Assembly (NCBI GenBank): GCA_001786765.1
Contig: MFTH01000016.1
Location: 21,666 to 85,665 of the forward strand
Direction: 5' to 3'
DNA length: 64,000 bases
Source of the DNA: Candidatus Nomurabacteria bacterium RIFCSPHIGHO2_01_FULL_37_25
Lineage (GTDB): Bacteria; Patescibacteriota; Minisyncoccia; Phycocordibacterales; UBA9973
Below, in pieces: positions 1 through 64,000 of this stretch (positions within the stretch are counted from its first letter, which is position 1; each line of letters begins with the position of its first letter). The notes under the pieces were generated by a model that was given only the letters and a program-made list of their open reading frames with translations, made no database searches and had not been told where the DNA came from. Position numbers and translations under genes: made by a program.

Positions 1-1519
1 CATGCAGATATACAGTATGAAATGGGGCTTTTTGAGCTAAATAAAGTCCAAATATAACCATGCGAGGCACCCACTTGAATATCAAATCATGTCCAGTCTC
101 CATCACATCTGTAGGATAATATTTTTTAAAATCTTCATGTTTTGGAAAACCTGTTGTCATAAGTGGCCATTGACCAGAAGAAAACCATGTGTCGAAAGTA
201 TCAGGATCTTTTGTCCAACCTTCACCATTTGGCTTTTCTTTACTTACTTTAAACTCTTCGCCTTTAAACCATGCAGGTATAGGTATGCCCCAAACTATTT
301 GCCGTGAGATGTTCCAGTCTATACTGTTTTCCATCCAATATCTGAAAATCTTTTCATAATTATCTGGAATAAATTTAATTTCACCTCTGTTCACTGAATT
401 GAGCGCGAGTTTAGTAAGGGGAGCCATCTTTACAAACCATTGGTCTTTTATCTGGGGTTCAATCACAGTACCACACTTGTAACATTTTTTGATTACGTTT
501 TGGTATTTTTCATCTATTTTAATCAGCAATCCTTTAGCTTTTAGTTTTTCTACAATCTTTGCTCGGGCGTCTTTGATATTCATTCCCGCAAATTCGTTAG
601 CTATTCCTAGCAACTTGCCTCGCCAGTCAATAATTTGTTCGGTGTCTAGGTCGTGCCTCTTTGCAATTTCAAAATCTATTTGCGAGTGCCACGGTGTGAT
701 GGTCATTACTCCAGTGCCGAATTCCATATCTATCGCCTCGTCTTTTATGATAGTTGCTTCTATTGGTCCATTTATCCATTCTAGTTTTATTTTTTGTCCG
801 TGTTTATATTCAGCATATCTTTTGTCATCCGGATGCATCACTACATATTTATCTCCAAATTTTGTTTCAGGCCGGACAGTAGCAATAGAGAAAGGGCCGT
901 ATTTTAAATAAAAAAGAGGTGACAATTCTTCAGAAGATTCAGTTTCTACTTCAGAGAGTGAAGTTTGATGTTTATAACACCAGTTTATGGCGCGTTTGCC
1001 ACGGTAGATTATTTTGTCGTTATACATTTTTACAAAAGTGTCTTGAGTTTTTTCCACCACATCAGGATCGAGAGTAAACTTTTCTCGCGACCAATCGCAA
1101 GATGCTCCGAGCGACCTGACTTGAGTTTCCATATTTTTTTTATTCAGTAAGGTAAAATCCAAGATTTCTTTATATAAATCATTTGGGTCCATGCCAAAAC
1201 GCGAGCGACCTTCTTTTTCTAGTTTTTTTTCATATACTACTTGAGTTTCAAATCCAGCATGATCTGCGCCAGGCAACCAAAGGGTTTTGAAGCCTGCCAT
1301 TCTTTTATACCTGATCATAATGTCTTCAAGTGTGATAAAAAGGGTGTGTCCAGCGTGCAAGTCTCCATTTGCGTTTGGCGGAGGCATGACGATAGTGAAA
1401 GATTTATGCCTTTCATCTGGTAAATTGTCCGGGTTAAAAAAACCGCTATCTTCCCATAGCTTGTAAATTCTTTCTTCTGTTTCTTTTGGGTTATAGGGCT
1501 TGAGTAATTTCTCTTCCAT
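1..1519 (-). CDS. valS: valyl-tRNA synthetase, N-terminal ~506 aa (C-terminus lies beyond window start)
   Basis: Minus-strand translation from ATG (complement of 1517-1519) reads MEEKLLKPYNPKETEERIYKLWEDSGFFNP...FTIVMPPPNANGDLHAGH...KMSKS-less N-terminal half, colinear with ValRS (PPPN.TG.LH.GH HIGH region). The frame stays open to position 1. It is absent from the ORF track only because there is no stop within the window. Confidence 0.85.
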   Translation of the reverse strand, partial: MEEKLLKPYNPKETEERIYKLWEDSGFFNPDNLPDERHKSFTIVMPPPNANGDLHAGHTLFITLEDIMIRYKRMAGFKTLWLPGADHAGFETQVVYEKKLEKEGRSRFGMDPNDLYKEILDFTLLNKKNMETQVRSLGASCDWSREKFTLDPDVVEKTQDTFVKMYNDKIIYRGKRAINWCYKHQTSLSEVETESSEELSPLFYLKYGPFSIATVRPETKFGDKYVVMHPDDKRYAEYKHGQKIKLEWINGPIEATIIKDEAIDMEFGTGVMTITPWHSQIDFEIAKRHDLDTEQIIDWRGKLLGIANEFAGMNIKDARAKIVEKLKAKGLLIKIDEKYQNVIKKCYKCGTVIEPQIKDQWFVKMAPLTKLALNSVNRGEIKFIPDNYEKIFRYWMENSIDWNISRQIVWGIPIPAWFKGEEFKVSKEKPNGEGWTKDPDTFDTWFSSGQWPLMTTGFPKHEDFKKYYPTDVMETGHDLIFKWVPRMVIFGLYLAQKAPFHTVYLH

Positions 1520-1560
1520 AACTCAATAATATCACACCCTCCTTGACTCTGCGAGACAGG

Positions 1561-2826
1561 CTAAAGTCTTAGATTGCCAGTTGCTTTGATGCTCTGTGGG
1601 TTTGGAGGAAACTTTCCCTGCCTGCCGGCAGGCAGGTTTTTGTTTTTTATATAATTCAAATATCCGGCGATGCCGATCATCAGAGAATTATCTCCCGCAA
1701 GTCCTTTCGCGGGGAATAGAATTTTGATTTTTTTGCCTGCAATTTTTTTCATTTCTCTTTGCAGATGTGTATTGCAAGCCACTCCGCCACCGACTATCAG
1801 GGTTTTTACGTTATATTTTTCTATAGCTTTTTTTGTTTTATACACAAGACATTCAATCGCGGCGTTTTCAAACTCCAGAGCTATTTCACTTTTTATTTTG
1901 TCGTCTACTTTTCCATCTGGCGCAATTTTTCTGATTAAATAGAGAACAGCTGTTTTTAATCCAGAAAAAGAAAAATTAAAATCTTTACTGTGAAGCATAG
2001 GGCGGGGGAGAGAAAAACTAGAGCTTTGCGAGAGGGAAGCATTGCGCAGGCCGACGGGCCGAGCATAGTAATCCCGCACCAGTGGGATATACGTGCTGAG
2101 TCCTCGCAAAGTTCTGGTTTTTCTCGTTTTCAAGAGTATGTTTCTTTGAAGTTCTGCTAATTTTGAGATCTCTGGCCCACCGGGGTAGGGAAGGTCAAGC
2201 ATTCTAGCTACTTTATCAAAAGCCTCGCCGACGGCATCGTCTAAACTTTCACCGATTATTTCATATTGCATCCATTTTTTTATTAATATGAGCTGTGTGT
2301 GTCCACCAGAAACCAAAAGCGCTAGTATTGGAAATTTTATTTTTGCTTGCCCGCCAGAGCCTTGGTGACGGAGGGGAATTTTAAATTTTCCCTTATTTTT
2401 TCCAAACACTGAAAGTGTGTGTCCTTCCATATGATTTACTGGGATTAAAGGCACGCCCCATTTTTGGGCTAAATTTTTCGCAAATAAAATACCTTCCCAA
2501 AGACACATTTCTAACCCCGGACCATAGGTAACGGCTATCAAATCCAACGGAGATTTTATGTTAACATTTTCTGCTATCGCTGAGTTTGTTAATATTGGTT
2601 TTATTTTAGCTTGCTTCAATGCTACTTCTAGTAAAATTGGCAGATTCTTAGCATGTTCTCGTTTTGCAAGCACAGGGTAGACTCCGCCATAAGGAATATG
2701 TATTTTTATCTGAGAATTTGAATTATTTGCCAAGACTTCAAAAGAAGCATTTGAAGCGCCTCCATTTGCTTTCATGATGCTTATAGCCGTGTCGTCGCAA
2801 CTTGTTTCAATGCTTAAAATTTTCAT
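1561..2826 (-). CDS. tsaD: tRNA N6-adenosine threonylcarbamoyltransferase TsaD (Kae1/YgjD family) with internal ~50-aa insertion and C-terminal extension
   Basis: MKILSIETSCDDTAISI..., metal-binding NHMEGH, GDNSLMIG near the C-terminus. It is 421 aa versus ~340 typical. The extra segment falls between ISKLAEL and FSLPRPM. Confidence 0.85.
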   Translation of the reverse strand: MKILSIETSCDDTAISIMKANGGASNASFEVLANNSNSQIKIHIPYGGVYPVLAKREHAKNLPILLEVALKQAKIKPILTNSAIAENVNIKSPLDLIAVTYGPGLEMCLWEGILFAKNLAQKWGVPLIPVNHMEGHTLSVFGKNKGKFKIPLRHQGSGGQAKIKFPILALLVSGGHTQLILIKKWMQYEIIGESLDDAVGEAFDKVARMLDLPYPGGPEISKLAELQRNILLKTRKTRTLRGLSTYIPLVRDYYARPVGLRNASLSQSSSFSLPRPMLHSKDFNFSFSGLKTAVLYLIRKIAPDGKVDDKIKSEIALEFENAAIECLVYKTKKAIEKYNVKTLIVGGGVACNTHLQREMKKIAGKKIKILFPAKGLAGDNSLMIGIAGYLNYIKNKNLPAGRQGKFPPNPQSIKATGNLRL

Positions 2827-2836
2827 AGGATTATTC

Positions 2837-2911
2837 TGGTGCGCGGTGAGGGGATTGAACCCCCGGCCTACTCTACGTCAAAGAGTCGCTCTACCACTGA
2901 GCTAACCGCGC
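2837..2911 (-). tRNA. tRNA-Val (anticodon GAC), CCA encoded
   Basis: Reverse complement GCGCGGTTAGCTCAGTGGTAGAGCGACTCTTTGACGTAGAGTAGGCCGGGGGTTCAATCCCCTCACCGCGCACCA. Acceptor 7 bp, D and T arms present, anticodon loop TTGACGT. Confidence 0.8.
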
Positions 2912-3065
2912 AGATTTTCTTTATAACATTTTTACATATTTTTTCCAATAGTTCGAATGGTCTCACTAAAATTCTAGATTCAATGTGTTAATGGTGTTAA
3001 TGCAACAAATTCACTACACTCCCACTATACTTATAACTCTGCTATCGCTTGTTTGTAAGTATTTA

Positions 3066-3074
3066 TGATATAAT
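3066..3074 (+). promoter_or_regulatory. extended -10 promoter element (TGaTATAAT) 7 nt upstream of the ATG at 3081; leaderless transcript likely
   Basis: atgaTATAATctgtgaATG. Same architecture as the promoter at 6873-6881. Confidence 0.4.
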
Positions 3075-3080
3075 CTGTGA

Positions 3081-3566
3081 ATGGGACTTATGTATGAAAT
3101 TCTAAAAGAGCTAAGTAGCCAATCTTTTTATTATAAAGGGGTACAGGTTAATTTATTTGGACTCCCAAAATTTAAAGATTATTCGCGGAATAGTATAAGC
3201 GGTTCTCTCTCTTATATGCATAAAAAAGGTTTTTTAGAATATGATGACGAAAAAATAAAAATTACTCATGAAGGTCGAAAATATATAACAAGAAAATTCG
3301 ATTCATTAAAACAATTTAATTTCAAATTTGGAAAAGATGCGCCCAAAAATCTTATAGTTATGTTTGATATTCCGGAGACTAGAAAAGCCGAAAGAGAATG
3401 GTTACGTTGGCATCTAAAAAAATTTAATTACTTGATGATTCAAAAGAGCGTGTGGGTCGGGCCGTCACCACTACCTAAAGAATTTTTAGATTATGTAAAA
3501 AGTATAGGTATAAAGGATGGATTAAAAACCTTCAAACTAGCCAAAGGCTACGTATTTGAAAAATAA
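3081..3566 (+). CDS. small wHTH + PaaX-C/Cas2-fold domain protein (PaaX-family-like putative regulator)
   Basis: 161 aa. The C-terminal LIVMFDIPETRKAEREWLRWHLKKFNYLMIQKSVWVG resembles the PaaX C-terminal / Cas2-like motif (hhhFDIPE...R..LR..L...GF..LQ.SVW). The N-terminus looks like a winged helix. Confidence 0.45.
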   Translation: MGLMYEILKELSSQSFYYKGVQVNLFGLPKFKDYSRNSISGSLSYMHKKGFLEYDDEKIKITHEGRKYITRKFDSLKQFNFKFGKDAPKNLIVMFDIPETRKAEREWLRWHLKKFNYLMIQKSVWVGPSPLPKEFLDYVKSIGIKDGLKTFKLAKGYVFEK

Positions 3567-3681
3567 CAAATACTTATATTTCTGCTATCGCAGAGTTCTA
3601 AGTATTTGTTAGTGTTTGTTATTTGTTTAGGTTAACTATTTTATCTTAAGATTATATTTTAAGATTATATCTTAAAATTAA

Positions 3682-4932
3682 CTATAATATTTTCTCTTTA
3701 ATTCTCTCAAGGGCGAGGATGAATGCGCCCATGCGCAGAGAAGTTTTTGTTTTTTTTGTTTTTTCTAACATTTTTTTAGAGGCGCCTTTCATAATTTTAT
3801 TTAATTTTTCAAAAACCTTTTCTTCACTCCAATGTTTATTTTTCAAATTTTGGTCCCATTCAAAATACGAAACTACAACTCCTCCGGAATTCGCAAGTAT
3901 ATCTGGCACAACCGGAATATCTTTTTTAAATAAAATTTCATCTGCCTCGGGCGTCGTAGGACCGTTGGCAAGTTCTAAGATAGCTTTAGCTTTTATTTTT
4001 CCAGCATTTTTCTCAGTTATAACATTTTCAAAAGCGGCTGGGATTAGAAGGTCACAGGGGAGTTCGAGTAATTCTGCATTTGTAATATTTTTAGCTCCTG
4101 GAAAATTTTTAAAGCTACCAGTCTTTTTCTTATAATTTTCAACACCTTCTAAATCTAATCCATTTTTGTTAAATATTGCGCTCTTAGAATCAGATACCGC
4201 TATGACTTTATGTTTATTTTCAGTAAAAATACGCGCTACATTTCCACCTACATTTCCAAAACCTTGAACCACTACTTTGCATTCTTCTGGGAGTTTGAGT
4301 TCTTTTCGAAGAGCGTCAAAAGCATAAAAACCACCTAAGCCAGTTGCTGGGCCTCTACCTTCTGAACCGCCTTTGTCTATAGGCTTACCTGTAAATGTCG
4401 CTCTTGTTTCATTGATATTTTTATTTTTAGTTATTTTTTTGTATTCATCTGCCATCCAAGCCATTATCTCTGGCGTGGTATTTACATCCGGCGCAGGCAC
4501 ATCTTTATATGGTCCCAAAATATCAGAAAGTTTTTGCACCCATCCGCGCGAAAGTTTTTCCAGTTCTCCTTTAGACAACTTTTTCGGATCAACTGTTACT
4601 CCGCCTTTACCTCCACCCATCGGAATTCCAGCTACTGCGCATTTGAGCGCCATCCAGAAAGCGAGAGCTTTTACTTCATTTATTTCAGTATCAAGATGGT
4701 ATCTGATTCCACCCTTGTATGGCCCTAGAGCGTTGTTATATTCCACTCTATATCCTTCAAAAACTCGCAAAGAACCGTCGTCCATTTTTATTGGAATCGA
4801 AATTCTTATATCGCGATCGGGTTGGCGCATTCTCTTTATAAACTCAGCGCTAAAACTTTTGTTTATTTTAGCAACTTTGTCTAGCTGTGCCATGGCGTTC
4901 TTAAATGGATTGTGCATGTTTATAGTATACAT
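3682..4932 (-). CDS. gdhA: NAD(P)-specific glutamate dehydrogenase
   Basis: 416 aa. KGGIRYH, GIPMGGGKGG, GFGNVGG dinucleotide motif. Confidence 0.9.
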   Translation of the reverse strand: MYTINMHNPFKNAMAQLDKVAKINKSFSAEFIKRMRQPDRDIRISIPIKMDDGSLRVFEGYRVEYNNALGPYKGGIRYHLDTEINEVKALAFWMALKCAVAGIPMGGGKGGVTVDPKKLSKGELEKLSRGWVQKLSDILGPYKDVPAPDVNTTPEIMAWMADEYKKITKNKNINETRATFTGKPIDKGGSEGRGPATGLGGFYAFDALRKELKLPEECKVVVQGFGNVGGNVARIFTENKHKVIAVSDSKSAIFNKNGLDLEGVENYKKKTGSFKNFPGAKNITNAELLELPCDLLIPAAFENVITEKNAGKIKAKAILELANGPTTPEADEILFKKDIPVVPDILANSGGVVVSYFEWDQNLKNKHWSEEKVFEKLNKIMKGASKKMLEKTKKTKTSLRMGAFILALERIKEKIL

Positions 4933-4938
4933 TAAAAA

Positions 4939-5697
4939 TTAAATTTCTGGTACGAATTTTTTTAAGACTTCAAATTCTTCATTAGAGTTTGCGGCGAGTG
5001 CTTCGGTCGGCTCGATATCGATAGATTCGATTTTTTCTCCTTGGTTCATAGCTATTTGTATCAAATCAGTTTGATAATATTGTTTTTGGTCATTATTTGT
5101 TTGGAGCTTCTTTAAGTTTTTCCAAAGCCAATTTGCATTAAAACAAAAAAATATTGGATTTATTTCGGTAACTTTCTTTTCTTCATCATTTGTATCTCGA
5201 AACTGAACGTCTTTGGTGATCTCATTCTTTTCGTTACGAATTATTCGGGAAAAACTATTATAGAAAACATTTCTCCAGTCTTTAAAATCCGGAAGCTTTA
5301 CTGTAGCCATGGTTATCTTTGCCCCTGATTCTAGATGTTTATTTGCTAGTTTTTGTATCGTTTCAGTAGTTATAAAAGGATGATCGCTCGGCAAAACCAT
5401 TACATTTTTTGACTTATTTTTTAGCAAACTCTCCGCAATCATTATGGCGTGTCCAGTGCCTAGCTGTTCTTCTTGGATTGCGTAATTATATTTGTCGCCA
5501 AGTTCTTGCATTATCTCCTCTCTTCTGTGTCCGACAACCACAACCGGGTTTTCGTCTATTCCAGATTTACTGATTGATTCCAGTACGTATTTTATCATTG
5601 GCTTAGCATTTAATTGCACTAAAACTTTCGGCACCTCGCCTTTCATTCGAGTGCCTTTGCCGCCAGCCAGTATTATGATTCGTATATCCTTTTGCAT
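4939..5697 (-). CDS. sugar-phosphate nucleotidyltransferase, GlmU N-terminal (uridyltransferase) domain only
   Basis: IIILAGGKGTRMKGEVPKVL, QEEQLGTGHA. It matches the GlmU pyrophosphorylase domain. There is no left-handed beta-helix acetyltransferase half (252 aa). Confidence 0.65.
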   Translation of the reverse strand: MQKDIRIIILAGGKGTRMKGEVPKVLVQLNAKPMIKYVLESISKSGIDENPVVVVGHRREEIMQELGDKYNYAIQEEQLGTGHAIMIAESLLKNKSKNVMVLPSDHPFITTETIQKLANKHLESGAKITMATVKLPDFKDWRNVFYNSFSRIIRNEKNEITKDVQFRDTNDEEKKVTEINPIFFCFNANWLWKNLKKLQTNNDQKQYYQTDLIQIAMNQGEKIESIDIEPTEALAANSNEEFEVLKKFVPEI

Positions 5698-5718
5698 GAG
5701 TAATACATAATATATCGT

Positions 5719-5862
5719 AAATTACGAAACTTGTCGAAGGCATGTCTTTTTTAGGGGGTTTCGAGGCTGTCGAGCGCTGAACTTCAAGATTTTTCAAGGC
5801 TAATTTTTATTTGAAAAATCCGTACCCTAGAAAAAGACATGCCCAGAAAGAGTTTTGTAATT
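5719..5862. repeat. family-1 structured repeat, copy A (long form: outer stem + inner stem + core 5754-5827, core forward)
   Basis: Outer inverted repeat AAATTACGAAACT / AGTTTTGTAATT. Inner inverted repeat GGCATGTCTTTTTTAGGG / CCCTAGAAAAAGACATGCC. Core is GGGGGTTTCGAGGCTGTCGAGCGCTGAACTTCAAGATTTTTCAAGG...TTGAAAAATCCGTACCC. Confidence 0.85.
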
Positions 5863-5875
5863 CAAAGTAATATAA

Positions 5876-6475
5876 TTAAACCTTGCGTTTTGCAATTTCT
5901 TTCAGCACTTTCGGAATTTTTTTAAAATCTTCTTTTAAAATTTCGCGCATAGAGCCGTCATATAAAGCCGCGGCGGGATGATAAAGAGGGAAGAAGTAGC
6001 TTGTGGATATGCCTTTGAATTTTTTAATTAAAAGTTTGCCGTGCGCTCCGGAGATTTGTAAATCTGGGAAAAAATTATTCATCGCATGCCTACCTAAAAA
6101 TATTATTAGCTTGGGCGAAATTATTTTTAGTTCCCCTAGTAGCCATTCTCGACAACTGCTTTTTTCTTCTGGCAGGGGATCGCGGTTGTTTGGAGGGCGA
6201 TATTTTACTATATTTGTAATATATATTTCACTTCTCTTTAGATTTATCAATTCCAGCATTTCGTCCAAAAATTTTCCCGCTGCTCCGACAAATGGAATTC
6301 CGAGCTTGTCTTCACTGCGACCTGGCGCTTCTCCGATAAAAATAATATCTGCATCAGGGTTGCCAACTCCCGGCACTGCTTGTGTAGCAGTCTTTTTGAG
6401 TTCGCACTGACATTCTTCCAGCCACTTCTTATTTAGGTTTTCTAACTCTAGGCTTTTATCCATAAGGTATATCAA
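5876..6475 (-). CDS. uracil-DNA glycosylase, family 4
   Basis: FIGEAPGRSED, GIPFVGAAGKFL, HPAAALY motifs. Confidence 0.8.
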   Translation of the reverse strand: MIYLMDKSLELENLNKKWLEECQCELKKTATQAVPGVGNPDADIIFIGEAPGRSEDKLGIPFVGAAGKFLDEMLELINLKRSEIYITNIVKYRPPNNRDPLPEEKSSCREWLLGELKIISPKLIIFLGRHAMNNFFPDLQISGAHGKLLIKKFKGISTSYFFPLYHPAAALYDGSMREILKEDFKKIPKVLKEIAKRKV

Positions 6476-6633
6476 TAGTATAACTTAAAAATTCTTTTGC
6501 AATTATGTATAAAAATGTTATTATATTTTCAACTTGGCTCTATCGTTTAACCAAGTTAAAATGTAGCGGACATCGGGTTTTTAAAAACCTGTAAATTGGT
6601 GAAGCTATAATTATTAAGAAAAATATAAATTAA

Positions 6634-6705
6634 GGCCCCATCGTCTAACGGTTAGGACACCGGGTTTTCAATCCGATAATCAGAGTTCGATTCTCTGTGG
6701 GGTCA
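6634..6705 (+). tRNA. tRNA-Glu (anticodon UUC)
   Basis: GGCCCCATCGTCTAACGGTTAGGACACCGGGTTTTCAATCCGATAATCAGAGTTCGATTCTCTGTGGGGTCA. Anticodon loop TTTTCAA. One C-A mismatch closes the anticodon stem. No encoded CCA. Confidence 0.8.
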
Positions 6706-6718
6706 CAAATTTTTTGAG

Positions 6719-6830
6719 AGAGCAAACTGCTTTGCTCTTGATAAAATTTGTGAAGACAGAAGCATAATTCGTCAGTAGACGAATAGCTGAGTCCGGGTCT
6801 GGAAAATTTGCTTTCGACGGAAAGCAAATT
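6719..6830 (+). promoter_or_regulatory. three consecutive perfect hairpins between tRNA-Glu and the HEPN-like gene
   Basis: AGAGCAAA-ctgc-TTTGCTCT (6719-6738). TTCGTC-agta-GACGAA (6768-6783). AATTTGCTTTC-gacg-GAAAGCAAATT (6805-6830). Confidence 0.6.
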
Positions 6831-6887
6831 ATTGTAGACCACGTGAACTCTGCACGCGAAGCGTACAGAACTTGGTATAATAAGATT

Positions 6888-7448
6888 ATGGAAGAAAAGA
6901 TGGATGAAAATATTGACAAGAGTCTTTCAAGAACCGGGAGATATGTGATTTATAGTATTTGGATACAAAGTCAACTTTCAGATTTAATCATTTTAAATAG
7001 AAATAAAGGTATTATAAATGATTTTAATAGTCAAGAAATAATCCCATCAATTTTAAGAGAGCAGAGATATATTTTTTGGGAAAAGGATTTTAGGGAAGTT
7101 AAAGAAATTTTTGAAACTGAGTTTTCTAGTTTATTAACAACTGAGGTAAAAATGGTATTAAGCTCCATTTATTATTTGAGAAATGCTATAGTTCATTCGC
7201 ATGTTTCGGTTGGTCGCAAATATTTATTATATAAACCTAAAAATGAAAAGATAGTACAAAGCATAAAAGAAACTCTAACCATAAAGAATAAAAGTGATGA
7301 AAACTTGAATGTTCCTGAAATCTTTAAAATTGATTTTTCAAAGGACTCATTATATTTTGAAAACATGCAAGTAATAAAAAATTTTGATGAAGTTTTTCTT
7401 AAAATGATTTGTGAAAAAATTGGTGTTTTTCATCCAAAAATAAGGTAA
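6888..7448 (+). CDS. HEPN-motif protein (Abi/DUF4145-like putative RNase); start uncertain
   Basis: The ORF track gives a GTG start at 6843. In-frame ATGs lie at 6888 (leaderless, 7 nt after extended -10 TGgTATAAT at 6873-6881) and 6900. The motif LSSIYYLRNAIVHSHV matches R-x4-H of HEPN domains. Confidence 0.45.
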   Translation: MEEKMDENIDKSLSRTGRYVIYSIWIQSQLSDLIILNRNKGIINDFNSQEIIPSILREQRYIFWEKDFREVKEIFETEFSSLLTTEVKMVLSSIYYLRNAIVHSHVSVGRKYLLYKPKNEKIVQSIKETLTIKNKSDENLNVPEIFKIDFSKDSLYFENMQVIKNFDEVFLKMICEKIGVFHPKIR

Positions 7449-7590
7449 CAAGCTTAACTTGTAGAATAAAATTCTTTAAAATATCTTTAGTAGATGATTT
7501 TGCTTTAATTAAAAATATACGATACGCTTTAGCGTGAGGGTATATGGGATAGCCCAAGAGGGCAGGAAGACGTATCGACAAACACAGCAA

Positions 7591-7675
7591 GGAGATGTGG
7601 CTGAGTGGTTGAAGGCACCGGTTTCGAAAACCGGCATACCGAAAGGTATCGTGAGTTCAAATCTCACCATCTCCG
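7591..7675 (+). tRNA. tRNA-Ser (anticodon CGA), long variable arm
   Basis: GGAGATGTGGCTGAGTGGTTGAAGGCACCGGTTTCGAAAACCGGCATACCGAAAGGTATCGTGAGTTCAAATCTCACCATCTCCG. Anticodon loop TTCGAAA. Followed by hairpin GGTCGC-cgaa-GCGACC at 7681-7696. Confidence 0.8.
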
Positions 7676-7710
7676 CCTTCGGTCGCCGAAGCGACCTCAT
7701 AAATTACAAA

Positions 7711-7819
7711 ACTCATAAAATATCAATTTTTTCCGGTACGGATTTTTTGAAGGTTAAAAAATCCTGAAGTTTGCTCGCCGTCGCTCGCAAAACCCCTGCA
7801 AAAATTATATTTTATGAGT
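7711..7819. repeat. family-1 structured repeat, copy B (core 7734-7796, reverse orientation, divergent 5' half)
   Basis: Flanking inverted repeat ACTCATAAAATAT / ATATTTTATGAGT. Core is CGGTACGGATTTTTTGAAGGTTAAAAAATCCTGAAGTTTGCTCGCCGTCGCTCGCAAAACCCC. Confidence 0.8.
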
Positions 7820-7822
7820 TTC

Positions 7823-8848
7823 CTATCTTGCGTGTATATAAAGATATATATCCTCGAGAGCGCGGACGGCGTCGCCAGCGGCGATGTTGTTTTGATGATA
7901 TAGGACATTAGTGCAGTCTCCTGCCGCCCAGATACCGGGAATTTCTGTTTTTTGGGACCAAGCGTCAATTTTGATTCTTCCATATTCATCAAGTGGCACA
8001 AGGCTTTTAGCAAAATCAGTGTTTGGGATTTGTCCGATTTCCACAAAAATACCAGAGACTTTTAATTCTTTCTCTCCGCCTGCTTCCGACTCGGGAGGGC
8101 GAGCAGGTTTATAAATTATTCCTTCTACAAATTTATCGCCTTGCACTTCTAAGATTTCAATATTTTTTATTAATTTCATTTTTGGATTTTTCAAAACTTT
8201 TTCCACCGTTATTTCATCTGCGCGAAGAGTGTTGCTACGATTGAGAAGAGTTACAGATTTGCAATATGCCAGAAGTTGCGCGGCTGTTTCAAAGCCGGCA
8301 TTGCCTCCGCCGATTACAGCTACATCCATTTCCGAAAAAAGAGGTCCATCGCAAGAAGCGCAATAGGTGAGACCTTTGTGTTCAAGTTTGTCTGCATTTT
8401 TAGCAACAAGCTTCCTGCGTCCGCTTCCGCTCGTTATTAAAATTGTTTTAGTTAAAAACTCTTCACCTGATTCTATTTTGACAGAAAAATTCCCATCCTT
8501 TTTTTCTTTGGTGGAGGCGTTGCCTCCGCCATTTGACGGAAGCAAGGCTTCCGTAATGCTGATTACTTTTTCCCCTTCTTTTACTAGCAGGGTAGAACCT
8601 AAGTTTTCAGACTCTTTTATATTTTCCGTGCCTATGGCATTCGCCATTACATGTTTTTTTAAATTTTCCGCTAATTCATTACCAGAGATCAAGGTGGTGC
8701 CTATCCAATTGTAAATCTGTTCAGATACGATAGATTGTCCGCCCCATTCGGTGGTGATAAGAATAGTTCGGAGTCTTTTTCTAGAAGCATACACAGCCGC
8801 CGCCGTGCCCGCTGGCCCGCCTCCAATTATTATTAAGTCGTATGTCAT
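7823..8848 (-). CDS. trxB: thioredoxin-disulfide reductase with ~20-aa in-frame insertion
   Basis: MTYDLIIIGGGPAGTAAAVYA, CASC redox motif, AVIGGGNAG. The ORF track starts at GTG 8863. The ATG at 8848 gives the canonical N-terminus. Confidence 0.85.
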   Translation of the reverse strand: MTYDLIIIGGGPAGTAAAVYASRKRLRTILITTEWGGQSIVSEQIYNWIGTTLISGNELAENLKKHVMANAIGTENIKESENLGSTLLVKEGEKVISITEALLPSNGGGNASTKEKKDGNFSVKIESGEEFLTKTILITSGSGRRKLVAKNADKLEHKGLTYCASCDGPLFSEMDVAVIGGGNAGFETAAQLLAYCKSVTLLNRSNTLRADEITVEKVLKNPKMKLIKNIEILEVQGDKFVEGIIYKPARPPESEAGGEKELKVSGIFVEIGQIPNTDFAKSLVPLDEYGRIKIDAWSQKTEIPGIWAAGDCTNVLYHQNNIAAGDAVRALEDIYLYIHAR

Positions 8849-8878
8849 AATTTCATTATACACTATACATGGAATTTT

Positions 8879-8974
8879 AAAAATGTACTTTTGCAGGGGT
8901 TTCGAGGCTGTCGAGCCGAGAACTTCAGGATTTTTTAAGCTTCAAAAAATCCGTACCGGAAAAAGTACATTTTT
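8879..8974. repeat. family-1 structured repeat, copy C (core 8896-8958, forward). It fills the ftsZ-stop / trxB-start spacer.
   Basis: AAAAATGTACTTTT-gc-GGGGTTTCGAGGCTGTCGAGCCGAGAACTTCAGGATTTTTTAAGCTTCAAAAAATCCGTACCG-g-AAAAAGTACATTTTT. Confidence 0.85.
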
Positions 8975-8992
8975 AAAATTCTAGCCTGCTTT

Positions 8993-10183
8993 TTATTTCT
9001 TGCGTCTCAAAAATGCTGGAACAGCGCTCCAGTCATCACCATCATCTTCTATGATGATATCTTTTATAGGTTCTATTTTTTTGTCTGTTTTATTTATGAA
9101 ACTAACATTAACATTCCCATTTTTTATAGTGTTATTTATTTCTTTTTTTGCCAAAACCACATTCTCTTCTTTAAGTAGTATTTGATTAGAAGTTCCTGAT
9201 CCGCTAAAGAGATTTTGACGAGGAGCATCAGCAGGGAAGTTGGTAGCGATAACTGTAACTTTCAATTCACCCTTTTTCAATTTTTCATCACGAATTGTAC
9301 CGAAGATTACCTTCGCGTCTTTGTCGATTGACTCTGTGATTATTTTGGCCGCTTCTTGGATTTCATGAATAGCTAGGTCGTCTCCGCCAGAAATCGCAAA
9401 GAGCACGCCTTTAGCTCCGTGGATTGAAACTTCAAGGAGCGGAGAGTTAATAGCGGCTACAGCGGCTTTTTCAGCTCTTTTTTCACCTGAAGCGGTACCG
9501 ATACCCATAAGCGCGCTGCCAGCATCTTTCATTACAGCTTTAATATCCGCGAAATCAACATTGATGATGCCAGGAGTCGTGATAAGGTCTGAAATACCTT
9601 CCACAGCTTGGCGCAGAACATTGTCGCAATTAGCAAAAGCATCTTTAAAATTGGTATTTTTATCAGACAACTGAAGCAACTTATCATTTGGAATAACAAT
9701 AATCGCGTCCACTTCTTTAGATAATTCTTCGATGCCTTTTTCGGCCATTTTCATTCTGTGAGTTCCTTCAAAGAAAAAAGGTTTGGTGACGACAGCAACA
9801 GTGAGTATGCCTTGTTCTCTAGTCGCGCGAGCCACGATCGGAGCCGCGCCTGTGCCCGTGCCTCCACCCATTCCACAAGCAATAAAAACCATATCTGCCC
9901 CCTTGATAACATCTTGGATTTCAGATTTTGTTTCTTCAGCCGCTTTTTTCCCAACTTCTGGGTCCATGCCAGCGCCTAGACCTTTTGTAAGATTTTTCCC
10001 TATGTGAATTTTTTTCTCAGCCAGAGAATGATGCAGGTCTTGCGTGTCAGTATTCATACAGATAAAAGAGACTCCCTTGACCTTAGAATTTATCATATGG
10101 TTGATAGTGTTTTTACCTGATCCTCCTATTCCGACAACCATAATCCGAGCGAAACTCTCTATTTCTTGATTTATTTTTGGCAT
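8993..10183 (-). CDS. ftsZ: cell division GTPase FtsZ
   Basis: GGGTGTGAAPIVA tubulin signature. 396 aa. Confidence 0.95.
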   Translation of the reverse strand: MPKINQEIESFARIMVVGIGGSGKNTINHMINSKVKGVSFICMNTDTQDLHHSLAEKKIHIGKNLTKGLGAGMDPEVGKKAAEETKSEIQDVIKGADMVFIACGMGGGTGTGAAPIVARATREQGILTVAVVTKPFFFEGTHRMKMAEKGIEELSKEVDAIIVIPNDKLLQLSDKNTNFKDAFANCDNVLRQAVEGISDLITTPGIINVDFADIKAVMKDAGSALMGIGTASGEKRAEKAAVAAINSPLLEVSIHGAKGVLFAISGGDDLAIHEIQEAAKIITESIDKDAKVIFGTIRDEKLKKGELKVTVIATNFPADAPRQNLFSGSGTSNQILLKEENVVLAKKEINNTIKNGNVNVSFINKTDKKIEPIKDIIIEDDGDDWSAVPAFLRRKK

Positions 10184-10200
10184 AATTTTTATTACATTAA

Positions 10201-10237
10201 TCCCGACCGTCTGTCGGGATCCCGACTATGGTCGGGA
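10201..10237. repeat. tandem CCCGAC/GTCGGG hairpin pair (ftsA-ftsZ spacer)
   Basis: TCCCGAC-cgtct-GTCGGGA then TCCCGAC-tatg-GTCGGGA. Confidence 0.8.
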
Positions 10238-10315
10238 CTTATATAAAAACATACTAGCATCAAAAGAAAAAAAAGCAAATTTTTTGTAAAAATCTAAAAA
10301 AAACTTTTGAGAAAG

Positions 10316-11479
10316 TTACGGCATTAGTTGTTTTATGCTTGACTTTATTGTGTTTTTTAGGTCTTTTAATAAACCTTTAAATGAACCTTCAGAATGATTG
10401 TCATTGTCTTTGCCTGACACTATTAAACCAAGAGGAATAAACCAAGCCGAGTCGCGAAGTTTTGTTTTTAGGTTGCCAAAAATTTGAGTTTTTCCAATAC
10501 TTGCTGGAAGTTTGAGTGTAGATTTTGAAAGCTCTTCAATTCCCGGGATATTCGCTCCACCGCCTGTAAATACGATACCTGCAGGCAGGAGTCCAGATCT
10601 TTTTATTTTCTTTAAATGATTTTCTATAAGTTCAAAAATATCAGATAGACGCGCTTCAATAATTTCATCTAGTTTCTTTTTTGAAAAATCTTCTTCAATA
10701 TCTCCTTGTTTAAAACTTTCCGCTTTTTCTAGAGAAATCTTGAATCCTAAAGCGATATCATTTGTGATATCAGAAGAGCCGATAGAAAAGGTATGAATTG
10801 ATATTGGTAATCCATTTTCAAAAACAGAAAGTGATGTTGTCTGGCATCCTATATCCACTAAAGCCACTCCCATTATTTTTTGTTTTTCAGATAATATAAT
10901 TTGGCTAAGAGCAATAGGGGAAGCAATTATATCAATAGTTTCTACTCCTGCTTTTTCTATTACGGTAATTAAGTCTTCTAGATGTTGCATAGAATAAGTA
11001 ACAACCAAAGCTTTTATTTCAAGTTTAGTTCCACGCATACCTTCTAATCTACCTAGAACTTCTTTCCCATCTAAACGATAAGAAATAGGAAAACTCTGAA
11101 TAATTTTTTTATTATTTAGATTTACATTATCTTCACAGTCTTGCAGAGCTTTGTTTATATCTAAATTAGTTACCTCATCATCAGCTTTGGAAATAATCGT
11201 TGAGCCGATACTTGTCTCTCCCCGCAAACTTACACCACCGATTGAAATAAATGCGCGTTTTATTTTTATACCCGAAGATTTTTCAGCTATTAGGACAGCA
11301 TTTTTTACTGAGATTATTGCAAGCTGGGAATCAACAACATATCCGTGTCGCACACCTAAACTTTCAGCTTCGCCACCGCCAATAATTCTAGGATTTTTTT
11401 CTCCTTTTAAAAATTCTCCCACCACGACTCTCGTCATTGAGGAGCCTAGGTCTATTCCCACTAAAATATTTCTCATCAT
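10316..11479 (-). CDS. ftsA: cell division protein FtsA
   Basis: MMRNILVGIDLGSSMTRVVVGE, actin-like ATPase fold. It lies upstream of ftsZ. Confidence 0.9.
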   Translation of the reverse strand: MMRNILVGIDLGSSMTRVVVGEFLKGEKNPRIIGGGEAESLGVRHGYVVDSQLAIISVKNAVLIAEKSSGIKIKRAFISIGGVSLRGETSIGSTIISKADDEVTNLDINKALQDCEDNVNLNNKKIIQSFPISYRLDGKEVLGRLEGMRGTKLEIKALVVTYSMQHLEDLITVIEKAGVETIDIIASPIALSQIILSEKQKIMGVALVDIGCQTTSLSVFENGLPISIHTFSIGSSDITNDIALGFKISLEKAESFKQGDIEEDFSKKKLDEIIEARLSDIFELIENHLKKIKRSGLLPAGIVFTGGGANIPGIEELSKSTLKLPASIGKTQIFGNLKTKLRDSAWFIPLGLIVSGKDNDNHSEGSFKGLLKDLKNTIKSSIKQLMP

Positions 11480-11840
11480 ATTTTCTTTCCGCTTTTTCCA
11501 TTGTACTACTATGTGTCATTCCTTTCAAATGAAGCATTCCGTGGATAACTAAAAACCCCAAGAATTGATCAAAGGTTTTAGAAAAATCTTTTGCTTCTCT
11601 CTTTACAACAGTCGGACACAGAATAAGCTCTCCCTCGTTCTCGCGTAAAGAAAAAGAAAGGATGTTGGTCGCTCTATCTTTCTTTCGATATTTTTTATTT
11701 ATTTCTTTAGATTTATTTTCGGCAACATAAGCTATGGATAGAGAATACTTTTTACCTAAAATATCGTTTTTTATTTTCAAAAACGGCAAAGGGGGGAGCT
11801 TGCTTTTTGTTTTGTTTATTATGGAGAAATTTTCTTCCAT
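11388..11840 (-). CDS. ybeY: rRNA maturation endoribonuclease YbeY
   Basis: HGMLHLKGMTH zinc motif. The 3' end overlaps ftsA by ~90 nt, so the C-terminus is uncertain. Confidence 0.7.
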   Translation of the reverse strand: MEENFSIINKTKSKLPPLPFLKIKNDILGKKYSLSIAYVAENKSKEINKKYRKKDRATNILSFSLRENEGELILCPTVVKREAKDFSKTFDQFLGFLVIHGMLHLKGMTHSSTMEKAERKYDEKYFSGNRPRLLNDESRGGRIFKRRKKS

Positions 11841-11842
11841 AA

Positions 11843-12082
11843 TTATTTAGTTGCCATCTTGCCAAGTTTTTTGAGTTTCTCTATTTCTTTTCTGCGAGCC
11901 ATCCTTTTAAGAGCGCTCTTTTTTACTTTGAGTTTGGATTCTTTTCGGACATTATAACGAGAGCCTTTCACTTTGCGGATTATGCCTGATTCTTGAATTT
12001 TACGCGAAAAACGACGCAAAATGCTTGAATTATTTTCATTTGGATTTTTCTTGACCTGTATTACAGTCTTTGCCATATACAA
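11843..12082 (-). CDS. rpsU: ribosomal protein bS21
   Basis: IQVKKNPNENNSSILRRFSRKIQESGIIRKVK...KKSALKRMARRK. Confidence 0.8.
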   Translation of the reverse strand: MYMAKTVIQVKKNPNENNSSILRRFSRKIQESGIIRKVKGSRYNVRKESKLKVKKSALKRMARRKEIEKLKKLGKMATK

Positions 12083-12135
12083 AAGACTAGCATATAATTG
12101 ACTCTTTTGTCAAAAAAAGATAACATTCATAGATT

Positions 12136-12618
12136 ATGAATCAAGTAGTTAATTATATAACTGAAGAAAAAAGAAAAGAGCTGAAAGTTGAACTAGAAGA
12201 ATTAAAAGGACCTAAAAGAAAAGAAATTTTAGCTGCTTTGAAGTATGCTAAATCATTAGGCGACTTATCAGAGAATGCGGAATATCATCAAACTCGTGAA
12301 GACCAAGGCAAGCTTGAAGAACGTATTGTCAAGATAGAACAAATTTTACAGTCTTCGCAAAATTTTTCTAGACGTGGAGGAGATGTTGTTGAAGTAGGCT
12401 CTAAAGTAATTGTGCAAAAGCTTGGAACGCAAACCAAAAATGTCGGCGAAGATATAATCTATACTATAGTAGGATCTGAAGAGGCAGATATGACAAAGGG
12501 TAAAATCTCTCATAGGTCTCCTTTTGGAGAAGCGCTTTTTGGCAAAAAGAAAGGCGAAAATATTTCATTTAAGACTCCAGGCGGGGTAGTTAATTATAAA
12601 ATAATAAATGTAAGTTAA
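12136..12618 (+). CDS. greA: transcription elongation factor GreA
   Basis: GDLSENAEYHQTREDQ coiled-coil motif plus a C-terminal FKBP-like domain. Confidence 0.85.
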   Translation: MNQVVNYITEEKRKELKVELEELKGPKRKEILAALKYAKSLGDLSENAEYHQTREDQGKLEERIVKIEQILQSSQNFSRRGGDVVEVGSKVIVQKLGTQTKNVGEDIIYTIVGSEEADMTKGKISHRSPFGEALFGKKKGENISFKTPGGVVNYKIINVS

Positions 12619-12655
12619 CCCGCCTTTGTTAGAGCTTTGGCGAGGAAAATAAAAT

Positions 12656-14119
12656 ATGTCTTCAATTGATGAAATTAGAGATATTAGAATAAAAAAACTT
12701 GAGCTCTTAAAGAGTAGAGGTTTGAACCCGTATCCAGCGGAGTCAAACAGAGAGATTTCTTTGAAAGAGGCTATAGAGAATTTTGATAATCTAGAAAAAA
12801 CAAAAGATATGAAATGGATAGCAGGACGAGTTATGTCTATCCGCGGGCAAGGCGCGATTGTTTTTATAACACTAAATGACGGCACCGCTTCTTTTCAGGG
12901 TTTGTTTAAAAAAGATATTCTGGGTGATGATAAATTTAGTTTTTTTAACGAAGTAGTTGATATTGGTGATTTTATAGAAATCAAAGGAAGTTTTTTTGCA
13001 ACCCAAAGAAAAGAGAAAACACTAGAAGTCAAAGATTGGCGTATGCTCTCTAAAAGTTTGCGACCACTGCCAGAAAAGTGGCATGGACTCGTAGATGTGG
13101 AGGAAAGATTTAGAAAAAGGTATCTAGATATTTTAATGAATCCTGAATTAAAAGAACTTTTTGAAAAGAAGGCGAAGTTTTGGGAGGCGACTCGTAATTT
13201 TTTGAAAAAAGAAAATTTCCTAGAAGTTGAAACACCAACGCTTGAAATCACGACCGGTGGAGCAGAAGCCCGACCATTTAAAACTCATCATAATGATTTT
13301 GATATAGATGTTTATATGAGAATATCGGTGGGTGAGCTCTGGCAAAAGAGATTACTCGCGGCTGGTTTTCCTAGAGTTTTTGAAATTGGTAGAGTTTATA
13401 GAAACGAGGGATCAAGTCCGGAACATACCCAAGAATTTACCAGTATGGAATTTTACGCAGGGTATATGGATTACAAACAGGGAATTGAATTTACAGAAAA
13501 AATGATTAAAGAAGTTGTCATGGAAAGTTTTGGCACACTTGTTTTTGAAATACATGGACACAAAATTGATTTATCTAAAAAATGGGAACATATTCTTTAT
13601 GTTGATACAATAAAAGAAAACTCAGGTATTGATGTGCTATCGGTTACAGAAAAAGAAATGATGAAAAAACTAGATGAGCTTGGAGTGAAATATGAAGGCA
13701 CAAATAAAGAGCGTTTGACTGACTCGCTCTGGAAATATTGCCGAAAGCAAATAAAAGGACCGGTGTGGCTTATTGATGTGCCAAAACTTGTTTCTCCACT
13801 TTCAAAAATAAAACCAGAAAACCCACTACTCACTGAACGCGCGCAGCTCATCTTGGCGGGAGCGGAAATGACTAATGGATTTTCAGAATTAAATGATCCG
13901 ATAGATCAGAAGGAACGTTTTGAAGTGCAAAAGAAATTAATTGAAGGGGGAGATAAAGAAGCAATGATGCCAGATGATGAATTTGTGGAAATGTTGGAAC
14001 ACGGCATGCCTCCAGCTTTTGGTTTCGCTTATGGGGAGAGACTCTTTGCTTTTTTGGTAGATAAACCGCTCCGCGAGACGCAATTTTTTCCATTAATGAG
14101 ACCTTTAAATAAAGATTAA
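12656..14119 (+). CDS. lysS: lysyl-tRNA synthetase (class II)
   Basis: 487 aa. N-terminal OB fold. Class II motifs FRNEGSSPEHTQEFT..., GGAEARPF. Confidence 0.9.
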   Translation: MSSIDEIRDIRIKKLELLKSRGLNPYPAESNREISLKEAIENFDNLEKTKDMKWIAGRVMSIRGQGAIVFITLNDGTASFQGLFKKDILGDDKFSFFNEVVDIGDFIEIKGSFFATQRKEKTLEVKDWRMLSKSLRPLPEKWHGLVDVEERFRKRYLDILMNPELKELFEKKAKFWEATRNFLKKENFLEVETPTLEITTGGAEARPFKTHHNDFDIDVYMRISVGELWQKRLLAAGFPRVFEIGRVYRNEGSSPEHTQEFTSMEFYAGYMDYKQGIEFTEKMIKEVVMESFGTLVFEIHGHKIDLSKKWEHILYVDTIKENSGIDVLSVTEKEMMKKLDELGVKYEGTNKERLTDSLWKYCRKQIKGPVWLIDVPKLVSPLSKIKPENPLLTERAQLILAGAEMTNGFSELNDPIDQKERFEVQKKLIEGGDKEAMMPDDEFVEMLEHGMPPAFGFAYGERLFAFLVDKPLRETQFFPLMRPLNKD

Positions 14120-14202
14120 AAATATCTCATAAATAAAAAACTCAGGTAGTCATAGACTTCCTGAGCTGCTTTCGTCATCTTATATTAGATGACGAAATAA
14201 AT

Positions 14203-14279
14203 GGAGGGGGCACCCTACAACCTAGAGAAGGGGAATCTCTAGGTTTTTCCGTGGGAAATACGGTGCAGGGTACCCTCCC
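14203..14279 (+). ncRNA. candidate small structured RNA / structured leader (unknown class)
   Basis: Long-range helix GGAGGGGGCACCCT (14203-14216) / AGGGTACCCTCCC (14267-14279). It encloses hairpins CCTAGAG-aaggggaat-CTCTAGG (14221-14243) and CCGT-gggaaat-ACGG (14249-14263). It is preceded by hairpins at 14141-14165 and 14173-14194. Confidence 0.3.
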
Positions 14280-14306
14280 ACTTTCGATACTACAAAATCC
14301 AAACAA

Positions 14307-14331
14307 AAAGTAAAGAAAGTTGTCCACAGTT
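14307..14331 (+). repeat. 25-nt direct repeat copy 1 containing a DnaA-box-like 9-mer TTGTCCACA (second copy 14678-14702 with perfect TTATCCACA)
   Basis: AAAGTAAAGAAAGTTGTCCACAGTT versus AAAGTAAAGAAAGTTATCCACAGTT. The two copies are bracketed by inverted AATCCAAAC (14296-14304) and GTTTGGATT (14700-14708). Confidence 0.7.
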
Positions 14332-14745
14332 ATATTTTTAAAAATAAAAAATTCCCAAAAGGGAACCCTTCGGGAATTAGTGGTTTTATTTTAAAAAACC
14401 ACCGATTTTTGTTAGAGGCACCCAGAAGCCCGTTTAGGACAATTCCTAAACGGCGTGGTGCCTTGGATGCCTCTAATTTTTTTAATATACATAAAAATTA
14501 AAAAATCTCAAGCGCTTGTGGGCAACTCGAGACTTTCTCGTGACGTCGTAAACGACGCCGATTTTTTGCCGATAATCAAGTTCCTCCGCATCCCCCTTCA
14601 TCCAATCTTTCGATCAAATGAAGGGGGCGACTGAGGTAGTTGTGGTCGGCAAAGGAAGTATAAAACTAATAAATATAAAAGTAAAGAAAGTTATCCACAG
14701 TTTGGATTTGGTATTATTTTGTCTATGGAATACAATATATATCAG

Positions 14746-14767
14746 GTGGGAAAAAGTGGGAAAAGTG
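14746..14767 (+). promoter_or_regulatory. GTGGG direct repeats resembling MraZ-binding repeats in the mraZ promoter
   Basis: GTGGGaaaaaGTGGGaaaaGTG. Three 5-nt-spaced repeats lie ~70 nt upstream of mraZ, as described for MraZ autoregulation in other bacteria. Confidence 0.45.
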
Positions 14768-14779
14768 TTAATAAAGTAA

Positions 14780-14820
14780 TCCCGACGTAAAGTCGGGACC
14801 CCGACCTAAAAGCGTCGGGG
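14780..14820. repeat. tandem CCCGAC/GTCGGG hairpin pair upstream of mraZ
   Basis: TCCCGAC-gtaaa-GTCGGGA then CCCCGAC-ctaaaagc-GTCGGGG. Confidence 0.8.
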
Positions 14821-14834
14821 TTTAGAAAAAAAAT

Positions 14835-15272
14835 ATGCTTATCGGAGAATATATACATACGATTGATGAAAAAAACAGAGTTTCAATACCGGTAAAGTTT
14901 CGCAAAGAGCTCGGTAAGAAAATTATTATCACACCTGGACTTGGTCAATGTTTGTTCATTTTTACAATTAAAGAATGGGAAAAGGTAAGCAAGAAACTTT
15001 CTGATTCGGATTCTGATTTATCTTTTTTGAAAGCTGATCAAAGAAGTTTTAACAGATATATGTTTGGAAGAGCGGTGGAAATAGAGTTTGATTCGATCGG
15101 CCGAATATTAATTCCTGATTTTCTGAAAGATAGAATCGGACTTGCGAATTCCGCGGCAATTGTCGGAGTAAAAGACAGAGTGGAAGTATGGAGTGAGAAA
15201 GCATGGTCGGAGCAAAAAGAAATCGTGGAAAAGCAGGCGGAACAGTTGGCGGAGAAGTTGGGAAGTTCCTAA
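14835..15272 (+). CDS. mraZ: transcriptional regulator MraZ
   Basis: MLIGEYIHTIDEKNRVSIPVKFRKEL... A duplicated SpoVT/AbrB-like fold. First gene of the dcw block. Confidence 0.85.
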   Translation: MLIGEYIHTIDEKNRVSIPVKFRKELGKKIIITPGLGQCLFIFTIKEWEKVSKKLSDSDSDLSFLKADQRSFNRYMFGRAVEIEFDSIGRILIPDFLKDRIGLANSAAIVGVKDRVEVWSEKAWSEQKEIVEKQAEQLAEKLGSS

Positions 15273-15276
15273 AAAC

Positions 15277-15362
15277 ATAACTTTTTTCGGTACGAATTTT
15301 TCGAAGCTTGAAAAATTCTGAAGTTCTCGGCTCGTCAGCCTCGAAACCCCTGCAAAAGTTAT
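15277..15362. repeat. family-1 structured repeat, copy D (core 15288-15350, reverse)
   Basis: ATAACTTTT...CGGTACGAATTTTTCGAAGCTTGAAAAATTCTGAAGTTCTCGGCTCGTCAGCCTCGAAACCCC...AAAAGTTAT. Confidence 0.85.
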
Positions 15363-15384
15363 TTTTTAGAAACTTCAAAAATAT

Positions 15385-16329
15385 ATGCACAGGACAGTTC
15401 TTTTAAATGAAGTTATAGATGGGTTGAATTTAGGCTCCGGTTCCATCGTCGTAGATGCAACATTTGGCGGCGGAGGGCATAGTCTGGAGATTTGTAAAAG
15501 ATATCCGAGTGTGAGGATAATTGCCTTAGATCAAGATCAAAGTGCTCTCGAAAAAGCCAAAAGTAAATTCAAAGATTCAAATTGTGATGTTACTTTTATA
15601 AATGCGAATTTTAGAGACCTAGATAGGGTGAACTTGGGAAATTTAAGCGTCGTGGGTTCCCTGTCCTCTGGTCTCCGAGGGCGAAGGCGCAAAAATTTTC
15701 CAAGTTCACCCGTAGACGGAATCATTTTTGATTTAGGTTTGAGTTCTGACCAGTTGGAGAATTCTGGACGAGGATTTTCTTTTCAAAAAGATGAACCACT
15801 TTTAATGACTATGAAAGAGAATCCAACTTCCGGAGATGTTACAGCGAAAGATGTTGTAAACACTTGGGGAGAAGATAGTTTAGCCGATATTATTTACGGT
15901 TATGGTGAAGAAAAGCAAGCTCGCAGAATCGCTAAAAGAATAGTGGAATTTAGGAAAAAACAGGAAATTAAAACCACCTTTGATTTGGTAAAAGTAATAG
16001 AAGAGGCGATTCCAGCCAAGTTTCGTAAAGGCAAAATCCATTATGCCACTAAAACTTTTCAGGCAATAAGGATAGCGGTAAATGATGAGTTGGGAGCGCT
16101 TGCCGAGGGTTTGGATAAAGGTTTTAAGTTATTGAAGGTAGGAGGGAGGATGTCGGTGATTTCTTTCCATAGTTTAGAGGACAGGATAGTAAAGAGATTT
16201 TTTAAGAAAAAAGCGGAAGAAAATTTAGCAAAGTTAATTAATAAAAAACCCATTATTGCTAAATTAGAAGAAATAAAAAATAATCCGAGGTCAAGAAGCG
16301 CAAAATTAAGAATTTTATCCCGACGCTAA
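15385..16329 (+). CDS. rsmH: 16S rRNA (cytosine1402-N4)-methyltransferase RsmH, carrying an in-frame ~80-nt repeat insertion
   Basis: VVDATFGGGGHS, VDGIIFDLGLSSDQL, SFHSLEDRIVK. Extra segment NLSVVGSLSSGLRGRRRKNFP relative to RsmH homologues. Confidence 0.9.
   Translation: MHRTVLLNEVIDGLNLGSGSIVVDATFGGGGHSLEICKRYPSVRIIALDQDQSALEKAKSKFKDSNCDVTFINANFRDLDRVNLGNLSVVGSLSSGLRGRRRKNFPSSPVDGIIFDLGLSSDQLENSGRGFSFQKDEPLLMTMKENPTSGDVTAKDVVNTWGEDSLADIIYGYGEEKQARRIAKRIVEFRKKQEIKTTFDLVKVIEEAIPAKFRKGKIHYATKTFQAIRIAVNDELGALAEGLDKGFKLLKVGGRMSVISFHSLEDRIVKRFFKKKAEENLAKLINKKPIIAKLEEIKNNPRSRSAKLRILSRR
15626..15711. repeat. family-2 hairpin element inserted in-frame in rsmH
   Basis: GGGTGAACTTGG-gAAATTTAAGCGTCGTGGGTTCCCTGTCCTCTGGTCTCCGAGGGCGAAGGCGCAAAAATTTT-CCAAGTTCACCC. 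The core is shared with 24905-24970. Confidence 0.85.
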
Positions 16330-16365
16330 TTCGGGACCCCGACACAAATTTACTTGGCGTCGGGG
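16318..16365. repeat. tandem CCCGAC/GTCGGG-type hairpin pair overlapping the rsmH stop codon
   Basis: TCCCGA-cgctaat-TCGGGA then CCCCGAC-acaaatttacttggc-GTCGGGG. Confidence 0.75.
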
Positions 16366-16380
16366 GAAAAAGAAAAATAA

Positions 16381-16432
16381 CATGACCCTTCAATAAAAAT
16401 TCAGGGTCATGGTGAGTAAAATCGAACCATGA
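16381..16432 (+). promoter_or_regulatory. two mutually exclusive hairpins; the second sequesters the ftsL start codon
   Basis: CATGACCC-loop-GGGTCATG (16381-16411) overlaps TCATGGT-gagtaaaatcga-ACCATGA (16407-16432; ATG 16429). The same motif recurs at 42970-43048 upstream of rpoD. Confidence 0.6.
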
Positions 16433-16818
16433 AAACAATAAGTTCAAAATTAAATATGTATATAGAAAAAGTGAGTGTAATAAATAATAATATTGAAAAA
16501 CTTATTTTGAATCTTATTTTTTGTTCTTTTGGAGCGTTTGCATTGTTGTATGTTTTATTTTTAGGAAATATGGTTCATAATATTATAGAGCGTAGAAGTC
16601 TTGAAGCGAATGCGCGTGGACTTTCTAATGAAGTTAGAGATTTAGAACTTACTTATTTATCCATGTCTAGCAATGTTGACTTAGCCCTTTCGCATTCTCT
16701 GGGTTTTAAAGAGACAAAAACAATATTCGCAACTCGAAAACCTCTCACCTATGGATATACCGGCTTTAGACAGGGTGAATCTTTTGGCGGTGTAAAAGCA
16801 ATTCAAAATGACCTATAG
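16429..16818 (+). CDS. ftsL: cell division protein FtsL-like (bitopic, coiled coil)
   Basis: 129 aa. Single TM helix LILNLIFCSFGAFALLYVLFL. Position between rsmH and ftsI. Confidence 0.5.
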   Translation: MKTISSKLNMYIEKVSVINNNIEKLILNLIFCSFGAFALLYVLFLGNMVHNIIERRSLEANARGLSNEVRDLELTYLSMSSNVDLALSHSLGFKETKTIFATRKPLTYGYTGFRQGESFGGVKAIQNDL

Positions 16819-18517
16819 TTTTTTTTCGAGATCAAAAATTGTTCTTTTTTGTGTTCTAATTTTTTCTTTGATTTTAATAGCCAAGCTTTTTTTCCTGCAA
16901 GTTGTGCATGGCGATATTTACTCAAAATCTGCTGACCGCCAATATTCTACTCCTCCGGACAATATTTATGAACGCGGGACTATTTTCTTCAAGAGTAAAG
17001 ATGGACAACTCATTTCGGCTGCTACACAAGCTAATGGATTCAAGGTTGCCATAAATTCTAGTAAAATTATTGACAAAGAACTGGTTTATCAAAAACTCGC
17101 TAAAATAATCTCTCTTGATCATGCTGATTTTATAAATAAAGCGTCCAAGTTGAATGACCCTTATGAAGAGGTGGCAAACCGTCTTTCTAAAAAGCAAGCT
17201 GATGCAATATCTCTTCTCAAAATACCCGGGGTAAGTATTTTTAAAGAGAAATGGCGTCTTTATCCGGGAGGAACACTTGCTTCCCATGCGCTCGGTCTTG
17301 TCGGATACAAGGATGCAGAGCTAGGCGGGCGTTATGGTCTCGAGAGAGAGTATAATGCCGAACTTACTAGGGACAACAACCCTAATATTAATTTTTTTGC
17401 TGAAATTTTTTCCAATATAAATAAAACTTTTTTTAAAAATGAAATAATGCAAGGAGACTTGGTAACCACCATTGAGCCAACTGTGCAGAATTTTTTAGAG
17501 AAAAAATTAATGGAGTTAAAAGAAAAATATCAAATTGATTCTATTGGTGGAATAGTTATGAATCCGCAAGACGGAGCTATCTATGCTATGAGCGTTAAAG
17601 CAGATTTTAATCCAAATGATTTTTCTAAAACTAAAACATCTACTTTTTCTAATCCAATAGTGGAAAATGTTTTAGAATTTGGCTCTGTGGTAAAACCCTT
17701 GATTATGGCAGGAGCGATTGATGCGGGGGTGGTCTCGGCAGATACGACATACACCGATAATGGTTTTGTGAAGATTGAAAATAAAGAAATATCGAATTTT
17801 GATAAAAAGGGCAGAGGTCCAGGCACGAGTATGCAAGAAGTTTTAAATCAATCTCTCAACACCGGCATGGTTTTTGTAGCCCAAAAATTAGGCAAAGAAA
17901 GGTTGCGAGATTATTTATTTTCATACGGAATCAAAGATAAAACCGGCATTGATTTACCTAATGAAACTTCGGGACTTGCGGGAGGCATATCAAAAAGTCC
18001 TAGAGAAATCGAATATGTTAATGCCGCCTTTGGTCAAGGTATTGCTCTTACCCCGATTGGATTCATTCGAGCATTCGCCTCACTTTCAAATGGTGGCAAT
18101 CTGGTTGTGCCTCATATTGTGGAAGAAATAAAATATGATGATGGTAGTTCTAAAGTTATGAACTATGATACGGTAGCTACCAAAATAACAAAACAAACTT
18201 CAGAAGAGATAACTAGAATGTTAGTGACAGTAATGGATAAAGCGATCAAAGGAGGCGCAGGGAAGTTAGAACATTTTAGCGTGGCGGTGAAAACTGGCAC
18301 AGCGCAGGTTGCGGATAATACTACTGGAGGATATTATACGGACAGGAATACGCATTCTTTTGTCGGTTATTTTCCAGCTTATGATCCGAAGTTTATAGTC
18401 TTTCTTTATGCTATAAATCCAAAAGGTACGCCATACGCAGCGACAACTTGGTCGGATCCATTTTTAGAGATTACTAAATTTTTATTAAATTATTACGAGA
18501 TTCCGCCAGATCGGTAG
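16808..18517 (+). CDS. ftsI: peptidoglycan D,D-transpeptidase FtsI / PBP2-type
   Basis: SVVK (SxxK), SLN, KTGTA motifs. N-terminal TM segment. Confidence 0.85.
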   Translation: MTYSFFSRSKIVLFCVLIFSLILIAKLFFLQVVHGDIYSKSADRQYSTPPDNIYERGTIFFKSKDGQLISAATQANGFKVAINSSKIIDKELVYQKLAKIISLDHADFINKASKLNDPYEEVANRLSKKQADAISLLKIPGVSIFKEKWRLYPGGTLASHALGLVGYKDAELGGRYGLEREYNAELTRDNNPNINFFAEIFSNINKTFFKNEIMQGDLVTTIEPTVQNFLEKKLMELKEKYQIDSIGGIVMNPQDGAIYAMSVKADFNPNDFSKTKTSTFSNPIVENVLEFGSVVKPLIMAGAIDAGVVSADTTYTDNGFVKIENKEISNFDKKGRGPGTSMQEVLNQSLNTGMVFVAQKLGKERLRDYLFSYGIKDKTGIDLPNETSGLAGGISKSPREIEYVNAAFGQGIALTPIGFIRAFASLSNGGNLVVPHIVEEIKYDDGSSKVMNYDTVATKITKQTSEEITRMLVTVMDKAIKGGAGKLEHFSVAVKTGTAQVADNTTGGYYTDRNTHSFVGYFPAYDPKFIVFLYAINPKGTPYAATTWSDPFLEITKFLLNYYEIPPDR

Positions 18518-18524
18518 TAATGAA

Positions 18525-18644
18525 TCCCGTTAGAGATATGATGGTTTTTCAGAAAAAATGAAAGAGAATATAACAATATGATTAAAGTTTTAATTAAAAG
18601 TAATGTAATTACGGAAATCTAAAGATTTCCTATCTCTAACGGGA
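18525..18644. mobile_element. TIR-bounded element, copy 1 (TIR TCCCGTTAGAGATA / TATCTCTAACGGGA); the right TIR abuts the murF ATG
   Basis: Perfect 14-bp terminal inverted repeats enclose 92 nt of AT-rich sequence. The same TIR is at 41105-41183. Confidence 0.7.
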
Positions 18645-19993
18645 TGAAGACAATTCTTAAAAAAATAATAGCTTACATACTACAGATAGAATCACGCCTG
18701 GTAATTTTTAGATATAAACCGAAGATTGTCGCTATTACCGGCTCGGTCGGCAAGACTTCCACTAAGGATGCAGTTTATGCAGTTCTCTCCGGAATGTCGC
18801 ATGTTCGCAAAAGTGAGAAAAGCTATAATAGCGAAATAGGATTGCCACTGACTATTTTAGGTATTCCAAATGGATGGAATAATCCTCTGGTGTGGGTTCA
18901 AAATATTTGGAAAGGTCTTTGGCTTTTTCTTAGTCCTTTTGGGCCTCACAAATATCCCAAATGGCTTGTCCTCGAAGTCGGTGTAGGCAAGCCGGGTGAT
19001 ATGCGTCGCACAGCTTCTTGGTTTAAAACTGATGCGGTTATCATCACTGCCATCAGCGAGACTCCGGCTCATATTGAATTTTTTAATTCCCGAAAAGACC
19101 TTATAAAAGAAAAAAGCGAGCTCATAAAAACTTTAAAACCAGATGGCATTTTAATATTAAATGCTGATGACGAGGACGTGCTCTCTATGAGAAACCAAAG
19201 TAAGACTAAAGATAAGCATCGCGCTATAACTTATGGATTTACAGAAGGCGCTGATGTTTTGGCATCTCAAGATAGTATTTTTTATGGTGATTTAGGTGAA
19301 CCTCGAGGAATAACTTTTAGAATAGATGAGAGGGGGAATAGTCTACCTGTAATTACAGAAGGTGTATTTGGCAGAAATCATGTCTATGCTTCTCTCGGAG
19401 CTTTAGCTTTTTCTTCAATTTTGAAATTTAATATGCTGGATGCGGTGAATTCGCTAAAAAATTATGATGTTGCGCCAGGGCGTATGCGATTGCTAAATGG
19501 TATTAACGGAACTTTGATTATTGATGATACTTATAACTCTTCTCCTTTTGCTTGTGAATCCGCGCTTAAAACTTTAGGAGAAGTAAAATGTTTGGGGAGG
19601 AAAATTGCTATTTTGGGCGATATGCTTGAATTAGGTAAATACACAGAAGAAGCTCATAAAAATATCGGCAAGATAGCTAAAGAAAATTGTGATGTTTTGG
19701 TAGTGGTGGGTCATAGAGCGCAAGCTATAAAGTCTGGTGCTCTGGAAGCAGGGATGAATAATGCGAATATTTTTGAATTTTTAGATTCATATCAAGCTCA
19801 CGAATTTGTAAAAACTTTTGTGCGGGCAGGCCCGCCTGCTCCTGACGAAGGAGGGCGGGCAGGGGACTTGGTGCTCGTAAAAGGTTCTCAAGGTATGCGT
19901 ATGGAGCGTGTGGTAGAGGCGATACTTTTTGATAAAGAAAATAAAGAAAAACTACTGGTTCGTCAAGACAAAGAATGGTTGAAGAAAAAATAA
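18644..19993 (+). CDS. murF: UDP-N-acetylmuramoyl-tripeptide--D-alanyl-D-alanine ligase with a GC-rich hairpin insertion near the C-terminus
   Basis: ITGSVGKTSTK P-loop, Mur ligase domains. Extra RAGPPAPDEGGRAG before LVLVKGSQG. Confidence 0.85.
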   Translation: MKTILKKIIAYILQIESRLVIFRYKPKIVAITGSVGKTSTKDAVYAVLSGMSHVRKSEKSYNSEIGLPLTILGIPNGWNNPLVWVQNIWKGLWLFLSPFGPHKYPKWLVLEVGVGKPGDMRRTASWFKTDAVIITAISETPAHIEFFNSRKDLIKEKSELIKTLKPDGILILNADDEDVLSMRNQSKTKDKHRAITYGFTEGADVLASQDSIFYGDLGEPRGITFRIDERGNSLPVITEGVFGRNHVYASLGALAFSSILKFNMLDAVNSLKNYDVAPGRMRLLNGINGTLIIDDTYNSSPFACESALKTLGEVKCLGRKIAILGDMLELGKYTEEAHKNIGKIAKENCDVLVVVGHRAQAIKSGALEAGMNNANIFEFLDSYQAHEFVKTFVRAGPPAPDEGGRAGDLVLVKGSQGMRMERVVEAILFDKENKEKLLVRQDKEWLKKK

Positions 19994-20084
19994 TTGATTA
20001 AAATCGTAGTAGCTTTTAGGTCAAAAAGAAAGGGCCTGCGAAATCTCAAATATATGATAATCACGCAGGCCCAGATGTGGTTGA

Positions 20085-20153
20085 CTACCGCTTACACAAG
20101 CGCTGCCCAATGGCAGCGAACATCACCGCCAAGATGACGGGGGCCGCCGACAT
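20085..20153 (-). CDS. hypothetical 22-aa hydrophobic peptide (type I toxin-like composition)
   Basis: MSAAPVILAVMFAAIGQRLCKR. AAGGAGGA sits 23 nt upstream, which is non-optimal spacing. Confidence 0.15.
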   Translation of the reverse strand: MSAAPVILAVMFAAIGQRLCKR

Positions 20154-20182
20154 TTGGGCGGTCTGTGCCTCTGTGTCCTCCT

Positions 20183-20323
20183 TTAAATTGACTCCATTAA
20201 TTTTTTTTCACCGTGTGGTGATACACACGGTGGTGGATCGTGCGTTGCCCAAAAACGCAACGCTATTGATCCCAACAACATCCCCCCCACACAACAAAAC
20301 AAAACAACTAGAAATCTTTGCAT
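20183..20323 (-). CDS. hypothetical 46-aa hydrophobic peptide with canonical SD (GGAGGA, 8 nt spacer) in a GC-rich islet
   Basis: MQRFLVVLFCCVGGMLLGSIALRFWATHDPPPCVSPHGEKKLMESI. The local GC is far above the genome background. It overlaps the + ORF 20077..20325 from the track. Confidence 0.25.
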   Translation of the reverse strand: MQRFLVVLFCCVGGMLLGSIALRFWATHDPPPCVSPHGEKKLMESI

Positions 20324-20530
20324 AATAACTCTCCTCCCTATCTCAACCTCTCACTTTCGGTGCTGAGGCCATCCTTTTACGGATTTTATAGAGTGATTCC
20401 AAAAAAAGATATATCATGTTAAAATGTTATTGTCAAGGGTTCAAGTAATAGTTTTGTTACCTTTGTGACCTATTGTATGACGAATTAGAACTTGCCTTGA
20501 CCAGGTCAAGGCGCTATCAGGGCGTTATAA

Positions 20531-21301
20531 CTACAGGTTAGTCTTAATCCAACTATCAAAAATAGTTTTTATTTCTGCTAGATTTTTTGGGTCTCTAAAA
20601 GTATGAGGCGCATCTTTGATTATGTGTATTTCTTTTTTGCCGGGCAATTTATCAAAAAGTATTTTTTGATGTTCTGGTGGTGTACTGTCGTCTTTGTCTC
20701 CAACTATTAATAATACTGGCATAGTTAATTTATTTGCTTCTGGCAATAAATCATATTTCATCCTGTCTTCCATTTCTGCCCATTTTAATTTCTTGACAAG
20801 TCCAGGCTTTGATTCACTTTCTTGGATTAGCCAACCTGTCTTTTTCCATTCATCTATTTTTCCACGAGATTTCTTTGTTTCAAGACTAAGTCCTCCGGAC
20901 ACAACTGTCGAAATCGGCGCAAGGGCTTTAACTTCATTTGGGTATCTTTCTGCATATAGGGCAGTTGATATTCCACCTAGGCTATGTCCAACAAGCCAAA
21001 ATGGTTCTTTGTACCAAGTTTGAATTTTTGCCCAATTAATAACGTCTTCTAAATCTTCGTAATAGTTTGTTGTAGTCGCATCTTCGTATAAACCCTCGCT
21101 TTCACCATATGTGTGAGTTGTATCAAATAGAACAGTAGTAAAATCATTTTCTCTGAAAGCCTCAGCAAAGGTTTGAATATGTTTTTGTTCTTTGAATCCT
21201 CCAAGTCCATGCATAACAAAAACTAAACCCTTTGATTTTTGGTTTTTGTCAACAACTACAGCAATTTTTTTATCGTTACGATTTTTTATAAATATTTTCA
21301 T
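20531..21301 (-). CDS. alpha/beta hydrolase (esterase/lipase-like)
   Basis: VFVMHGLGG, nucleophile elbow GHSLGG, C-terminal DAPHTF. The ORF-track start at 21340 overlaps a tRNA. The ATG at 21301 (MKIFIKNRNDKK) is preferred. Confidence 0.7.
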   Translation of the reverse strand: MKIFIKNRNDKKIAVVVDKNQKSKGLVFVMHGLGGFKEQKHIQTFAEAFRENDFTTVLFDTTHTYGESEGLYEDATTTNYYEDLEDVINWAKIQTWYKEPFWLVGHSLGGISTALYAERYPNEVKALAPISTVVSGGLSLETKKSRGKIDEWKKTGWLIQESESKPGLVKKLKWAEMEDRMKYDLLPEANKLTMPVLLIVGDKDDSTPPEHQKILFDKLPGKKEIHIIKDAPHTFRDPKNLAEIKTIFDSWIKTNL

Positions 21302-21319
21302 TTGTTTTTTTGTGCCTTG

Positions 21320-21391
21320 TGACCTTACTGGGAATCGCACCCAGATTTAAAGCTTGAGAAGCTCTTGTCCTAACTATTAGACGATAAGGCC
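21320..21391 (-). tRNA. tRNA-Glu (anticodon CUC), paralogue of the tRNA-Glu(UUC) at 6634
   Basis: Reverse complement GGCCTTATCGTCTAATAGTTAGGACAAGAGCTTCTCAAGCTTTAAATCTGGGTGCGATTCCCAGTAAGGTCA. The 5' half is nearly identical to the other tRNA-Glu. Confidence 0.75.
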
Positions 21392-21494
21392 TTGTGTAAA
21401 AAATACAACATTTAAAACAAAAAATCAAAGATTTTTTAGCACCTACATAAGATTTCTGCATATGCGGGAATTTTAGATAACATAATTTTATTCT

Positions 21495-22532
21495 CTAATT
21501 TTCCACTTTCGGTTTTTCCACCTCAAGTAGTGAAAGTTCTGGTGAAGAACCGGCGATGCGGAGGACATCTTTGTCTATTTTTTTTAATTCTTTATTTGAA
21601 GCATTGTAATGATTCACGACAGTGCCGAGCGCGTTGCCGAGCTTGTTGTGATATTCATCATAAGATTTTAAATGCTTCCCCAAGTCTTCCACCTTTTTTA
21701 TTATTTCTTTTGCAGATTCTTCTATTTTTAACGCTTTTAGGCCTTGCAGGACCGTTTGTAAATATGCCAGAAAAGAAGTGGGACTCGTAATAATGACTTT
21801 ATATTTTCCTGCCGCTCGTTGAATCAAGTTTTCTTCTCCAGCGCCGACCTTGCCTGTGAGCAAGTCATAGTAAATAGCTTCATGCGGAATAAACATAAAG
21901 GCAAAATCAGTCGTGCCTTCTCTTGGTTGGATATATTTTGCAGTTTCTAATATTCTATTTTTCAAATCATCTTCAAAAACTTTTCCTAGTTTTTTTCTTT
22001 CTGTTTCATCTCTTTCTTCCGCCATTCTATTGTAATTCTCCAGCGAGAATTTTGAATCTATCGGAATAATTTTATCTTTTATAAATACTACAGCATCCAC
22101 AATAGTTTTATCAGGAAATTCGTATTGCATTTGGTAGCTTCCGGGCGGAAGGACGTTTTTTAGAACTGTTTCTAGATAATATTCGCCCAATATTCCGCGT
22201 TGTTTAGGGTTCTTTAAAATATTTTCCAAGCTTTGCAACTGGTCAGCAAAAGAGATGACTTGTTTATTTGTCTCGTCTAGTCTGGTGAGTCTTTCGGTCA
22301 CATCTCTGATGATTTTATTTGATTCACTGGAATGAAATTTTAGACTCTCGTTGACTTGTTTGTGTGATTCTCCTATTTTATTATCCACTGTTCGTGAGAG
22401 CTCATTTATTTGCGTTAAGATAAGATTTAGTCCAGTGTCATCTTTATTTTCTTCTTTTTTTCTACTTAAAAAATAATAGACAATTATGCCTCCAGCTATT
22501 ATTCCTAGTATTATAGAGAAAGAATTTTGCAT
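21495..22532 (-). CDS. rmuC: DNA recombination protein RmuC
   Basis: N-terminal TM, long coiled coil, GEYYLETVL, FAFMFIPHE. Confidence 0.85.
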   Translation of the reverse strand: MQNSFSIILGIIAGGIIVYYFLSRKKEENKDDTGLNLILTQINELSRTVDNKIGESHKQVNESLKFHSSESNKIIRDVTERLTRLDETNKQVISFADQLQSLENILKNPKQRGILGEYYLETVLKNVLPPGSYQMQYEFPDKTIVDAVVFIKDKIIPIDSKFSLENYNRMAEERDETERKKLGKVFEDDLKNRILETAKYIQPREGTTDFAFMFIPHEAIYYDLLTGKVGAGEENLIQRAAGKYKVIITSPTSFLAYLQTVLQGLKALKIEESAKEIIKKVEDLGKHLKSYDEYHNKLGNALGTVVNHYNASNKELKKIDKDVLRIAGSSPELSLLEVEKPKVEN

Positions 22533-22558
22533 ATATTTATATTATTATTATTTTAAAA

Positions 22559-23308
22559 TTATTTTTGCAAATGATGCTTTAACGTATAAATCCAGTCTTC
22601 GTGTTCAATAACATCGCTTTTTTCTTTTTCACGCAGAAGCCATTCCAGCCAACCACGGTCTATTTGCAGAACCTCTTCTACTTTCTTTCCTTTATATTTC
22701 CCAAAATTTAATGTTCTTATAAGAAGTGGTTTTGAAGAAATCTCAATCATTCTTTCTATCGCTTTATCTTCGTTTATTTTTTCCTGCTCTATTAATTTCT
22801 TTTTTAACCTTTCAAAAAGTTTTTCCAAAATTAAAACATCTCCAAATGCATCGTGCGCTTGGGCTTCTACATCCAGATCTAGCAAATAGCGTAAATACTG
22901 CAAGTTGTATCTGCCTATTTTTTCTTCTGGGTCTAAATATCTGGCCAGTTTTAATGTGCAAATAAAGTTATTAGGATTTATGTTTTCTTTTTTGATTATG
23001 GTCAAATCAAAAGGCGCATTGTGAGCCACCACAACAGAATCTTTATCTTCAAAAAGTTTTTTGATTTTAGGCTGGTCTTCACTTTTTGAAAAAGGTTTTT
23101 TATTTTCAACCATTTTGTTCGTTATGTGGTGTATGGCCGAAGCTTCCGGAGGTATTTTGATCTCAGGTTTATAAAGACCAACAAATACAGCATCTTCTTT
23201 TTTATCCAAAGAAGAGTAAATCTTGTAAGCAATCTGGACTAAAAAATCCTTTTGTTCATTTCCTGTAGTTTCCGTATCAAAAAATATTAATTTAGACGCT
23301 GTGTTCAT
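22559..23308 (-). CDS. DEDDh 3'-5' exonuclease (DnaQ-like) fused to a C-terminal DUF3820-like domain
   Basis: FFDTETTG (Exo I), VAHNAPFDL (Exo II), HDAFGD (Exo III). C-terminal FGKYKGKKVEEVLQIDRGWLEWLL. Confidence 0.75.
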   Translation of the reverse strand: MNTASKLIFFDTETTGNEQKDFLVQIAYKIYSSLDKKEDAVFVGLYKPEIKIPPEASAIHHITNKMVENKKPFSKSEDQPKIKKLFEDKDSVVVAHNAPFDLTIIKKENINPNNFICTLKLARYLDPEEKIGRYNLQYLRYLLDLDVEAQAHDAFGDVLILEKLFERLKKKLIEQEKINEDKAIERMIEISSKPLLIRTLNFGKYKGKKVEEVLQIDRGWLEWLLREKEKSDVIEHEDWIYTLKHHLQK

Positions 23309-23435
23309 ACTTGGCTATTTTAGCATAATTTTGTTATACTAGACAGGAAAATGTTGTTTTAGAAAGCCTTGCGCAGGAGCTTAGAAAATAAAAGCGGTAC
23401 TCCGATTATTATTTTCTTGAGCGACGAGCAGTTCG

Positions 23436-23453
23436 CTGGCAAAGCTTTGCCAG
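23436..23453. promoter_or_regulatory. 18-bp perfect palindrome CTGGCAAAGCTTTGCCAG in the divergent exonuclease/yqeY promoter region
   Basis: A perfect dyad ~38 nt upstream of the yqeY ATG. Candidate operator. Confidence 0.4.
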
Positions 23454-23490
23454 ACAGATTGCTTTATAAAATAATATTTTCCTGTGTTTT

Positions 23491-23940
23491 ATGCTACACG
23501 AACAAATTAAAAATGGAATAAAAGAAGCGATGATGGCAAAGGATGCTTTGCGTTTGAAAGCTTTTAGAGCAATGTCGGCCGCATTTACAAATGAACTCGT
23601 CGCTAAAGGCAGGAAACCGCAAGATATGCTTACTGACGAGGAGGCGATAGCTGTGATTGCGAAACTTGCAAAGCAACGTAACGATTCTATTGTTCAGTTT
23701 AGAAAGGGTGGCAGAGAGGATTTGGTAAAAGAAGAATCAGCAGAGCTTTCGATTCTAAAAACGTATTTACCAGAAATGATGAATAAAAGTGAGGTTGAAA
23801 AAATAGCTCGCGCTAAAAAAAGCGAATTGGGTATTACAGATGCTACTAAAAAAGGAATGCTTATGTCGGCAGTTATGAAGGATTTAAAAGGCAAAGCGGA
23901 TGGTAATTTAGTGAAAGAAGTCATAGATTCACTCTTTTGA
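23491..23940 (+). CDS. yqeY: GatB/YqeY domain protein
   Basis: 149 aa, colinear with the YqeY family (MLHEQIKNGIKEAMMAKDALRL...). Confidence 0.8.
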   Translation: MLHEQIKNGIKEAMMAKDALRLKAFRAMSAAFTNELVAKGRKPQDMLTDEEAIAVIAKLAKQRNDSIVQFRKGGREDLVKEESAELSILKTYLPEMMNKSEVEKIARAKKSELGITDATKKGMLMSAVMKDLKGKADGNLVKEVIDSLF

Positions 23941-23993
23941 ATTTTTTAAGACGTATATCGTAAATATTTTAAAGTATCTAGTAAAAAATAATT

Positions 23994-24893
23994 ATGAAAA
24001 AATTAAGCAAAAAATTAGTAACGCACGATGGATCTTTTCAATCAGATGATATTTTCGCGGCCGCGACGCTTGCTATTTTTCTTGAAAAAGCTGGAGAGAC
24101 TTTTGAAATAATAAGAACTCGAAATCCTGAAATCATTAATACTGGCGATTATGTTTTTGACGTAGGTGGAATATATGATGAAGCTATAAACAGATTTGAT
24201 CATCATCAAATAGGCGGGGCGGGCAAAGGTTTGGACAATATAGACTATGCCGCTTTTGGTTTAGTTTGGAAAAAATTTGGAAAAATAGTTGCTGGGAGTG
24301 AAAAGGTGGCAGGACTTATAAATAAACGTTTAGTTACCCCAATTGATGCTTGGGATAACGGTTTTGATTTGGTTCTTAATAAATATAATGTAACGCCGTA
24401 TTATGTGCAGCACTTTTTTTTGTCGATGGTGCCGACTTGGAGAGAAGAGAATATAACCAACGATGAAATGTTTCTAAAAAGCGTAGAGATTGCAAAAGAG
24501 ATTTTGTTACGGGAAATAATTCATGCGCAGGACTTGCTTTTAGCAGATGAAAAAGTTCTTTCTATATATAACAATACTAAAGACAAACGAATAATTATTT
24601 TAGATAAAAATTATCCTTATGAATATACTCTAACTAATTTCTCTGAACCCCTTTTTGTAATCTATCCCAGAATTAATGACAATTTGTGGGGAGTGAAAGC
24701 CGTTAGGAAAAATCCAAAATCTTTTAGTAATAGAAAAGACTTCCCAAAATCGTGGGCCGGATTGCGAGACGATGAATTGCAAAAAACCAGCGGAGTGTCG
24801 GATGCTGTATTTTGTCACCGAGGATTATTTATGGCTGTAGCCAAATCAAAAGAAGGAGCTATGAAATTAGCTCAAATTGCTGTAAAATCATAG
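23994..24893 (+). CDS. MYG1/UPF0160 family metal-dependent hydrolase
   Basis: THDGSFQSDDIFAAA and FDHH motifs characteristic of MYG1. Confidence 0.75.
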   Translation: MKKLSKKLVTHDGSFQSDDIFAAATLAIFLEKAGETFEIIRTRNPEIINTGDYVFDVGGIYDEAINRFDHHQIGGAGKGLDNIDYAAFGLVWKKFGKIVAGSEKVAGLINKRLVTPIDAWDNGFDLVLNKYNVTPYYVQHFFLSMVPTWREENITNDEMFLKSVEIAKEILLREIIHAQDLLLADEKVLSIYNNTKDKRIIILDKNYPYEYTLTNFSEPLFVIYPRINDNLWGVKAVRKNPKSFSNRKDFPKSWAGLRDDELQKTSGVSDAVFCHRGLFMAVAKSKEGAMKLAQIAVKS

Positions 24894-24981
24894 ACTATGA
24901 GAATGAAAAATTTAAGCGTCGTGGGTTCCCTGTCCTTATGACCTCGAGGGCGAAGGCGCAAGAATTTTTTATTCTCATAGT
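24894..24981. repeat. family-2 hairpin element, intergenic copy (between the MYG1 gene and obg)
   Basis: ACTATGAGAAT-gaaAAATTTAAGCGTCGTGGGTTCCCTGTCCTTATGACCTCGAGGGCGAAGGCGCAAGAATTTTtt-ATTCTCATAGT. The 11-bp flanking inverted repeat differs from the rsmH copy. Confidence 0.85.
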
Positions 24982-24995
24982 CTGTACTATATATC

Positions 24996-25988
24996 ATGGC
25001 ATTCATCGATGAAATAAAAATATATGCGGAAGCCGGCCGAGGCGGGAACGGTGTCGTGCGTTGGCATAGACAGAAGTTTGAACCGAAGGGTGGTCCTGCG
25101 GGTGGAAATGCTGGCCGAGGCGGGGATTTTTATATAAAAGCTGTCCGTGATGCGCACATACTTTCCAAATATAAAGCAAAAAAAATTTTCATTGCCGATA
25201 AGGGGGAAGATGGCGGAAGCAAAAGTTTGCATGGTAAAAACGGAGAAGATTTTATTTTGGAATTGCCGATAGGTTCTGTAATTACGAATATTGAAACTGA
25301 TGAAAAATGGCAATTGATGAAAGAAGGGGAGAAGATTTTACTTTTAAAAGGGGGATATGGCGGTTTTGGAAATGAACATTTCAAAAGCTCATTAAATACG
25401 ACACCCAAAGAGTCCAGAGAGGGAGGGGTCGGGGAAAATGGAAATTTCAAAATAGAGTTAGAACTTTTTGCCGATATTGGATTTATTGGACTTCCAAATG
25501 CGGGAAAATCTTCTTTGCTTAATGCGCTTACAAACGCAGAAGCGAAAGTCGGAAATTATGCTTTCACGACACTCGATCCAAATTTGGGAGACTTTTTTGG
25601 TTTTATCATTGCTGATATTCCGGGAATCATTGAAGGAGCATCTTCCGGCAAAGGTCTCGGTATAAAATTCTTGCGTCATATCAAACGAACCAAAATGCTT
25701 GCGCATTTAGTATCTTTTGAAAATCCTAATATGTTGAAAAGTTATAAAGAGGTTCGTAAAGAATTGGCAAAATATGATACAAATTTAGATTTGGGCGGGG
25801 ATGGTCTGTCTCTAAAAGAAGAAATAATTATTTTAACAAAAACTGACATAGTAGATGATCCGAAAATTATCGCAAAAAAAGTTTCCGACTTTAAAAAGAT
25901 TAGTAAAAATGTTTTTGCCTTGTCTTTATTTGATGACAAAACGGTAAAGAAGTTTCAAGATTCATTGGTCAAGATTTTAAAAAAGTAG
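24996..25988 (+). CDS. obg: GTPase Obg/CgtA
   Basis: MAFIDEIKIYAEAGRGGNGVVRWHRQKF (Obg fold). G-domain GLPNAGKSSLL, DIPG. Confidence 0.9.
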   Translation: MAFIDEIKIYAEAGRGGNGVVRWHRQKFEPKGGPAGGNAGRGGDFYIKAVRDAHILSKYKAKKIFIADKGEDGGSKSLHGKNGEDFILELPIGSVITNIETDEKWQLMKEGEKILLLKGGYGGFGNEHFKSSLNTTPKESREGGVGENGNFKIELELFADIGFIGLPNAGKSSLLNALTNAEAKVGNYAFTTLDPNLGDFFGFIIADIPGIIEGASSGKGLGIKFLRHIKRTKMLAHLVSFENPNMLKSYKEVRKELAKYDTNLDLGGDGLSLKEEIIILTKTDIVDDPKIIAKKVSDFKKISKNVFALSLFDDKTVKKFQDSLVKILKK

Positions 25989-26095
25989 CTAGGAATTGTT
26001 TATATTAGAATACGGGCGTGACACCTTGACATTTTGAAAGAAATGTTTTAAAAGGATATGAGAGTTCAAAGTTTAGGCACTTAAGGAGGTGCAAT

Positions 26096-26425
26096 GTGGA
26101 TCTTTTAAAACCAGCGTGGAGGTGGATAATCCGCAGGAAGCACGGTAGGGGGGTTACTTTTCTCAACCGTGAAAAGCCTTTATGGCCTAACAGCATCGAT
26201 CCAATTATATTAGACATGAATGATCGGGATCATTGTGTCTTAGCCCAAGTGTATGGAGAGGGGTATAGTGAGGCTTGCCGAAGCCTCAATATAAGCGGGT
26301 CCAATTATGGTTTCGATCTCCCCCAGATGCCAATAAGGCACCGAGGTGCCTACTTTGCGTATTTAAAAAGTCTCTGGCTCGAGGAGCGCGAGAGGCAGCT
26401 CGCAGAAATGAGTGAAGACGTATAG
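26096..26425 (+). CDS. hypothetical protein in a GC-rich islet; GTG start with canonical SD
   Basis: AAGGAGGTG, then 4 nt, then the GTG at 26096. Candidate promoter TTGACA(26026)-17-TAAAAG. Followed by a rho-independent terminator. No recognisable domain. Confidence 0.45.
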   Translation: MDLLKPAWRWIIRRKHGRGVTFLNREKPLWPNSIDPIILDMNDRDHCVLAQVYGEGYSEACRSLNISGSNYGFDLPQMPIRHRGAYFAYLKSLWLEERERQLAEMSEDV

Positions 26426-26450
26426 CCTCACTTCACTCAACAAAGACAAG

Positions 26451-26485
26451 GCCTCGCATCGGTAACGGTGCGAGGCTAAATTTTT
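26451..26485 (+). terminator. rho-independent terminator
   Basis: GCCTCGCA-tcggtaacgg-TGCGAGGC followed by TAAATTTTT. Confidence 0.7.
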
Positions 26486-26555
26486 GGCTAGTTTTTTGTA
26501 ATTGCATATGACGAATAATTTATTAATTTTCTAAAACGTGTTATTATTTTAGTTT

Positions 26556-27986
26556 ATGGAGAACAAGTATTATCCGACGATTGGTCTTGAAATACACGCA
26601 GAACTAAAGACGAACACGAAAATGTTTTGTGGGTGTAAGAATGACCCTGATGAGGAATTGCCTAATATAAATATCTGTCCAGTGTGTATGGCGCATCCGG
26701 GCGCATTGCCTGTTTTGAACAAAAAAGCGATTGAGAGTGTGATAAAAGTCGGACTCGCGGTTGGAGGAAAGATAGCCGACTTTACAGAATTTGACCGAAA
26801 AAATTATTTTTATCCGGATATTCCGAAAGGTTATCAGATTTCACAATATAAATTTCCTATAGTTTCTGGCGGGCATCTCGCAGATATGGACATTACTCGT
26901 GTGCATTTAGAAGAAGATACTGCAAACAACAAACATGACCGTGGAGATTTTTCTTTGATAGATTTTAATCGCGCAGGTGTGCCACTCATGGAGCTTGTTA
27001 CTGAACCGCACACTTTTACAAATGCGGAAGAGACAGCGAAAAAAGCGTCTAAATTTGCAAAGGAGCTTCAATTAATACTTTGGTATTTGGGAGTGTCCGA
27101 AGCGAATATGGAGAAAGGCGAAATGCGAGTAGAAGCGAATATCTCTATTTCCACAGACCAGAAGATTTTAGGCACGAAAGTTGAAGTGAAAAACCTCAAC
27201 TCTTTTAGAAGTGTGGAACGAGCTATAAAATATGAGGTTGATAGGATGACAGAGTTATTAGAGAGTGGCAAAGGAAGTGAAATAATACAAGAAACTCGTG
27301 GTTGGGATGAAAGCAAGCAAAGAACTTTCTCTCAGAGAATAAAAGAAGGGAGCGCTGATTACAGATATTTTCCGGATCCCGATTTACCAAAATTAAAATT
27401 ACATAAAGCATTTGATCTAGAAAAGATGAAAAAAGATTTGCCCGAACTGCCGGAAATGAAGCGCGCAAGATATAGAAAAGATTTTGGGATAAAAGATGAG
27501 GATATAGAAGTATATATCAATGACCCAGAGCTTGGCGCTAGGTTTTCTGCTATCGCTGAAATTCTAACAAATAAAGAAAAAATAAAAATAGCTTCAAATT
27601 ATATTACTTCAGATTTTATTGGTCTTCGTAAGGCTAATATGAATGTCCGATGTCCGAGCGCAGAGAATTTTTCAGAATTAATAAATTTATTTGCTGATGG
27701 AAAAATTTCTTCTCGTGTTGCCAAAGATATCCTTGCTATGATTGTGATGAATAATGAGTCACCACTTGGGATTGCGACGGAGAAAAATTTGCTTCAAATA
27801 AGTGACATAAAAATTTTAAAACCAATAGCTCAAAAAATATTAGATAGCAATCTAAAAATTGTTGTTGATTATAAAGCAGGTCATCAAAGCTCTATTTTGT
27901 CTTTAGTTGGAGAGGTGATGAAAGAAACAAAAGGTAGCGCTAATCCAGAAATTACAAAACAAATTTTAGAGGACATGCTAAAATAG
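26556..27986 (+). CDS. gatB: Asp/Glu-tRNA(Asn/Gln) amidotransferase subunit B
   Basis: MENKYYPTIGLEIHAELKTNTKMFCGC... 476 aa. C-terminal YqeY-like domain. Confidence 0.9.
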   Translation: MENKYYPTIGLEIHAELKTNTKMFCGCKNDPDEELPNINICPVCMAHPGALPVLNKKAIESVIKVGLAVGGKIADFTEFDRKNYFYPDIPKGYQISQYKFPIVSGGHLADMDITRVHLEEDTANNKHDRGDFSLIDFNRAGVPLMELVTEPHTFTNAEETAKKASKFAKELQLILWYLGVSEANMEKGEMRVEANISISTDQKILGTKVEVKNLNSFRSVERAIKYEVDRMTELLESGKGSEIIQETRGWDESKQRTFSQRIKEGSADYRYFPDPDLPKLKLHKAFDLEKMKKDLPELPEMKRARYRKDFGIKDEDIEVYINDPELGARFSAIAEILTNKEKIKIASNYITSDFIGLRKANMNVRCPSAENFSELINLFADGKISSRVAKDILAMIVMNNESPLGIATEKNLLQISDIKILKPIAQKILDSNLKIVVDYKAGHQSSILSLVGEVMKETKGSANPEITKQILEDMLK

Positions 27987-27990
27987 GAGA

Positions 27991-28857
27991 ATGAAAACTT
28001 TAAGAGAATACATAAAAGAAGCAGAAAAAAAGAGTGTAGCGATTGGGCATTTTAATATTTCAAATCTAGAAGGGCTCCATGCTATTTATAATGCCGCTAG
28101 AAAATTAAATTTACCTGTAATTATCGGAGTTTCGGAAGGCGAAGAAAATTTTATTGGCAGAGAAGAAGTAGTAGCTCTAATCAGAACAATTCGAGAGCGA
28201 GATAACTATCCAATTTTTTTAAATGCCGACCATCATAAAAGTTTTGAAACAGTTGTGGCATGTATTGATGCGGGGTTTGACTCAGTCATAATAGACGGAA
28301 CAAAATTAAATTTTGAAGAAAATGTAAAAGTTACCAAACAGTGTGTGGATTATGCTCGCAATGTTACTAAAGAAACTGGGCGAGATATTTTAGTTGAAGC
28401 AGAACTCGGCTATATAGGTGAAGGTTCTAATATTAAAGATAAAGTGCCAGAGGGCGCAGGAATTTTAACAAAACCAGAAGAAGCAGAAAAATTTATAAAA
28501 ATGACAGGTATAGATTTACTTGCTCCATCTGTCGGAAGCATTCACGGCTTAATAAAAAGTGGCAAGCCACATATTAATGCAGAATTAGTAACTCAAATTA
28601 GAAAAATTACTGGAGTGCCGTTAGTTCTCCACGGCGGTTCAGGATTACGTGACATAGATTTCACGAATGCTATCAAAGCTGGGATTTCAATTGTTCATAT
28701 CAATACTGAAATTCGTGTAGCTTATACGGAAGGTCTTAATAAATCTTTAGTTGATTCTCCAGATGAAGTCGTCCCTTATAAAGTCTCTAAACCAGCGCAA
28801 GATATGATAGAGGCGGTAGTATTTGAACGATTAAAACTTTTCAATGGAATAAAATAA
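27991..28857 (+). CDS. fba: class II fructose/tagatose-bisphosphate aldolase
   Basis: FNISNLEG, NADHHKSFE, VLHGGSG zinc/phosphate-binding motifs. Confidence 0.85.
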   Translation: MKTLREYIKEAEKKSVAIGHFNISNLEGLHAIYNAARKLNLPVIIGVSEGEENFIGREEVVALIRTIRERDNYPIFLNADHHKSFETVVACIDAGFDSVIIDGTKLNFEENVKVTKQCVDYARNVTKETGRDILVEAELGYIGEGSNIKDKVPEGAGILTKPEEAEKFIKMTGIDLLAPSVGSIHGLIKSGKPHINAELVTQIRKITGVPLVLHGGSGLRDIDFTNAIKAGISIVHINTEIRVAYTEGLNKSLVDSPDEVVPYKVSKPAQDMIEAVVFERLKLFNGIK

Positions 28858-28871
28858 GTAATATTTAATAA

Positions 28872-30581
28872 ATGTTAGGAAAAATGAAAGATGAAATTAA
28901 AAAATTTTTTAAAGGAGATGTGGAAGATGGAGAAGAAACACTTTCAAAATATTCACGGGATGCGAGTATTTTTAAAGTGAAACCCAAGCTCGTTCTTTTC
29001 CCAAAAGATTCGGAAGATGTAAAAAAATTAGTGAAATGGGTTTCTGAAAATAAAGATAAGTACGCAGATATTGAAAGAAATAAAGACTGGAAAAATCTTT
29101 CCATTACTTCTAGATGCGCGGGGACAGATATGTCTGGAGGCGCCATAGGAGAATCTTTAATTTTAGATTTTACAAAATATATGAATAAGTTAATAAGATG
29201 GAGTCAGGATGTGAAGAATTCTTCACATCCTGACTCCATTACTGTGCAGCCTGGTATGTTTTATAGAGATTTTGAAAAATTAACTTTAGAAAAAGGACTT
29301 ATTTTACCTTGTTACACAGCCTCCAAAAGTATAAATGCGATGGGGGGAATGTTTGGTAACAATTCTGCCGGCGAGAGAACGCTGAAATATGGTAAAACTG
29401 AAGATTATATTTTAGAAACTAAAATAGTTTTTTCTGATGGGATTGAAAGAATTGTAAAACCTATTTCTTTGAACGACATTTCTAAGCAAGGAGAAATTTA
29501 TAAAAATATTTATAATTTAATTAAAAATAATAAAGAGGAGATAGAATTCGCGAAACCCAAAGTGCACAAAAACTCGGCTGGTTATTATATATGGAATGTT
29601 ATTCAAAAGAATGTTTTTGATATGAATAAATTGCTTGTTGGTTCGCAGGGAACTTTAGGTATTGCCACAGAGATAACTTTTAAACTGGTACCGGAAAATA
29701 AACATTCAAAACTAGTTGCTATTTTTATGAAAAATCTAGAACCGCTTGGTCGTTTAGTAGATGAAATTTTAACGCTTAACCCTGAAACACTTGAAGCCTA
29801 TGATGACAAAACGATGAAATTAGCCGTCAGATTTTTCCCGGATTTTTTAAAAAATAAAGGATTTTTTGGGATGATTAAATTTATATGGAGTTTTTTACCA
29901 GAATTTTTCTTGATGGCCACAGGAGGTTTTCCTAAATTAATTCTTCTGGCTGAATTTGCAGGCGGAGATGAAGTGGAGATAAATAAACAATGTATAAAAC
30001 TTAGAGAGAAAATCAAAAATTTTAAATTAAAAATTCACATTACTAAATCTGAAATGGAAGCAAATAAATATTGGGATATTAGAAGAGAGAGTTTTGCATT
30101 ACTTCGAAAGCACATAAAAGGCAAGAGCACTGCTCCATTTATAGATGATATTATTGTCCGTCCAGAATTTCTGCCAAAATTTCTTCCAGAACTTAATGTT
30201 ATTTTAAATAAATATGATCTAACTTACACAATCGCTGGACATGCGGGAGAAGGGAATTTTCATGTTATTCCATTGATGGATTTTAAACGTTCTGATACGG
30301 CAAAAATAATAATGGAACTTTCGGAGAAAGTATATAACTTAGTGATAAAATATCATGGTTCGATTACGGCTGAACACAATGATGGCATAATTCGCACTCC
30401 ATATTTAGAAAAGATGTACGGGCAAAAGATGATTAAAATCTTCAGTGAGATTAAGGAAATTTTTGATTCTAAAAATATTTTTAATCCTGGGAAAAAAGTC
30501 GCAATAGCTTCTGTGGGTGGTACTAAGGAATATATGGTGACCCATATTGCAGTAGAACATGATGTAAATCATAAAGTTTAA
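28872..30581 (+). CDS. FAD-linked oxidase (GlcD/D-lactate dehydrogenase-like)
   Basis: FAD-binding PCMH domain (RCAGTDMSGGAIG). C-terminal FAD-oxidase domain. 569 aa. Confidence 0.7.
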   Translation: MLGKMKDEIKKFFKGDVEDGEETLSKYSRDASIFKVKPKLVLFPKDSEDVKKLVKWVSENKDKYADIERNKDWKNLSITSRCAGTDMSGGAIGESLILDFTKYMNKLIRWSQDVKNSSHPDSITVQPGMFYRDFEKLTLEKGLILPCYTASKSINAMGGMFGNNSAGERTLKYGKTEDYILETKIVFSDGIERIVKPISLNDISKQGEIYKNIYNLIKNNKEEIEFAKPKVHKNSAGYYIWNVIQKNVFDMNKLLVGSQGTLGIATEITFKLVPENKHSKLVAIFMKNLEPLGRLVDEILTLNPETLEAYDDKTMKLAVRFFPDFLKNKGFFGMIKFIWSFLPEFFLMATGGFPKLILLAEFAGGDEVEINKQCIKLREKIKNFKLKIHITKSEMEANKYWDIRRESFALLRKHIKGKSTAPFIDDIIVRPEFLPKFLPELNVILNKYDLTYTIAGHAGEGNFHVIPLMDFKRSDTAKIIMELSEKVYNLVIKYHGSITAEHNDGIIRTPYLEKMYGQKMIKIFSEIKEIFDSKNIFNPGKKVAIASVGGTKEYMVTHIAVEHDVNHKV

Positions 30582-30641
30582 ATTTATTAATTAATCTCGC
30601 GCGTATATTGCATTTTATATAATTTATGTTAAACTTTTGCT

Positions 30642-30962
30642 ATGTTAAAAATAAGACTGCAGAGAATAGGTAGAAAGAATGATCCGGCGTTTCGAGTAGT
30701 TTTGACTGATTCAAAGAATAGCGCAAAAAGTGGAAGATTTTTAGAATTGCTCGGTACTTATAACCCAAAGGTATTAGACAAAAAACAAAGAACAAGTTTT
30801 GCTAGTGATAGGATAAAATATTGGATTTCAAAAGGAGCGAAACTATCGGATACGATGCATAATTTCCTAGTGCGCGACAAAGTTATTGAAGGCAAAAAGG
30901 TGAATGTTTTGCCGAAAAAGAAATCAACAATAAAAAGAAAAGAATTGAAGGCAAATAAATAA
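30642..30962 (+). CDS. rpsP: ribosomal protein bS16
   Basis: MLKIRLQRIGRKNDPAFRVVLTDS. Confidence 0.9.
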   Translation: MLKIRLQRIGRKNDPAFRVVLTDSKNSAKSGRFLELLGTYNPKVLDKKQRTSFASDRIKYWISKGAKLSDTMHNFLVRDKVIEGKKVNVLPKKKSTIKRKELKANK

Positions 30963-31055
30963 CTTGCCTCGCTATGGCGGGATGAAGTATAATGTCGTGA
31001 TAAGCAGTTGTGTCGGAATACTGCATGATTATAAGATAATAGTTATTAAAATAAT

Positions 31056-31403
31056 ATGGAAGATGCTGATAAGGTGTTTCTAGAATATGTAGTGAAAGCT
31101 CTTGTTGATAATCCGAACGATGTGAAGATTGATAGGACTGTTGACGAGATGGGTGTGCTTATTTCTCTTACTGTAAATCATGCCGATATGGGTAAGATTA
31201 TCGGAAGAATGGGAAATACCGCAAAAGCTATTCGTACTCTTCTGCGAATCATTGGTATGAAGAATAATGCTCGTGTGAATTTAAAAATCAACGAACCAGA
31301 AGGAAGTGTAAGACCAGAGCGACCTATGGGCGCAAGTAGCGCTAGCGCTCCGAGCTCGTATAAGACAGTAGATCAGGTAATAGAAGATTTAAAGGGAATA
31401 TAA
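31056..31403 (+). CDS. KH-domain RNA-binding protein (KhpA/YlqC-like)
   Basis: VKALVDNPNDVKI...GKIIGRMGNTAKAIRTLL (GxxG KH loop). Confidence 0.75.
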   Translation: MEDADKVFLEYVVKALVDNPNDVKIDRTVDEMGVLISLTVNHADMGKIIGRMGNTAKAIRTLLRIIGMKNNARVNLKINEPEGSVRPERPMGASSASAPSSYKTVDQVIEDLKGI

Positions 31404-31414
31404 AATACAATTTA

Positions 31415-31440
31415 AGTCCCCCGAAAGGGGGACTTTTTGT
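31415..31440 (+). terminator. rho-independent terminator
   Basis: AGTCCCCC-gaaa-GGGGGACT followed by TTTTTGTTTG. Confidence 0.8.
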
Positions 31441-31463
31441 TTGTTGTATGTTATATATAACAT

Positions 31464-32105
31464 ATGCGTTTTCATATAATTACAATTTTCCCAGAGACTT
31501 TTAATTCTTATTTGCGAGAGTCTATTTTAGGACGGGCGATAAAGAATAAAATTATTTCAATAAAATTTTACAATCCCATGAATTTTTGTAAGCCTAAAAA
31601 GAGGGTTGATGACAGGCCGTATGGCGGAGGACCAGGGATGGTTTTACGTCCAGAATTATTTTTAAAGGCATTTTCAAAAATAAAAATAAAAAATAAAAAG
31701 AAAACAAAATTAATTTTTTTCTCTACTAGTGGCAAAAAATTCACAACAGAATATGCTAAACAATCTGCGAAAAAATATACCGATATTGTTATGATTTCTG
31801 GCCGATATGAAGGCATAGACGCAAGGGTGCAAAAAATTCTGAAAGCGGAAGAGATTTCAATAGGGGATTATGTATTGACTGGCGGAGAGCTTTCAGCGAT
31901 GGTTTTAATAGATTCTATTTCTCGGCAGATTCCCGGTGTTTTAGGCAAATACGAATCATTGGAAGAAGAAAGAGTCTCTACAAGTGTTGTTTATACTCGT
32001 CCAGAGATTTTGGAACACAAAGGCAAGAAATATAAAGTCCCAAAAGTTCTGCTTTCTGGGAATCACAAACTTATAGAAAATTGGAAAAATAAAATGAAAA
32101 AGTAA
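31464..32105 (+). CDS. trmD: tRNA (guanine37-N1)-methyltransferase
   Basis: MRFHIITIFPETF, SPOUT knot motifs ISIGDYVLTGGELSAMVLIDSISR. Confidence 0.9.
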   Translation: MRFHIITIFPETFNSYLRESILGRAIKNKIISIKFYNPMNFCKPKKRVDDRPYGGGPGMVLRPELFLKAFSKIKIKNKKKTKLIFFSTSGKKFTTEYAKQSAKKYTDIVMISGRYEGIDARVQKILKAEEISIGDYVLTGGELSAMVLIDSISRQIPGVLGKYESLEEERVSTSVVYTRPEILEHKGKKYKVPKVLLSGNHKLIENWKNKMKK

Positions 32106-32106
32106 T

Positions 32107-32934
32107 TTATCTAGGAATTTTTCTTACAGTTCTTGGATCAAGTAAAGGTAATTCACTAGGAGCTCTAGGTAACTTACGTAATCTAAAAGCACTACAAGCA
32201 CCATGAATAGCAGCATCACTATTACCTTTTTGATATTCTATTTCAATTACACTCTCCAATTCTTTTTTAATCTTAGCAACCCATGTTTCCAAAAGATTAT
32301 TAAATACAACAGGTACCTGTACAAACATAACTCCTTCTTCACGAAGTAAATCATACCAAGTTTGTAAAATTCTACTTACTGTATATGGTTCAATAGGAAC
32401 AAATTCTAAGCCTTTCCCCATCCGTTCTATTATTAAATCGACTTTTTTATTTTCTAATTTTTTATTTAAAGAGTTATAAGTTTCAGTATCAAAAATATTA
32501 CCCTCTAATACTTCATGATTTATTTTCTTATCTCTTTCTGTTAATCTAGCTAATTGGTCTGTCCGTCCTCTATGGTCTAATAAACTAACTCCAACAGATT
32601 TAGCAAAAAATCCAGGTGTAAATTCACTAAACAGTCTTGACCCAATTCCACCAAATTCTACACCAACAGCTTTGCTTTTTCTTCTTGCAAGAGTCGTTTC
32701 AATATAATTTCTAAGAGATGCCTCTCCTTCTGGTAAAAGATATCCAAACGACTTTCCGAAAGATTTTCCATCTATTATATTAGGACCATCAAGAGGAGAA
32801 TCTATCCAAGTATAATGTTTAGAGTCGAATATTTCTCTGTTTCCCCTAGTTTGAAAACTAGTAGCATTTTTATAAGTCTCTCTAATTTCTTCCTTACGTT
32901 CCTTGCCTATAGGAAAAGCGTTAAATTTATTCAT
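32107..32934 (-). CDS. hypothetical protein (possible Rossmann/methyltransferase-like motif GVEFGGIGS; unassigned)
   Basis: 275 aa. Codon usage typical of the genome. No confident family match. Confidence 0.35.
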   Translation of the reverse strand: MNKFNAFPIGKERKEEIRETYKNATSFQTRGNREIFDSKHYTWIDSPLDGPNIIDGKSFGKSFGYLLPEGEASLRNYIETTLARRKSKAVGVEFGGIGSRLFSEFTPGFFAKSVGVSLLDHRGRTDQLARLTERDKKINHEVLEGNIFDTETYNSLNKKLENKKVDLIIERMGKGLEFVPIEPYTVSRILQTWYDLLREEGVMFVQVPVVFNNLLETWVAKIKKELESVIEIEYQKGNSDAAIHGACSAFRLRKLPRAPSELPLLDPRTVRKIPR

Positions 32935-33182
32935 AAAAAGATTATATCACAATACAATCTATCCAATAGTATAATCCCCAACCCACATTTGACAAAAAAC
33001 TTTAAATAGAGTAGGCTCTCTTTAGATTCATTGATTGAGTATCGGATGGAATCCTGTGTATGTTTTGGTTACATTACTAGGGTTTTAACTTAATCATATC
33101 TAAATAAATTTTAAGAAGCTAAAGAAAAGCATTTTTCCCTTGTTTTTCTTTATTTTCTTTTTTTGTTTAGGCTAAATAAAAT

Positions 33183-36100
33183 ATGCCAAAAGAAATGAGT
33201 GATGCAACACGTCCGAAAAAATATTTTAGTAGATATAAAAAACCTCTCGTTCCTTTTCCAAATTTAATTGAAGCTCAACTCAAGAGTTTCAAATGGCTAG
33301 TGGAACAGGGAATTAGCGAAGTCTTCAAAGAATTTTCTCCAATCAGTGATTACTCTACAAAAAAGTTTCAACTTGAATTCACTTCTTTTTCACTTAGTGA
33401 ATGTAAATACGACGAGAATCACGCTAAAATAAATAAACTTTCATATCAAGGACTTCTAAAGACGCGGGTAAAATTAACAAATAAAATTTTAGGTACTGTA
33501 AAGGAACAGGAGATTTTTATGTCTGAACTTCCTTTGATGACTTCTCACGGAACTTTTATTATAAATGGTGTAGAGCGTGTTATCGTTCCGCAGCTTGCTC
33601 GAAGTTTTGGAGTTTTCTTTACCGAGTCCGAGATCAAGGGTAATAAATATTTTGGCGCTAAAATTATTCCAGCTCGTGGAGTTTGGATTGAGATAGAGTC
33701 CGAGGCAGATGGAGCGATTTACATAAGGATAGATAAAAAAAGAAAATTTCCCGCAACAGCATTATTGCGAATTATGGGTTATGAGAATAACGACAACATA
33801 CTGAAGGCTTTTTCTGGAAATCCTATTTTCACAAAAACGATAAAAACTTGTTTAGAAAAAGATGGAGTGAAGAGTCTAAATGATTCATACATTGAGATTT
33901 ATAAACGCTTGAGAGATGGTGATATGGCAACAGCTGATAATGCCAAAGAGTTTATTAATTCTTTATTTACCGCTGAGCGATATGATCTTTCTCCGGTTGG
34001 TCGTTTCAGATTTAACAAACGTTTTGATAAACCTATGGACGATACGGCGCTAGCTCGCAGGACTATTTCCAAAGAGGATTTGGTAACGGTGATTATGAAT
34101 ATTATTCTTTTAAACAATACTCCTTTTGCTAAGAGTGATGACATAGATCATTTAGGTCAGAGACGTGTGCGATTTGTCGGTGAAACACTCCAACAGAAAG
34201 TACGCACCGGGATGATGCAAATCAAAAGAAATATTCAAGACAGAATGTCTATCATAGATGTTGATACCGCAATGCCTATAGCTATTATCAATCAACGCCC
34301 ACTCCAAGCTCGCATCAAAGAATTTTTCACAACCAATCAACTTTCGCAATTCATGGCGCAAGAGAATGTGCTTTATGAAATAGAACATTTACGCACACTT
34401 TCAGCGCTTGGGCCCGGAGGATTGACACGCGAGCGCGCAGGCTTGGAAGTTCGTGATGTGCATCCATCGCATTATGGGAGAGTTTGTCCTATTCATACTC
34501 CTGAAGGTCCAAACATCGGACTTATTTTACACCTTTCTACATATGCAAAGATAAATGAATTTGGGATCATTGAAACTCCATATATCAAAGTTAAAAATGG
34601 CAAGTTAACTGATGAAGTAATTTATCTAAACGCGCTTGAAGAAGAAAAATATAATATTGCGCATGCGGGAACGCCTTATGACTTGAAAGGTAACATAACT
34701 GAAGAAAAAGTAGAAGCTAGGATTAAGACAGAACCAGGCACGATTTCTCGCGATGAGGTTGATTTTATTGATGTTGCTCCAAACCAGGCTTTTTCTGTTG
34801 CAACTTCCATGGTTCCGTTCTTGGAACACAACAATGCTAATCGCGCTTTAATGGGAAGTAATATGCAGAAACAAGCTGTGCCTTGCGTATTGCCAGAAGC
34901 GCCATTAGTCGCTACAGGTATTGAAGAATTAGCAGCGCAAGATTCAGGGAGGTTAATTATAGCGGAGGAAGACGGAGTCATTTCCTATTTGGATGCAAAA
35001 AAGATAGTAATAGAGGGGAAATCTCCTGCCCGCAATGCTTCGCATAGCGATGCAGGCGGAGGAAAGCTTTCTAATAAAACTTACAACCTTGTAAATTTTA
35101 TGAGAAATAATAATTTTGCAGTATTTCATCAGCGTCCACTGGTTAACATTGGCGATAAAATAAAGAAAGGCGATATATTAGCAGATACTAGCAGTACCGT
35201 GGGTGGACAAATTTCGCTGGGACAGAATGTTTTCGTGGCTTTTTTGTCTTGGTCTGGAGCAACTTACGAAGACGCTATAATTGTTTCTGAACGTCTTGTA
35301 AAGAAAAGTAAATTTACATCAGTTTATGTTGAAGAGTTTACTTGCGTAGTTCGTGATACTAAGCTTGGACCTGAAATTACCACTCGTGACATACCAAATG
35401 TTGGAGAGCTCAAGCTCAAAGATTTAGACGAAGATGGTATTGTCCGTATCGGAGCGGAAGTTAGAGAAAATGATATTTTAGTTGGTAAAATTACGCCAAA
35501 AGGCGAGACGGAACTTACTCCAGAGGAGCGGTTGCTACGTTCAATCTTTGCTGAAAAAGCGCGTGATGTTAAAGATACGTCACTACGAGTGGAACATGGT
35601 AAGCGTGGACGCATCATTGGTGTAAAGATTTTTTCTCGCGATTTAGGACATACCCTTGAAGCGGGAATTATTAAAAAAATTATAATTGAAATCGCGCAAA
35701 TCAGAAATATTTCAGTTGGGGACAAACTTTCTGGACGACATGGAAACAAAGGAGTCATTTCAGTAATTCTGCCAGAAGAAGACATGCCCTATATGGCAGA
35801 TGGTACACCAATCGATATTATTCTTTCGCCACTTGGTGTTCCTTCTCGTATGAACTTGGGACAAATTTTTGAAATGCATCTAGGCATGGCGGCTAACAGT
35901 CTTGGTTATCAGGCGATTGTACCCCCATTTTTAAGCGCTAAATATGATGAAATTAAAGAGGAATTAGTAAAAGCCGGACTACCAGAGTCTGGTAAATTAA
36001 AACTTTTTGATGGACGTACCGGAGAAGCTTTTGAGCAAGATGTTGCAGTCGGTTATATGTATATGTTGAAGCTTCATCATATGGTGGAAGACAAAATTCA

Positions 36101-36410
36101 TATGCGTTCAATTGGACCTTATTCTCTTATTACTCAACAGCCTCTCGGTGGAAAAGCTCAAGGCGGAGGACAGAGATTTGGAGAAATGGAAGTTTGGGCA
36201 TTGGAAGGTTATGGCGCAGCTTATACATTGCGTGAAATGCTTACTATTAAATCTGATGACATACTCGGCAGGTCGGCGACATTTGATTCTATTATTAAAA
36301 ATGAGACAATCAGACCGCCAAATTCCCCGGCATCATTTAATGTTTTGCTTAATTATTTGCGAGGTCTAGCCTTGGATGTAAATTTAAAAAAAGGGGGAAG
36401 TAAGGAATAA
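33183..36410 (+). CDS. rpoB: DNA-directed RNA polymerase beta subunit (short, 1075 aa)
   Basis: Conserved blocks across the full length, ending ...NYLRGLALDVNLKKGGSKE. Confidence 0.95.
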   Translation: MPKEMSDATRPKKYFSRYKKPLVPFPNLIEAQLKSFKWLVEQGISEVFKEFSPISDYSTKKFQLEFTSFSLSECKYDENHAKINKLSYQGLLKTRVKLTNKILGTVKEQEIFMSELPLMTSHGTFIINGVERVIVPQLARSFGVFFTESEIKGNKYFGAKIIPARGVWIEIESEADGAIYIRIDKKRKFPATALLRIMGYENNDNILKAFSGNPIFTKTIKTCLEKDGVKSLNDSYIEIYKRLRDGDMATADNAKEFINSLFTAERYDLSPVGRFRFNKRFDKPMDDTALARRTISKEDLVTVIMNIILLNNTPFAKSDDIDHLGQRRVRFVGETLQQKVRTGMMQIKRNIQDRMSIIDVDTAMPIAIINQRPLQARIKEFFTTNQLSQFMAQENVLYEIEHLRTLSALGPGGLTRERAGLEVRDVHPSHYGRVCPIHTPEGPNIGLILHLSTYAKINEFGIIETPYIKVKNGKLTDEVIYLNALEEEKYNIAHAGTPYDLKGNITEEKVEARIKTEPGTISRDEVDFIDVAPNQAFSVATSMVPFLEHNNANRALMGSNMQKQAVPCVLPEAPLVATGIEELAAQDSGRLIIAEEDGVISYLDAKKIVIEGKSPARNASHSDAGGGKLSNKTYNLVNFMRNNNFAVFHQRPLVNIGDKIKKGDILADTSSTVGGQISLGQNVFVAFLSWSGATYEDAIIVSERLVKKSKFTSVYVEEFTCVVRDTKLGPEITTRDIPNVGELKLKDLDEDGIVRIGAEVRENDILVGKITPKGETELTPEERLLRSIFAEKARDVKDTSLRVEHGKRGRIIGVKIFSRDLGHTLEAGIIKKIIIEIAQIRNISVGDKLSGRHGNKGVISVILPEEDMPYMADGTPIDIILSPLGVPSRMNLGQIFEMHLGMAANSLGYQAIVPPFLSAKYDEIKEELVKAGLPESGKLKLFDGRTGEAFEQDVAVGYMYMLKLHHMVEDKIHMRSIGPYSLITQQPLGGKAQGGGQRFGEMEVWALEGYGAAYTLREMLTIKSDDILGRSATFDSIIKNETIRPPNSPASFNVLLNYLRGLALDVNLKKGGSKE

Positions 36411-36415
36411 AATTT

Positions 36416-36799
36416 ATGAAAGATTTTCTTAACTGGCATACCAAAAAATCAAAACTGGATATAATTGAACAAAGACCGTATTTCCACGAAGGGGAAGTCT
36501 GGTATACGAGTTTGGGTTTGAATATAGGCTATGAACAAGATGGAAAAGGGCTGGACTACTTAAGACCAGTGCTGATTGTTAGAAAATTTAATAATGATGT
36601 TTGTTGGATTGTACCACTCACTCACACCCCCAAAGACAATATTTTCTACGTTCATATCACAGTAATAGGAAAATCAAGCACAGCTATACTTTCTCAACTA
36701 AAGCTTCTTGACGCGAGGCGTTTTAGCCATATGATTGATAAAATTTCTGATGAGGATTTTAAGTTAGTAACAAAAAAACTCAAAGGACTAATTCCTTGA
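36416..36799 (+). CDS. PemK/MazF/Kid-family endoribonuclease toxin-like protein (orphan; no adjacent antitoxin ORF)
   Basis: EGEVWYTSLGLNIGYEQDGKGLDYLRPVLIV...WIVPLTHTP aligns with Kid/PemK RGEIWLVSLDPTAGHEQQGTRPVLIV...VVVPVTS. The start codon lies 6 nt after the rpoB stop. Confidence 0.6.
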   Translation: MKDFLNWHTKKSKLDIIEQRPYFHEGEVWYTSLGLNIGYEQDGKGLDYLRPVLIVRKFNNDVCWIVPLTHTPKDNIFYVHITVIGKSSTAILSQLKLLDARRFSHMIDKISDEDFKLVTKKLKGLIP

Positions 36800-36880
36800 G
36801 TTTCTTGTGTTTTTACCTCGTGCCGAAGCACGAGTCGGGCCGAAGCCATTTAGATTCAGATTATAGCAAAATCAAAATAT

Positions 36881-37354
36881 ATGTCAAGTGAAAAACCATT
36901 CTTATTTTATAAGCTAATTATTAACAATTTAACTAAAAACAATATGAAAAATAATCAAAAAGGTTTTGTAAATATTATCTTGATTGGAGTTATTGTTGTA
37001 CTCTTGAGTCTAGTGGGATATTTTAGTATCGAAAAAAAATCTCAGCAATTCAATAAACAACAAACTTCGATAATTCCAAATACGGAAACGCAGATCAGAA
37101 TTGCAATAGAAACAGTGTTAACGGAAGGCAAGTTGTCTAATCCAAATGAGCAAATACCAAAGGGTATCAAATTGCTTTCACTCAAACTTGCGGAAAATAA
37201 TGTAACTCTAAATTTTAGCAAAGAGTATTTGTCTGGAGGACAGGGAGTAGCTGAGGATGTTTTTTCTCTGGTTTCAAATACGATTACTAAAATATACCCA
37301 GAGGTGAACAAATTTACGATTTTAATTGAAGGGGAAAACATACAAGACTATTAA
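36881..37354 (+). CDS. membrane-anchored GerMN-like domain protein (start probably at the internal Met MKNNQKGF)
   Basis: TM helix IILIGVIVVLLSLVGYF. C-terminal LNFSKEYLSGGQG...TILIEGE resembles the GerMN fold. Confidence 0.35.
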   Translation: MSSEKPFLFYKLIINNLTKNNMKNNQKGFVNIILIGVIVVLLSLVGYFSIEKKSQQFNKQQTSIIPNTETQIRIAIETVLTEGKLSNPNEQIPKGIKLLSLKLAENNVTLNFSKEYLSGGQGVAEDVFSLVSNTITKIYPEVNKFTILIEGENIQDY

Positions 37355-37398
37355 AACAAAATAATAGATTTTTATTAAAAGAAAGTAATTAAAAAACT

Positions 37399-40300
37399 AT
37401 GAAAACCTTAAACACAACTGAATTTGATTCCATAGCTCTACGACTGGCTTCACCGGAGCAGGTAAAAGAGTGGTCTTTTGGAGAAGTTACTAAACCAGAA
37501 ACAATAAATTACCGCACTGGCAGGTCTGAACGCGGTGGTCTTTTTGATGAGAAAATATTTGGACCAGAAAAAGATTACGAATGCTATTGTGGAAAGTATC
37601 GTAGGATTCGTTATAAAGATATTATTTGTGAGAAATGCGGAGTTGAAGTTACTCGTTCTATAGTCAGACGTGAGCGAATGGGGCATATAGAGCTAGGAAC
37701 TCCAGTCTCGCATATTTGGTTTTTGCGCGGAGTGCCTTCTCGAATGAGTATCTTGCTCAATATTTCTGTTTCTGATCTAGAGAAGGTTATATATTTTGCT
37801 GGTTACATAATTACCAAAGTTCATGAAGAAGAAAAAGAGTCTGTTATCACGGGTCTAGAAAAAGAATATAAAGTTAAATTAAAAAATGCAGTTGATGACG
37901 ACACTCGAGAGAAATTGAAGAATCTGCTTTCTGTTATAAAAAAAGAGATTGGAGAAATTTATGAAGGAAAAGTTTTAAATGAAATTTCTTTTCATCACTA
38001 TTCTTTAAAATACGGAACTTGTTTTGAAGCAAACATAGGCGCTGAAGCGATCTATTCTATTTTTAAAAATCTAGATTTGAATAAATTAAAAGTTTATACG
38101 GAGAAAATGATAGAGGGAGTTAGTATGATTGAAAAAGAGAAATTGCAAAAAAGGCTTTCTCTTATTCGCGCTATGACTTATGCGGGGATTCGACCTGAAT
38201 GGATGTTTCTAACTGTTATCCCAGTCATCCCGCCCGTTTTGCGTCCAATGGTTGCTCTTGATGGAGGCAGGCATGCGACTTCTGATTTAAACGATCTTTA
38301 TCGTCGAGTTATAAACAGAAACAATCGTTTGAAAAAGTTAAAAGAAATTAATGCTCCAGATGTAATCCTGCGAAATGAAAAAAGAATTATTCAGGAAGCA
38401 GTCGATGCGTTGATTGATAATTCAATTGCCAAACAAAATGATTCGGCTGCGATGAGTCAATCCCAAAAGCGTCCCTTAAAATCCTTGTCAGATAATCTAA
38501 AGTCTAAACAAGGTCTTTTCCGACAGAACTTACTTGGAAAAAGAGTGGACTATTCAGGACGCTCGGTTATTGTTGTCGGTCCCAATCTAAAATTAAACCA
38601 ATGTGGATTGCCGAAGCATATGGCGCTGGAACTTTTTAGACCATTTGTAATTTCTAAAATTTTACAAGCAGAATTGGCATTTAATATTCGTGGAGCTAAT
38701 AAGCTCATAGAAGAACGCACTCCCGAGGTCTGGGCGATGTTGGAAGAAGTTATTGCGGGCAAATATGTTCTTTTAAACCGCGCGCCGACTCTGCATCGTC
38801 TAGGTATTCAAGCTTTTAATCCGATTTTAATTGAAGGAAATGCAATTCAGATTCATCCTCTTGTTTGTCAGGCTTTTAATGCTGACTTTGATGGAGACCA
38901 AATGGCAGTTTATGTTCCGTTACTGGAAGAAGCTCAATCCGAAGCCAAAGAATTAATGGCTTCAAATAAAAATTTACTTAAACCGCAAAACGGAGATGCT
39001 ATAGTGCACCCTCGTATGGACATGGTGCTTGGAAGCTATTGGATGACAAAATCAATGGATGGGGAAAAAGGTGAAGACAAGTATTTTTCACGTCCAAATG
39101 TTGCTATTAGCGCCTATGAATACGGGATCATTTCTCTACGCGCTAAAATAAAAGTTCTAGCAAGAGATGATTTCAAATACAAAAAATTTGCTCCGGGAAT
39201 ATTTGAAACTTCTGTCGGAAAACTTCTTTTCAATAGCATCTTGCCGGACGATTTTTCTTATGTTAATGATGAAATGACTCAAGACAGGCTTTCAGCCCTC
39301 TTGGACGAACTTATCATACATTCAGGTGTGGAAAATATTCCAGCTATTCTAGACAAAATTAAAGCATTTGGTTTTAAATACGCGACGGTTTCTGGAACTA
39401 CTTGGGGATTGGACAATGTTTCTATGTCACCCGAAAAACCAAAGATTATAGCTCAAGGTAAAAAATTGGAAGAAGAAACAATATCACAGTGGCGTGAAGG
39501 TCTTTTGTCTGAAGAAGAAAAATATCAGAAAATTATTGAAATTTGGACGCATACAAAAAAAGAATTGGAAAAAGTTTTACCAAAAACTCTCGACAAAAAA
39601 AGTTCCACTTATGATTTATTCACTTCTAAAGCTAGAGGCACTATGTCGTCCCTTATGCAAATGACCGGGATGATTGGACTTATTCAAAATAATCAAGGCA
39701 AGACTTTGGAATTTCCTATTATTCCTTCTTATCAAGAGGGACTTTCTCCAATTGAATATTTCGTTATTACTCACGGCGCTCGCAAAGGCGCTTCAGACAC
39801 TGCTCTCAACACTGCTAAAGCTGGGTATTTGACACGAAGATTGGTTGATGTGGCTCAAGATGTGGTTATTACTGAAAAAGACTGTGGAACAAAAGAAGGG
39901 AAAATAATTACCAGAGAGAATATTTCTGGAATTGAAATTCCACTTTCAAAAAATATTCATGGACGCATATTAGGAACTGATTTGAAAGATAAAAATGGCA
40001 AAGTGCTTTACAAGAAAGGATTTTTAGTCACTAAAGAAGAAGCTCACAACATCGAAGGGGCGGGCTTTACCGAAGTGTTTGTTCGTTCTCCACTGACTTG
40101 TCGTACTGTTCACGGTCTTTGTCAAATGTGCTACGGTCTTGATTTAGGGCGTAATCGTTTAGTAGATTTAGGTGAGGCGGTGGGTATTATAGCAGCTCAA
40201 GCTATCGGCGAACCGGGCACTCAATTAACATTGCGTACATTTCACGCAGGAGGTGTAGCAGGCACTGACATAACGACTGGGTTACCGCGCGTTGAGGAAA

Positions 40301-41049
40301 TATTTGAAAGAAGAATTCCTAAAAATCCTGCAGTTATTTCAGAGACGGACGGGGAAGTAATTTCTATTTCAACTAAAGAGGACAAATCTGCTAATTCTCA
40401 AGACCATTCGCTCTCCGGCGGGGAAAAAATTATTAAAGTTTTATCGGATGTCAAACTTGATGGCAAAAATGACAACAAGAAAAACGAGATTGAGTATGTA
40501 GTGGCATTTCGCAGAATACCGACAGTTAAGGTGGGTGATAAAATCAAAAAAGGAGATCTTTTAACTGATGGATCGGCTGATGTCGCTGAGATTTTTAAAT
40601 TTGGCGGTAAAGAATTAGTCGAAGAGTATTTAATTCGAGAAATAAATAAAGTTTATGAACTGCAGAGCGCTTCAATTTCAAGAAAACACACAGAAATAAT
40701 TATTCGTCAAATGTTTTCACGCAGGAAAATAAAAGATGCAGGGGAGACTAATTTCTCCATTGGCAATATTGTTGAAAATGCCGAATTTATAGAAGAAAAT
40801 GCCAGGGTTCCCGAGGGTAAACAAGCAAAAGCAGAAATAGTCGTGCTTGGTATTACAGAAGTTTCGCTTCGCACTAAGAGTTGGCTTTCAGCCGCATCGT
40901 TTCAGAACACAAACCGTGTGCTGATTGAAAATGCGATCAAAGGCGGAGTGGATTCTCTCCGAGGGTTAAAAGAAAATGTTATAATTGGTAGATTAATACC
41001 AGCTGGAACTGGATTCAAGAATAAAACAAAGACTATGGCTGAAAAATAG
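37399..41049 (+). CDS. rpoC: DNA-directed RNA polymerase beta' subunit (short, 1216 aa)
   Basis: Zinc-binding [27 protein letters not shown] catalytic motif. Confidence 0.95.
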
Positions 41050-41104
41050 TTTTTGTGTTTTTTAGAGTGATGATTAAAAACACTATGTCTTCATTATTTG
41101 TTGA

Positions 41105-41183
41105 CCCCGTTAGAGATAACACCATGCATGTTTCATTATATTAATTAATCTTGTGAATTTATTTATGAAAATCTCTAACGGGG
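41105..41183. mobile_element. TIR-bounded element, copy 2 (CCCCGTTAGAGATA / ATCTCTAACGGGG); the right TIR overlaps codons 3-7 of dnaG
   Basis: Same 13-14-bp TIR as 18525-18644 with an unrelated AT-rich interior. Confidence 0.7.
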
Positions 41184-42958
41184 TTGATCAAATAAAATCA
41201 AAAATAGATATACTCTCACTAGTTTCATCTTATATAAAACTAGATAAAGCTGGAGCAAGTTGGAAGGGTAAGTGTCCGTTTCATAATGAAAAAACACCGT
41301 CGTTTTTTGTATCGCCGGCGAGGGAAAGTTATTATTGTTTTGGTTGCGGAGCGTCTGGAGACATATTTACTTTTGTGGAAGAATTTGAAGGGCTTGATTT
41401 TAAGGGCGCGCTGAAACTTTTAGCCGATAAAGCTGGAGTGACGCTTGAAGTTTACAGCAAAGAGATGCAAGAAGCCAAAGAGAATAAGAGTGAAAAAGAA
41501 AAATTATATACAGCGATAGAAGAAGCTACAAAGTTTTTTGAAAATAATTTAAAAGAAAACAAGAATGCGCAAGAATATTTAAAATCACGTGGATTAACAG
41601 AAAAAAGTATCAAGGATTTTAGAATTGGTTTTGCTCTTCTTGATTGGCATAGACTTTATGATTATCTAAAATCTAAGAATTTTTCTGATAATGAAATAGA
41701 GAGAGCAGGATTAGCCAAAAAATCAGACAATGATGCAGAAAAGTTGAATAAAAGAATGTATGATAGATTTCGTGGAAGAATTATGTTCCCAATCTCTGAT
41801 TCAAGTGGTCGCGTTATCGCTTTTTCTGGCAGAATCCTGGTTGACGATGGCCCGCTTCGCCATGGCTCCAGCGAGGCGAGTAAGTCCGCCAAGTATTTAA
41901 ATAGTCCGGAGACTTTAATATTCAACAAATCTTCTGTGCTTTTTGGCATAGATAAAGCAAAAGATGCAATTCGTAAAAACAACTTTTCTATTTTGGTTGA
42001 GGGGCAAATGGATTTAATTTTATCACACCAGGCAGGATATAAAAATACAGTTGCGACATCTGGCACAGCTTTATCGGATTCGACAATTTCTAAAGAGAAT
42101 GTTATTTCAAATTTAGGTCTTATTCGCCGTCTTTCTTCAAACATTGTGCTTGCTTTTGATGCTGATAGCGCTGGAGCCAATGCTACCATTAAAGCGGGCA
42201 AAATAGCTCTTTCACTGGGGATGGATGTAAAAGTGGTGGATATGCCGGATGGAATCGATCCTGCGGATTTGATTACGCAAAATAATTCTATTGCGGGATC
42301 GGATGCATGGCGTCTTGCGATAAAAAATTCCAAACATATCATTGAATTTCTTTTAGATAAAGTTTTGAAAAATTTCAAAAATGATACTCGTAAGATAGGT
42401 ATGGAAATAAAAGAAAAAATATTGCCATTTGTCAATGTATTAGAAAGTTCAATAGAAAAAATGTATTTTATTAAAAAAATAAGCGACGCCTCATCTATTC
42501 CTCAAAATGCTCTGCAAGATGATTTAAAGAAAATTGAGCAAGAATTAAAATATGAAACAGAAGAAACAAAAACTGCAAAAGAAAATGTAGAAAAAAAGTT
42601 GAGAAAAGATCCGATTGAAAGGAGACTCTTTGGGATAGCTTTTTGGCAAGAGAGTTTAAAAAGTAGAACCATAGAACCAGAGTTGATTTTTACAAAATTA
42701 CATAAGGCAAAAGAGGCTTTTCTAGATATGAAAGAAGATTTGATTTATGAAGCTGAAATATTTTATTTAAATAGTGAGAATTTGCAAAAAGATGTAAATG
42801 AAATGTTGCTTTCCATTGAAGAAGAGTATCTAAATGAAGAGCTTGTCAAAACAATGATAGATTTCAGAAACCTTAAAGATAAAAAATTGGAGGTGGAAAT
42901 TTTAAAAAAGATCGATAAAATAAATAAAAGAAAAGAAGAAATTAAAAATAGTCGTTAA
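41165..42958 (+). CDS. dnaG: DNA primase
   Basis: Zinc ribbon CPFHNEKTPSFFVSPARESYYCFGCGASGD. TOPRIM domain. The ORF-track start GTG is at 41153; the ATG at 41165 (MKISNGVDQIK) is preferred. Confidence 0.85.
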   Translation: MKISNGVDQIKSKIDILSLVSSYIKLDKAGASWKGKCPFHNEKTPSFFVSPARESYYCFGCGASGDIFTFVEEFEGLDFKGALKLLADKAGVTLEVYSKEMQEAKENKSEKEKLYTAIEEATKFFENNLKENKNAQEYLKSRGLTEKSIKDFRIGFALLDWHRLYDYLKSKNFSDNEIERAGLAKKSDNDAEKLNKRMYDRFRGRIMFPISDSSGRVIAFSGRILVDDGPLRHGSSEASKSAKYLNSPETLIFNKSSVLFGIDKAKDAIRKNNFSILVEGQMDLILSHQAGYKNTVATSGTALSDSTISKENVISNLGLIRRLSSNIVLAFDADSAGANATIKAGKIALSLGMDVKVVDMPDGIDPADLITQNNSIAGSDAWRLAIKNSKHIIEFLLDKVLKNFKNDTRKIGMEIKEKILPFVNVLESSIEKMYFIKKISDASSIPQNALQDDLKKIEQELKYETEETKTAKENVEKKLRKDPIERRLFGIAFWQESLKSRTIEPELIFTKLHKAKEAFLDMKEDLIYEAEIFYLNSENLQKDVNEMLLSIEEEYLNEELVKTMIDFRNLKDKKLEVEILKKIDKINKRKEEIKNSR

Positions 42959-42969
42959 TTAAAAAAATT

Positions 42970-43048
42970 ATGACCCGTTCGACAAACTCAGGCCTTCGGC
43001 TCTGAGGCTCAGGCTCGAAGAGGTCATGGTGATAAGATAGAACCATGA
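42970..43048 (+). promoter_or_regulatory. two mutually exclusive hairpins; the second sequesters the rpoD start codon
   Basis: ATGACC-structured loop-GGTCAT (42970-43027) overlaps TCATGGTGA-taagatag-AACCATGA (43024-43048; ATG 43045). It shares the GTCATGGTGA...GAACCATGAAAA motif with 16404-16436. Confidence 0.6.
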
Positions 43049-44274
43049 AAAAACAAAAAACAAAAAACAAAAAAATTGTGAAGAAAATAAAAAACAAGAA
43101 GTTTAAAACAAAAAAAGTAAAGAAAAATAAAATAAAAAAAGTTTTAAAGTCTCGCTCATCGAGCCATAGTCGGAGGAAAAAAATCGCAAAATTATCTTTT
43201 TTAGAAAAAAAAGCGGCAAACTTGACTCGCATTTCAAATGAGCTTATAGAAAAAGGACGCAAAAGGGGATTTATTACTTATGATGAAATATTAAAAACTT
43301 TCCCGGATATTGAAAATAATATTTTGTTCTTAGATGAACTTTATGAAAAGTTTGGAGTTGCTGGGATTGATGTGCTAGAGGGTGGAAATTTATTAAATCT
43401 TGATAATGATTTATCCGACAAAGATTTGAATAAATCCACGATGCATGACTCTATTCAAATGTATTTAAAGGAAATAGGTCAATATCCGCTTATTCATGCA
43501 AGTGATGAAAAAGATCTTGCTAAGCGTATTGAACGTGGAGATTTAGAAGCAAAAAATTTACTTGCTCGGGCAAATTTACGTCTCGTCGTATCAATTGCTA
43601 AAAAATATGTTGGGAGGTCTGCTAATCTGACTTTACTGGATTTAATCCAAGAAGGCAATCTAGGTTTATTTAAGGCAGTTGAGAAGTTTGATTGGAATAA
43701 AGGATATAAATTTTCCACTTATGCGACTTGGTGGATTCGTCAATCTATAACTCGCGCATTAGCTGACCAGAGTAGGACTATTCGTATTCCAGTGCACATG
43801 GTAGAAACAATTTCAAAATATAAACAAATACATCGCCGACTCTCTCAAGATCTAGGCCGAGAACCATTAGCTGAAGAAATTGCTACTGAAATGAATATTC
43901 CAGTTGAAAAAATACATGTAATTGAAAATATTTCACAAGAAACTATGTCACTTGAACAACCAGTAGGAGATGATGATGATAAATCAACATTAGAAAATTT
44001 TATTCCAGATGATAAAATACTGCGCCCGGATCAAGAATCTTCTCGCAGAATTCTCTCGGATCAAATTCGTGAAGTCTTGAATGAGCTTAATTCTAAAGAG
44101 CGTAAAATTTTAGAAATGCGTTATGGTCTTTTGGACGGCATTCAACATACATTAGAAAGGGTAGGAGAAGAATTCAATGTCACACGCGAACGTATTCGCC
44201 AAATCGAAGCCAAAGTTCACGAAAAACTTCGTCAGCACGAAAAAATTTCTAGATTAAAAAATTATTTTGATTAA
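43045..44274 (+). CDS. rpoD: primary sigma-70 factor with a lysine-rich N-terminal extension
   Basis: Regions 1.2-4 are present ([41 protein letters not shown]). The N-terminal ~60 aa are K-rich. Confidence 0.9.
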
Positions 44275-44286
44275 GTAGAAATAATA

Positions 44287-45039
44287 TTAAAGTTTTGTTT
44301 CGTCAAATTTGTTGTTAGACGGAGTGATTTTAAAAAGTTGGTCAGTATATTTCCAGAAACCATCATTTCCCTTTTGTTCGAAGGCGCATTCTGTGGCTTC
44401 AGCTTCACGAAAAGCCTTTGGGTGAAGCTGAGCAATTGGATAATGACGATACACCCAAGCTACATCTCCATTACTTTTTTCTACTACTTGATGCATAGTC
44501 TCGTGGAATACTTTACAAAACGGACATTCTAAATCTGAATATTCCACTATAATTATTTTTGCATTTATATTTCCTAAAATATGGTCATCTAACGAAACTG
44601 CCCTCATTTCTGTAGTTATCGATTTTGTGTCATTTGTTAATGCATCTGTAATTTTTTGCATTACCCCTTCAAAAGGTTGAGCTCCTTCAATAGTATCAAC
44701 CACAATATTATTTTTTAATATAAAAGAAGATGGTGTTCCATTTACACCAGCTTTAACTCCATCATCAATATCAGCTTGAATCTTATCTTTAAATTTTCCG
44801 CTTAGAAGACAAGCATTAAAAGATTTTACGTTTAAACCAATAGTTTTAGAGATTGACACATCTGTTGATATGGTTGGCGAGGTATTTCCTTTTATTAAGA
44901 TTGCCCCAGCGATAAGAATTCCCGCTATAATTATCGCTCCAGCTATTTGCGCTTGATTTTTATTTGCGCTGGTGTTTATTATCGCGCTATCGTTTGTAAG
45001 TTTATTTTTCTCTTTGTCTTCAATATTATATTCTTCCAT
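44287..45039 (-). CDS. membrane-anchored DsbA-like thiol:disulfide oxidoreductase
   Basis: TM anchor. Thioredoxin fold with an ECPFC active site. Confidence 0.6.
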   Translation of the reverse strand: MEEYNIEDKEKNKLTNDSAIINTSANKNQAQIAGAIIIAGILIAGAILIKGNTSPTISTDVSISKTIGLNVKSFNACLLSGKFKDKIQADIDDGVKAGVNGTPSSFILKNNIVVDTIEGAQPFEGVMQKITDALTNDTKSITTEMRAVSLDDHILGNINAKIIIVEYSDLECPFCKVFHETMHQVVEKSNGDVAWVYRHYPIAQLHPKAFREAEATECAFEQKGNDGFWKYTDQLFKITPSNNKFDETKL

Positions 45040-45112
45040 TTATTTATTTTTTAATTGTTAATATCTTTATTATAGCATCTTTTTGTATTATGCTATAATA
45101 GCTATAGCAACT

Positions 45113-45251
45113 TTGAATTACGAAACTCTTTCTAGGCATGTCTTTTTCTAGGGTACGGATTTTTTTAAGTTTAAAAAATCCTGAAGTTCTCGGCTCGACA
45201 GCCTCGAAACCCCCTAAAAAAGACATGCCTTCGACGAGTTTCGTAATTCAA
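45113..45251. repeat. family-1 structured repeat, copy E (long form, core 45151-45224 reverse)
   Basis: Outer inverted repeat TTGAATTACGAAACTC / GAGTTTCGTAATTCAA. Inner inverted repeat CTAGGCATGTCTTTTTCTAGG / CCTAAAAAAGACATGCC. Both stems are shared with copy A. Confidence 0.85.
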
Positions 45252-45329
45252 AGTTATAAAATTTAATTTGCTTGTTTGGTCGTTCAAGCAAAGTATTGTA
45301 TTTATTAAATATTTTTAAAGTATAAACAT

Positions 45330-45626
45330 ATGTGTCATTCAAATTGTAATCACAAGTGGGGTGGGTGTGCTGTGTCTATGATTGCCCAGGTTTTATTAGT
45401 TGCAGGAGGATTAAATTGGGGATTGGTAGGTGTAGGGATGCTTTTGAACGCAGAGTCTTGGAATGTTGTTAACATAGCTCTAGGTTCTATGCCAACTTTA
45501 GAAGCTGTTGTCTACTTGTTAGTAGGTGTTGCCGCTGTTATGAGTATTTTTGGTTGTAAGTGCAATAAGTGCATGGCAGAATGCGCTAATTGTGTTGCTG
45601 GTGGTAAAACTGGGAGTAATATGTAA
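45330..45626 (+). CDS. DUF378 small membrane protein with Cys-rich N- and C-terminal tails
   Basis: AGGLNWGLVGVGML...AVVYLLVGVAAV is the DUF378 core. Tails are MCHSNCNHKWGGC and CKCNKCMAECANC. Confidence 0.55.
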   Translation: MCHSNCNHKWGGCAVSMIAQVLLVAGGLNWGLVGVGMLLNAESWNVVNIALGSMPTLEAVVYLLVGVAAVMSIFGCKCNKCMAECANCVAGGKTGSNM

Positions 45627-45646
45627 TATTTCGCGATAGAAGCTAT

Positions 45647-46891
45647 ATGGTTTTAATTCCAAACATAATATTTTATGTGTTAATCTTTTTGTCTGTCTAC
45701 GCGCAGGTCTTTTTTCTTGTTACATTTTTTGAAAATAGAAAAAAAATAGTTATTAGAAATGGAAAAACTAAGCTTAATAAATATGAAACAGTAACCATTG
45801 TTGTGCCGTGCTGGAATGAAGAGAGTACTGTTTATAAAACAATACGCTCGCTTCTCGCCTTAAATTATCCGCAAGATAAATTAAAAATTTTACTCATTGA
45901 TGATGGTTCTACTGATGGCACTTGGAATATAATTCGTAAGTTTAAAAAATATCCAAATATAAAAATCTTTCAAAAAGAAAATGGTGGCAAATATACAGCT
46001 CTAAATTTAGGATTAAAACATTCAGAGACAAGTTTTTTTGGGGCCTTAGACGCAGATACCTTGGCCGATCCGGAGTCCCTGATTCGCATTATGAGTTATT
46101 TTGAAAAAGACAAGAGTATTATGGCTGTTGTTCCTTCAGTTGTTGTCTATAATCCAAAGAATTTAATTCAAAATGCTCAAAAAGCCGAATACCATATGGG
46201 CGTTTATACGAAGAAAATGCTTAGTTTCTTGGGGGCTATTAATGTGACTCCAGGACCTCTCACGATCTTTCGGAGAAAAGTTTTTGACGATTTGGGACCT
46301 TATCGACACGGACACAATACAGAGGATATGGAAATTGCTTACAGAATGCAAAAAAATAATTGTAAAATAGAACACTGTAATGACGCTTTCGTTTATACTA
46401 ATACACCGAACACAATTATCAAATTATACAAGCAAAGACTGCGTTGGATTTACGGTTTTATAAATAATACAATTGATTATCGTGATGTTTTGTTGAAAAA
46501 AAAATATGGGAACTTTTCTCTATTTATTCTACCAACAGGTGTTGTCTCTATTCTTGCCATAAGTTACCTTTTTGGCAGGCTAGTTTATAGTTCAATTAAT
46601 TTTATTTATCTGAAGTTTATTACTTTCAATACCATAGGATGGAATTTGTCTTTTAAAAGTTACAACTTTGATCTTTTTTTTATAGATACTAGTTCATATG
46701 TATTTTTAGTTTTTTTGATTTATCTTTTGGTTATTTTTGGAATAGTTTTTGGAAGAAGAATGTCAGAAGGGAAATGGGTTTTGTCTTTTAATATGATTTA
46801 TTTTTTAATAGTTTTTCGTTTTCTTGCTCCATTTTGGTTTTTAAAGGCAATTTATAGTACTATTTTAAAGAGGAAGCCTGCCTGGAGATGA
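45647..46891 (+). CDS. family 2 glycosyltransferase, processive-type membrane enzyme
   Basis: LIDDGSTDGT, DADT, QRLRW (QxxRW) motif. Multiple TM helices. Confidence 0.75.
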   Translation: MVLIPNIIFYVLIFLSVYAQVFFLVTFFENRKKIVIRNGKTKLNKYETVTIVVPCWNEESTVYKTIRSLLALNYPQDKLKILLIDDGSTDGTWNIIRKFKKYPNIKIFQKENGGKYTALNLGLKHSETSFFGALDADTLADPESLIRIMSYFEKDKSIMAVVPSVVVYNPKNLIQNAQKAEYHMGVYTKKMLSFLGAINVTPGPLTIFRRKVFDDLGPYRHGHNTEDMEIAYRMQKNNCKIEHCNDAFVYTNTPNTIIKLYKQRLRWIYGFINNTIDYRDVLLKKKYGNFSLFILPTGVVSILAISYLFGRLVYSSINFIYLKFITFNTIGWNLSFKSYNFDLFFIDTSSYVFLVFLIYLLVIFGIVFGRRMSEGKWVLSFNMIYFLIVFRFLAPFWFLKAIYSTILKRKPAWR

Positions 46892-46913
46892 TTACTAAAA
46901 TAACACTTAATTC

Positions 46914-47582
46914 ATGATTGATTGGAAGAAATATTTAATTGTATTTTTTATTACTGCCGGTCTTTTTTTAACGGCAGGTTATTTTAGTAATTATCTCGGC
47001 AATAAAAAAATTGATCAAATAAAATCAATACAAGATCAAATTGCCATAAATATTCTTTCTTCAGAAACACAGTTTTCATTACTTCAAGAACTCTCCTGTA
47101 ATAATGTATCAGCATCTATACTTTCTGATGAACTTGATGATATTGGCAATAAGCTCGAATGGGGACAGAAAAATTTGGGTTCGATAGATGAGGTTTCTTA
47201 TTTAAAAAAATACTATTCATTGCTTCAGATTAAAGATTACTTATTAATGAAAAAAATATCTGCGAGCTGTAAAATAAAGTCTGCCTTTATTCTTTATTTT
47301 TATACTACAGCTGAAAACTGCAGTGAATGTGAACGAGAGAGTATAGTCCTTTCAGAACTTCGTGAAAAATATCCAGAACTTCGTGTCTATTCTTTTGATT
47401 ATAGTACGGATCTTTCTGTGGTCAAAGCCTTGCTTAAAATTTATAAAATAAAGGATACAGAACTTCCGGCTCTTGTCTTAGGAGACGAACTCTTGACGGG
47501 CTTCCATAGTATTGATGAACTTGACGCAAAAGTCCAAAAGTCTTTCAAGCTTCAGGAAACAAAATCAAATGGAAATACATAA
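46914..47582 (+). CDS. hypothetical membrane-anchored protein
   Basis: N-terminal TM helix, CSEC motif. No family assigned. Confidence 0.3.
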   Translation: MIDWKKYLIVFFITAGLFLTAGYFSNYLGNKKIDQIKSIQDQIAINILSSETQFSLLQELSCNNVSASILSDELDDIGNKLEWGQKNLGSIDEVSYLKKYYSLLQIKDYLLMKKISASCKIKSAFILYFYTTAENCSECERESIVLSELREKYPELRVYSFDYSTDLSVVKALLKIYKIKDTELPALVLGDELLTGFHSIDELDAKVQKSFKLQETKSNGNT

Positions 47583-48282
47583 AGAAATAAATAAAGATTA
47601 TATACATCATCAAAAATTTCTTTTTACAGATGTCCTGAAAGAAGTGGTTTTTGGCATAGAAGATGGTATGGTTTCAACCTTAGGTTCAATTACTGGCATA
47701 GCCATAGGTAGCAACAACCAGGCTATAGTTATTCTCGCAGGGGTGGTTATTATTTCCGTAGAATCTATTTCTATGGGTATAGGGTCTTATCTGTCAAATC
47801 GCTCTCAAGAAGAAATGGAAGAAAGAAAAATAAAAGAAGAAAAAGAAGAATTAGAACAATTTCCAGAAGAAGAAAAAGAAGAACTCCACCAAATGTATTT
47901 GAAGGATGGTTGGTCAAAAAATTTAGCAACCCAAATGTCCGAGGAAGTATCTAAAAATAAAGAACTTATGTTGAAAGAAATGATTATGCGTGAATTGAAA
48001 ATCTCGGGTGATCAAGAGTCTGTATCTACTAAAGGTGGATTCTATATGTTTTTCGCTTATGTTTTGGGTGGGGTAATTCCATTATTTGCTTATTTTATTT
48101 TACCTATCAAAAATGCCATTCCTCTTTCAATAACAATAACTTTGATTGGGCTTTTTGCTCTCGGAATGAGTACTACGAAGTTTACTAAACAGCCTTTAAT
48201 AAAATCAGGTTTGAGAGTTCTAGCGCTGGGGGGCGTAGCTCTAATAGCCGGACTTGTCGCTGGAATATTTCTAGGACAATAA
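47569..48282 (+). CDS. VIT1/CCC1-family iron/manganese transporter
   Basis: VFGIEDGMVSTLGSITGIA...EEMEER...C-terminal TM bundle. The ATG at 47569 (MEIHKEINKDY) is preferred over the track start at 47512. Confidence 0.65.
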   Translation: MEIHKEINKDYIHHQKFLFTDVLKEVVFGIEDGMVSTLGSITGIAIGSNNQAIVILAGVVIISVESISMGIGSYLSNRSQEEMEERKIKEEKEELEQFPEEEKEELHQMYLKDGWSKNLATQMSEEVSKNKELMLKEMIMRELKISGDQESVSTKGGFYMFFAYVLGGVIPLFAYFILPIKNAIPLSITITLIGLFALGMSTTKFTKQPLIKSGLRVLALGGVALIAGLVAGIFLGQ

Positions 48283-48285
48283 TTC

Positions 48286-48361
48286 TGGAGCCGGCAGGGG
48301 GATTCGAACCCGCGACCTTCGCTTTACAAAAGCGTTGCTCTACCAACTGAGCTATGCCGGC
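48286..48361 (-). tRNA. tRNA-Thr (anticodon UGU), CCA encoded
   Basis: Reverse complement GCCGGCATAGCTCAGTTGGTAGAGCAACGCTTTTGTAAAGCGAAGGTCGCGGGTTCGAATCCCCCTGCCGGCTCCA. Confidence 0.75.
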
Positions 48362-48396
48362 AATTACTAACTCAGATACAATATCATATTACTTCG

Positions 48397-48523
48397 AATT
48401 ATGAAACTCAAAAATATAACTTTATGCAGGGGTTTCGAGGCTGACGAGCCGAGAACTTCAAGATTTTTTAAGCTTCAAAAAATCTGTACCGGAAGAAAGT
48501 TGATATTTTTGAGTTTCATAATT
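48397..48523. repeat. family-1 structured repeat, copy F (core 48429-48492 forward) inside a 21-bp perfect outer stem
   Basis: AATTATGAAACTCAAAAATAT...GGGGTTTCGAGGCTGACGAGCCGAGAACTTCAAGATTTTTTAAGCTTCAAAAAATCTGTACCGG...ATATTTTTGAGTTTCATAATT. Confidence 0.85.
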
Positions 48524-48535
48524 CATAAATATTAT

Positions 48536-48937
48536 TTACAAATTCTCTTCTTTTTTGATTTTGTGTTTAATTTCTCTGATTTTGTTTTTGTAGTCTCCTA
48601 TGATTCTTAAGAATTTAGAAATTTCTTTCTCTTCGCCATTTGGATTATTTTTTTTACCCAAAGTCTTTATTTTAATTTTTATTTCCTGATATTTATTTTT
48701 TAAAAAATTAGAGAATCGGATATACGACCGAAGTATTTCCACTAATAATATATGTCCGTATTTTTTTATATTTTTAATAGTAAAAAGTTTAATTTTTTCT
48801 AAGTGTGAAATTCTAAAAAGAACTTCTATATTGCTAGTTATTATTTGTCCGTTTTGTAATAAAAATAATTTTTTCCCTATCATAAAAATGATAGAAAAAA
48901 GCGATGTAAAGAATAAAATTAGAAGAAAATATATCAT
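48536..48937 (-). CDS. hypothetical small membrane protein downstream of tsf
   Basis: Hydrophobic N-terminus, K-rich tail. Co-oriented with rpsB-tsf. Confidence 0.3.
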   Translation of the reverse strand: MIYFLLILFFTSLFSIIFMIGKKLFLLQNGQIITSNIEVLFRISHLEKIKLFTIKNIKKYGHILLVEILRSYIRFSNFLKNKYQEIKIKIKTLGKKNNPNGEEKEISKFLRIIGDYKNKIREIKHKIKKEENL

Positions 48938-48943
48938 ATTATT

Positions 48944-49723
48944 TTATATTGAATAAACTTTTACTTCCTTTATTTTTGCTTTTGATTTTTCTAAAAGCTC
49001 ATTGATTGATTCCTCTCCATTTTTAATAAACGGTTGTTCCAACAAAGTTTTTTCTTTAAAATAAGTATTGATTTTGCCGTCTAGCATTTTTTTCTTTATT
49101 TCTTCAGGTTTGTCTATACTTGCTAATTCTTTTTGGAAAATTTCTAACATCATTTTTCTTGTATCAGAAGTTATTTCATCTGACGTTATGTATTCTGGTT
49201 TCATTGCGGTAATGTGCATCGCTATGTCTTTTGCAAGTTCTGTATTTCCACCAATTAAGCTAACGATTACTCCAGATTTATTGTTGTGCACATAACCTCC
49301 TAGAACATCGCCTGATACTTCATAGACATCGCCTAATTGTATGTTTTCCCCAGTTTTTTGAATTACAGTATTTATCATTTCTTTCGCTTCTTCTTTCATT
49401 TTTTCTATTCCATTTTCAAGGACAATGTTCCCCAGATTTTTTAGCAATATTGTAAAGTCTTCATTTCTAGATACAAAATCAGTTTCGCAATGGAGAGATA
49501 CTAAAACAGCTTTTTGATTTTTTATTCCAATCATTACCGCGCCGTCTTTGACCTCGCGGTTGATTTTTTTTAGCGCAATATCCGAGCTCGTCTTTTTTAA
49601 AATAGCCAAAGCTTTTTTCATATCGCCAAGAGCTTCTTCTAAGGCGCGTTTACACTGCATCACGGAAACACCAGTGGCATCACGAAGCTCCTTCACTTGC
49701 TCTGTTGTGATTTGAATAGGCAT
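48944..49723 (-). CDS. tsf: elongation factor Ts
   Basis: MPIQITTEQVKELRDATGVSVMQCKRALEE (UBA-like N-terminus). Confidence 0.9.
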   Translation of the reverse strand: MPIQITTEQVKELRDATGVSVMQCKRALEEALGDMKKALAILKKTSSDIALKKINREVKDGAVMIGIKNQKAVLVSLHCETDFVSRNEDFTILLKNLGNIVLENGIEKMKEEAKEMINTVIQKTGENIQLGDVYEVSGDVLGGYVHNNKSGVIVSLIGGNTELAKDIAMHITAMKPEYITSDEITSDTRKMMLEIFQKELASIDKPEEIKKKMLDGKINTYFKEKTLLEQPFIKNGEESINELLEKSKAKIKEVKVYSI

Positions 49724-49728
49724 ATCTT

Positions 49729-50487
49729 TTAGAATATTTTTTCGGGAACAGAAGTTGTTCCATTCTTATAAGCATTCGTAATAGCTTGACTGAAAAATTT
49801 TATAGAAGGGATGCTGGAGTCATTACCGACGATAGGGTATTCAATGTCTTTAATATTTGAATCAGAATTCATTAGAGAAATTATGGGCACATTGGATTTC
49901 TTGGCTTCTGTTGTGGCGATATGTTCTTTTTTTGCGTCTATTATAAACAATGCATCTGGAGTTTTTTTCAAGCCAACAAGTCCAGCATAATATCTTTCAA
50001 GCTTTTCTGTTTTTTTTGCCATAACCCCCCGTTCTTTTTTAGTATATTTATCAAGTCCGCCTTCTGCGCTGTCTTTGCGATAATTTTCAAGTTCTACAAT
50101 TCTTTTTCTTATTTCTGTGAAGTTACTCAAAGTGCCTCCAATCCAACGTTCATTAACATAGGGCATATTCAAAGACATAGCCATGTTTTTCGTTGTATCT
50201 TTAGCTTCAGGCTTTGTTCCGACAAAAAGGACAATTTTATTCTGCGCTCCCAAACTTTTTACAAATTCTGTAGCCTTCTCTAGCATAATACTTGTTTTTT
50301 CAAGATTAATTATGTCTATTTTATTTTTTGTAGCGTATATATATTTTGAGAGATTTGGGTGTCTTCTTGTTTTTGAATAGCCGTAATGCGCCCCAACTTT
50401 GAACATTTGTTCTATCAATGACGACCCGACATAGTTTTCTTGGACATCAGTATTCTCTTCCTTTCTATTTACTTTTTGCATTTGCAT
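49729..50487 (-). CDS. rpsB: ribosomal protein uS2
   Basis: KVGAHYGYSKTRRHPNLSKYIY, flavodoxin-like core. Confidence 0.9.
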   Translation of the reverse strand: MQMQKVNRKEENTDVQENYVGSSLIEQMFKVGAHYGYSKTRRHPNLSKYIYATKNKIDIINLEKTSIMLEKATEFVKSLGAQNKIVLFVGTKPEAKDTTKNMAMSLNMPYVNERWIGGTLSNFTEIRKRIVELENYRKDSAEGGLDKYTKKERGVMAKKTEKLERYYAGLVGLKKTPDALFIIDAKKEHIATTEAKKSNVPIISLMNSDSNIKDIEYPIVGNDSSIPSIKFFSQAITNAYKNGTTSVPEKIF

Positions 50488-50641
50488 AATATAACAGAAA
50501 GTCGCATATTTTGCAAACTCTGTTTTTATGTTTAGAAGTATTTTAAACTTTGACCAAAAGACTTTTTTTGGGTTAAACCTAAAAGAACTTAGGTCGCCCG
50601 AACTTTTTGCAAAGTAAAAAGTTTTAGGGTAAGATAGTCCA

Positions 50642-51925
50642 ATGAGGCAATCTAAACTTTTTACTAAAACAAGAAGAGAAATACCAGCGGACGAGGTGTC
50701 AAAAAACGCGCAGTTGCTTATTCGTGGGGGTTTTATAAATAAAGAAATGGCTGGAGTTTATGATTATCTGCCACTTGGATTATTGGTGCTAAAAAAAATA
50801 GAAAATATTATTCGTGAAGAAATGAATGCTATCGGAGGACAGGAAGTATTGATGAGTACTTTACAAAGGCCTGAACTTTGGGAAAGGACCGATAGATGGG
50901 ATGATAATAAATTACCTTGGTTCAAAACTAATTTGAGAGTTGACGCAGATCATGACAAAGGACGTTCTAAAGAACTTGGTCTTGCCACAACTCACGAGGA
51001 ACCAGTTTCAAATATGCTCGAACAATTTATTTCTTCATATAAAAATTTGCCTTTTTCTTTATATCAATTTCAGACAAAATTTAGAAATGAAGTTAGGGCT
51101 AGGTCTGGTATTATCCGCACTCGTGAATTTATTATGAAAGACCTCTATTCTTTTTCTAAAGATGAAAAAGAGCACGAGAAATTTTATGAACAGGTAAAAG
51201 AAGCCTATAAAAATATTTTTAAGCGTACGGGTATTGGGCATTTAACATATCTTACTTTTGCTTCGGGAGGAGCGTTTTCAAAATTTTCTCACGAGTTTCA
51301 AACTATTACAAGCGCGGGAGAAGACACCATATACGTTGACGAAAATAAAGGAATGGCTGTGAATAAAGAAGTATATAATGATGAAGTTATTAAAAATTTA
51401 GGACTTTCAAAAGATACTTTGGTGGAAAATAAAGCAGTAGAAGTAGGAAATATTTTTACACTTGGCACAAAATTTTCAGATCCTCATTTGGTTTTTACTA
51501 ATGAAAAAGGGAAAAACAATCTAGTATTTATGGGCAGTTATGGTATTGGTCCAGGCAGACTTATGGGCACGGTTGTGGAGGTGCTTTCAGATGATAAAGG
51601 AATAATTTGGCCTGAATCTATAGCGCCATTTCAGATTCATTTACTTGCTCTAGGAGAAGACGAAGTTATTTTAAAAGAATCTAATAAAATCTATGAGACT
51701 TTGGTAAGAAATAATGTTGAAGTTTTGTTTGATGACCGTCTAAACATATCTAGTGGAGAAAAATTTTCTGACGCAGATTTGATGGGCATTCCTCTTAGAG
51801 CAGTTGTTTCCGCTCGAAGTTTAAAGGAGGGAGGAATAGAAATTAAAAAACGCGTTGAAGAAAAGGGGAAAATTATTTCTGAAGATGAATTATTGAAACT
51901 ATGTTTGAAAAACTCTATAAATTAA
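50642..51925 (+). CDS. proS: prolyl-tRNA synthetase lacking the INS editing domain
   Basis: Class II motifs. 427 aa versus ~570 for bacterial-type ProS. Confidence 0.85.
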   Translation: MRQSKLFTKTRREIPADEVSKNAQLLIRGGFINKEMAGVYDYLPLGLLVLKKIENIIREEMNAIGGQEVLMSTLQRPELWERTDRWDDNKLPWFKTNLRVDADHDKGRSKELGLATTHEEPVSNMLEQFISSYKNLPFSLYQFQTKFRNEVRARSGIIRTREFIMKDLYSFSKDEKEHEKFYEQVKEAYKNIFKRTGIGHLTYLTFASGGAFSKFSHEFQTITSAGEDTIYVDENKGMAVNKEVYNDEVIKNLGLSKDTLVENKAVEVGNIFTLGTKFSDPHLVFTNEKGKNNLVFMGSYGIGPGRLMGTVVEVLSDDKGIIWPESIAPFQIHLLALGEDEVILKESNKIYETLVRNNVEVLFDDRLNISSGEKFSDADLMGIPLRAVVSARSLKEGGIEIKKRVEEKGKIISEDELLKLCLKNSIN

Positions 51926-52947
51926 TTTCTAACGATATAGGTATAGATTTAGGCACATCAAATACCTTAGTCTATTTAAAAGGTCATGGGATAGTGATTA
52001 ACGAACCTTCTGTTGTGGCTGTTAATATCAAGACAAATCAGATTTTAGCAGTTGGCGCAAAAGCTAAAGAAATGTTGGGTCGCACACCCGGACATATCAA
52101 AGCTATTCGTCCGTTGGTGGATGGTGTTATATCGGACTTTGAGGTTACCGAAGAGATGCTTTCCTATTTAATAAATAAAGCAGACAAGATATCTAAAAAA
52201 TTAGCGCGACCGAGAGTTTTGATCGGTGTGCCGACTAACACAACCAATGTTGAAACACGCGCTGTATATGATGCGGCTCGTTCTGCTGGAGCGCGAGAAG
52301 TTTTTTTAGTGGAAGAACCAATGGCTTCGGCTATTGGAGTTAAACTTCCTATCAAGGATCCTGTCGGCTCTATGATTATAGACATCGGTGGAGGAACGAC
52401 TGATATTGCGCTGATTTCTTTGGGTGGAATTGTAAAATCGAAAAATTTAAAAATAGCTGGCGACAGGTTGAATAATGACATAATCACCCATATGCGTGAT
52501 GAATTTAAAATACTTATTGGCGAGAGAACGGCTGAAATGGTAAAAATCGCTATTGGTTCTGTATTGCCTTCCGAATACATGGAAACAGAAATTCATGGAC
52601 GCGATATTTTAACTGGATTGCCTCGCGTTGTGGTAGTGACTGATTCTGATATTCGTGAAGCGCTCAAAGCCTCAATTAAAGAATTAGTGGAAGGTGTAAA
52701 AGATATGCTTGAAACAACGCCACCTGAAATTTTATCCGACATAATGCACAGAGGCATAACTTTATCTGGTGGAGGAGCCTTGATACCCGGACTTGATCGA
52801 CTGTTGGGGCATGTTCTCAAAATCCCAGTCTATGTGGTGGAAGACCCGCTTTCATCTGTTGCGAGAGGCACAGGAATAATTCTAGACAACATGTCATTTT
52901 ATAAAGAAGTTTTGATTGGGAATCAAGATGAGTTACCTCCTAGATAA
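51901..52947 (+). CDS. mreB: rod shape-determining protein MreB
   Basis: IGIDLGTSNTLVY, actin-fold phosphate loops. Confidence 0.9.
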   Translation: MFEKLYKLISNDIGIDLGTSNTLVYLKGHGIVINEPSVVAVNIKTNQILAVGAKAKEMLGRTPGHIKAIRPLVDGVISDFEVTEEMLSYLINKADKISKKLARPRVLIGVPTNTTNVETRAVYDAARSAGAREVFLVEEPMASAIGVKLPIKDPVGSMIIDIGGGTTDIALISLGGIVKSKNLKIAGDRLNNDIITHMRDEFKILIGERTAEMVKIAIGSVLPSEYMETEIHGRDILTGLPRVVVVTDSDIREALKASIKELVEGVKDMLETTPPEILSDIMHRGITLSGGGALIPGLDRLLGHVLKIPVYVVEDPLSSVARGTGIILDNMSFYKEVLIGNQDELPPR

Positions 52948-53767
52948 AAAAACAAAAAGAAAGAAATTTTTTAGTGTTATATTTATTCTTATTTTTTTAT
53001 TTATTTTTATTTATTTTAGGTCGGGTATTTTTTATGGGTTGTCTTACGCGAGTCATATCATTTTTCGTCCAGTTTTAGTTTTAGGAAATAATATTGGTGA
53101 TAAATTTGTTAATATTAAATCGTATTTTATTTCTAAAAATTCTCTCTATCTGCAAAATCAAAATTTACAATCTGAAATAACTGAAAATAAAATCAAAATT
53201 TCAAATTACAATTCTATTTTAGCTGAAAATATTAATCTCAAGGAGATTTTAGGGCGCCTGCCTGCGCAGACAGGGGAAAATGGAAAAACAGTTACGACTT
53301 TAGCTGTTATTTTATCTAAACCAAACCAAAGTTTTTATAATACGCTTGTTATTGATGCAGGTATAAATGAGGATATAAAAGTAGGAAATATAGTTTTTGC
53401 CCTAGGTCATAGCCAGACGGGCGAGGTATTAAGCAATGTGCCCATTGGACGCATAGTTGAAACTTATTTAAATTCTTCTAAGGTCATTTTGTTTTCAAGT
53501 CCGGGCGAGAAAACACAGGTGATAATATCAGGCAAAGATGTTTTTTCGGAGATTATCGGGCGAGGAGGAGGAGGTAATTTTGAAATGATAATGCCTCAAG
53601 ATTTCACATTAGCAAAAGGAGATCAAGTGGTTTTACCCGGTATTGTTCCTTATGTTTTAGGTATTGTAGAAACGATAATTTCCGACCCGCGTGATTCTTC
53701 TGTCAAAGCGTTACTTGTAAGTCCAGTAAATATTCAGGAGTTGAAGTTTGTAGGGGTAAAGTCATAA
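52916..53767 (+). CDS. mreC: rod shape-determining protein MreC
   Basis: TM anchor, coiled coil, beta-barrel domain with GDQVVLPG. Confidence 0.7.
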   Translation: MGIKMSYLLDKKTKRKKFFSVIFILIFLFIFIYFRSGIFYGLSYASHIIFRPVLVLGNNIGDKFVNIKSYFISKNSLYLQNQNLQSEITENKIKISNYNSILAENINLKEILGRLPAQTGENGKTVTTLAVILSKPNQSFYNTLVIDAGINEDIKVGNIVFALGHSQTGEVLSNVPIGRIVETYLNSSKVILFSSPGEKTQVIISGKDVFSEIIGRGGGGNFEMIMPQDFTLAKGDQVVLPGIVPYVLGIVETIISDPRDSSVKALLVSPVNIQELKFVGVKS

Positions 53768-53813
53768 AAATAATTGCATTTTTTTTGATACTTGTTATAA
53801 TAATTTCACTTTA

Positions 53814-55223
53814 ATGCCAGAGAAAAAAACTAAAAAAATAAAAAAACAGGGAAAGAATTGGAGAAAATTTTGGAAACTGGGAGTTCCTGAATTTAATACT
53901 CAATATTTTGACGTGACCAAAGATGGAGAGCTAGTGGTGCAGGAAGGAAATTATATTTATAATTTGAATGAAATTATAAAAAAATACGGCACGCCCACTG
54001 AAATAGTTTTCCCTTTTATTTTAGAAGAACGTCTGGAAGATTTACAAGATTACTTTCGCGCCTATATGAAAATAGGAGGATATCGTGGTAAATTTTATTA
54101 TCATTACCCGATGAAAGTGAACCAGAATAAAGAGTTTATCATGCCACTCATTTCTGAAGGAGCGCATATGGAGGTTGGTTCAGTCAATGAGCTATGGCTG
54201 ATAAAAAAGCTCTGGGAAGCGGAGAAATTTCATTCTAAAATTCGAGTATTTTGTAATGGACCGAAAACTGAAACATACATAGAACTTATAGAAGAATTAC
54301 GGTCTAAAAATCTTTCCATTGTGCCTATCATAGAAGACGAGCATGAACTTGACAGATTGTCTAAATATAAAGGAGATGTGGGTATTCGGGTTAATTTAGA
54401 TACTAAAGCAGACACTCACTGGGATAAAAAAGTTGACCGTTTTGGTTTCTCAAGCAAGGAACTTTTGGATTTACCGAAAATGAAAAATTTAAAAGTTCTT
54501 CATTATCATATAGGTTCACAGATTAATACTGCCGGAAGCGTGCTCAAGCCTATCGAAGAAGCAATGAATCTATATATAAAATTACTAAAAAATCAACCGA
54601 ATTTGGAAACACTAGATGTCGGTGGTGGCTTTGGTGTTCCGTATGAAAAAAAATCTTTTTATGGAGCAAAAAAAGTTTCAGAACAGATAGTTAAACTTCT
54701 AAAGAAAATGAGTGATAACGCTGGCATTAAACATCCAAATCTGGCAGTAGAGTGGGGGCGTTATATTGTAGCTCCAGCGCAGGTTACCATTTATAGTATT
54801 ATCGCAGAAAAACCAATTCCAAAAGCAAATGCCAAATCCTGGTATGTAATTGATGGAAGTTTTATGAATGATCTTCTGGACACTTGGGCTATCCACCAAA
54901 AATGGCACATAGCGCCGGTCAATCATGCTAATACAACAGCCCTAAAGAGCGTATGGCTAGCGGGAAGTTCTTGTGATTCAGATGACAAATATACCTCCGG
55001 GGGTAGTTATGTATTGATGCCTAAGTTAAAAGAAGGGGAAACACAATATTTGGCAATTTTTGATACTGGCGCTTATCAAGACGCGCTCGCTTCTCATCAC
55101 TGTCTTCTTTCTTCTCCCACCAAATTGATTGCTCAAGATGGGACAATAAAGATTGCTCGCAAAAGAGAAACAGCTGATTCTATCGCTAAACTTTTTGGCT
55201 GGAATAATGGAGACCATAAATAG
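53814..55223 (+). CDS. PLP-dependent decarboxylase, fold type III (Orn/DAP/Arg decarboxylase family)
   Basis: DRFGFS (KFG-like), HYHIGSQ, GGGFGVPY signatures. Confidence 0.65.
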   Translation: MPEKKTKKIKKQGKNWRKFWKLGVPEFNTQYFDVTKDGELVVQEGNYIYNLNEIIKKYGTPTEIVFPFILEERLEDLQDYFRAYMKIGGYRGKFYYHYPMKVNQNKEFIMPLISEGAHMEVGSVNELWLIKKLWEAEKFHSKIRVFCNGPKTETYIELIEELRSKNLSIVPIIEDEHELDRLSKYKGDVGIRVNLDTKADTHWDKKVDRFGFSSKELLDLPKMKNLKVLHYHIGSQINTAGSVLKPIEEAMNLYIKLLKNQPNLETLDVGGGFGVPYEKKSFYGAKKVSEQIVKLLKKMSDNAGIKHPNLAVEWGRYIVAPAQVTIYSIIAEKPIPKANAKSWYVIDGSFMNDLLDTWAIHQKWHIAPVNHANTTALKSVWLAGSSCDSDDKYTSGGSYVLMPKLKEGETQYLAIFDTGAYQDALASHHCLLSSPTKLIAQDGTIKIARKRETADSIAKLFGWNNGDHK

Positions 55224-55237
55224 TTTGTAAAATAAAA

Positions 55238-55690
55238 ATGCAAAAAAGATTTTCTATTTTTATAATTATTTTTTTCTTTTTAGCGGGATTTTTTTTAATT
55301 AATCAGCCTTCTAAAAATTTAAAGGCTGAAAATATTAAAGAAGTGGAAATAGCTGGAGTTAATATTAAAGTTGAACTCGCTTTAATTCCAGAAACCCAAA
55401 TACAAGGACTCTCGGACCGACAATATCTGAATAATAACGAAGGTATGCTATTTGTTTTTGATTATCCAGACAAATATCCTTTTTGGATGAAAAGTATGAA
55501 TTTCGCAATAGATATTATTTGGATCGGGAAAGATATGAATGTAGTTTATATAAAAAAATATGCTCGACCGGAAGAATATCCTAATACTTATATTCCTGAT
55601 AAAGATGCCAAGTATATCTTAGAAGTTGTAGCAGGTTTTTCCGATAAAAATAATCTACAAGTTGGAGATAAAATTAAGTTTACATATTGA
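55238..55690 (+). CDS. DUF192 (COG1430) domain protein
   Basis: EGMLFVFDYPDKYPFWMKSMNFAIDIIWI. Confidence 0.65.
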   Translation: MQKRFSIFIIIFFFLAGFFLINQPSKNLKAENIKEVEIAGVNIKVELALIPETQIQGLSDRQYLNNNEGMLFVFDYPDKYPFWMKSMNFAIDIIWIGKDMNVVYIKKYARPEEYPNTYIPDKDAKYILEVVAGFSDKNNLQVGDKIKFTY

Positions 55691-55712
55691 TAATTTATGG
55701 TATGATTGTATC

Positions 55713-56194
55713 TGGTCCTGCATTGGATAGCTACTATTACCCGCCTTCGCTTAGGCTATGGCGTGGTGATAGAGGAAAGTCCGAACACAGACCAGTTCTT
55801 TTTTAAAAGAGTTGGTAGCATGGTAGTGGGTAACGCCCACATATAGCAATATATAGGTGCGAGCAGAGACGTCTTAATTCGAAAGAATTAAGATATCCAG
55901 TAATGGATAAATCTTTATATAAACTCAGGGCTTGCCCTGAGCGAAGTCGAAGGGTGAAACGGCTAAATCCTTACCTCTGTGCAAGATCGTGCCCCGCCCT
56001 CTTGAGTGCTGAACTTTATGTTTGCAATATATTTAGTCAGATATTTTGTAACGTTGAATTGAAAAAGTTTATATTGAGCACTCAAGAGGGCGGGGAGAAT
56101 CGCTTGAGCCCGAGAGTAATCGAGGGCCTAGATAAATTGCTATCTATTTTGTTTTAACAAAATACACAAAATTCGGCTTATAGATGCAAGACCA
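55713..56194 (+). ncRNA. rnpB: RNase P RNA (bacterial type A-like) with an unusually long 19-bp helix insertion
   Basis: P4 5' strand GAGGAAAGTCCGAAC (55772) pairs with the 3' strand TTCGGCTTA (56172), keeping the conserved bulged U. GGGTAACGCC and AGGGTGAAACGG motifs. The P18 region GCTTGAGCC...GGCCTAGATAAAT closely parallels E. coli GCUUGAGCC...GGCCUAGAUGAAU. P1 is TGGTCCTGCAT / ATGCAAGACCA. GNRA hairpin CTTAATTC-gaaa-GAATTAAG. Confidence 0.65.
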
Positions 56195-56303
56195 AAAAAA
56201 TGAAAAATCCTCTCGCAAGAGAGGATTTTTCTGTGTTATTATGTCAAAATTTATTTGACGACTAAAACTGTTTTGTTGTATTATATAAACATAGTAAATT
56301 ACT

Positions 56304-57530
56304 ATGCTCACAGAGAATTTTAAAAATTTTAATAACTTACTAGAAACTCGTAAAGTCGAGCAGAGAAGACATGAAGAGATACTTTTAGAAAAATTAGAAA
56401 TTGGTGGTAATTGTGATTTGTTTGATGGCTCAACTTTAGAACTTCTTGGTAAAATTTTACAGGATACTGAGGAAAAAGGTTTAATGAGATTAAAGGTTTT
56501 TAATAACGTTATTAATTGGATTGTTCCTAAAATGGCAGGTGTTGGTACTGGAGCGGTTGCTATGGACGAAGGAAGTAAATATGCAGCTGAAATAGCTAAG
56601 GGGTATCTTAGAGAAAAAATGTTATTAGAGGTTGGAAGCAAAAATGTTCCTATGCCAAGTAAAGCTGTTGAAACAATTACTCAGCAGGTTACTCAAACAG
56701 ACTTTTTTGGTACCTTAAGAGATACGGTTAACTCAATAGCTAATACTGCGCAGGCTGCGCTTGTTCATGCAACAGAAAAAGTTCAAGAAGGCGGAGCGAT
56801 GGCCGTAAATTATGCTTCAGAAACATTTATAAACAATATTGCTGGTCCCACAACCGAGATGCTTTCAAAACCACCCCTTGCTGTCGGAGCTTTTCTTTTA
56901 GGCGCTGGTATTGTAGGTGGTGGGCTAAGCATGATTCATACTATGCGTGAGCGGTCGGGGTTTGGATTGATAGACAACCTGATACAAAAATCATATGAGT
57001 TTATTGAAAATGGTAAAATATCAGAAGATAGCCATGACCCTAGGCTTGACCTAATTGCATATTTCAAAAATGTGTCCGAAGACCCTAAACATCTTGGACA
57101 TAAACTTTCACAAGAAGAATGGTTGATATTCGCTGGGTCAGTACGTGCTGCTCGCGCAAGTGTTCTTCATGATATGACACAGGCTCCACGTATTGTTGTA
57201 GGGGAGGAAGTAAAAGAAGGAATAAATAGACAGGAAAAAATTGTTGAAGATATAGTTAGCAACCAACAAGCTCTTGCTGAATCTGATATTGCATTAGCGA
57301 CAGAGATACTTTCACAGTTCGGTGAACATCTTGGAAAAGATATAGACCCAATTAAGCAAAAGTTAAAATATGACAACAATCTTTTACCAAAGATTAGTTT
57401 ATATAGTAAGGTTTTTATACGAGGTGGTTTTGATGCTACTGGTATTCCAATGGCATGGCGAATAGCGACCTTTGGATTTAAAAGTGCGCACAAAGCCGCA
57501 CGTGTTGCTACTTTCGGTGCGATACCTTAA
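56304..57530 (+). CDS. hypothetical protein, 408 aa, compositionally GC-shifted
   Basis: No recognisable motif. One predicted TM segment PPLAVGAFLLGAGIVGGGLSMI. Confidence 0.4.
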   Translation: MLTENFKNFNNLLETRKVEQRRHEEILLEKLEIGGNCDLFDGSTLELLGKILQDTEEKGLMRLKVFNNVINWIVPKMAGVGTGAVAMDEGSKYAAEIAKGYLREKMLLEVGSKNVPMPSKAVETITQQVTQTDFFGTLRDTVNSIANTAQAALVHATEKVQEGGAMAVNYASETFINNIAGPTTEMLSKPPLAVGAFLLGAGIVGGGLSMIHTMRERSGFGLIDNLIQKSYEFIENGKISEDSHDPRLDLIAYFKNVSEDPKHLGHKLSQEEWLIFAGSVRAARASVLHDMTQAPRIVVGEEVKEGINRQEKIVEDIVSNQQALAESDIALATEILSQFGEHLGKDIDPIKQKLKYDNNLLPKISLYSKVFIRGGFDATGIPMAWRIATFGFKSAHKAARVATFGAIP

Positions 57531-57548
57531 AAATTAATAAAAAAATAT

Positions 57549-57890
57549 ATGAATGAAAATAAAATAAATGATTTTATAAATTCTTTTTCTAACGAGATTC
57601 TTCAAGAGTCCGGAGTTAGCACGGAAGGAACCGAAACGTCCAAGCGCTTATTGGAAGAAGTAGAAAACAGGGTAGTAGCACGACTTTTTCTTGAAATGGT
57701 GGCGTTACTTACTCCTGAACAGGCGAGTCGCGTTACAAAGGACATTAGTGAAGATGATACAGATCCCGCAAAGCTTATGGAGAGTATGGGGCATGAGATT
57801 CCTGAATTTCATATTCGTATGGCGAAAGCTCTGCAGTCATTGAGAGGAGAACTTATAGAGGATTTTAAAAAACTTACAGAACAAAAGTAG
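57549..57890 (+). CDS. hypothetical acidic protein, 113 aa
   Basis: ORF only. Confidence 0.3.
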   Translation: MNENKINDFINSFSNEILQESGVSTEGTETSKRLLEEVENRVVARLFLEMVALLTPEQASRVTKDISEDDTDPAKLMESMGHEIPEFHIRMAKALQSLRGELIEDFKKLTEQK

Positions 57891-58113
57891 TAAATAATTA
57901 AATCTATAAATGATTCCAAGCTATTGGGATGTTACGGAAGAATTGACAAATTCTTATAATATGTTATAGTGTGTGAAATGTGAAAGTTCTTTGATATTCC
58001 GTGACAACAAAGAGGACATTAAAAAAATAATAAAAAAGTGTCTTCTTTGTTGCCACGGAAAATACGATTGCAACTGTTTTCTCAATCCTGAGAAACAAAA
58101 AGAAGGAGGAGTT

Positions 58114-58899
58114 ATGAAGTCTTGGTCTAAAATAATGACGTGGTTCCTTATTTCCTTTATACCGCTTTATACGATCTGGTACTGCTATGAGTTTTCTGAG
58201 GACGATTTTTCTAAAGGAAAAAATCGCGTTGGTCTTTTTGAATACACAATAGCGGGGGGAAATGAAGGGGGAGGAGAGTCCATCGTTTTACAAAAAACGA
58301 TGTGGCCTGCTGAAACAGTGATAATGGACCTTTTTGGAGTCTGGGAGGTCAGAACTTGGCAGGGCAACGAACAGGTTCAACTGGCACCTCATCTGCGTGA
58401 TCAGATGGTGGATTTGTTGGTTGAAGCGTCGCGTAAAGATCATATACGTTTTCCTTTTCAGAATAGGTGCGTGTATGTTCTAACAGAGAGAGGACTTCAG
58501 AGGATTGGGAAAGAAGAGACCTGCTATATAAACAATATAGCAGTGGGGATGGAGTTATACATTCCCGGAAGGAAGTACGAGGTTCACGTTTTCCTTTCGA
58601 AAGAAGGGAGGGTGATCAAAACTCTTGCGCAATATAACGAGGCGGAAGAACGAGGTACTATAGCCGCTCTCAACATATTGCATGCAGAGAATCGTCTTAT
58701 CCCCCTTCTTGACCAGGCCCACCTTTCTGATCTTATCTTAAACATTGAGTGGGGAGAGAGGTTGGGAGTGGATGTGGGGGGAAGAGTTTCGTCAACTCTT
58801 CAAACATGTGATAGTTGCGACTTGGTCCTTATGAGGATAAGGGCCAAGACCCCGGTTGACTTAGCTGACAATTTATGGGGGAGACTAACAAGCAAGTGA
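58114..58899 (+). CDS. hypothetical membrane-anchored protein; ATG preceded by strong SD AAGGAGGAG
   Basis: MKSWSKIMTWFLISFIPLYTIWY signal-anchor. GC-shifted. The ORF track extends it to 57973 with a Cys-rich leader. A hairpin ACGTCCCG...CGGGACGT follows the stop. Confidence 0.4.
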   Translation: MKSWSKIMTWFLISFIPLYTIWYCYEFSEDDFSKGKNRVGLFEYTIAGGNEGGGESIVLQKTMWPAETVIMDLFGVWEVRTWQGNEQVQLAPHLRDQMVDLLVEASRKDHIRFPFQNRCVYVLTERGLQRIGKEETCYINNIAVGMELYIPGRKYEVHVFLSKEGRVIKTLAQYNEAEERGTIAALNILHAENRLIPLLDQAHLSDLILNIEWGERLGVDVGGRVSSTLQTCDSCDLVLMRIRAKTPVDLADNLWGRLTSK

Positions 58900-59102
58900 G
58901 AAGAACGTCCCGCCATCGGCAATGCCATGTCGGGACGTCCCTATTTATGAACTATTCAACAGAAATGTGGAATGTTGCACCAAGAGATTGAATCAAGAAT
59001 GGGAATAAATTTACACTTTCAAAGATTTATGTTATTATAAAATTAATTTTCAAAAGCCCTAGGGCTTTTTTGTTTAATTAGTAAAAAGAAAAATTTTTAA
59101 AA

Positions 59103-60935
59103 ATGGAAATTAGAAATATAGCGATAATAGCTCACGTGGACCATGGCAAGACTACCTTGACTGATGCTCTAATGAAGCAAAATGGCGGATTTCAGGACGA
59201 GGGAATATCCATGGATTCTAACGCTCTAGAGAAAGAGCGCGGTATTACTATTTACTCAAAAAACACATCTATTTATTATAAGGGTACTAAAATAAATATT
59301 GTAGATACTCCCGGCCACGCAGATTTTGGTTCGGAGGTAGAACGTGTTCTGCGCGCTGTCGATTCAGTTTTACTATTAGTAGATAGTGTTGAGGGACCAA
59401 TGCCTCAAACTAGATTTGTCTTAAAAAAATCTTTAGAGTTAGGGCTCAAGCCGATAGTGGTTATAAATAAAATAGATAAAAAAGCTTCCGAGCCAGAGAG
59501 AGTGCATAATGAAATTTTGGAATTATTTTTTGAATTGGGCGCAAGTGAGGAGCAAGCAAATTTTGAGACAATTTATGCTATTGGTCGTGAAGGCAAGGCA
59601 TTTAGGAATTTAGGAGAGAAATCCACTGATCTTTCTCCTCTTTTAGATATAATTTTAGAAAAAGTATCACCAGCCATAACTAAAGAAGATGAAAAAATGT
59701 CTGCCCAAGTTTTTAATTTAGGATATGATAATTTCTTAGGTAGGCTCGCAGTAGCGCGAATTTATTCTGGAACAATTTTTACGGGAAACGCTATTTTTAT
59801 CAAAGGAGAAAATGCAACACGCAAAGGCAAGATAACAAAGCTCTTTTCTTTTGAAGGCATAACTAGAAAAGAAGTTGCTTCTGCCACCTCTGGCGATATT
59901 GTTCTTTTGGCTGGCATCCCGGATATCTATATAGGTGAGACATTGTGTGATGATGAAAATATGAAACCACTGCCTCATATTGCTATTGATGAACCAACAC
60001 TCTCTTTAAATTTTTTGGTAAATAATTCTCCATTTGCGGGTCGCGAAGGGAAATTCGTCACTTCAAGACAGATCAAAGAGAGATTAGAAAAAGAACTTGA
60101 AATAAATGTCGGATTGAAAGTTGATTTTTCTCCATCTATGCCGGCAGATTCAAATCAAAATAATCAGCAAAAGTCAGGACCAAATTTCTTCAAAGTCTAT
60201 GGACGAGGAGAGCTCCATATAGCAATCCTCTTAGAATATATGCGCCGAGAAGGATTTGAAATGCAAGTTTCTCAACCGGAAGTTATTATAAAAAATAATA
60301 ATGGAGTTAAAACGGAACCTTATGAAGAATTAGTTATTGATGTTCCGATGGAGTCAAGTGGCAATGTGATAGAAAAAATCAGCAAGCGACGTGGCATTAT
60401 GAAAGATATGGCAGAAAAAGAAAATATAGCCAGAATTATTTTTGATATACCGACACGCGGACTTTTAGGCTATCGTGGAGAATTTATTATAGATACTAAA
60501 GGAGAAGGAATAATGAGTTCGAGGGTTACAGGATTTAAAGAATATGCGGGAGAAATAAAAAAACACAAATTTGGTTCTATGATTTCTATGGTTTTTGGCA
60601 AAGCTGTGGCTTTCTCTCTTGCAAATTTACAGGAACGCGGTATTCTTTATGTAGAACACGGAACAGAGGTTTATGAAGGTATGGTCATCGGGAATGTTTT
60701 GAAAGGAGAAGATATGTCAGTCAATCCGACAAAAGGAAAACAACTTACAAATATGCGGGCTTCTGGCACAGATGAAGCGGTAGTGTTGAATCCTGTTTTT
60801 ACTTTAAGCATAGAACGAGGATTAGAAATTATGAATGAAGATGAATATCTAGAAATAACCCCAAAATCTGTGCGACTTCGCAAAAAATATTTAACCGAGT
60901 TGGATAGAGCCAAGACTAACAGGATTGCTTTATAA
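59103..60935 (+). CDS. typA: translational GTPase TypA/BipA
   Basis: [32 protein letters not shown]-like domains. Confidence 0.9.
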
Positions 60936-60969
60936 CTTTTAAAAATTAACAATTTTCAATTAAGTCATT

Positions 60970-61998
60970 ATGTCAATAATATCTTTTAAGCCTAAAAAAG
61001 TTACTAAAAAAATAACCTCACGGTTAACTCCTCGGGCATTTGATGTTATTATGAATCGCTTTGGTTTAACTTCTGATGGAGAGAAGAAAACTCTTGAAGA
61101 GATTGGCAAAAAATACAAAATTACAAGAGAACGTGTGCGTCAACTTGAGGACGCGGCCTTAAGTTTTGTTAAAAAGTCTGATGTTTATAAAGGAGAACAA
61201 GCTGTTTTTGATGAACTTAAGGCTTTGATGTATAAGTTAGGGTCAATTGTTGCCGAACATGAGTTATTGCCTTATATTTCAAAAGACAAGGAAACTCAAA
61301 ACCATATTAATTTTTTTTTAGTATTGTCTGATATCTTCAAAAAACACCGTAAAGACGACCATTTTCATACTCGTTGGAGCATAGACAATGAAATGACTGA
61401 AAAAGTGCACGAAGCTCTGCGAAAACTTTATGCAAGTTTGAATGACGAAGACCTTATGTCTGAAACAGAAATGATCAAGAAATTCTTTGATCACCTGGGA
61501 GGGTTGTCGGAACAATATAGAGATGAAGAAATTGCTCGAAGGTGGCTTTCAATATCTAAAGTTGTAGTCAAAAATCCTCTTGGCGAATGGGGTAAAGCAT
61601 CTTCTCCGAACATTCGTATTCGGGGGGTAAGAGATTATGCTTTTTTAGTTATGAAAAGGCACGGGACACCTTTGCATTTTAAAGAAGTTGCGGATTCTAT
61701 TTTTAGAGTTTTTAATAAGAAGATTCATTATGCCACATGTCACAACGAACTTATCAAAGATTCAAGATTTGTTTTAGTCGGTAGGGGAATGTACGCTCTC
61801 TCTGAATGGGGTTATAAAAAAGGCATTGCTCGTGAAGTTATTGCGAACATTTTAAAGCGAGAGGGACCATTAAATAAAGAAGAAATAATTAAAAGAGTAA
61901 ATAAAGAAAGATATTTCAAGAAAAATACTATTTTAGTGAATCTTGTAAATCAAAAATACTTTAAGAGGAATAAGGATGGACTTTACACTATAGTTTAG
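60970..61998 (+). CDS. protein with an N-terminal sigma-70 region-4-type HTH and a ~260-aa unknown C-terminal part
   Basis: FDVIMNRFGLTSDGEKKTLEEIGKKYKITRERVRQLEDAALSFVKK matches the sigma70 r4 consensus. No regions 2 or 3. Confidence 0.5.
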   Translation: MSIISFKPKKVTKKITSRLTPRAFDVIMNRFGLTSDGEKKTLEEIGKKYKITRERVRQLEDAALSFVKKSDVYKGEQAVFDELKALMYKLGSIVAEHELLPYISKDKETQNHINFFLVLSDIFKKHRKDDHFHTRWSIDNEMTEKVHEALRKLYASLNDEDLMSETEMIKKFFDHLGGLSEQYRDEEIARRWLSISKVVVKNPLGEWGKASSPNIRIRGVRDYAFLVMKRHGTPLHFKEVADSIFRVFNKKIHYATCHNELIKDSRFVLVGRGMYALSEWGYKKGIAREVIANILKREGPLNKEEIIKRVNKERYFKKNTILVNLVNQKYFKRNKDGLYTIV

Positions 61999-62053
61999 AT
62001 ATCTGAAGCCTTTTTTGCTTTATTTTTTTTATTTTTTGTATTAAAATACAGGT

Positions 62054-63448
62054 ATGAGTGATTTCTTTGAAGCTGTGGAGAATATGCTAATAGAACATTG
62101 GCTAAAGATTGTGGTTTTAATCCTCATTTATTTTGCGTGGAAGCTTAATTTAGAAAAAGAAATATTAGCCTTTCTGGGAGTAGTATTGTTGGGTAAGTTG
62201 GCTTGGATTTGGTGGCTTCATTACATACAACAGGATTTTATTTCCGGTATTGATTTCGTTTTGCTTGAAATTATTCCTCCGCGTGAAGTTTTACGAAGCC
62301 CTAAAGCAATGGAGTTCTTTATTACCAACGCTCTTTTTCATCATAGTTTTAAAGGCGGGAAAGAAGAATTTTGGCAGGGAGCGGTTTGGTTTTGGTTTTC
62401 ACTAGAGATTGCTTCTATTGATGGACAAGTGCATTTTTATATTCGCACGCCGACTCGTATTCGTGGTTTGATTGAAACACAAATGTATGCGCAATATCCC
62501 CAATCACAAATCAAAGAAGTGGAGGATTATACTTTAGGAGTTCCAGAAATAACTCCGGAAGGTGAATGGAATGGTTGGGGATGTGAATTTGCATTATTAA
62601 AACCAGATGCATTCCCAATTAAAACTTATGTTGATTTTGGATTAGATGAAGACCCAAAAGAAGAATATAAAATTGACCCTATCTCTCCTTTGATAGAACT
62701 TTTTGGGGCATTGGAAAAAGGGGAGCAAGCTTGGATGCAGATTGTCGTTACGCCTGCCGACAAGACTAAAATATGGCGAACTAAAGGCACTTGGTTTGGA
62801 AAACACGGATGGGTTGAAGAATCTGTATTGAGAATATTAAAAATACAAGCTCCTTATGCTGCCCGCAGGGATGTGAAAGAAGATGGTTCAGGAGGCAGAA
62901 TAGAAATTCGTACGCCAGATCATTTAAAAAATGCAGTAAAAAAAATTAATGAAAAAACTAATAAGCTTGGTTTTGAAACTGGTATAAGAGTAATGTATGT
63001 CGCAAAAAAAGATATATATCCAGTTGGCACTAGAACCAATACCTCTAGAAATATTCGTTTAATATTTCGGCAATATACAAATCCAGATTTAAATGGTTTG
63101 AATCGTATAAATTCAACTCAAGCAGATATTTATGGCAGTATATTTATGGCTTCTAAAAAGACAGTGATGATCTTAGCCAATAGAATGCTTCATGAATATA
63201 GAGAACGAGCCTTTTTTCATCTTCCTTTGAGGCATCATATTTTTGCTAAACCTTATTGGAATTGGCCTATTCCAAACATTCTTACACTAGATGGCGTAAT
63301 TGTGGCATACGCTCATCCTCATACTTTTGTTTTAAATACAGAAGAATTAGCGTCACTGTGGCATTTTCCAGGTCAAATATTGAAAGTCCCTACTTTGGAA
63401 CGTATTGAATCTAAAGAAGCTTCTCCACCAACAAATTTGCCTATATAA
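62054..63448 (+). CDS. hypothetical membrane protein, 464 aa
   Basis: Two N-terminal TM helices. No family assigned. Confidence 0.4.
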   Translation: MSDFFEAVENMLIEHWLKIVVLILIYFAWKLNLEKEILAFLGVVLLGKLAWIWWLHYIQQDFISGIDFVLLEIIPPREVLRSPKAMEFFITNALFHHSFKGGKEEFWQGAVWFWFSLEIASIDGQVHFYIRTPTRIRGLIETQMYAQYPQSQIKEVEDYTLGVPEITPEGEWNGWGCEFALLKPDAFPIKTYVDFGLDEDPKEEYKIDPISPLIELFGALEKGEQAWMQIVVTPADKTKIWRTKGTWFGKHGWVEESVLRILKIQAPYAARRDVKEDGSGGRIEIRTPDHLKNAVKKINEKTNKLGFETGIRVMYVAKKDIYPVGTRTNTSRNIRLIFRQYTNPDLNGLNRINSTQADIYGSIFMASKKTVMILANRMLHEYRERAFFHLPLRHHIFAKPYWNWPIPNILTLDGVIVAYAHPHTFVLNTEELASLWHFPGQILKVPTLERIESKEASPPTNLPI

Positions 63449-63459
63449 TATTATATATA

Positions 63460-64000
63460 ATGGATGACCCATTTTTACCTAAAGAACCGATTAATTTTAA
63501 GAAAAATTTACAGAAATTTATTTTTTTGTCGTCTAAAAATAGTTATTATTTTTTGAGTTTGGTTTTATTTTTTTTATTATTTTTTTACTTTTTTTTTAGC
63601 GCGCCGGCAAATTTTGTATCCGGCGCGAAAGTTAGAATAGAACAAAAATCAACTTTAAGAGATGTGTCATTTGAGTTAAAAAAAGAAAAAATAATTCGTT
63701 CCAGAATTGTTTTTGAATTTTTTGTCATACTTTTTGGCGGTGAGAAAAATATAAAATATTCTTATTATTTATTTGAAAAAAAAATACCTGTTTACGAAGT
63801 TGCGAGGCGTATCGCGAATGGCGAAAACAATATGCCAATCGTTATGGTGACTATACCCGAGGGTTTTAATTTGGTTAAAATCGCCGACGTTTTTTCTGAA
63901 AAATTAACAGAGTTTGATAAGGATAAATTTCTAATAAATACAAAAGGCAGAGAAGGCTTTCTTTTTCCAGATACTTATGTTTTCTCAAACATAGATAATG
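63460..64000 (+). CDS. mltG: endolytic murein transglycosylase MltG/YceG, N-terminal part (runs off window end)
   Basis: TM anchor, then VMVTIPEGFNLVKIADVF and the EGFLFPDTY hallmark. Not in the ORF track because it has no stop in the window. Confidence 0.6.
   Translation, partial: MDDPFLPKEPINFKKNLQKFIFLSSKNSYYFLSLVLFFLLFFYFFFSAPANFVSGAKVRIEQKSTLRDVSFELKKEKIIRSRIVFEFFVILFGGEKNIKYSYYLFEKKIPVYEVARRIANGENNMPIVMVTIPEGFNLVKIADVFSEKLTEFDKDKFLINTKGREGFLFPDTYVFSNIDN

Follow-up and report, generated by a model that had tools for sequence, protein, structure and literature searches.

The window, the 64,000-nucleotide stretch of DNA analysed here, carries on its minus strand at positions 1561-2826 the gene tsaD, which encodes a subunit (421 aa) of the tRNA t6A37 threonylcarbamoyltransferase and was recognised in the list of open reading frames by its PF00814, TIGR03723 and PDB matches. 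Its product matched PF00814 at 3.9e-74 (250 bits, cut-off 24.8), TIGR03723 with 324 bits (cut-off 296) and TsaD chains in the PDB at about 1e-60. The conserved HMEGH metal-binding motif appears as VNHMEGH at residues 130-136. With the curated cut-offs exceeded and the motif present, the gene is TsaD. Both profile matches are interrupted, at about residues 228 and 270. Where E. coli TsaD has 4 residues the window protein has residues 225-267, and its segment from GGP to PRPM measures 60 aa versus 21-30 aa in orthologues that have no insert. The preliminary description of this locus had reported about 50 extra residues; the extra segment relative to canonical TsaD is there, but its size is about 33-39 residues. 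The insert peptide is rich in Arg, Lys and Ser (the peptides encoded over 2010-2125 include TLRGLSTYIPLVR and DYYARPVGLR), and the AlphaFold model of the protein, with a mean pLDDT of 85, renders residues 246-267 as coil with pLDDT below 50. TsaD alone has four variable sites.

The DNA encoding this segment is a structured insertion relative to canonical TsaD, with an inverted repeat at both bounds, as had been proposed. The 9-bp arms CTTTGCGAG (2024-2032) and CTCGCAAAG (2103-2111) lie exactly where they had been reported, and their pattern, found a single time in the window, never appeared in 100 shuffles. The full arms are longer than first noted, covering 2010-2032 and 2103-2125 (23 nt each, 91% complementary) and enclosing a 70-nt core of 60% GC, and both of their mismatches are G-U wobbles on the plus strand, which is antisense to tsaD. 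Also borne out were the GC enrichment, which reaches 0.61 at 2001-2080 against about 0.37 in the surroundings, and the two internal hairpins, GGCC-GACG-GGCC (2049-2060, plus strand), here called P2, and ATCCC-GCACCAGT-GGGAT (2071-2088, plus strand), here called P3. Folding of the element gave -65 to -66.5 kcal/mol for the plus strand (z = -8.5) and -50.3 kcal/mol for the minus strand (z = -5.6), and no other 120-nt fold anywhere in the window is as stable.

From its 23-nt arms and its fold, we assigned positions 2010-2125 to a complete element of the C type whose own sense strand is the plus strand. It corresponds to TsaD residues of about 234-272, and its frames +1, -1 and -2 are open. Directly beside it, at 2125-2148 on the minus strand, lies the likely remnant of the left arm of a second element, of the W type, which encodes ...LQRNILLK... 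where most relatives have AEELRxKxKQ. In the tsaD of one relative (L084) a W-type element adjoins a C-type element, and the left arm of that W-type element shares about 85% identity with the remnant.

The palindrome in the TsaD tail

Towards the C-terminus of TsaD, CCTGCCTGCCGGCAGGCAGG at 1617-1636 forms a perfect 10+10 palindrome followed by TTTTTGTTTTTT, a pattern found in none of 100 shuffles. It is inserted at residues 397-404 (NLPAGRQG) and is missing from contig L086, whose identity to the window is 100% between about 3378 and 1637 and drops to about 70% past 1637. Relative to this otherwise identical sequence, the window carries exactly 20 extra nucleotides plus 4 more downstream, together 24 nt or 8 codons. 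The 4 bases lie on the minus strand at approximately 1601-1610 in the pairwise alignment of the two genes, where the placement of the 4-nt gap is ambiguous, and because they were also added, the reading frame is restored after the 20-nt palindrome.

The palindrome had been described as part of an unusual C-terminal extension of TsaD. When relatives were inspected for an earlier stop codon, the final ...IKATGNLRL and the position of the stop proved to be conserved, so the extension was discarded in favour of an internal 8-codon insertion. The idea that the palindrome is inserted hairpin sequence held: as judged from the alignments, 20 + 4 nt were inserted internally in a strain-specific manner. 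Several other relatives have palindromic inserts of a related kind (e.g. NLPAQAGK) at the same C-terminal spot. The suggestion that a terminator-like hairpin had been captured in coding sequence was not supported: a hairpin with a T-run exists only on the plus strand, antisense to tsaD, and the likeness to a terminator arises because a native Lys/Asn A-run adjoins the palindrome. An intrinsic terminator at 1617-1636 was rejected, as the pattern is confined to the plus strand, lies inside the minus-strand tsaD, and no plus-strand gene ends there.

A repeat family with a conserved three-way junction

A blastn-short search of the window returned no second exact or near-exact copy of the tsaD element. 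Its relatives, in the window and on other contigs, were found through a shared motif and a covariance model, R1, which was built from 12 copies outside tsaD on other metagenome contigs and contains neither a tsaD copy nor any window sequence. R1 matched the tsaD element at 2038-2097 on the plus strand, its conserved three-way-junction core, with 63.7 bits (E ~4e-17), and it also matched four intergenic copies in the window with 22.9-39.5 bits. The tsaD insert is thus a member of the Patescibacterial three-way-junction repeat family that R1 defines. The family signature GGCYGNCGRGCCGAG, within which the P2 hairpin lies, has five exact occurrences in the window versus 0.16 expected. Scanning metagenomes for the motif yielded 119 loci; about 99 copies are on low-GC contigs, only 5 of those in tsaD. 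On viral contigs there was a single match, by chance, on a GC-rich contig. A scan of a genome collection with generic patterns back-translated from the TsaD alignment recovered only TsaD loci, at 33-44% identity and mostly outside the CPR, and a peptide-profile search of host proteins for the translated A-type element (50-aa composite query) gave only 7 tiny ORFs.

The fold of the family consists of a long stem that closes a three-way junction. Among 93 distinct copies, compensatory (double) changes were found at 23 of the 24 pairs; the paired cells of the alignment reached 92.7% versus 61.7% in shuffles, and the covariation score was 0.747 compared with 0.208 in shuffles and at most 0.16 in slid controls. 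The Y/R positions of P2 covary (UA 48, CG 42), and in the model alignment the P3 helix shows compensatory changes at all 9 of its pairs, the P3 stem of the tsaD element being unlike other copies in sequence with its pairing kept. A hammerhead ribozyme, considered for the CUGANGA-like CUGACGAG in P2, was rejected: covariation places the U/C position in a stem, and Rfam returned nothing. At gathering scores Rfam found only 5 tRNAs in the whole window, and permissive scans of 1900-2250 and 8850-9000 gave only sub-threshold generic hairpin and miRNA models.

Between genomes the core is 92-100% identical, though tsaD itself is only 72-82% identical in nucleotides. Within the core, G-U pairs are skewed (the pair at alignment columns 129/209 is GU in 24 copies and UG in none), and mismatches in the outer stems favour G-U on one strand (36 versus 10, in counted copies that are not independent), which hints at a strand-specific single-stranded form. 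The outer stems themselves are locus-specific in the tsaD copy and most others rather than common terminal repeats. An outer module, GAATTACGAAACTCGTCG.../...GAGTTTCGTAATTC, occurs in a subset of copies only and with a constant spacing: all pairs of left and right module ends lie about 103 nt apart, and none flanks an ORF.

Several intergenic members of the family, all of the T1 type, lie in the window. R1 scored 27.1 bits for the relative downstream of ftsZ (8872-8981, plus strand), 22.9 bits for the copy at 48396-48524 (plus strand), 39.5 bits for the copy at 45109-45255 (minus strand), which has the full conserved outer module (GAATTACGAAACTCGTCGAAGG...), and 24.3 bits for the copy between mraZ and rsmH (15270-15372, minus strand). 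Sequence and fold identified a copy with a diverged P2 hairpin at 7709-7821 (minus strand) and, at 5720-5862 (plus strand), a paralogue of 45109-45255 whose P2 hairpin is degenerate. When syntenic relatives are compared, the window and L214 carry the ftsZ-downstream copy, and L213 lacks it. In the two distant relatives that carry it, the window and L214, the copy keeps its position and relative orientation, and its outer stem is wholly changed yet still paired. The empty and filled versions of this site have a 9-mer in common.

Occupancy of the tsaD site and of other genes

We aligned 121 TsaD sequences, namely that of the window and 120 orthologues. Some insert is present at the TsaD loop in 100 of them; the site holds no element in 21, one in 93 and two in 6, and L082 and L084 each carry two in tandem. 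The occupants belong to several sub-types and lie in both orientations. The C-type element has the sense orientation in L081, L082 and L084 and the antisense one in the window and L086, while an A-type element that is sense in L087 and antisense in L088 is 96.7% identical between the two over 61 nt; in all, A-type elements in tsaD are sense in 21 cases and antisense in 10. Because the sub-types differ, and the same DNA is read in either orientation and in varying frames, the resulting peptides bear no relation to one another (e.g. REGSIAQAGEPSI..., ...ARPVGLRNAS..., GVSQADGPRGSA... and SLSPRARGALPLGSSACE...). Relatives' inserts keep the palindromic signal and their amino acids are not conserved, rather than the reverse. 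Remnants were also seen at this site, a P3-like hairpin in the 'empty' allele of L213 and a right arm in L091.

Occupant type barely follows TsaD relatedness: nearest TsaD neighbours had the same type in 25 of 121 cases versus 13.3 expected, and pairs of TsaD that are 91-97% identical elsewhere hold different element types or have one empty member. Orthologous sites are thus polymorphic for presence and absence, the tsaD site being empty, single or double and the ftsZ-downstream site filled or empty, and the elements turn over among close relatives.

The loop of TsaD is one of several coding sites. Related copies lie in frame in hosts confirmed by Pfam as RecG (3), UvrD (3), Dus (2), a class I aaRS and Fmt, and an X-type element, of a second family, is in frame in rsmH of this window. 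Elements lie in either orientation to their host gene, within tsaD as well as from gene to gene. The same family therefore occurs in intergenic regions and in frame in several unrelated genes whose ORFs are preserved, in the manner of Rickettsia palindromic elements (RPEs). The original reading of the tsaD segment as inserted, structured and bounded by an inverted repeat stands, but it had missed the multi-copy family and its bidirectional occupancy.

Origin of the insert and its significance

We consider it likely that the segment belongs to a Patescibacterial family of small, GC-enriched repeats, each about 100-150 nt long. Copies would be gained, lost, exchanged and inverted, most of them in intergenic regions, and those that survive selection in a gene would lie where an essential protein has a surface loop that tolerates them, with a length that is a multiple of three and no stop codon, to be then simply translated. 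In the window, an antisense C-type copy occupies the TsaD loop between GGPxISKLA and LPRPM with the remnant arm of another alongside, the two giving about 35-39 extra residues of a probably disordered loop. Judging solely from the intact frame, the insert is presumably translated, and its peptide would be a by-product rather than an object of selection. The 20-nt palindrome of the tail is probably a further insertion, smaller but broadly similar in nature.

We infer from these patterns that the elements are selfish or mobile. Candidates for their mobilisation are an enzyme that recognises single-stranded hairpins, and template switching or recombination between hairpin arms. Target-site duplication was not visible at the junctions examined. 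No transposase or autonomous parent element was found in flanks of up to 10 kb, which is weak evidence of absence, and a search for a mobilising enzyme among ten ORFs flanking window copies gave only ordinary housekeeping genes and ORFs with no Pfam match.

Selection on the nucleic acid itself is the rival that deserves most weight. The elements could be functional structured RNA or ssDNA, such as multi-copy sRNA genes, markers of processing, termination or replication, or protein-binding sites, with the tsaD copy acting as a cis or antisense element; we think this unlikely overall, yet a serious possibility, and it overlaps with the repeat explanation, as a domesticated repeat would fit both. 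It draws on cores that stay 92-100% identical where tsaD falls to 72-82%, on the strong covariation, on G-U wobbles kept to one strand in core pairs as well as outer stems, and on the ftsZ-downstream copy, whose place and orientation agree between the window and L214 even as its stem, still paired, differs. The conserved cores and that position-stable copy agree with purifying selection on a function at least as well as with purely selfish spread. Against it, the mixed orientation relative to host genes makes a role in host mRNA unlikely, orthologues that are 91-97% identical differ in what fills the tsaD site or in whether it is filled, no Rfam family matched, and no promoter-like site was found on the plus strand near the tsaD element.

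Selection on the peptide is very unlikely. A lineage-specific segment such as a basic loop touching tRNA or TsaB/TsaE would suit the presence of an insert in 100 of 121 relatives and the Arg/Lys/Ser-rich composition in the window, but 21 of the 121 orthologues do without one, the same DNA yields unrelated peptides in different orientations and frames, the prediction is a low-confidence coil, and what is conserved is nucleotides and structure, not amino acids. An intervening sequence excised before the mature protein forms, whether mini-intron, ribozyme or something intein-like, is more improbable still. In its favour, the segment is a compact, highly structured, GC-rich block within an essential gene, and CPR bacteria are known to have introns in their rRNA genes; on the other hand, the block occurs in both orientations in the same gene, copies in full-length ORFs are always in frame and stop-free, and no ribozyme or intron family matched. 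An intein in particular was rejected, for the insert of about 39 aa is far below the splicing domain of about 130 aa or more, no intein motifs such as the terminal ones were present, and Pfam shows TsaD and HypF_C_2 only. We give least credence of all to an artefact of assembly or sequencing, e.g. a chimeric join at a palindrome. The window and L086 do part abruptly exactly at the 20-nt palindrome, where strains could have been joined in one of the assemblies, but the main element is identical in L086, an independent sample, elements homologous to it are found on over 100 independent contigs, and several other relatives have related C-terminal palindromic inserts.

The repeat-family explanation invites comparison with known systems. 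RPEs (Ogata et al. 2000) are elements of about 100-150 bp found in intergenic regions and in frame in housekeeping genes (PMC10969869). RPEs and the tsaD family are both palindromic repeats of about 100-150 bp in small AT-rich genomes, lie between genes and, unusually often, in frame inside unrelated housekeeping genes, and preserve the ORF, with the extra peptide apparently tolerated in the fold. The likeness is one of behaviour, since the phylum is another and kinship of sequence is not expected. Unlike RPEs, the tsaD family has a three-way-junction core that is 92-100% identical across species inside mostly locus-specific outer stems, and the sub-types that fill one protein loop vary, lie either way round or in tandem, and turn over among close relatives.

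REP/BIME sequences and the intragenic GTAG- and CGTC-tagged REPs (Di Nocera et al. 2013) are single hairpins of 20-40 bp with a terminal tetranucleotide tag, and the CGTC class has no known dedicated transposase (PMC3733652). They resemble the tsaD family as multi-copy palindromic repeats that lie mostly downstream of genes, with some copies in coding regions, notably of replication and repair genes (here recG and uvrD), but the tsaD family has a 70-nt three-way junction inside an outer stem of 10-40 bp. Tagged REPs were rejected as an identity on this architecture and on a terminal tag not seen on reading copies. Bacterial MITEs with translatable ORFs include ERIC, BOX, Correia, Nezha and others (PMC10969869). 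Like them, the family is small, non-autonomous, hairpin-forming, multi-copy and polymorphic for presence, with occasional in-frame fusions. Unlike them, it has conserved terminal repeats (GAATTACGAAAC...) in a subset of copies only, and neither target-site duplication nor a parent insertion sequence was seen; locus-specific outer stems in most copies are atypical of MITEs.

Yeast mitochondrial genes carry GC clusters, which are GC-rich hairpin elements. Coding palindromes forming stable inverted repeats are known from the mitochondrial genes of Nematomorpha (PMC6649704). Such mitochondrial palindromes share with the tsaD family stable inverted repeats in functional protein genes of AT-rich reduced genomes, where structure and coding capacity are kept together. 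They differ in being organellar, and in Nematomorpha both arms encode conserved protein regions instead of an inserted loop. In the literature library that was searched, nothing relevant turned up on MITEs or palindromic repeats in Patescibacteria, Parcubacteria or CPR. An in-frame palindromic repeat family like RPEs is apparently undescribed in this phylum.

A more speculative extension, which we think unlikely, is that these are not passive junk repeats but phylum-wide structure-specific elements whose three-way junction, as ssDNA or RNA of one polarity, is recognised by some machinery. They would home to hairpin-prone sites, including loops of tsaD, recG, uvrD, dus, aaRS and fmt, swap cores and flip, under purifying selection imposed by a need for an exact core or by host use, e.g. 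as transcript or replication punctuation. If true, structure-recognised homing would be a new transposase-free (or HUH-type single-strand nuclease-dependent) mode of targeted spread that creates CPR protein segments. The contrast between exceptionally conserved cores and locus-specific stems poses a mechanistic puzzle of its own.

For the Patescibacteria, the repeat family offers a concrete DNA-level cause for some lineage-specific insertions in conserved proteins, and such inserts may mislead annotation, alignment, phylogeny and structure prediction. A general connection of small AT-rich genomes with translated hairpin repeats is suggested as well. The TsaD loop, with unrelated peptides in different strains, is a natural experiment in how essential enzymes tolerate, and may recruit, new segments.

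The insertion in tsaD and its fold

The host gene, tsaD (1561-2826, - strand; 421 aa; PF00814, 3.9e-74), scored 324 bits against TIGR03723 (cut-off 296), and the matches of both profiles to its product were broken at about residues 228 and 270. When aligned with E. coli TsaD, residues 225-267 replace four residues. The 120 orthologues closest to the window protein are Nomurabacteria/Parcubacteria-type sequences of 349-440 aa, 60-97% identical. When they were aligned with it, the segment running from GGPxISKLA to LPRPM measured 21-30 aa in 21 proteins, 40-65 aa in 93 and at least 80 aa in 6. The broken profile matches, the E. coli comparison and these segment lengths bear out the preliminary description of the segment as an insertion relative to other TsaD proteins. 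AlphaFold, supplied with the orthologue alignment, gave a confident fold (mean pLDDT 85.4, pTM 0.86) with residues 241-284 predicted as coil and residues 246-267 below a pLDDT of 50.

The 9-bp inverted repeat said to bound the insertion was found at 2024-2032 and 2103-2111, once in the window and in 0 of 100 shuffles. These 9 bp belong to the inner end of a longer repeat with 23-nt arms (2010-2032 and 2103-2125; 91% complementary, 70 nt apart), whose two mismatches both become G-U wobbles when the + strand, which is antisense to tsaD, folds. GC content is about 0.61 across 2001-2080, against a background of about 37%. The two internal hairpins, GGCC-GACG-GGCC (2049-2060) and ATCCC...GGGAT (2071-2088), were exactly as described. 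Fold energy was -66.5 kcal/mol (z = -8.5) for the + strand and -50.3 (z = -5.6) for the - strand, and the element is the most stable fold among 120-nt segments across the 64-kb window. Frames +1, -1 and -2 of the element lack stop codons. Since its arms are palindromic, the flanking residues RKTR.LR ... SQSS.FS are identical in either orientation.

Two further lineage-variable insertion sites were observed in TsaD, one at residues 75-94 (window 2545-2604), where the surrounding segment spans 19-62 aa among orthologues, and one at residues 152-161 (window 2344-2373), where the 10-aa insert LRHQGSGGQA is matched in length in about 9 of 121 sequences. The class I tRNA synthetase adjoining tsaD (downstream in contigs L082-L092, L213 and L214) varies in length between relatives (703-750 aa) and is broken into two ORFs in L081 (3780-5836); this length range and the split suggest further insertions or a frameshift there.

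The palindrome near the tsaD C-terminus

The perfect 20-nt palindrome at 1617-1636 and the T-run after it were also exact. Contig L086, from a different sample, is 100% identical to the window from about 3378 down to 1637 and about 70% identical beyond; at this point the window has exactly the 20-nt palindrome extra, followed about 10 nt on by 4 extra bases, which makes 24 nt (8 codons) in all. Relatives keep both the stop codon and the C-terminal ...IKATGNLRL, and in several of them a related palindromic insert (NLPAQAGK, for example) occupies the same position. Because of the L086 comparison, the conserved C-terminus and stop, and these related inserts, we regard the palindrome not as creating a C-terminal extension, as had been proposed, but as a hairpin inserted within the coding sequence, variable between strains and possibly lying at a recombination boundary. 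Its terminator-like character holds on the strand antisense to tsaD only and fails on the tsaD strand. The encoded stretch was predicted as coil with a pLDDT of about 62. Elsewhere, a perfect 42-nt palindrome (29198-29239; 21+21, no spacer) lies in-frame in an ORF of 569 aa (28872-30581, + strand), where it is read as ...RWSQDVKNSSHPDSI....

A multi-copy family with a three-way-junction core

The + strand of the window reads REGSIAQADGPSIVIPHQWDIRAESSQSSGF, essentially the sense-frame peptide of relatives such as the orthologue P0003. Comparison of tsaD-site nucleotide sequences for nine relatives confirmed this pattern. For the C-type element, the orientation is sense in L081, L082 and L084 and antisense in the window and L086; for the A-type, it is sense in L087 and antisense in L088, and these two copies are 96.7% identical across 61 nt in host genes that are 77% identical. 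Judged from sequence, the inserted TsaD peptides are unrelated, while the underlying DNA is homologous. Elements form a tandem pair in tsaD of L082 and of L084, and window 2125-2148 looks like a retained left arm of a W-type element. Three insert-free alleles (L090-L092) have, where the insert would lie, either a short native inverted repeat or what is left of an arm. The likewise 'insert-free' tsaD of L213 (10001-11146) has a small hairpin, TCCCGTACACCAGGTGTCCGGGA, there, which resembles the window hairpin at 2071-2088 and is probably a deletion remnant.

Many 90-160-nt elements bounded by inverted repeats are present in the window. Six intergenic copies of one sub-type, T1, have a common core, GCAGGGGTTTCGAGGCTGNCGAGCCGAGAACTTCAGGATTTTTT...AAAAAATCCGTACCGG, within differing long outer stems. 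T1 and the tsaD element share the motif GGCYGNCGRGCCGAG, which was counted 5 times in the window (0.16 expected), and the longer motif CGCAGGCYGRCGRGCCGAG was found at 119 loci in a metagenome scan; about 99 of these copies lie in low-GC contigs, nearly all with the same architecture and only five in tsaD. A covariance model of the core, R1, was built from 12 C-type copies, none in tsaD and none from the window. It matched the tsaD element (2038-2097, + strand; 63.7 bits, E ~4e-17), four window T1 copies (22.9-39.5 bits) and, in relatives, tsaD-site elements of types C, A (in either orientation), W and D (37.6-73.7 bits). Across 93 distinct copies, in an alignment fitted to the model, there is good support for the three-way-junction fold, with 92.7% of cells paired (61.7% in shuffles), compensatory changes at 23 of 24 pairs and a covariation score of 0.747 (0.208 in shuffles, at most 0.16 in slid controls). 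Mismatches in the outer stems are biased towards G-U on the core-sense strand (36 vs 10), the copies not being independent. The family matched no Rfam family.

Other structured stretches were seen in the window. The family studied has a third sub-type, AGAAAGCCTTGCGCAGG...CAGTTCGCTGGC...GCCAGACAGATTGCTTTAT (23336-23492), which is common among the metagenome loci; in this copy the first internal hairpin (P2) is enlarged by an extra AT-rich hairpin of about 45 nt, and R1 does not detect it. Intergenic long inverted repeats at 55992-56095, 18524-18645 and 46885-46997 (18-22-nt arms, 60-86 nt apart) have AT-rich interiors unrelated to the family studied. About 700 nt without an ORF (14120-14834) contain three of the window's most stable folds, matched no Rfam family even at permissive thresholds, yielded no tmRNA, and may be an unrecognised structured RNA. 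The flanking ORFs, 12656-14119 (487 aa) and 14835-15272, probably encode a class II tRNA synthetase and MraZ, by synteny with L090.

In-frame occupancy, turnover and known parallels

Of the 99 copies, 38 lie within an uninterrupted ORF of 150 aa or longer; some of these ORFs are probably spurious. Hosts confirmed by Pfam are RecG (3 organisms), UvrD (3), Dus (2), a class I aaRS and Fmt, and a third Dus copy lies at the same site as the two confirmed ones. In-frame occupancy characterises the family as a whole and is not peculiar to tsaD. For a given host gene the site is the same across organisms, but sub-type or orientation differs. Besides the element, which is in-frame, UvrD of L159 (3588-6755, - strand) carries an intein; the class I aaRS of L161 (6571-10302, - strand) has a histidine-phosphatase domain inside it as well as the element. 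A second family, X-type, lies in-frame in rsmH/mraW (element 15626-15711, core AAGCGTCGTGGGTTCCCTGTCC...GAGGGCGAAGGCGCAA; gene 15385-16329, + strand), giving the 16S rRNA methyltransferase RsmH about 20 residues more than the solved structures 1m6y and 1wg8 have. An intergenic X-type paralogue (24892-24983), 87.5% identical across the 48-nt core, sits between the ORF 23994-24893 and obg (24996-25988).

Relatedness of the TsaD proteins hardly predicts which element type occupies the tsaD site: in 25 of 121 sequences the type was the same as in the nearest neighbour (permutation mean 13.3). Orthologues 91-97% identical outside the variable sites had different occupants (A+ vs G, A+ vs E, E vs none). 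Downstream of ftsZ, the window and L214 have a T1 copy in the same relative orientation, with outer stems entirely different between the two and complementary in both; the syntenic L213 has no such copy. Genomes whose tsaD genes share 72-82% nucleotide identity have element cores that match at 92-100%.

Among known systems, the Rickettsia palindromic elements (PMC10969869) come closest; a second parallel is intragenic REPs, recorded in replication and repair genes (PMC3733652). Unlike both, the present family has a three-way-junction core unusually conserved across species, mostly locus-specific outer stems and several sub-types that swap at the same site. The literature searched contained no account of elements like these in Patescibacteria. 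No mobilising enzyme was recognised among ten ORFs flanking window copies, no target-site duplication at the junctions compared, and no autonomous parent of the family within flanks of up to 10 kb. The best-supported reading of the tsaD element is a member of a family of structured palindromic repeats turning over in these genomes. Such repeats would persist in essential genes only as in-frame, stop-free copies in a tolerant loop. The structure may also have a function that is under selection, which would be compatible with the repeats being selfish in origin.

Follow-up and report, generated by a model that had tools for sequence, protein, structure and literature searches.

A predicted HEPN-like gene in a strain-variable slot behind tRNA-Glu of Candidatus Nomurabacteria, and a structured tRNA-trailing element that precedes it

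What kind of gene occupies the interval between two tRNA genes in this member of Candidatus Nomurabacteria, and do the hairpins in front of it belong to that gene? A first-pass annotation of the window (the whole 64,000-nucleotide stretch of DNA that was analysed) had described a single reading frame with an R-x4-H motif between tRNA-Glu and tRNA-Ser, and this arrangement was recovered, with ARAGORN and Rfam locating the tRNAs, after small corrections to the coordinates (Table 1). The tRNA-Glu gene, which has no encoded CCA, marks with its 3′ end where a variable segment is bordered on the left, and tRNA-Ser is the right border of a 1,046-bp module found identical in a second genomic background. 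A partner gene that might be expected beside a HEPN toxin was not found, as the ORF list for the interval between the two tRNAs contains no MNT gene, other antitoxin partner or other plausible ORF, and the minus-strand ORFs overlap a tRNA or the HEPN-like gene itself. Rfam, searched at the gathering threshold and at E-values up to 10, returned the tRNAs and no other known RNA. The spacer between the gene and tRNA-Ser, which folds with a z-score of only −2.6, probably holds the tRNA-Ser promoter and leader, and its first half resembles, in a partial alignment, the beginning of a ~100-bp element found next to the gene elsewhere, in other genomes. This ~100-bp element borders other cassettes too, separating them in loci L004 and L007; it was rejected as a structured small RNA or antitoxin, having no conserved fold (consensus energy −0.24 kcal/mol).

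Table 1. Features of the tRNA-Glu to tRNA-Ser interval (positions are those of the window)
Feature	Position	Strand	Remarks
tRNA-Glu, anticodon TTC	6634..6706	+	ARAGORN; Rfam 58.2 bits
Hairpin domain P1	6703..6753	+	11-bp outer stem (6703-6713/6743-6753) around a perfect 8-bp hairpin
Hairpin domain P2	6755..6793	+	Two 3-bp outer helices and a perfect 7-bp hairpin (6767-6773/6778-6784)
Hairpin domain P3	6794..6843	+	Outer stem GGGTCT...AGACC around a perfect 11-bp hairpin (6805-6815/6820-6830)
Extended −10 element, TGGTATAAT	6873..6881	+	6 nt between the element and the A of ATG 6888
Gene for the predicted 186-aa HEPN-like protein (GenBank hypothetical protein A2641_02645, Candidatus Nomurabacteria)	6888..7448	+	
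Codons for R98-N-A-I-V-H103	7179..7196	+	R-[N/D]-x3-H motif, predicted RNase active site
Spacer between the gene and tRNA-Ser	7449..7590	+	A/T-rich; imperfect hairpin (7520-7526/7571-7577), weakly structured
tRNA-Ser, anticodon CGA	7591..7677	+	ARAGORN and Rfam

The encoded protein belongs to an unannotated family of ~180-aa proteins with 106 cluster representatives (roughly a hundred clusters at 50% identity). The motif lies in the stretch LSSIYYLRNAIVHSHV (residues 91-106; R98 codon 7179-7181, H103 codon 7194-7196), and in an alignment of 61 diverse members, whose identity to the window protein ranges from 17 to 64%, no residue except R98 and H103 is invariant; position 99 holds N in 35 of the 61 and D in 26, and nothing else. 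In the AlphaFold2 model of the 186-aa protein (pLDDT 94.1, pTM 0.88), the Rx4H motif sits at the C-terminal end of a helix spanning residues 85-102 and runs into a loop, which is followed by small strands and a long C-terminal helix (153-178). In HEPN domains the arginine of the Rx4-6H motif is followed directly by a polar residue (N, D or H). The motif is placed where core helix 3 ends and the loop leading to helix 4 starts (Anantharaman 2013, PMC3710099), and its position in the model agrees with that placement at a helix end. The R-x4-H match first noticed in a single sequence is thus a genuine family signature, by its exclusive invariance, its N or D at residue 99 and its position at the helix end.

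Comparison with known HEPN families did not extend this assignment, as no significant match to any family, HEPN or other, was found in Pfam, PADLOC, NCBIfam or PHROGs for the window protein, the family consensus or the 61 members, and for the window protein and consensus there was no HEPN match even below threshold in Pfam and PADLOC. The window protein itself has a weak PADLOC 'HTH' match (E 0.0055). A profile search of PDB sequences gave no matches. Solved HEPN structures are four-helix up-down bundles, and Foldseek with the confident model returned no HEPN structure and nothing with E < 1 in PDB or BFVD (TM-scores about 0.3 or less), a method that is weak on short all-helical bundles. No transitive link to a curated HEPN family was found among the ten weakest or longest family matches scanned, no further annotated relatives came from using the 61-sequence profile in a second word-indexed search of proteins, and no family relatives were found in viral contigs. 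Among the 61 members, the only families matched by more than one member were HEPN models, all sub-threshold: in Pfam, Swt1 (5 members), MAE_28990 (4), RiboL-PSP (3), pEK499_p136 (3) and Apea (2), with a best E of 0.003, and in PADLOC, RTasHEPN, matched by 11 of the 61 (best E 8.9e-4). Cas13c, Csm6 and Csx3-HEPN were each matched once in PADLOC. For the members with coordinates shown, most of these weak matches span the motif in a consistent register.

Some HEPN domains are non-catalytic, for example those of the nucleotidyltransferase substrate-binding type, and the lack of a significant profile or structural match, together with the weak 'HTH' match, would also suit a helical protein that is not a nuclease and in which R98 and H103 serve ligand or nucleic-acid binding or structure. 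We regard this as quite unlikely, as an invariant arginine and histidine separated by four residues, with N or D after the arginine, is the catalytic signature of HEPN RNases, the recurring weak matches are to nuclease-type HEPN families, and non-catalytic HEPN domains have usually lost the R/H signature (PMC3710099). The gene product is probably a member of a previously unannotated HEPN-like family.

Stand-alone HEPN defence genes of the ApeA, AbiD/AbiF and AbiV type resemble this gene in being single and small, in carrying R-x4-H without an obligatory protein partner, in occupying variable, horizontally exchanged regions, and in the RNA cleavage, leading to growth arrest, that would be expected of it. 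They differ in showing no significant sequence or structural match to the window protein, and ApeA and AbiF are much larger than its 186 aa. The commonest weak match, the reverse transcriptase-associated HEPN model (PADLOC RTasHEPN, annotated DRT), covers the motif and ~20 residues after it, but it stays below threshold, leaves the window protein itself unmatched, and finds no counterpart in the gene neighbourhood, there being no adjacent reverse transcriptase gene at any locus examined; this model possibly corresponds, we infer, to the UG22-associated HEPN cluster of Mestre et al. 2022 (PMC9226505). The HEPN toxin of HepT/MntA (HEPN-MNT) modules is likewise small and has RNxxxH as its active site; these modules differ in the MNT gene, which is missing between the tRNAs here, and in a HEPN family that the window protein does not match.

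The reading frame opens at GTG 6843 or ATG 6888 and stops at 7448. GenBank and the alignment of homologs favour the ATG, giving 186 aa; GTG 6843 was rejected because the 15 residues that it would add have no counterpart in the homologs. The extended −10 element reported before the first in-frame ATG is indeed present, at a spacing of 6 nt and not 7, and the transcript of the gene is predicted to be leaderless. TGATATAAT, followed by 6 nt and ATG, is kept at four other homologous loci (L001, L004, L019 and L028), indicating conserved spacing. The arrangement is, however, not specific to this gene, as a −10-like hexamer occurs at exactly the same offset in 7 of the 55 window genes, against a background of about 1, and a Shine-Dalgarno-like sequence precedes only 3 of the 55. 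A leaderless-type promoter is ordinary for this genome.

Comparison of related loci indicates that the gene is accessory, mobile and horizontally acquired, and that its slot opens a few nucleotides past the tRNA-Glu 3′ end. Loci L041 and L042 are 100% identical to window positions 2876-6714 and unrelated beyond, the break falling ~10 nt past tRNA-Glu, and a MOSC gene occupies the slot instead. Conversely, L030 is 100% identical to the window over 6632-7677 (1,046 bp) with flanks only 75% identical; this 4.5-kb metagenomic contig could be an assembly chimera, since its junctions fall within conserved tRNA genes. L032 departs from the window immediately 3′ of tRNA-Ser, so that the DNA past tRNA-Ser is strain-variable as well. 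The GC content of the gene is 25.7%, compared to 35.8 ± 3.8% for the window, which puts it in the lowest 0.6% of same-sized windows, and its GC3 is 20%. It is also rare, with only 5 loci among 185,579 species genomes. In L007 a frameshifted copy adjoins genes for an OLD-family nuclease and a serine recombinase, and distant members adjoin a tyrosine integrase and an HNH gene, AAA_21 and RloB, RhuM, DUF7149 or DUF3800, so that nuclease, ATPase and restriction-modification-type genes are among their neighbours. Strain variability, outlying composition, rarity and a mobile or nuclease-rich setting elsewhere mark the gene as not being a housekeeping one.

These observations bear on whether the gene could be a vertically inherited housekeeping nuclease of tRNA or rRNA maturation or repair, tied to tRNA-Glu. 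In six Patescibacteria lineages, whose proteins are 50-64% identical, it follows tRNA-Glu either directly or with one gene in between, and three of these lineages share the order Mur ligase, tRNA-Glu(CTC), gene. Such a role is nonetheless very unlikely for a gene that is replaced by an unrelated one in otherwise identical strains, is pseudogenised in L007, is a compositional outlier and is rare among species genomes. The tRNA-Glu isoacceptor beside it in the window differs, moreover, from that in L001, L004 and L027, and in other phyla its relatives lack a neighbouring tRNA and lie beside integrase or nuclease-type genes.

The slot resembles tRNA 3′-end islets or islands and integron cassettes, with variable DNA starting at a tRNA 3′ end and alternative cargo in otherwise identical strains. 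At L010 the gene is bracketed by two copies of the tRNA-Glu 3′ end, matching at 19/23 and 18/23 positions, and the divergent tyrosine integrase beside the member in L012 is a further point of likeness. The window module differs in lacking both an integrase and a direct repeat: its 1,046 bp (6632-7677) contain one ORF only, no integrase was seen beside it, and no repeat of the tRNA-Glu 3′ end matching at least 16/23 occurs within 1.8 kb. It is bounded by two intact tRNA genes, an arrangement that fits homologous recombination in the tRNAs as well.

The three successive perfect hairpins described upstream of the gene were confirmed, the second being 6767-6784 and not 6768-6783, and were found to form a larger block of three domains (Table 1). 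P1 begins inside the tRNA-Glu 3′ end with a perfect outer stem around the inner hairpin (6719-6726/6731-6738, loop CTGC); the 5′ arm of that outer stem is sequence common to the MOSC allele and the remainder of P1 is allele-specific, so that the block lies within the strain-variable segment except for one stem arm. The P2 hairpin has the loop AGTA, its 3′ side carries a conserved GAG-N-C-N-GGGT stretch, and its outer helices covary from A-U to G-C to C-G across three copies. The P3 hairpin has the loop GACG, and the P3 layout (GGGT... long hairpin ...TGACC) is repeated in L001, L010 and L030b. P1 is kept with compensatory changes in L001 and L030b. The three hairpins differ from one another and are not repeats. 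Region 6700-6892 folds at −69.4 kcal/mol, compared to −41.3 ± 3.7 for shuffled sequences (z = −7.6; none of 200 shuffles as good). When three distinct sequences were aligned to a model derived from two of their number, all 75 cells (100%) were paired and compensatory changes were present in 11 of the 29 pairs, a result that none of 500 shuffles equalled.

That the hairpins might be an attenuator or protein-binding operator of the gene, as originally suggested, did not hold up. The block ends at 6843 and so lies upstream of the −10 element (6873-6881), whose distance to the ATG leaves no room for a 5′ UTR. In L016 and L026/27 no such hairpins stand between tRNA-Glu and the gene, and upstream of the gene they are absent in L004, L007 and L019. 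A fourth copy lies 3′ of tRNA-Ser in L030 with no HEPN gene downstream. The hairpins are therefore not the regulator of the gene, being upstream of its promoter, mostly absent at homologous loci and present without it. The block occurs 3′ of three different tRNA genes, and only few tRNA genes carry one. The compensatory changes and the occurrence apart from the gene indicate an independent, tRNA-trailing structured element of ~140 nt, which in related Patescibacteria sits immediately 3′ of tRNA genes. The block was rejected as a dispersed MITE-like repeat, since the 64-kb window holds a single copy, and the pattern was absent from viral contigs.

The same evidence weighs on the idea of an AbiF-like (type III-like) toxin-antitoxin pair, in which the upstream three-hairpin RNA would bind and neutralise the HEPN toxin. 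A precedent exists in AbiF, which is neutralised by an adjacent non-coding RNA (RCd22, abiF motif RNA; PMC12373285), likewise with a HEPN-type gene behind a structured non-coding region, and in the window, L001 and L010 a structured, covarying RNA does lie directly upstream of the gene, which has no protein partner. Such a pairing is nevertheless highly improbable here: block and gene occur independently at the loci just listed, Rfam did not find the abiF motif even at E up to 10, neither the window protein nor a single one of the 61 members has an Abi_2 match in Pfam, and the hairpins are not repeats of each other.

Structured tRNA 3′ trailers are known; the tRNA operons of E. coli, for example, have 3′ external transcribed spacer RNAs. 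The block is similar to such trailers, and to intrinsic terminators, in lying directly 3′ of a tRNA in sense orientation with strong structure, and in L010 the first hairpin is followed by six T. It differs in having three conserved domains over ~140 nt and not one hairpin. As intrinsic terminators the hairpins were rejected, as the terminator scan made no call in the window and no T-run follows them in the window or L001. In all four copies folding of the tRNA-sense strand is more favourable, by 5-13 kcal/mol, than that of the antisense strand, and the sense strand has more G-U pairs, which favours a role as RNA.

The hairpins may alternatively be DNA recombination sites, the remnant, or a miniature form, of an integrative element targeting tRNA T-loops, in the manner of folded attC sites or of cis-mobilisable elements reduced to their att sites. 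Behind the block in L010 and L030b lies a degenerate direct repeat of the tRNA from the T-loop to the 3′ end (19/23 and 17/23 matches, respectively, both starting ...TGACCGA), and its position after three different tRNA genes and its near-complete inclusion in the strain-variable segment fit this as well. We consider it a somewhat unlikely explanation, given that the window has no such repeat after the block and only one copy in 64 kb, that no integrase was seen near any copy, and that the tRNA-sense strand folds better with more G-U pairs, a bias that still permits a single-stranded DNA role of that strand. A bolder extension, which we think unlikely, is that the block represents an undescribed class of ~120-160 nt non-coding structured Patescibacteria elements that insert into the T-loop-to-3′-end segment of tRNA genes and leave a degenerate tRNA-end repeat, their RNA being expressed through the tRNA promoter and 3′ processing. 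Together with the ~100-bp elements of L004 and L007, these would make up an integron-like cassette system on tRNA-derived recombination sites, of which the HEPN-like gene would be one cargo.

The reading that we favour, and consider fairly probable as a whole, is that of a mobile HEPN-like RNase gene with a toxin or defence role and a leaderless transcript, the hairpins being a separate element that trails the tRNA. HEPN RNases are metal-independent and work as dimers, and by analogy the 186-aa protein would be a dimeric, metal-independent endoribonuclease with its active site, R98-N-x3-H103, at the helix end. It would probably serve as a stand-alone toxin or abortive-infection effector. The gene lies in a strain-variable, horizontally exchanged slot starting just past tRNA-Glu and would be transcribed from its own extended −10 promoter into a leaderless mRNA. 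The hairpin block would most likely be co-transcribed with the tRNA and form a structured trailer on its 3′ side; there it may terminate or insulate tRNA transcription ahead of the toxin gene, or be small RNA cargo in itself. The sequences themselves show the anatomy of the locus, the conservation of the family and of the promoter, the strain variability, and the covariation of the hairpins and their independence from the gene; RNase activity, a toxin or defence role and the role of the hairpin RNA are inferred from them.

Several consequences follow for annotation and for the biology of these bacteria. With few Shine-Dalgarno sequences and a −10 box often found 6 nt before the ATG, gene calling in such genomes is affected. 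The locus is a clean natural case in which strains that are otherwise identical differ by a swap made at a tRNA 3′ end, and the covarying tRNA-trailing hairpin element, seen in four copies among the fetched loci, may be a new RNA or mobile element. The HEPN-like family comprises ~100 clusters at 50% identity that no Pfam, NCBIfam or PADLOC model captures. Since few defence genes have been recognised in CPR bacteria, a compact candidate of this kind for a toxin or defence RNase would be useful for their annotation and is easily tested.

In the Candidatus Nomurabacteria (CPR/Patescibacteria) window, the features first described at this locus, namely the tRNA genes, the open-reading frame, its motif, three hairpins and a promoter element, are all present, and that observation is confirmed. 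The product of the reading frame is identical (100%) to GenBank hypothetical protein A2641_02645. Of its two candidate starts, the GTG was rejected, as the 15 codons that it adds ahead of the ATG are unmatched in all homologs, and the GenBank start is the ATG.

Features of the HEPN-like gene, its family and the repeats discussed in the text
Feature	Sequence	Position	Remark
tRNA-Glu(TTC)	window	6634-6706	ARAGORN and Rfam
tRNA-Ser(CGA)	window	7591-7677	ARAGORN and Rfam
Single plausible ORF between both tRNAs	window	6843 (GTG) or 6888 (ATG) to 7448	
Three perfect hairpins	window	6719-6738, 6767-6784, 6805-6830	
Further perfect stem	window	6703-6713/6743-6753	11 bp, enclosing first hairpin
Promoter element	window	6873-6881	TGGTATAAT
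Example ORFs of the 55-ORF set	window	3081, 8848 (minus), 16429, 27991, 32934 (minus), 62054	
HEPN-model matches over motif	P0022	43-103, 61-101, 50-103	family member
HEPN-model matches over motif	P0016	86-125	family member
HEPN-model matches over motif	P0021	82-129	family member
Intergenic repeat copies	window	7691-7830, 8880-8964, 15272-15368, 45144-45188 (wider 45110-45266), 48400-48526, 5742-5798	
~100-bp element	L001	4583-4680	
~100-bp element	L004	3853-3950, 4592-4690	
~100-bp element	L007	3880-3975, 4569-4668, 5964-6062	
~100-bp element	L016	700-795	
~100-bp element	L026	680-780	
~100-bp element	L028	668-765	

The HEPN-like gene stands alone as a horizontally exchanged cassette at the 3′ end of a tRNA, with its own promoter and with no partner ORF, MNT or other antitoxin, between tRNA-Glu and tRNA-Ser. 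Its GC content is 25.7%, a level reached by just 0.6% of same-sized windows (mean 35.8 ± 3.8%), and its GC3 is 20%, compared with 29-36% in neighbouring genes. Two loci retrieved via an exact match of the neighbouring UDG protein (L041 and L042) are 100% identical to window 2876-6714, ending ~10 nt beyond the tRNA-Glu discriminator, and are unrelated past 6714, where the place of the hairpins and the HEPN-like gene is taken by a MOSC-domain gene that is richer in GC and has a Shine-Dalgarno sequence. At locus L030, from a related species, the FtsZ-TrxR flank is just 75% identical to the window, while 1,046 bp, from 2 nt 5′ of the tRNA-Glu start through the tRNA-Ser 3′ end (window 6632-7677), are 100% identical; this pattern agrees with a recent transfer through crossing-over inside the conserved tRNA genes, and L030 could also be a metagenomic chimera joined via those same genes. 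Ahead of the identical module (L030 2340-2830) stands a different tRNA-Ser(CGA), inverted and accompanied by a hairpin block of its own. A 10-nt piece of the tRNA-Glu 5′ end, GGCCCCATCG, also occurs there in duplicate, so that the site is either a hot spot for rearrangement or a chimera of the assembly. Sequence downstream of the tRNA-Ser 3′ end is strain-variable too (L032, L033). A peptide-pattern-dependent search found five loci among 185,579 species-representative genomes. Housekeeping synteny, which the first-pass annotation had set against its own proposal, is contradicted by the MOSC allele, the rarity and the composition, and a housekeeping role fits none of composition, strain variability, mobile contexts and rarity.

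In related Patescibacteria, the gene again follows tRNA-Glu, as the CTC isoacceptor, at a distance of just ~55 nt in L016 and L026/27, with a hairpin block between the two in L001 and L010, and with an additional 293-codon ORF between them in L004. Two copies of the tRNA-Glu 3′ segment bracket the gene in L010, matching at 19/23 and 18/23 positions, where shuffles attain 16/23 in ~1/200 trials. L007 has a frameshifted copy, in an island that also encodes an OLD-family nuclease and a large serine recombinase. Relatives outside Patescibacteria occur in Bacteroidetes, Victivallales and Deltaproteobacteria MAGs with no tRNA nearby, and their neighbours include RhuM and an HD protein (L013), a DUF7149 protein (L022), DUF3800 (L024) and AAA_21 plus RloB (L035). 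In L012 (80-2729), such a relative is separated by 320 nt from the gene of a divergent tyrosine integrase (Phage_int_SAM_4 N-terminal domain plus Phage_integrase), followed by an imperfect palindrome, a GTTAGA core and an HNH ORF, a layout resembling an integron cassette array with putative attC sites. In a distant subfamily, an 83- or 56-codon ORF begins 3 nt past the HEPN-like stop (L037 8570-8821, L038 736-906), a possible candidate partner gene that is absent from the window.

A profile searched exhaustively against 1.84 billion cluster representatives (E up to 1e-3) found 106 relatives, almost all single-domain proteins of ~180 aa. When 61 full-length members, sharing 17-64% identity with the window protein, are aligned, R98 and H103 are the sole invariant columns and residue 99 is N in 35 and D in 26; the pattern is the R-[N/D/H]-x3-H version of the HEPN Rx4-6H motif. 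The AlphaFold2 model built from this alignment (pLDDT 94.1, pTM 0.88) is largely helical, with the motif at the end of helix 85-102, followed by a loop with short strands and a long C-terminal helix. Anantharaman et al. (PMC3710099) place the HEPN motif at the end of core helix 3/start of the loop to helix 4, so that the helical context is as expected. No model in Pfam, PADLOC or NCBIfam matched the window protein or the family consensus significantly, the PDB sequence-profile search gave no match, and Foldseek against PDB and BFVD gave none below E = 1. When the 61 members were scanned singly, the only families matched by more than one were HEPN models, comprising Swt1 (5 members), MAE_28990 (4), RiboL-PSP (3), pEK499_p136 (3) and Apea (2) in Pfam and RTasHEPN (11, best E 8.9e-4) in PADLOC, alongside single-member PADLOC matches to Cas13c, Csm6 and Csx3-type HEPN. 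Most matched stretches cover the motif in the members whose per-member coordinates were examined. For the profile check originally suggested, no match is significant, the recurring sub-threshold hits are to HEPN models, and the motif stands in the expected helical context. HEPN membership is formally unproven; very probably this is a divergent HEPN family, a new one within that known kind, and the strict conservation of the catalytic signature suggests a catalytic RNase role. The first-pass interpretation is thus supported in part: its accessory gene of HEPN type, in a variable slot beside a tRNA, stands on R98/H103 invariance, helical context and strain variability.

The product would dimerise as other HEPN domains do, with two R-N-x3-H motifs forming a composite RNase site, and its activity would be restrained otherwise than by an adjacent antitoxin gene, possibly by low expression, autoinhibition or a trigger such as phage infection. 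By analogy with single-gene HEPN systems, cleavage of cellular or invader RNA could cause growth arrest; a link of its targets to the flanking tRNAs is no more than a bare possibility.

The promoter element ends 6 nt, not the 7 nt first reported, before the ATG. The arrangement is conserved, since TGATATAAT, 6 nt and ATG also lie ahead of homologs in L001, L004, L019 and L028. Of the window's 55 long ORFs, 7 carry a near-consensus -10 hexamer whose end falls exactly 6 nt ahead of the first ATG, against mostly 0-3 ORFs at other offsets, and just 3 have a Shine-Dalgarno-like sequence, which the genome all but lacks. Leaderless expression therefore seems to be common in this organism, and the extended -10 promoter with its predicted leaderless transcript is typical of the genome rather than peculiar to this gene, whose transcription start site is inferred.

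Other repeats were also observed. The window holds a family of intergenic copies of ~90-150 bp that show 79-90% mutual identity and no relation to the hairpin block; they resemble MITE or REP sequences, and the thioredoxin-reductase gene lies between inverted copies. One copy and tRNA-Thr (48286-48361) adjoin the 134-codon ORF (48536-48937, minus) within 48400-49100, the stretch of lowest GC in the window (21-25%), which may be another tRNA-linked foreign islet. A sequence-conserved ~100-bp element with no conserved fold opens CGAGAAGGGTC, contains TGATATACT and closes ...GGTTCTATC..GAGAAGGCTCACCA, an end that looks like a decayed tRNA 3′ part; in L007 it also lies between unrelated ORFs, like a cassette boundary. 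At L007 3140-3310, tRNA 3′-end fragments GAGTTCGAATCTCACTGGGGTCACCA and GGTTAGATTCCTGAAAGGGTCACA, each followed by the same GAGCTAGTTCGAGC box, lie between the OLD-family nuclease gene and the first cassette.

The fold of window 6700-6892 is far stronger than that of shuffles (z = -7.6). Because the -10 box comes after the hairpins, they cannot act as a 5′ UTR attenuator of the HEPN-like gene. L001 carries the same three-domain block after tRNA-Glu(CTC), with many compensatory changes, and L010 carries one of like layout and differing sequence after tRNA-Glu. A covariance model of domains P1 and P2 recovered a fourth copy (L030 2417-2485, minus strand, 29 bits, E about 1e-4) directly 3′ of the different tRNA-Ser, facing a convergent 97-codon ORF with no HEPN gene. 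Three distinct copies on the model are 100% paired over 75 cells with 11/29 pairs changed on both sides, the sequences being few, and two of the three having served to build the model to which they were aligned; 0/500 shuffles reached this pairing and covariation, and slid controls paired in just 34-49% of cells. The block was not found upstream of the gene in L004, L007, L016, L019 or L026/27, and the window holds no second copy. In view of the loci that lack it and of the copy without a HEPN gene, we treat the block as an element in its own right that is associated with tRNA 3′ ends; together with its position upstream of the -10 box, this dismisses the array as a regulator of the gene, and a role as RNA antitoxin is improbable. 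Folding favours the tRNA-sense strand over its complement by 5-13 kcal/mol in each of the four copies, and G-U pairs are more numerous on that strand, which points to RNA, or to the same strand as DNA. Degenerate tRNA repeats (T-loop to 3′ end), both opening ...TGACCGA, follow the block in L010 and in the L030 copy, and a 12-nt exact tRNA-end copy (CCGTAGGGTCAC) lies further downstream in L001; the window has no such repeat. A recombination site or miniature integrative element is the main alternative, which we regard as rather doubtful. We favour, with about even confidence, the reading that the block is a structured RNA trailer produced 3′ of the tRNA and together with it; this trailer may additionally shield the downstream toxin gene from read-through. 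This tRNA-trailing structured element is the part of the locus most deserving of follow-up.

Follow-up and report, generated by a model that had tools for sequence, protein, structure and literature searches.

REPINs are defined as two inverted units separated by a short spacer (PMC3337134, PMC3116915), and RAYT genes are described as single-copy with conserved synteny (PMC5581495). According to two accounts (PMC3733652; PMC10969869, citing Ogata 2000, 2002), intragenic REPs and RPEs are in-frame palindromes in unrelated housekeeping genes, often present as dimers and compatible with the function of the protein. Additionally, perfect inverted repeats that are translated within genes have been described in Nematomorpha (PMC6649704).

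In the literature that we searched on CPR/Patescibacteria together with palindromic elements, MITEs, RPEs, RAYT or REPIN, nothing relevant was found. Here we examine a gene in a 64-kb stretch of DNA (the whole stretch analysed, called the window below) from a member of this group, Candidatus Nomurabacteria, in which two hairpins lie side by side within the coding sequence. We consider it likely that the two hairpins together make up a single small REP/REPIN-type mobile element, non-autonomous and sitting in frame in a housekeeping gene. In-frame REPs and the RPEs of Rickettsia being already known, the element described here represents a new family in a new phylum, and is unusual mainly because its copies are mostly intragenic.

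A 45-nt insert in a TrxR/AhpF-like reductase gene

The host gene, annotated as trxB, is an open reading frame of 341 aa on the minus strand (7823-8848, with the ATG at 8848 and the stop codon ending at 7823), whose product belongs to the low-molecular-weight TrxR / AhpF-C-terminal-like flavoprotein disulfide reductases and contains the motifs GGGPAG and GGGNAG (FAD/NAD(P)H) and CASC (redox). The protein shares 100% identity with the product of A2641_02655 (Candidatus Nomurabacteria RIFCSPHIGHO2_01_FULL_37_2x), and a PDB search gives AhpF and TrxR as top matches (E 2e-49). In NCBIfam it scores 253 bits against AhpF (cut-off 503) and 244 bits against the TRX_reduct / TIGR01292 TrxB equivalog (cut-off 343); since the protein falls under both curated cut-offs, TrxR/AhpF-like is the safer label.

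The two perfect inverted repeats that had first drawn attention to this gene are present exactly where they had been placed. On the plus strand, one reads ACGGAAGC aag GCTTCCGT (8536-8554) and the other GGAGGC gtt GCCTCC (8513-8527), the latter extending to GGtGGAGGC/GCCTCCgCC (8510-8530) with one T.G pair, and on the minus strand the hairpin region encodes ...ITEALLPSNGGGNASTKEKKDGN... They are not, as had been assumed, two separate features: both are units of a single 45-nt element (8510-8554, minus strand), which was delimited by the alignment of filled and empty sites and has the form of a REPIN-like doublet. In the sense strand, unit 1 comes first (8536-8554, ACGGAAGC-CTT-GCTTCCGT, with a perfect 8-bp stem), followed by a 5-nt spacer (8531-8535, sense CAAAT) and by unit 2 (8510-8530, GGCGGAGGC-AAC-GCCTCCACC), a diverged inverted copy. 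The element occupies nt 295-339 of the coding sequence, that is, 15 codons (99-113, T99-T113), and encodes the peptide TEALLPSNGGGNAST without a stop codon; a peptide spanning the junctions would read ...VISITEALLPSNGGGNASTK... In unit 2, two stem positions have changed from A-T to G-C, and because both sides of the stem changed its local hairpin is kept, while the pairing between unit 1 and unit 2 is down to 13/19. The resulting GGAGGC-N3-GCCTCC is unique in 1.36 Mb of related loci, and a related variant of the family (GAGGCC/GGCCTC) is found at locus L026.

An insertion of about 20 residues had been proposed over the hairpins. The insertion itself is borne out but its length is not, since the nearest orthologue without an insert is shorter by 15 aa. 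Compared with AhpF/TrxR structures, the region has some 28 additional aa, to which a second variable segment (aa 70-85) contributes as well. In the AF2 model the insert lies between the strands at 95-100 and 121-125, the pLDDT of residues 104-117 being below 50, and this low-confidence surface loop would lie at the tip of a β-hairpin in the FAD domain, distant from CASC. A second GC-rich insert of the same gene (8075-8107, minus strand, PARPPESEAGG) is separate from the original two-hairpin finding: its ends (CCTGC.CGC...GCAGGCGG) are shared with the PARNASHSDAGG element that other TrxR orthologues have at this site, and its RNA fold is not significant.

The sense RNA of 8505-8560 has a predicted folding energy of -25.3 kcal/mol, compared with -13.0 +/- 2.5 kcal/mol for 200 dinucleotide shuffles, none of which reached that stability (z -4.9). 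GC-rich hairpins of such strength occur only three times in the coding sequences of the window, two of them being the trxB pair. When synonymous codons were shuffled, the scan proposed at the outset showed no significant enrichment across the window (3 hairpins vs 1.15 +/- 1.03); trxB alone stands out, with 2 hairpins against 0.2 expected, a count reached in 1 of 60 shuffles. The within-window enrichment is weak, and the case rests on comparative data. The GC content, described initially as well above that of the gene, is indeed raised (0.52 in 8500-8559, 0.42 in the gene and 0.36 in the window), but not beyond the conserved GGGPAG and GGGNAG motifs of the same gene, and the hairpins can be called GC-rich only relative to an AT-rich genome, the same element being found also in contigs of 50-58% GC.

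Three other genes had been cited as similar cases. For rsmH, the sequence was confirmed to be one copy of a repeat that is dispersed; in tsaD and murF, GC islands able to form hairpins are present. The core of the family described below has a single match inside the window, the trxB copy. The rsmH copy and an intergenic copy at 24908-24968 each have 11-nt inverted flanks of their own. An inverted duplication of the target flank (rsmH, 24908-24968) was considered and dropped, because RsmH orthologues show neither flank to be native.

The dispersed family and its probable partner, a RAYT-like gene

The unit of the family is a 19-nt mini-hairpin with an 8-bp stem, a CTT/AAG loop and the core GGAAGC-CTT-GCTTCC, two inverted units forming the doublet, which reads ACGGAAGCCTTGCTTCCGC-loop-GCGGAAGCAAGGCTTCCGT when intact. 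A pattern search of metagenomes (GAAGCCTTGCTTYY-N2-12-RRAAGCAAGGCTTC) found the doublet at 120 loci or more, from many projects, with at least five copies on each of several single contigs; the matches listed comprise 97 unique copies, in the form of palindromes of 34-54 nt. Across the family, 56 copies are consistent with pairing at all four positions, 30 with the long-range pairs only and one with the local pairs only. The idea that the local mini-hairpin is the main conserved feature was thus abandoned, as the long-range palindrome dominates; the trxB copy is atypical in having retained only its local stems.

In 74 of 84 copies (about 88%, compared with 79% at random positions), the reading frame stays open across the element and for at least 25 aa to either side. 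All three reading frames are used (EALL in 43 copies, SLAS in 22 and KPCF in 9), and the core is free of stop codons in all six frames. The copies lie in genes for LeuRS, PolA, TopA, LigA, GyrB, PurH, MurD/E, IscS, PriA, GAPDH, AtpG, transketolase and others, at positions that are unrelated between unrelated genes. The suggestion that hairpins recur in frame in housekeeping genes was thus well founded, the same DNA element being in frame in many unrelated ones. Seven of the carrier ORFs coincide exactly with proteins already called in public records, and both of those with a named organism come from Nomurabacteria. Taken together, these sequence comparisons show that the trxB element belongs to a dispersed family, located mostly in frame in the housekeeping genes of Nomurabacteria/Paceibacteria.

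No family matches were found among viral contigs, phage records or plasmid records, and Rfam yields no family at the element under either its gathering or its E-value thresholds. In a search for target-site duplications, duplicated k-mers did not exceed the expected number at any of the offsets, apart from one excess (k=2, offsets 0-1, with 30 and 21 matches vs 6.3 expected) that is attributed to a palindromic CG dinucleotide within the element. The flanks have the consensus T/C/C/G at positions -4 to -1 and its mirror image at +1 to +4, and neither a GTAG nor a CGTC tag is present beside the units. Typical MITEs and REPs of the GTAG/CGTC type were rejected because of the absence of a target-site duplication and of this tag, respectively. 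A DNA-uptake sequence was also proposed, but the core is too rare for this, with one match in the window and 3 in the unselected trxB loci (about 0.45 Mb).

A candidate for the mobilizing enzyme is encoded in the same assembly. At locus L209, the RAYT-like gene A2641_00380 (3001-3696) is flanked on both sides by ACGGAAGCCTTGCTTCCGT (2956-2974 and 3729-3747), identical to the trxB 19-mer, so that unit 1 matches these flanking units at 19/19 positions; an inverted copy of the 19-mer lies inside the gene (3280-3298). The same flanked architecture is found at loci L216, L217, L165 and L122 (two other genomes counted), and in four genomes the RAYT-like gene itself contains a unit at a conserved place. 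In their outer bases, which are specific to the subfamily, the flanking units agree with the in-frame copies of the same genome, namely ACGG in the genome of the window and TTGCGG at L165. The gene shows conserved synteny and is apparently single-copy at that place.

RAYT-like ORFs of this type, found in eight loci, encode proteins of about 230 aa in which the motifs YH.Y.RG, PNHFH and AYIH.NP are (nearly) invariant. They were reached by tblastn with IS608 TnpA and E. coli RAYT queries, whose weak matches (E 0.09-0.4) carry no weight by themselves, and the ORFs were then checked independently. All seven proteins compared match NCBIfam NF047646 (REP-associated tyrosine transposase), the best at E 4.4e-10 and 33.6 bits against a cut-off of 80; the Pfam score for Y1_Tnp (PF01797) is 20.6 bits, where 23 is the cut-off, and a PDB profile search aligns the HUH motif weakly with that of ISDra2 TnpA (E about 0.1). 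There are at least 7942 homologues, A2641_00380 included, and some sources name them RayT or transposase. What ties the RAYT-like gene to the dispersed copies is association and sequence identity; because the gene carries the exact trxB 19-mer on both sides in the same genome, the trxB element is best read as a REPIN-like doublet of the REP/RAYT type.

Two alternatives need to be weighed against this body of data. The hairpin might have a role in cis as RNA, be it as a ribosome pause, as a signal for mRNA processing or stability, or as a bypass like the mitochondrial 'byps' of Magnusiomyces; the very stable sense-strand hairpin (-25 kcal/mol, z -4.9) would agree with this, and the unit conserved inside the RAYT-like gene of four genomes hints at such a role there. 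Nevertheless, we regard this as improbable for the element in general, given that one open frame is kept in 88% of the copies with all frames in use, that Rfam has no match, that the insert is patchy among close relatives and that the copies occupy unrelated positions in unrelated genes. Indeed, since the frame is open in that proportion of copies and all three frames are used, reading through the insert is expected, rather than bypass or excision. Slightly less probable again is the formation of the hairpins in place, by template switching during replication (quasi-palindrome formation and correction) and without any mobile element. Within each copy the arms are perfectly complementary despite sequence differences between copies, trxB unit 2 carries two compensated substitutions and no target-site duplication was found, all of which speaks for such a process, but local template switching cannot yield one shared core of 14-19 nt at over 100 loci that are unrelated, nor can it account for the match at 19/19 positions of the trxB unit with those on either side of the RAYT-like gene. 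It may, however, keep the arms complementary after the insertion of a mobile element.

Empty and filled sites at the TrxR loop

The closest orthologue (P0002, at locus L081) is 85% identical and has no insert, its empty site reading ATA|GAAAAAAATGG where the window has ATT|45 nt|AAAGAAAAAAAGG. The site is empty in most of 41 orthologues, and by this alignment the 45-nt element is shown to be inserted relative to the closest of them. Among the orthologues that do bear an insert, at least four unrelated types of peptide are present at the loop (EALLP..GSKAS, RTVL..RTVL, DVGRP..GRPTS and PKAL..SALG), each encoded by a near-perfect hairpin with a stem of 14-19 bp. These types are scattered across the TrxR tree, and their presence is patchy among close relatives; several families at one loop in close relatives could also reflect an exchange of alleles or a preference for the target, for which the A-rich run at the empty site is a candidate.

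It is against these orthologues that a functional origin of the insert, as a lineage-specific TrxR-like loop under selection whose hairpins would be a by-product of codon usage, can be judged. An insert that is in frame, free of stop codons and identical in all assemblies of the population would agree with this, and the length of the loop at this place is variable among TrxR/AhpF structures. Had the extra residues been conserved across the lineage, with the hairpins lost at synonymous sites, the idea of recurrent in-frame hairpin insertions would have been refuted; the opposite was found, the closest orthologue and most of the others being without the insert. Moreover, close relatives have unrelated hairpin-encoded peptides at the site, the same DNA occurs in unrelated proteins in three reading frames and the AF2 pLDDT there is below 50. 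This explanation is therefore largely refuted and we consider it very improbable: on the orthologue evidence, the insert is not a lineage-specific protein feature. Chance or an artefact of sequencing or assembly (such as chimeric palindromes), with which the non-significant window-wide count of 3 vs 1.15 would be compatible, can be practically dismissed, because six contigs from independent assemblies agree at every base of the coding sequence with its in-frame insert, at least 24 contigs carry it, the family is recovered from many projects and the fold has a z of -4.9.

Proposed mobilization and comparison with known systems

Based on these observations, we favor a REP/REPIN-type mobile element as the source of the two trxB hairpins, and a course of events can be suggested for it. 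In the 'peel and paste' mechanism of the IS200/IS605 elements, a hairpin is recognized and no target-site duplication is left, which fits the element described here. Like IS200/IS605 TnpA and RAYTs, the RAYT-like protein or a relative of it would act on single-stranded DNA to mobilize the hairpins, and therefore no target-site duplication would remain. The genic copies that survive would be those whose length is divisible by three, which contain no stop codon and which lie in surface loops that tolerate them. In trxB, the element would be read through, adding 15 residues at the tip of the FAD-domain β-hairpin. This copy is probably old, its unit 2 having diverged while its own stem was saved by paired substitutions, and these compensated changes could mean selection on the local hairpin instead of neutral decay. 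Most likely, the element is selfish or neutral DNA of no benefit to the host, with a stable mRNA/ssDNA hairpin as its sole side effect.

A wider picture can be drawn, which we put forward tentatively and hold to be somewhat short of an even bet. Nomurabacteria/Paceibacteria may possess a REP system composed of hairpin units and a divergent, syntenic and apparently domesticated RAYT-like gene, in which the copies are mostly translated within essential proteins and not extragenic, several families repeatedly strike the same loops (at least four in TrxR, and several at one loop of RsmH), complementarity between the arms is maintained over time and the unit inside the RAYT-like gene suggests autoregulation. 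If such a mostly translated REP system exists, hairpin transposition would be a main source of length variation among the housekeeping proteins of CPR bacteria, and time series of CPR metagenomes would offer a natural system for following the gain and loss of REPINs under a reading-frame filter.

The trxB element and its family extend REP/RAYT biology to a phylum for which the literature searched holds no earlier description, with mostly translated copies as in the RPEs of Rickettsia, and they provide a concrete mechanism for the short, patchy and GC-rich insertions in the housekeeping proteins of ultra-small bacteria. Such insertions can mislead CPR alignments, phylogenies and structure predictions. 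Additionally, because for every in-frame copy there is a close relative whose orthologue has the site empty, clean before-and-after pairs are available at these loci, which can be used to study REPIN insertion, the complementarity of the arms and the loops that tolerate 11-18 residues.

Several known systems share part of this description. MITEs require terminal inverted repeats and a direct target-site duplication, and the latter is absent here. In programmed bypass (byp / T4 gene 60), the insert is skipped by the ribosome and neither its length nor its stop codons are constrained, whereas here the sequence is 45 nt long and free of stop codons, and the frame is kept in 88% of copies. Mitochondrial GC clusters, double-hairpin elements and byps are small hairpin repeats of AT-rich genomes that are found also in coding regions; nevertheless, they are organellar and have no RAYT, and the byps are skipped instead of translated. 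The translated repeats of Nematomorpha encode conserved regions of proteins, while the element described here is an insertion.

The RPEs have in common with this element the in-frame palindromic insertion into protein-coding genes, but they differ in size and host. Those of the RPE-1 type are about 100-150 bp long, and the intragenic REP dimers of O. terrae and R. conorii encode 20-30 aa, compared with 34-54 nt (11-18 aa) here; the hosts of RPEs and intragenic REPs are Rickettsia, Opitutus and Thioalkalivibrio rather than CPR bacteria, and size and host set RPE-1 to RPE-10 apart. We know of no description of one loop being occupied repeatedly by several families for either intragenic REPs or RPEs. 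With the Y1 transposase TnpA of IS200/IS605, the RAYT-like protein shares the HUH motif and the conserved Tyr, as a distant homologue, although the dispersed elements here are gene-free and only about 45 nt long.

The closest of the known systems is that of REP and RAYT. Classical REPs carry a GTAG/CGTC tag (PMC3733652) that the units here do not have, and they are predominantly extragenic, whereas about 88% of the copies here are intragenic and in an open frame. The host is a CPR bacterium, unlike those of classical REP/RAYT systems, and the RAYT-like protein, at about 230 aa, stays under the curated RAYT and Y1_Tnp thresholds and has a unit conserved inside its gene. Nevertheless, like REPs and REPINs, the family consists of palindromic units of about 20 nt, present in multiple copies and dispersed as inverted doublets with a short spacer, and like REP/RAYT it leaves no target-site duplication; as in a REPtron, a putative HUH/Tyr (Y1) gene is flanked by its cognate units in the same genome.

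Two hairpins and a 15-codon insertion in trxB

The two perfect hairpins that the initial annotation had described inside trxB are confirmed, both lying in a minus-strand ORF of 341 aa (ATG at 8848, stop at 7823). On the plus strand they read GGAGGC-gtt-GCCTCC at 8513-8527 (widening to a 9-bp stem with one T.G pair at 8510-8530) and ACGGAAGC-aag-GCTTCCGT at 8536-8554, and the minus-strand translation across both is ...VISITEALLPSNGGGNASTKEKKDGNFSV.... The product is a low-molecular-weight TrxR or AhpF-C-terminal-like flavoprotein (best PDB matches AhpF and TrxR, E 2e-49) with the GGGPAG, GGGNAG and CASC motifs all present; since it falls under both curated NCBIfam cut-offs, we refer to it as TrxR/AhpF-like. 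It shows 100% identity to A2641_02655 (Candidatus Nomurabacteria bacterium RIFCSPHIGHO2_01_FULL_37_2x), and its CDS, carried by at least 24 contigs, shows no base difference across six independent assemblies.

Folding of the sense RNA (8505-8560) gives -25.3 kcal/mol, a value that none of 200 shuffles equalled (z -4.9), and the trxB pair accounts for two of the three GC-rich hairpins of comparable strength in the window CDSs. The proposed codon-shuffle check, when run on the window, gave an excess for trxB (2 observed versus 0.2 expected, with 2 reached in 1 of 60 synonymous-codon shuffles), but for all window CDSs together it gave 3 versus 1.15 +/- 1.03, so that the statistical support from the window alone is modest.

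In an alignment of 37 close homologues (73-85% identity, 308-341 aa), length differences cluster at a few sites, of which the hairpin site is the largest. The closest relative (P0002, 85% identical and with the same ftsA-ftsZ-trxB synteny as the window) has an empty site, ATA/GAAAAAAATGGTGAAAAT, whereas the filled site in the window reads ATT/ACGGAAGCCTTGCTTCCGTCAAATGGCGGAGGCAACGCCTCCACC/AAAGAAAAAAAGGATGGGAAT; the insertion is therefore 45 nt, or 15 codons (window 8510-8554, CDS nt 295-339, codons 99-113). The suggested insertion over the hairpins thus stands, but not its length of about 20 residues. Insert-bearing orthologues present at least four unrelated peptide types at this loop (EALLP..GSKAS, RTVLKEV..RTVLEN, DVGRP..GRPTS and PKAL..SALG), and in each type the two halves are the translated arms of a near-perfect hairpin with a 14-19-bp stem. 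This is the opposite of residues conserved throughout the lineage while the hairpins are lost: the site is empty in most of the 41 genome-derived orthologues, and in a neighbour-joining tree built on insert-free columns the insert types are scattered, with the EALL type of the window sister to an empty allele. The AF2 model (pLDDT 68.8) has strands at 95-100 and 121-125 joined by residues 101-120 as coil, where pLDDT falls under 50 at 104-117; this indicates, at the level of the model, that the insert extends the tip of a surface beta-hairpin in the FAD domain. We saw no sign that the 15 inserted residues serve the enzyme.

The EALL family and other repeats of the window

Intact relatives of this element, the EALL family, consist of two inverted 19-nt units (ACGGAAGCCTTGCTTCCGC - loop - GCGGAAGCAAGGCTTCCGT), each of which forms a mini-hairpin of its own (GGAAGC-CTT-GCTTCC and GGAAGC-AAG-GCTTCC). 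In the window copy, unit 1 (8536-8554) is intact, while unit 2 (8510-8530) reads GGCGGAGGC-AAC-GCCTCCACC: at two pairs of its own stem both sides have changed, from A-T to G-C, the loop and one further stem position are altered, and the pairing between the two units is down to 13/19. GGAGGC-N3-GCCTCC occurs nowhere else in 1.36 Mb of related DNA (a related variant, GAGGCC/GGCCTC, is present in one related locus, L026), and the window copy is atypical, the dominant feature across the family being the long palindrome and not the local stems. The window element is a decayed EALL-family member. In individual copies the arms remain complementary while their sequences drift, and the changes in unit 2 are likewise compensated; this complementarity could be kept either by intra-element template switching or by selection on the hairpin.

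A scan of metagenome contigs with GAAGCCTTGCTTYY-N2-12-RRAAGCAAGGCTTC matched at least 120 stretches. Among the matches listed there are 97 unique copies, with palindromes of 34-54 nt and sub-families set by the outer stem and the loop, and several long contigs bear five or more copies each. For the 84 copies away from contig ends, a frame running through the element and open for at least 25 aa on each side was found in 74 (88%, versus 79% at random positions) and one of at least 60 aa in 58. All three frames are used (EALL 43, SLAS 22, KPCF 9), and none of the six frames of the EALL core contains a stop codon. Among the host ORFs are those of LeuRS, PolA, TopA (at one site in several orthologues), LigA (at two sites), GyrB, a PilB-type ATPase, PurH, MurD/E, IscS-like desulfurases, PriA, GAPDH, ATP synthase gamma and transketolase; seven host ORFs match called public proteins exactly, and both of the organism-named ones are from Nomurabacteria. 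The suggestion of recurrent in-frame hairpin insertions in housekeeping genes is therefore supported, but their description as GC-rich holds only in contrast to this AT-rich genome, given that the host contigs range from 30 to 58% GC. Searches of 2.9 million viral contigs, and of phage and plasmid records, yielded no EALL copy, and an Rfam search returned no family match.

Other repeats also lie within genes of the window. A 35-nt element in a variable RpoB loop (CCTGCCCGCAATGCTTCGCATAGCGATGCAGGCGG, 35025-35059, encoding PARNASHSDAGG) recurs with 35/35 identity in L108, where the gene is an unrelated metagenome one, and in L206, where it is the trxB of another genome; L136 holds two diverged copies. 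A second GC-rich trxB insert at 8075-8107 (PARPPESEAGG) occupies the site of PARNASHSDAGG in other orthologues and has ends in common with that element (CCTGC.CGC...GCAGGCGG), and its fold is no better than that of shuffles. The rsmH case of the initial annotation proved to be a 61-nt in-frame element (15639-15699, encoding SVVGSLSSGLRGRRRK) with an 89%-identical intergenic copy at 24908-24968, and the RsmH orthologues likewise vary at this site, with several insert families. The two 61-nt copies have unrelated 11-nt inverted flanks, each its own pair (GGTGAACTTGG/CCAAGTTCACC versus ACTATGAGAAT/ATTCTCATAGT). The LeuRS ORF of L096 (EALL element at 13003-13037) contains an additional, tandemly duplicated 23-aa insert (VDPVRERSPQGDRSTASGRAFSN twice), and a similar DPVRSRP...GRPASNG peptide is found in two RsmH orthologues (P0188 and P0200), which points to another dispersed coding element.

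Among further GC islands in housekeeping genes, those in tsaD (1617-1636, CCTGCCTG-ccgg-CAGGCAGG) and murF (19811-19889, encoding RAGPPAPDEGGRAG) have fold z of -2.1 and -2.6, and the folds of those in dnaG (41825-41895) and mreC (53239-53287) are not significant. The tsaD hairpin is similar to a ACCTGCCTAAGT/ACTTAGGCAGGT hairpin adjoining a RAYT-like gene in L175. Between genes, a hairpin element of ~100-150 nt occurs in six copies (5720-5868, 7699-7825, 8872-8981, 15267-15380, 45109-45266 and 48399-48526) with a common core of ~70 nt (TTTTGCAGGGGTTTCGAGGCTGTCGAGCCGAGAACTTCAGGATTTTTTAAGCTTCAAAAAATCCGTACCGGAAAAA) and outer stems that vary between copies and are complementary within each; two copies stand, inverted, on either side of trxB. 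In the ftsZ-trxB spacer, the window has this intergenic hairpin element in place of the 121-aa 23S_rRNA_IVP/bAvd-like gene of the closest relative (L081 3591-3956). A short, possibly terminator-like double-hairpin repeat, (T/A)ATCCCGAC...GTCGGGA(T/C)CCCGAC, has three intergenic copies (10189-10231, 14768-14810 and 16306-16348). The ~540-nt gap between murF and the next gene (19994-20530) contains five GC-rich hairpins and has no match in Rfam, tRNA and tmRNA searches; it could represent either clustered palindromic elements or a structured RNA that has so far escaped recognition.

A RAYT-like gene and its flanking units

Neither a target-site duplication nor a GTAG/CGTC tag was found with the EALL copies, which points to hairpin-specific single-strand transposition. 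Using TnpA and RAYT sequences as tblastn queries, we obtained only weak matches, on ~230-aa ORFs with the motifs YH.Y.RG, PNHFH (HUH) and AYIH.NP (Tyr), present in eight loci among those examined. All seven aligned proteins match NCBIfam NF047646 (REP-associated tyrosine transposase; best E 4.4e-10), with scores far under the equivalog cut-off; Pfam Y1_Tnp is slightly under threshold and a PDB profile search matches ISDra2 TnpA weakly, hence the name RAYT-like. The protein collection holds at least 7942 family members, some named RayT or transposase by their source.

The window's own genome has a family member, A2641_00380 (contig L209, 3001-3696), between units ACGGAAGCCTTGCTTCCGT at 2956-2974 and 3729-3747, both agreeing with the trxB hairpin at 8536-8554 in 19/19 bases. 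Two further genomes (L216 and L217) have the same layout, their units lying 16-21 nt upstream, inside the gene and at its 3' end, and in L165 and L122 the gene likewise lies between EALL-family units. The outer bases of the sub-family agree between RAYT flanks and in-frame copies of each genome (ACGG in the window's genome, TTGCGG in L165). Within about +/-3-10 kb of the gene, L209, L216 and L217 have in common a CTP_transf_like gene, an HtrA-like protease, an MFS transporter and RNase J; this conserved neighbourhood suggests that the gene is single-copy, domesticated and vertically inherited. The internal, inverted unit (L209 3280-3298, L216 10273-10293, L217 10272-10294, L165 8303-8323) has the same position in the four genomes, is translated (e.g. 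KTEARLPF or NAEALLPQ) and may serve cis-regulation or autoregulation.

The data show the insertion, the dispersed family, its in-frame survival and the cognate RAYT-like gene flanked by an identical unit. By analogy with the well-established IS200/IS605 TnpA and RAYTs, the RAYT-like protein would recognise the hairpin in single-stranded DNA and move or copy doublets without target duplication; selection would then purge the copies that break frame or fold, leaving stop-free copies of 3n length in tolerant loops. RAYT-like proteins such as that encoded by A2641_00380 are the likely engine of the EALL elements.

Relation to known REP systems

In-frame REPs are already known and are not new here. 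Di Nocera et al. described intragenic GTAG/CGTC REPs in Opitutus terrae, Thioalkalivibrio and Rickettsia conorii (RPE-4 and RPE-6); they are often dimers that code for 20-30 aa, and many reside in genes for replication and repair (PMC3733652). The RPEs are the classic in-frame case (PMC10969869). In a search of part of the literature, we found no paper linking RAYT, REPIN, RPE or MITE elements to CPR bacteria. On its own, the trxB locus is most likely ordinary selfish DNA; it opens, nevertheless, onto a widespread phenomenon of CPR genomes, apparently undescribed in the literature searched. The interpretation of the initial annotation is supported and can be narrowed down: the element is REPIN-like and has a cognate RAYT-like gene. 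The placement of this gene between cognate units is the REPtron/REPIN architecture known from REP-RAYT systems (PMC3337134, PMC3116915, PMC5581495). The present system differs from the known ones in its untagged units, its divergent and longer RAYT-like clade, the unit conserved within the RAYT-like gene itself, the mostly intragenic location of the copies and its CPR host lineage.
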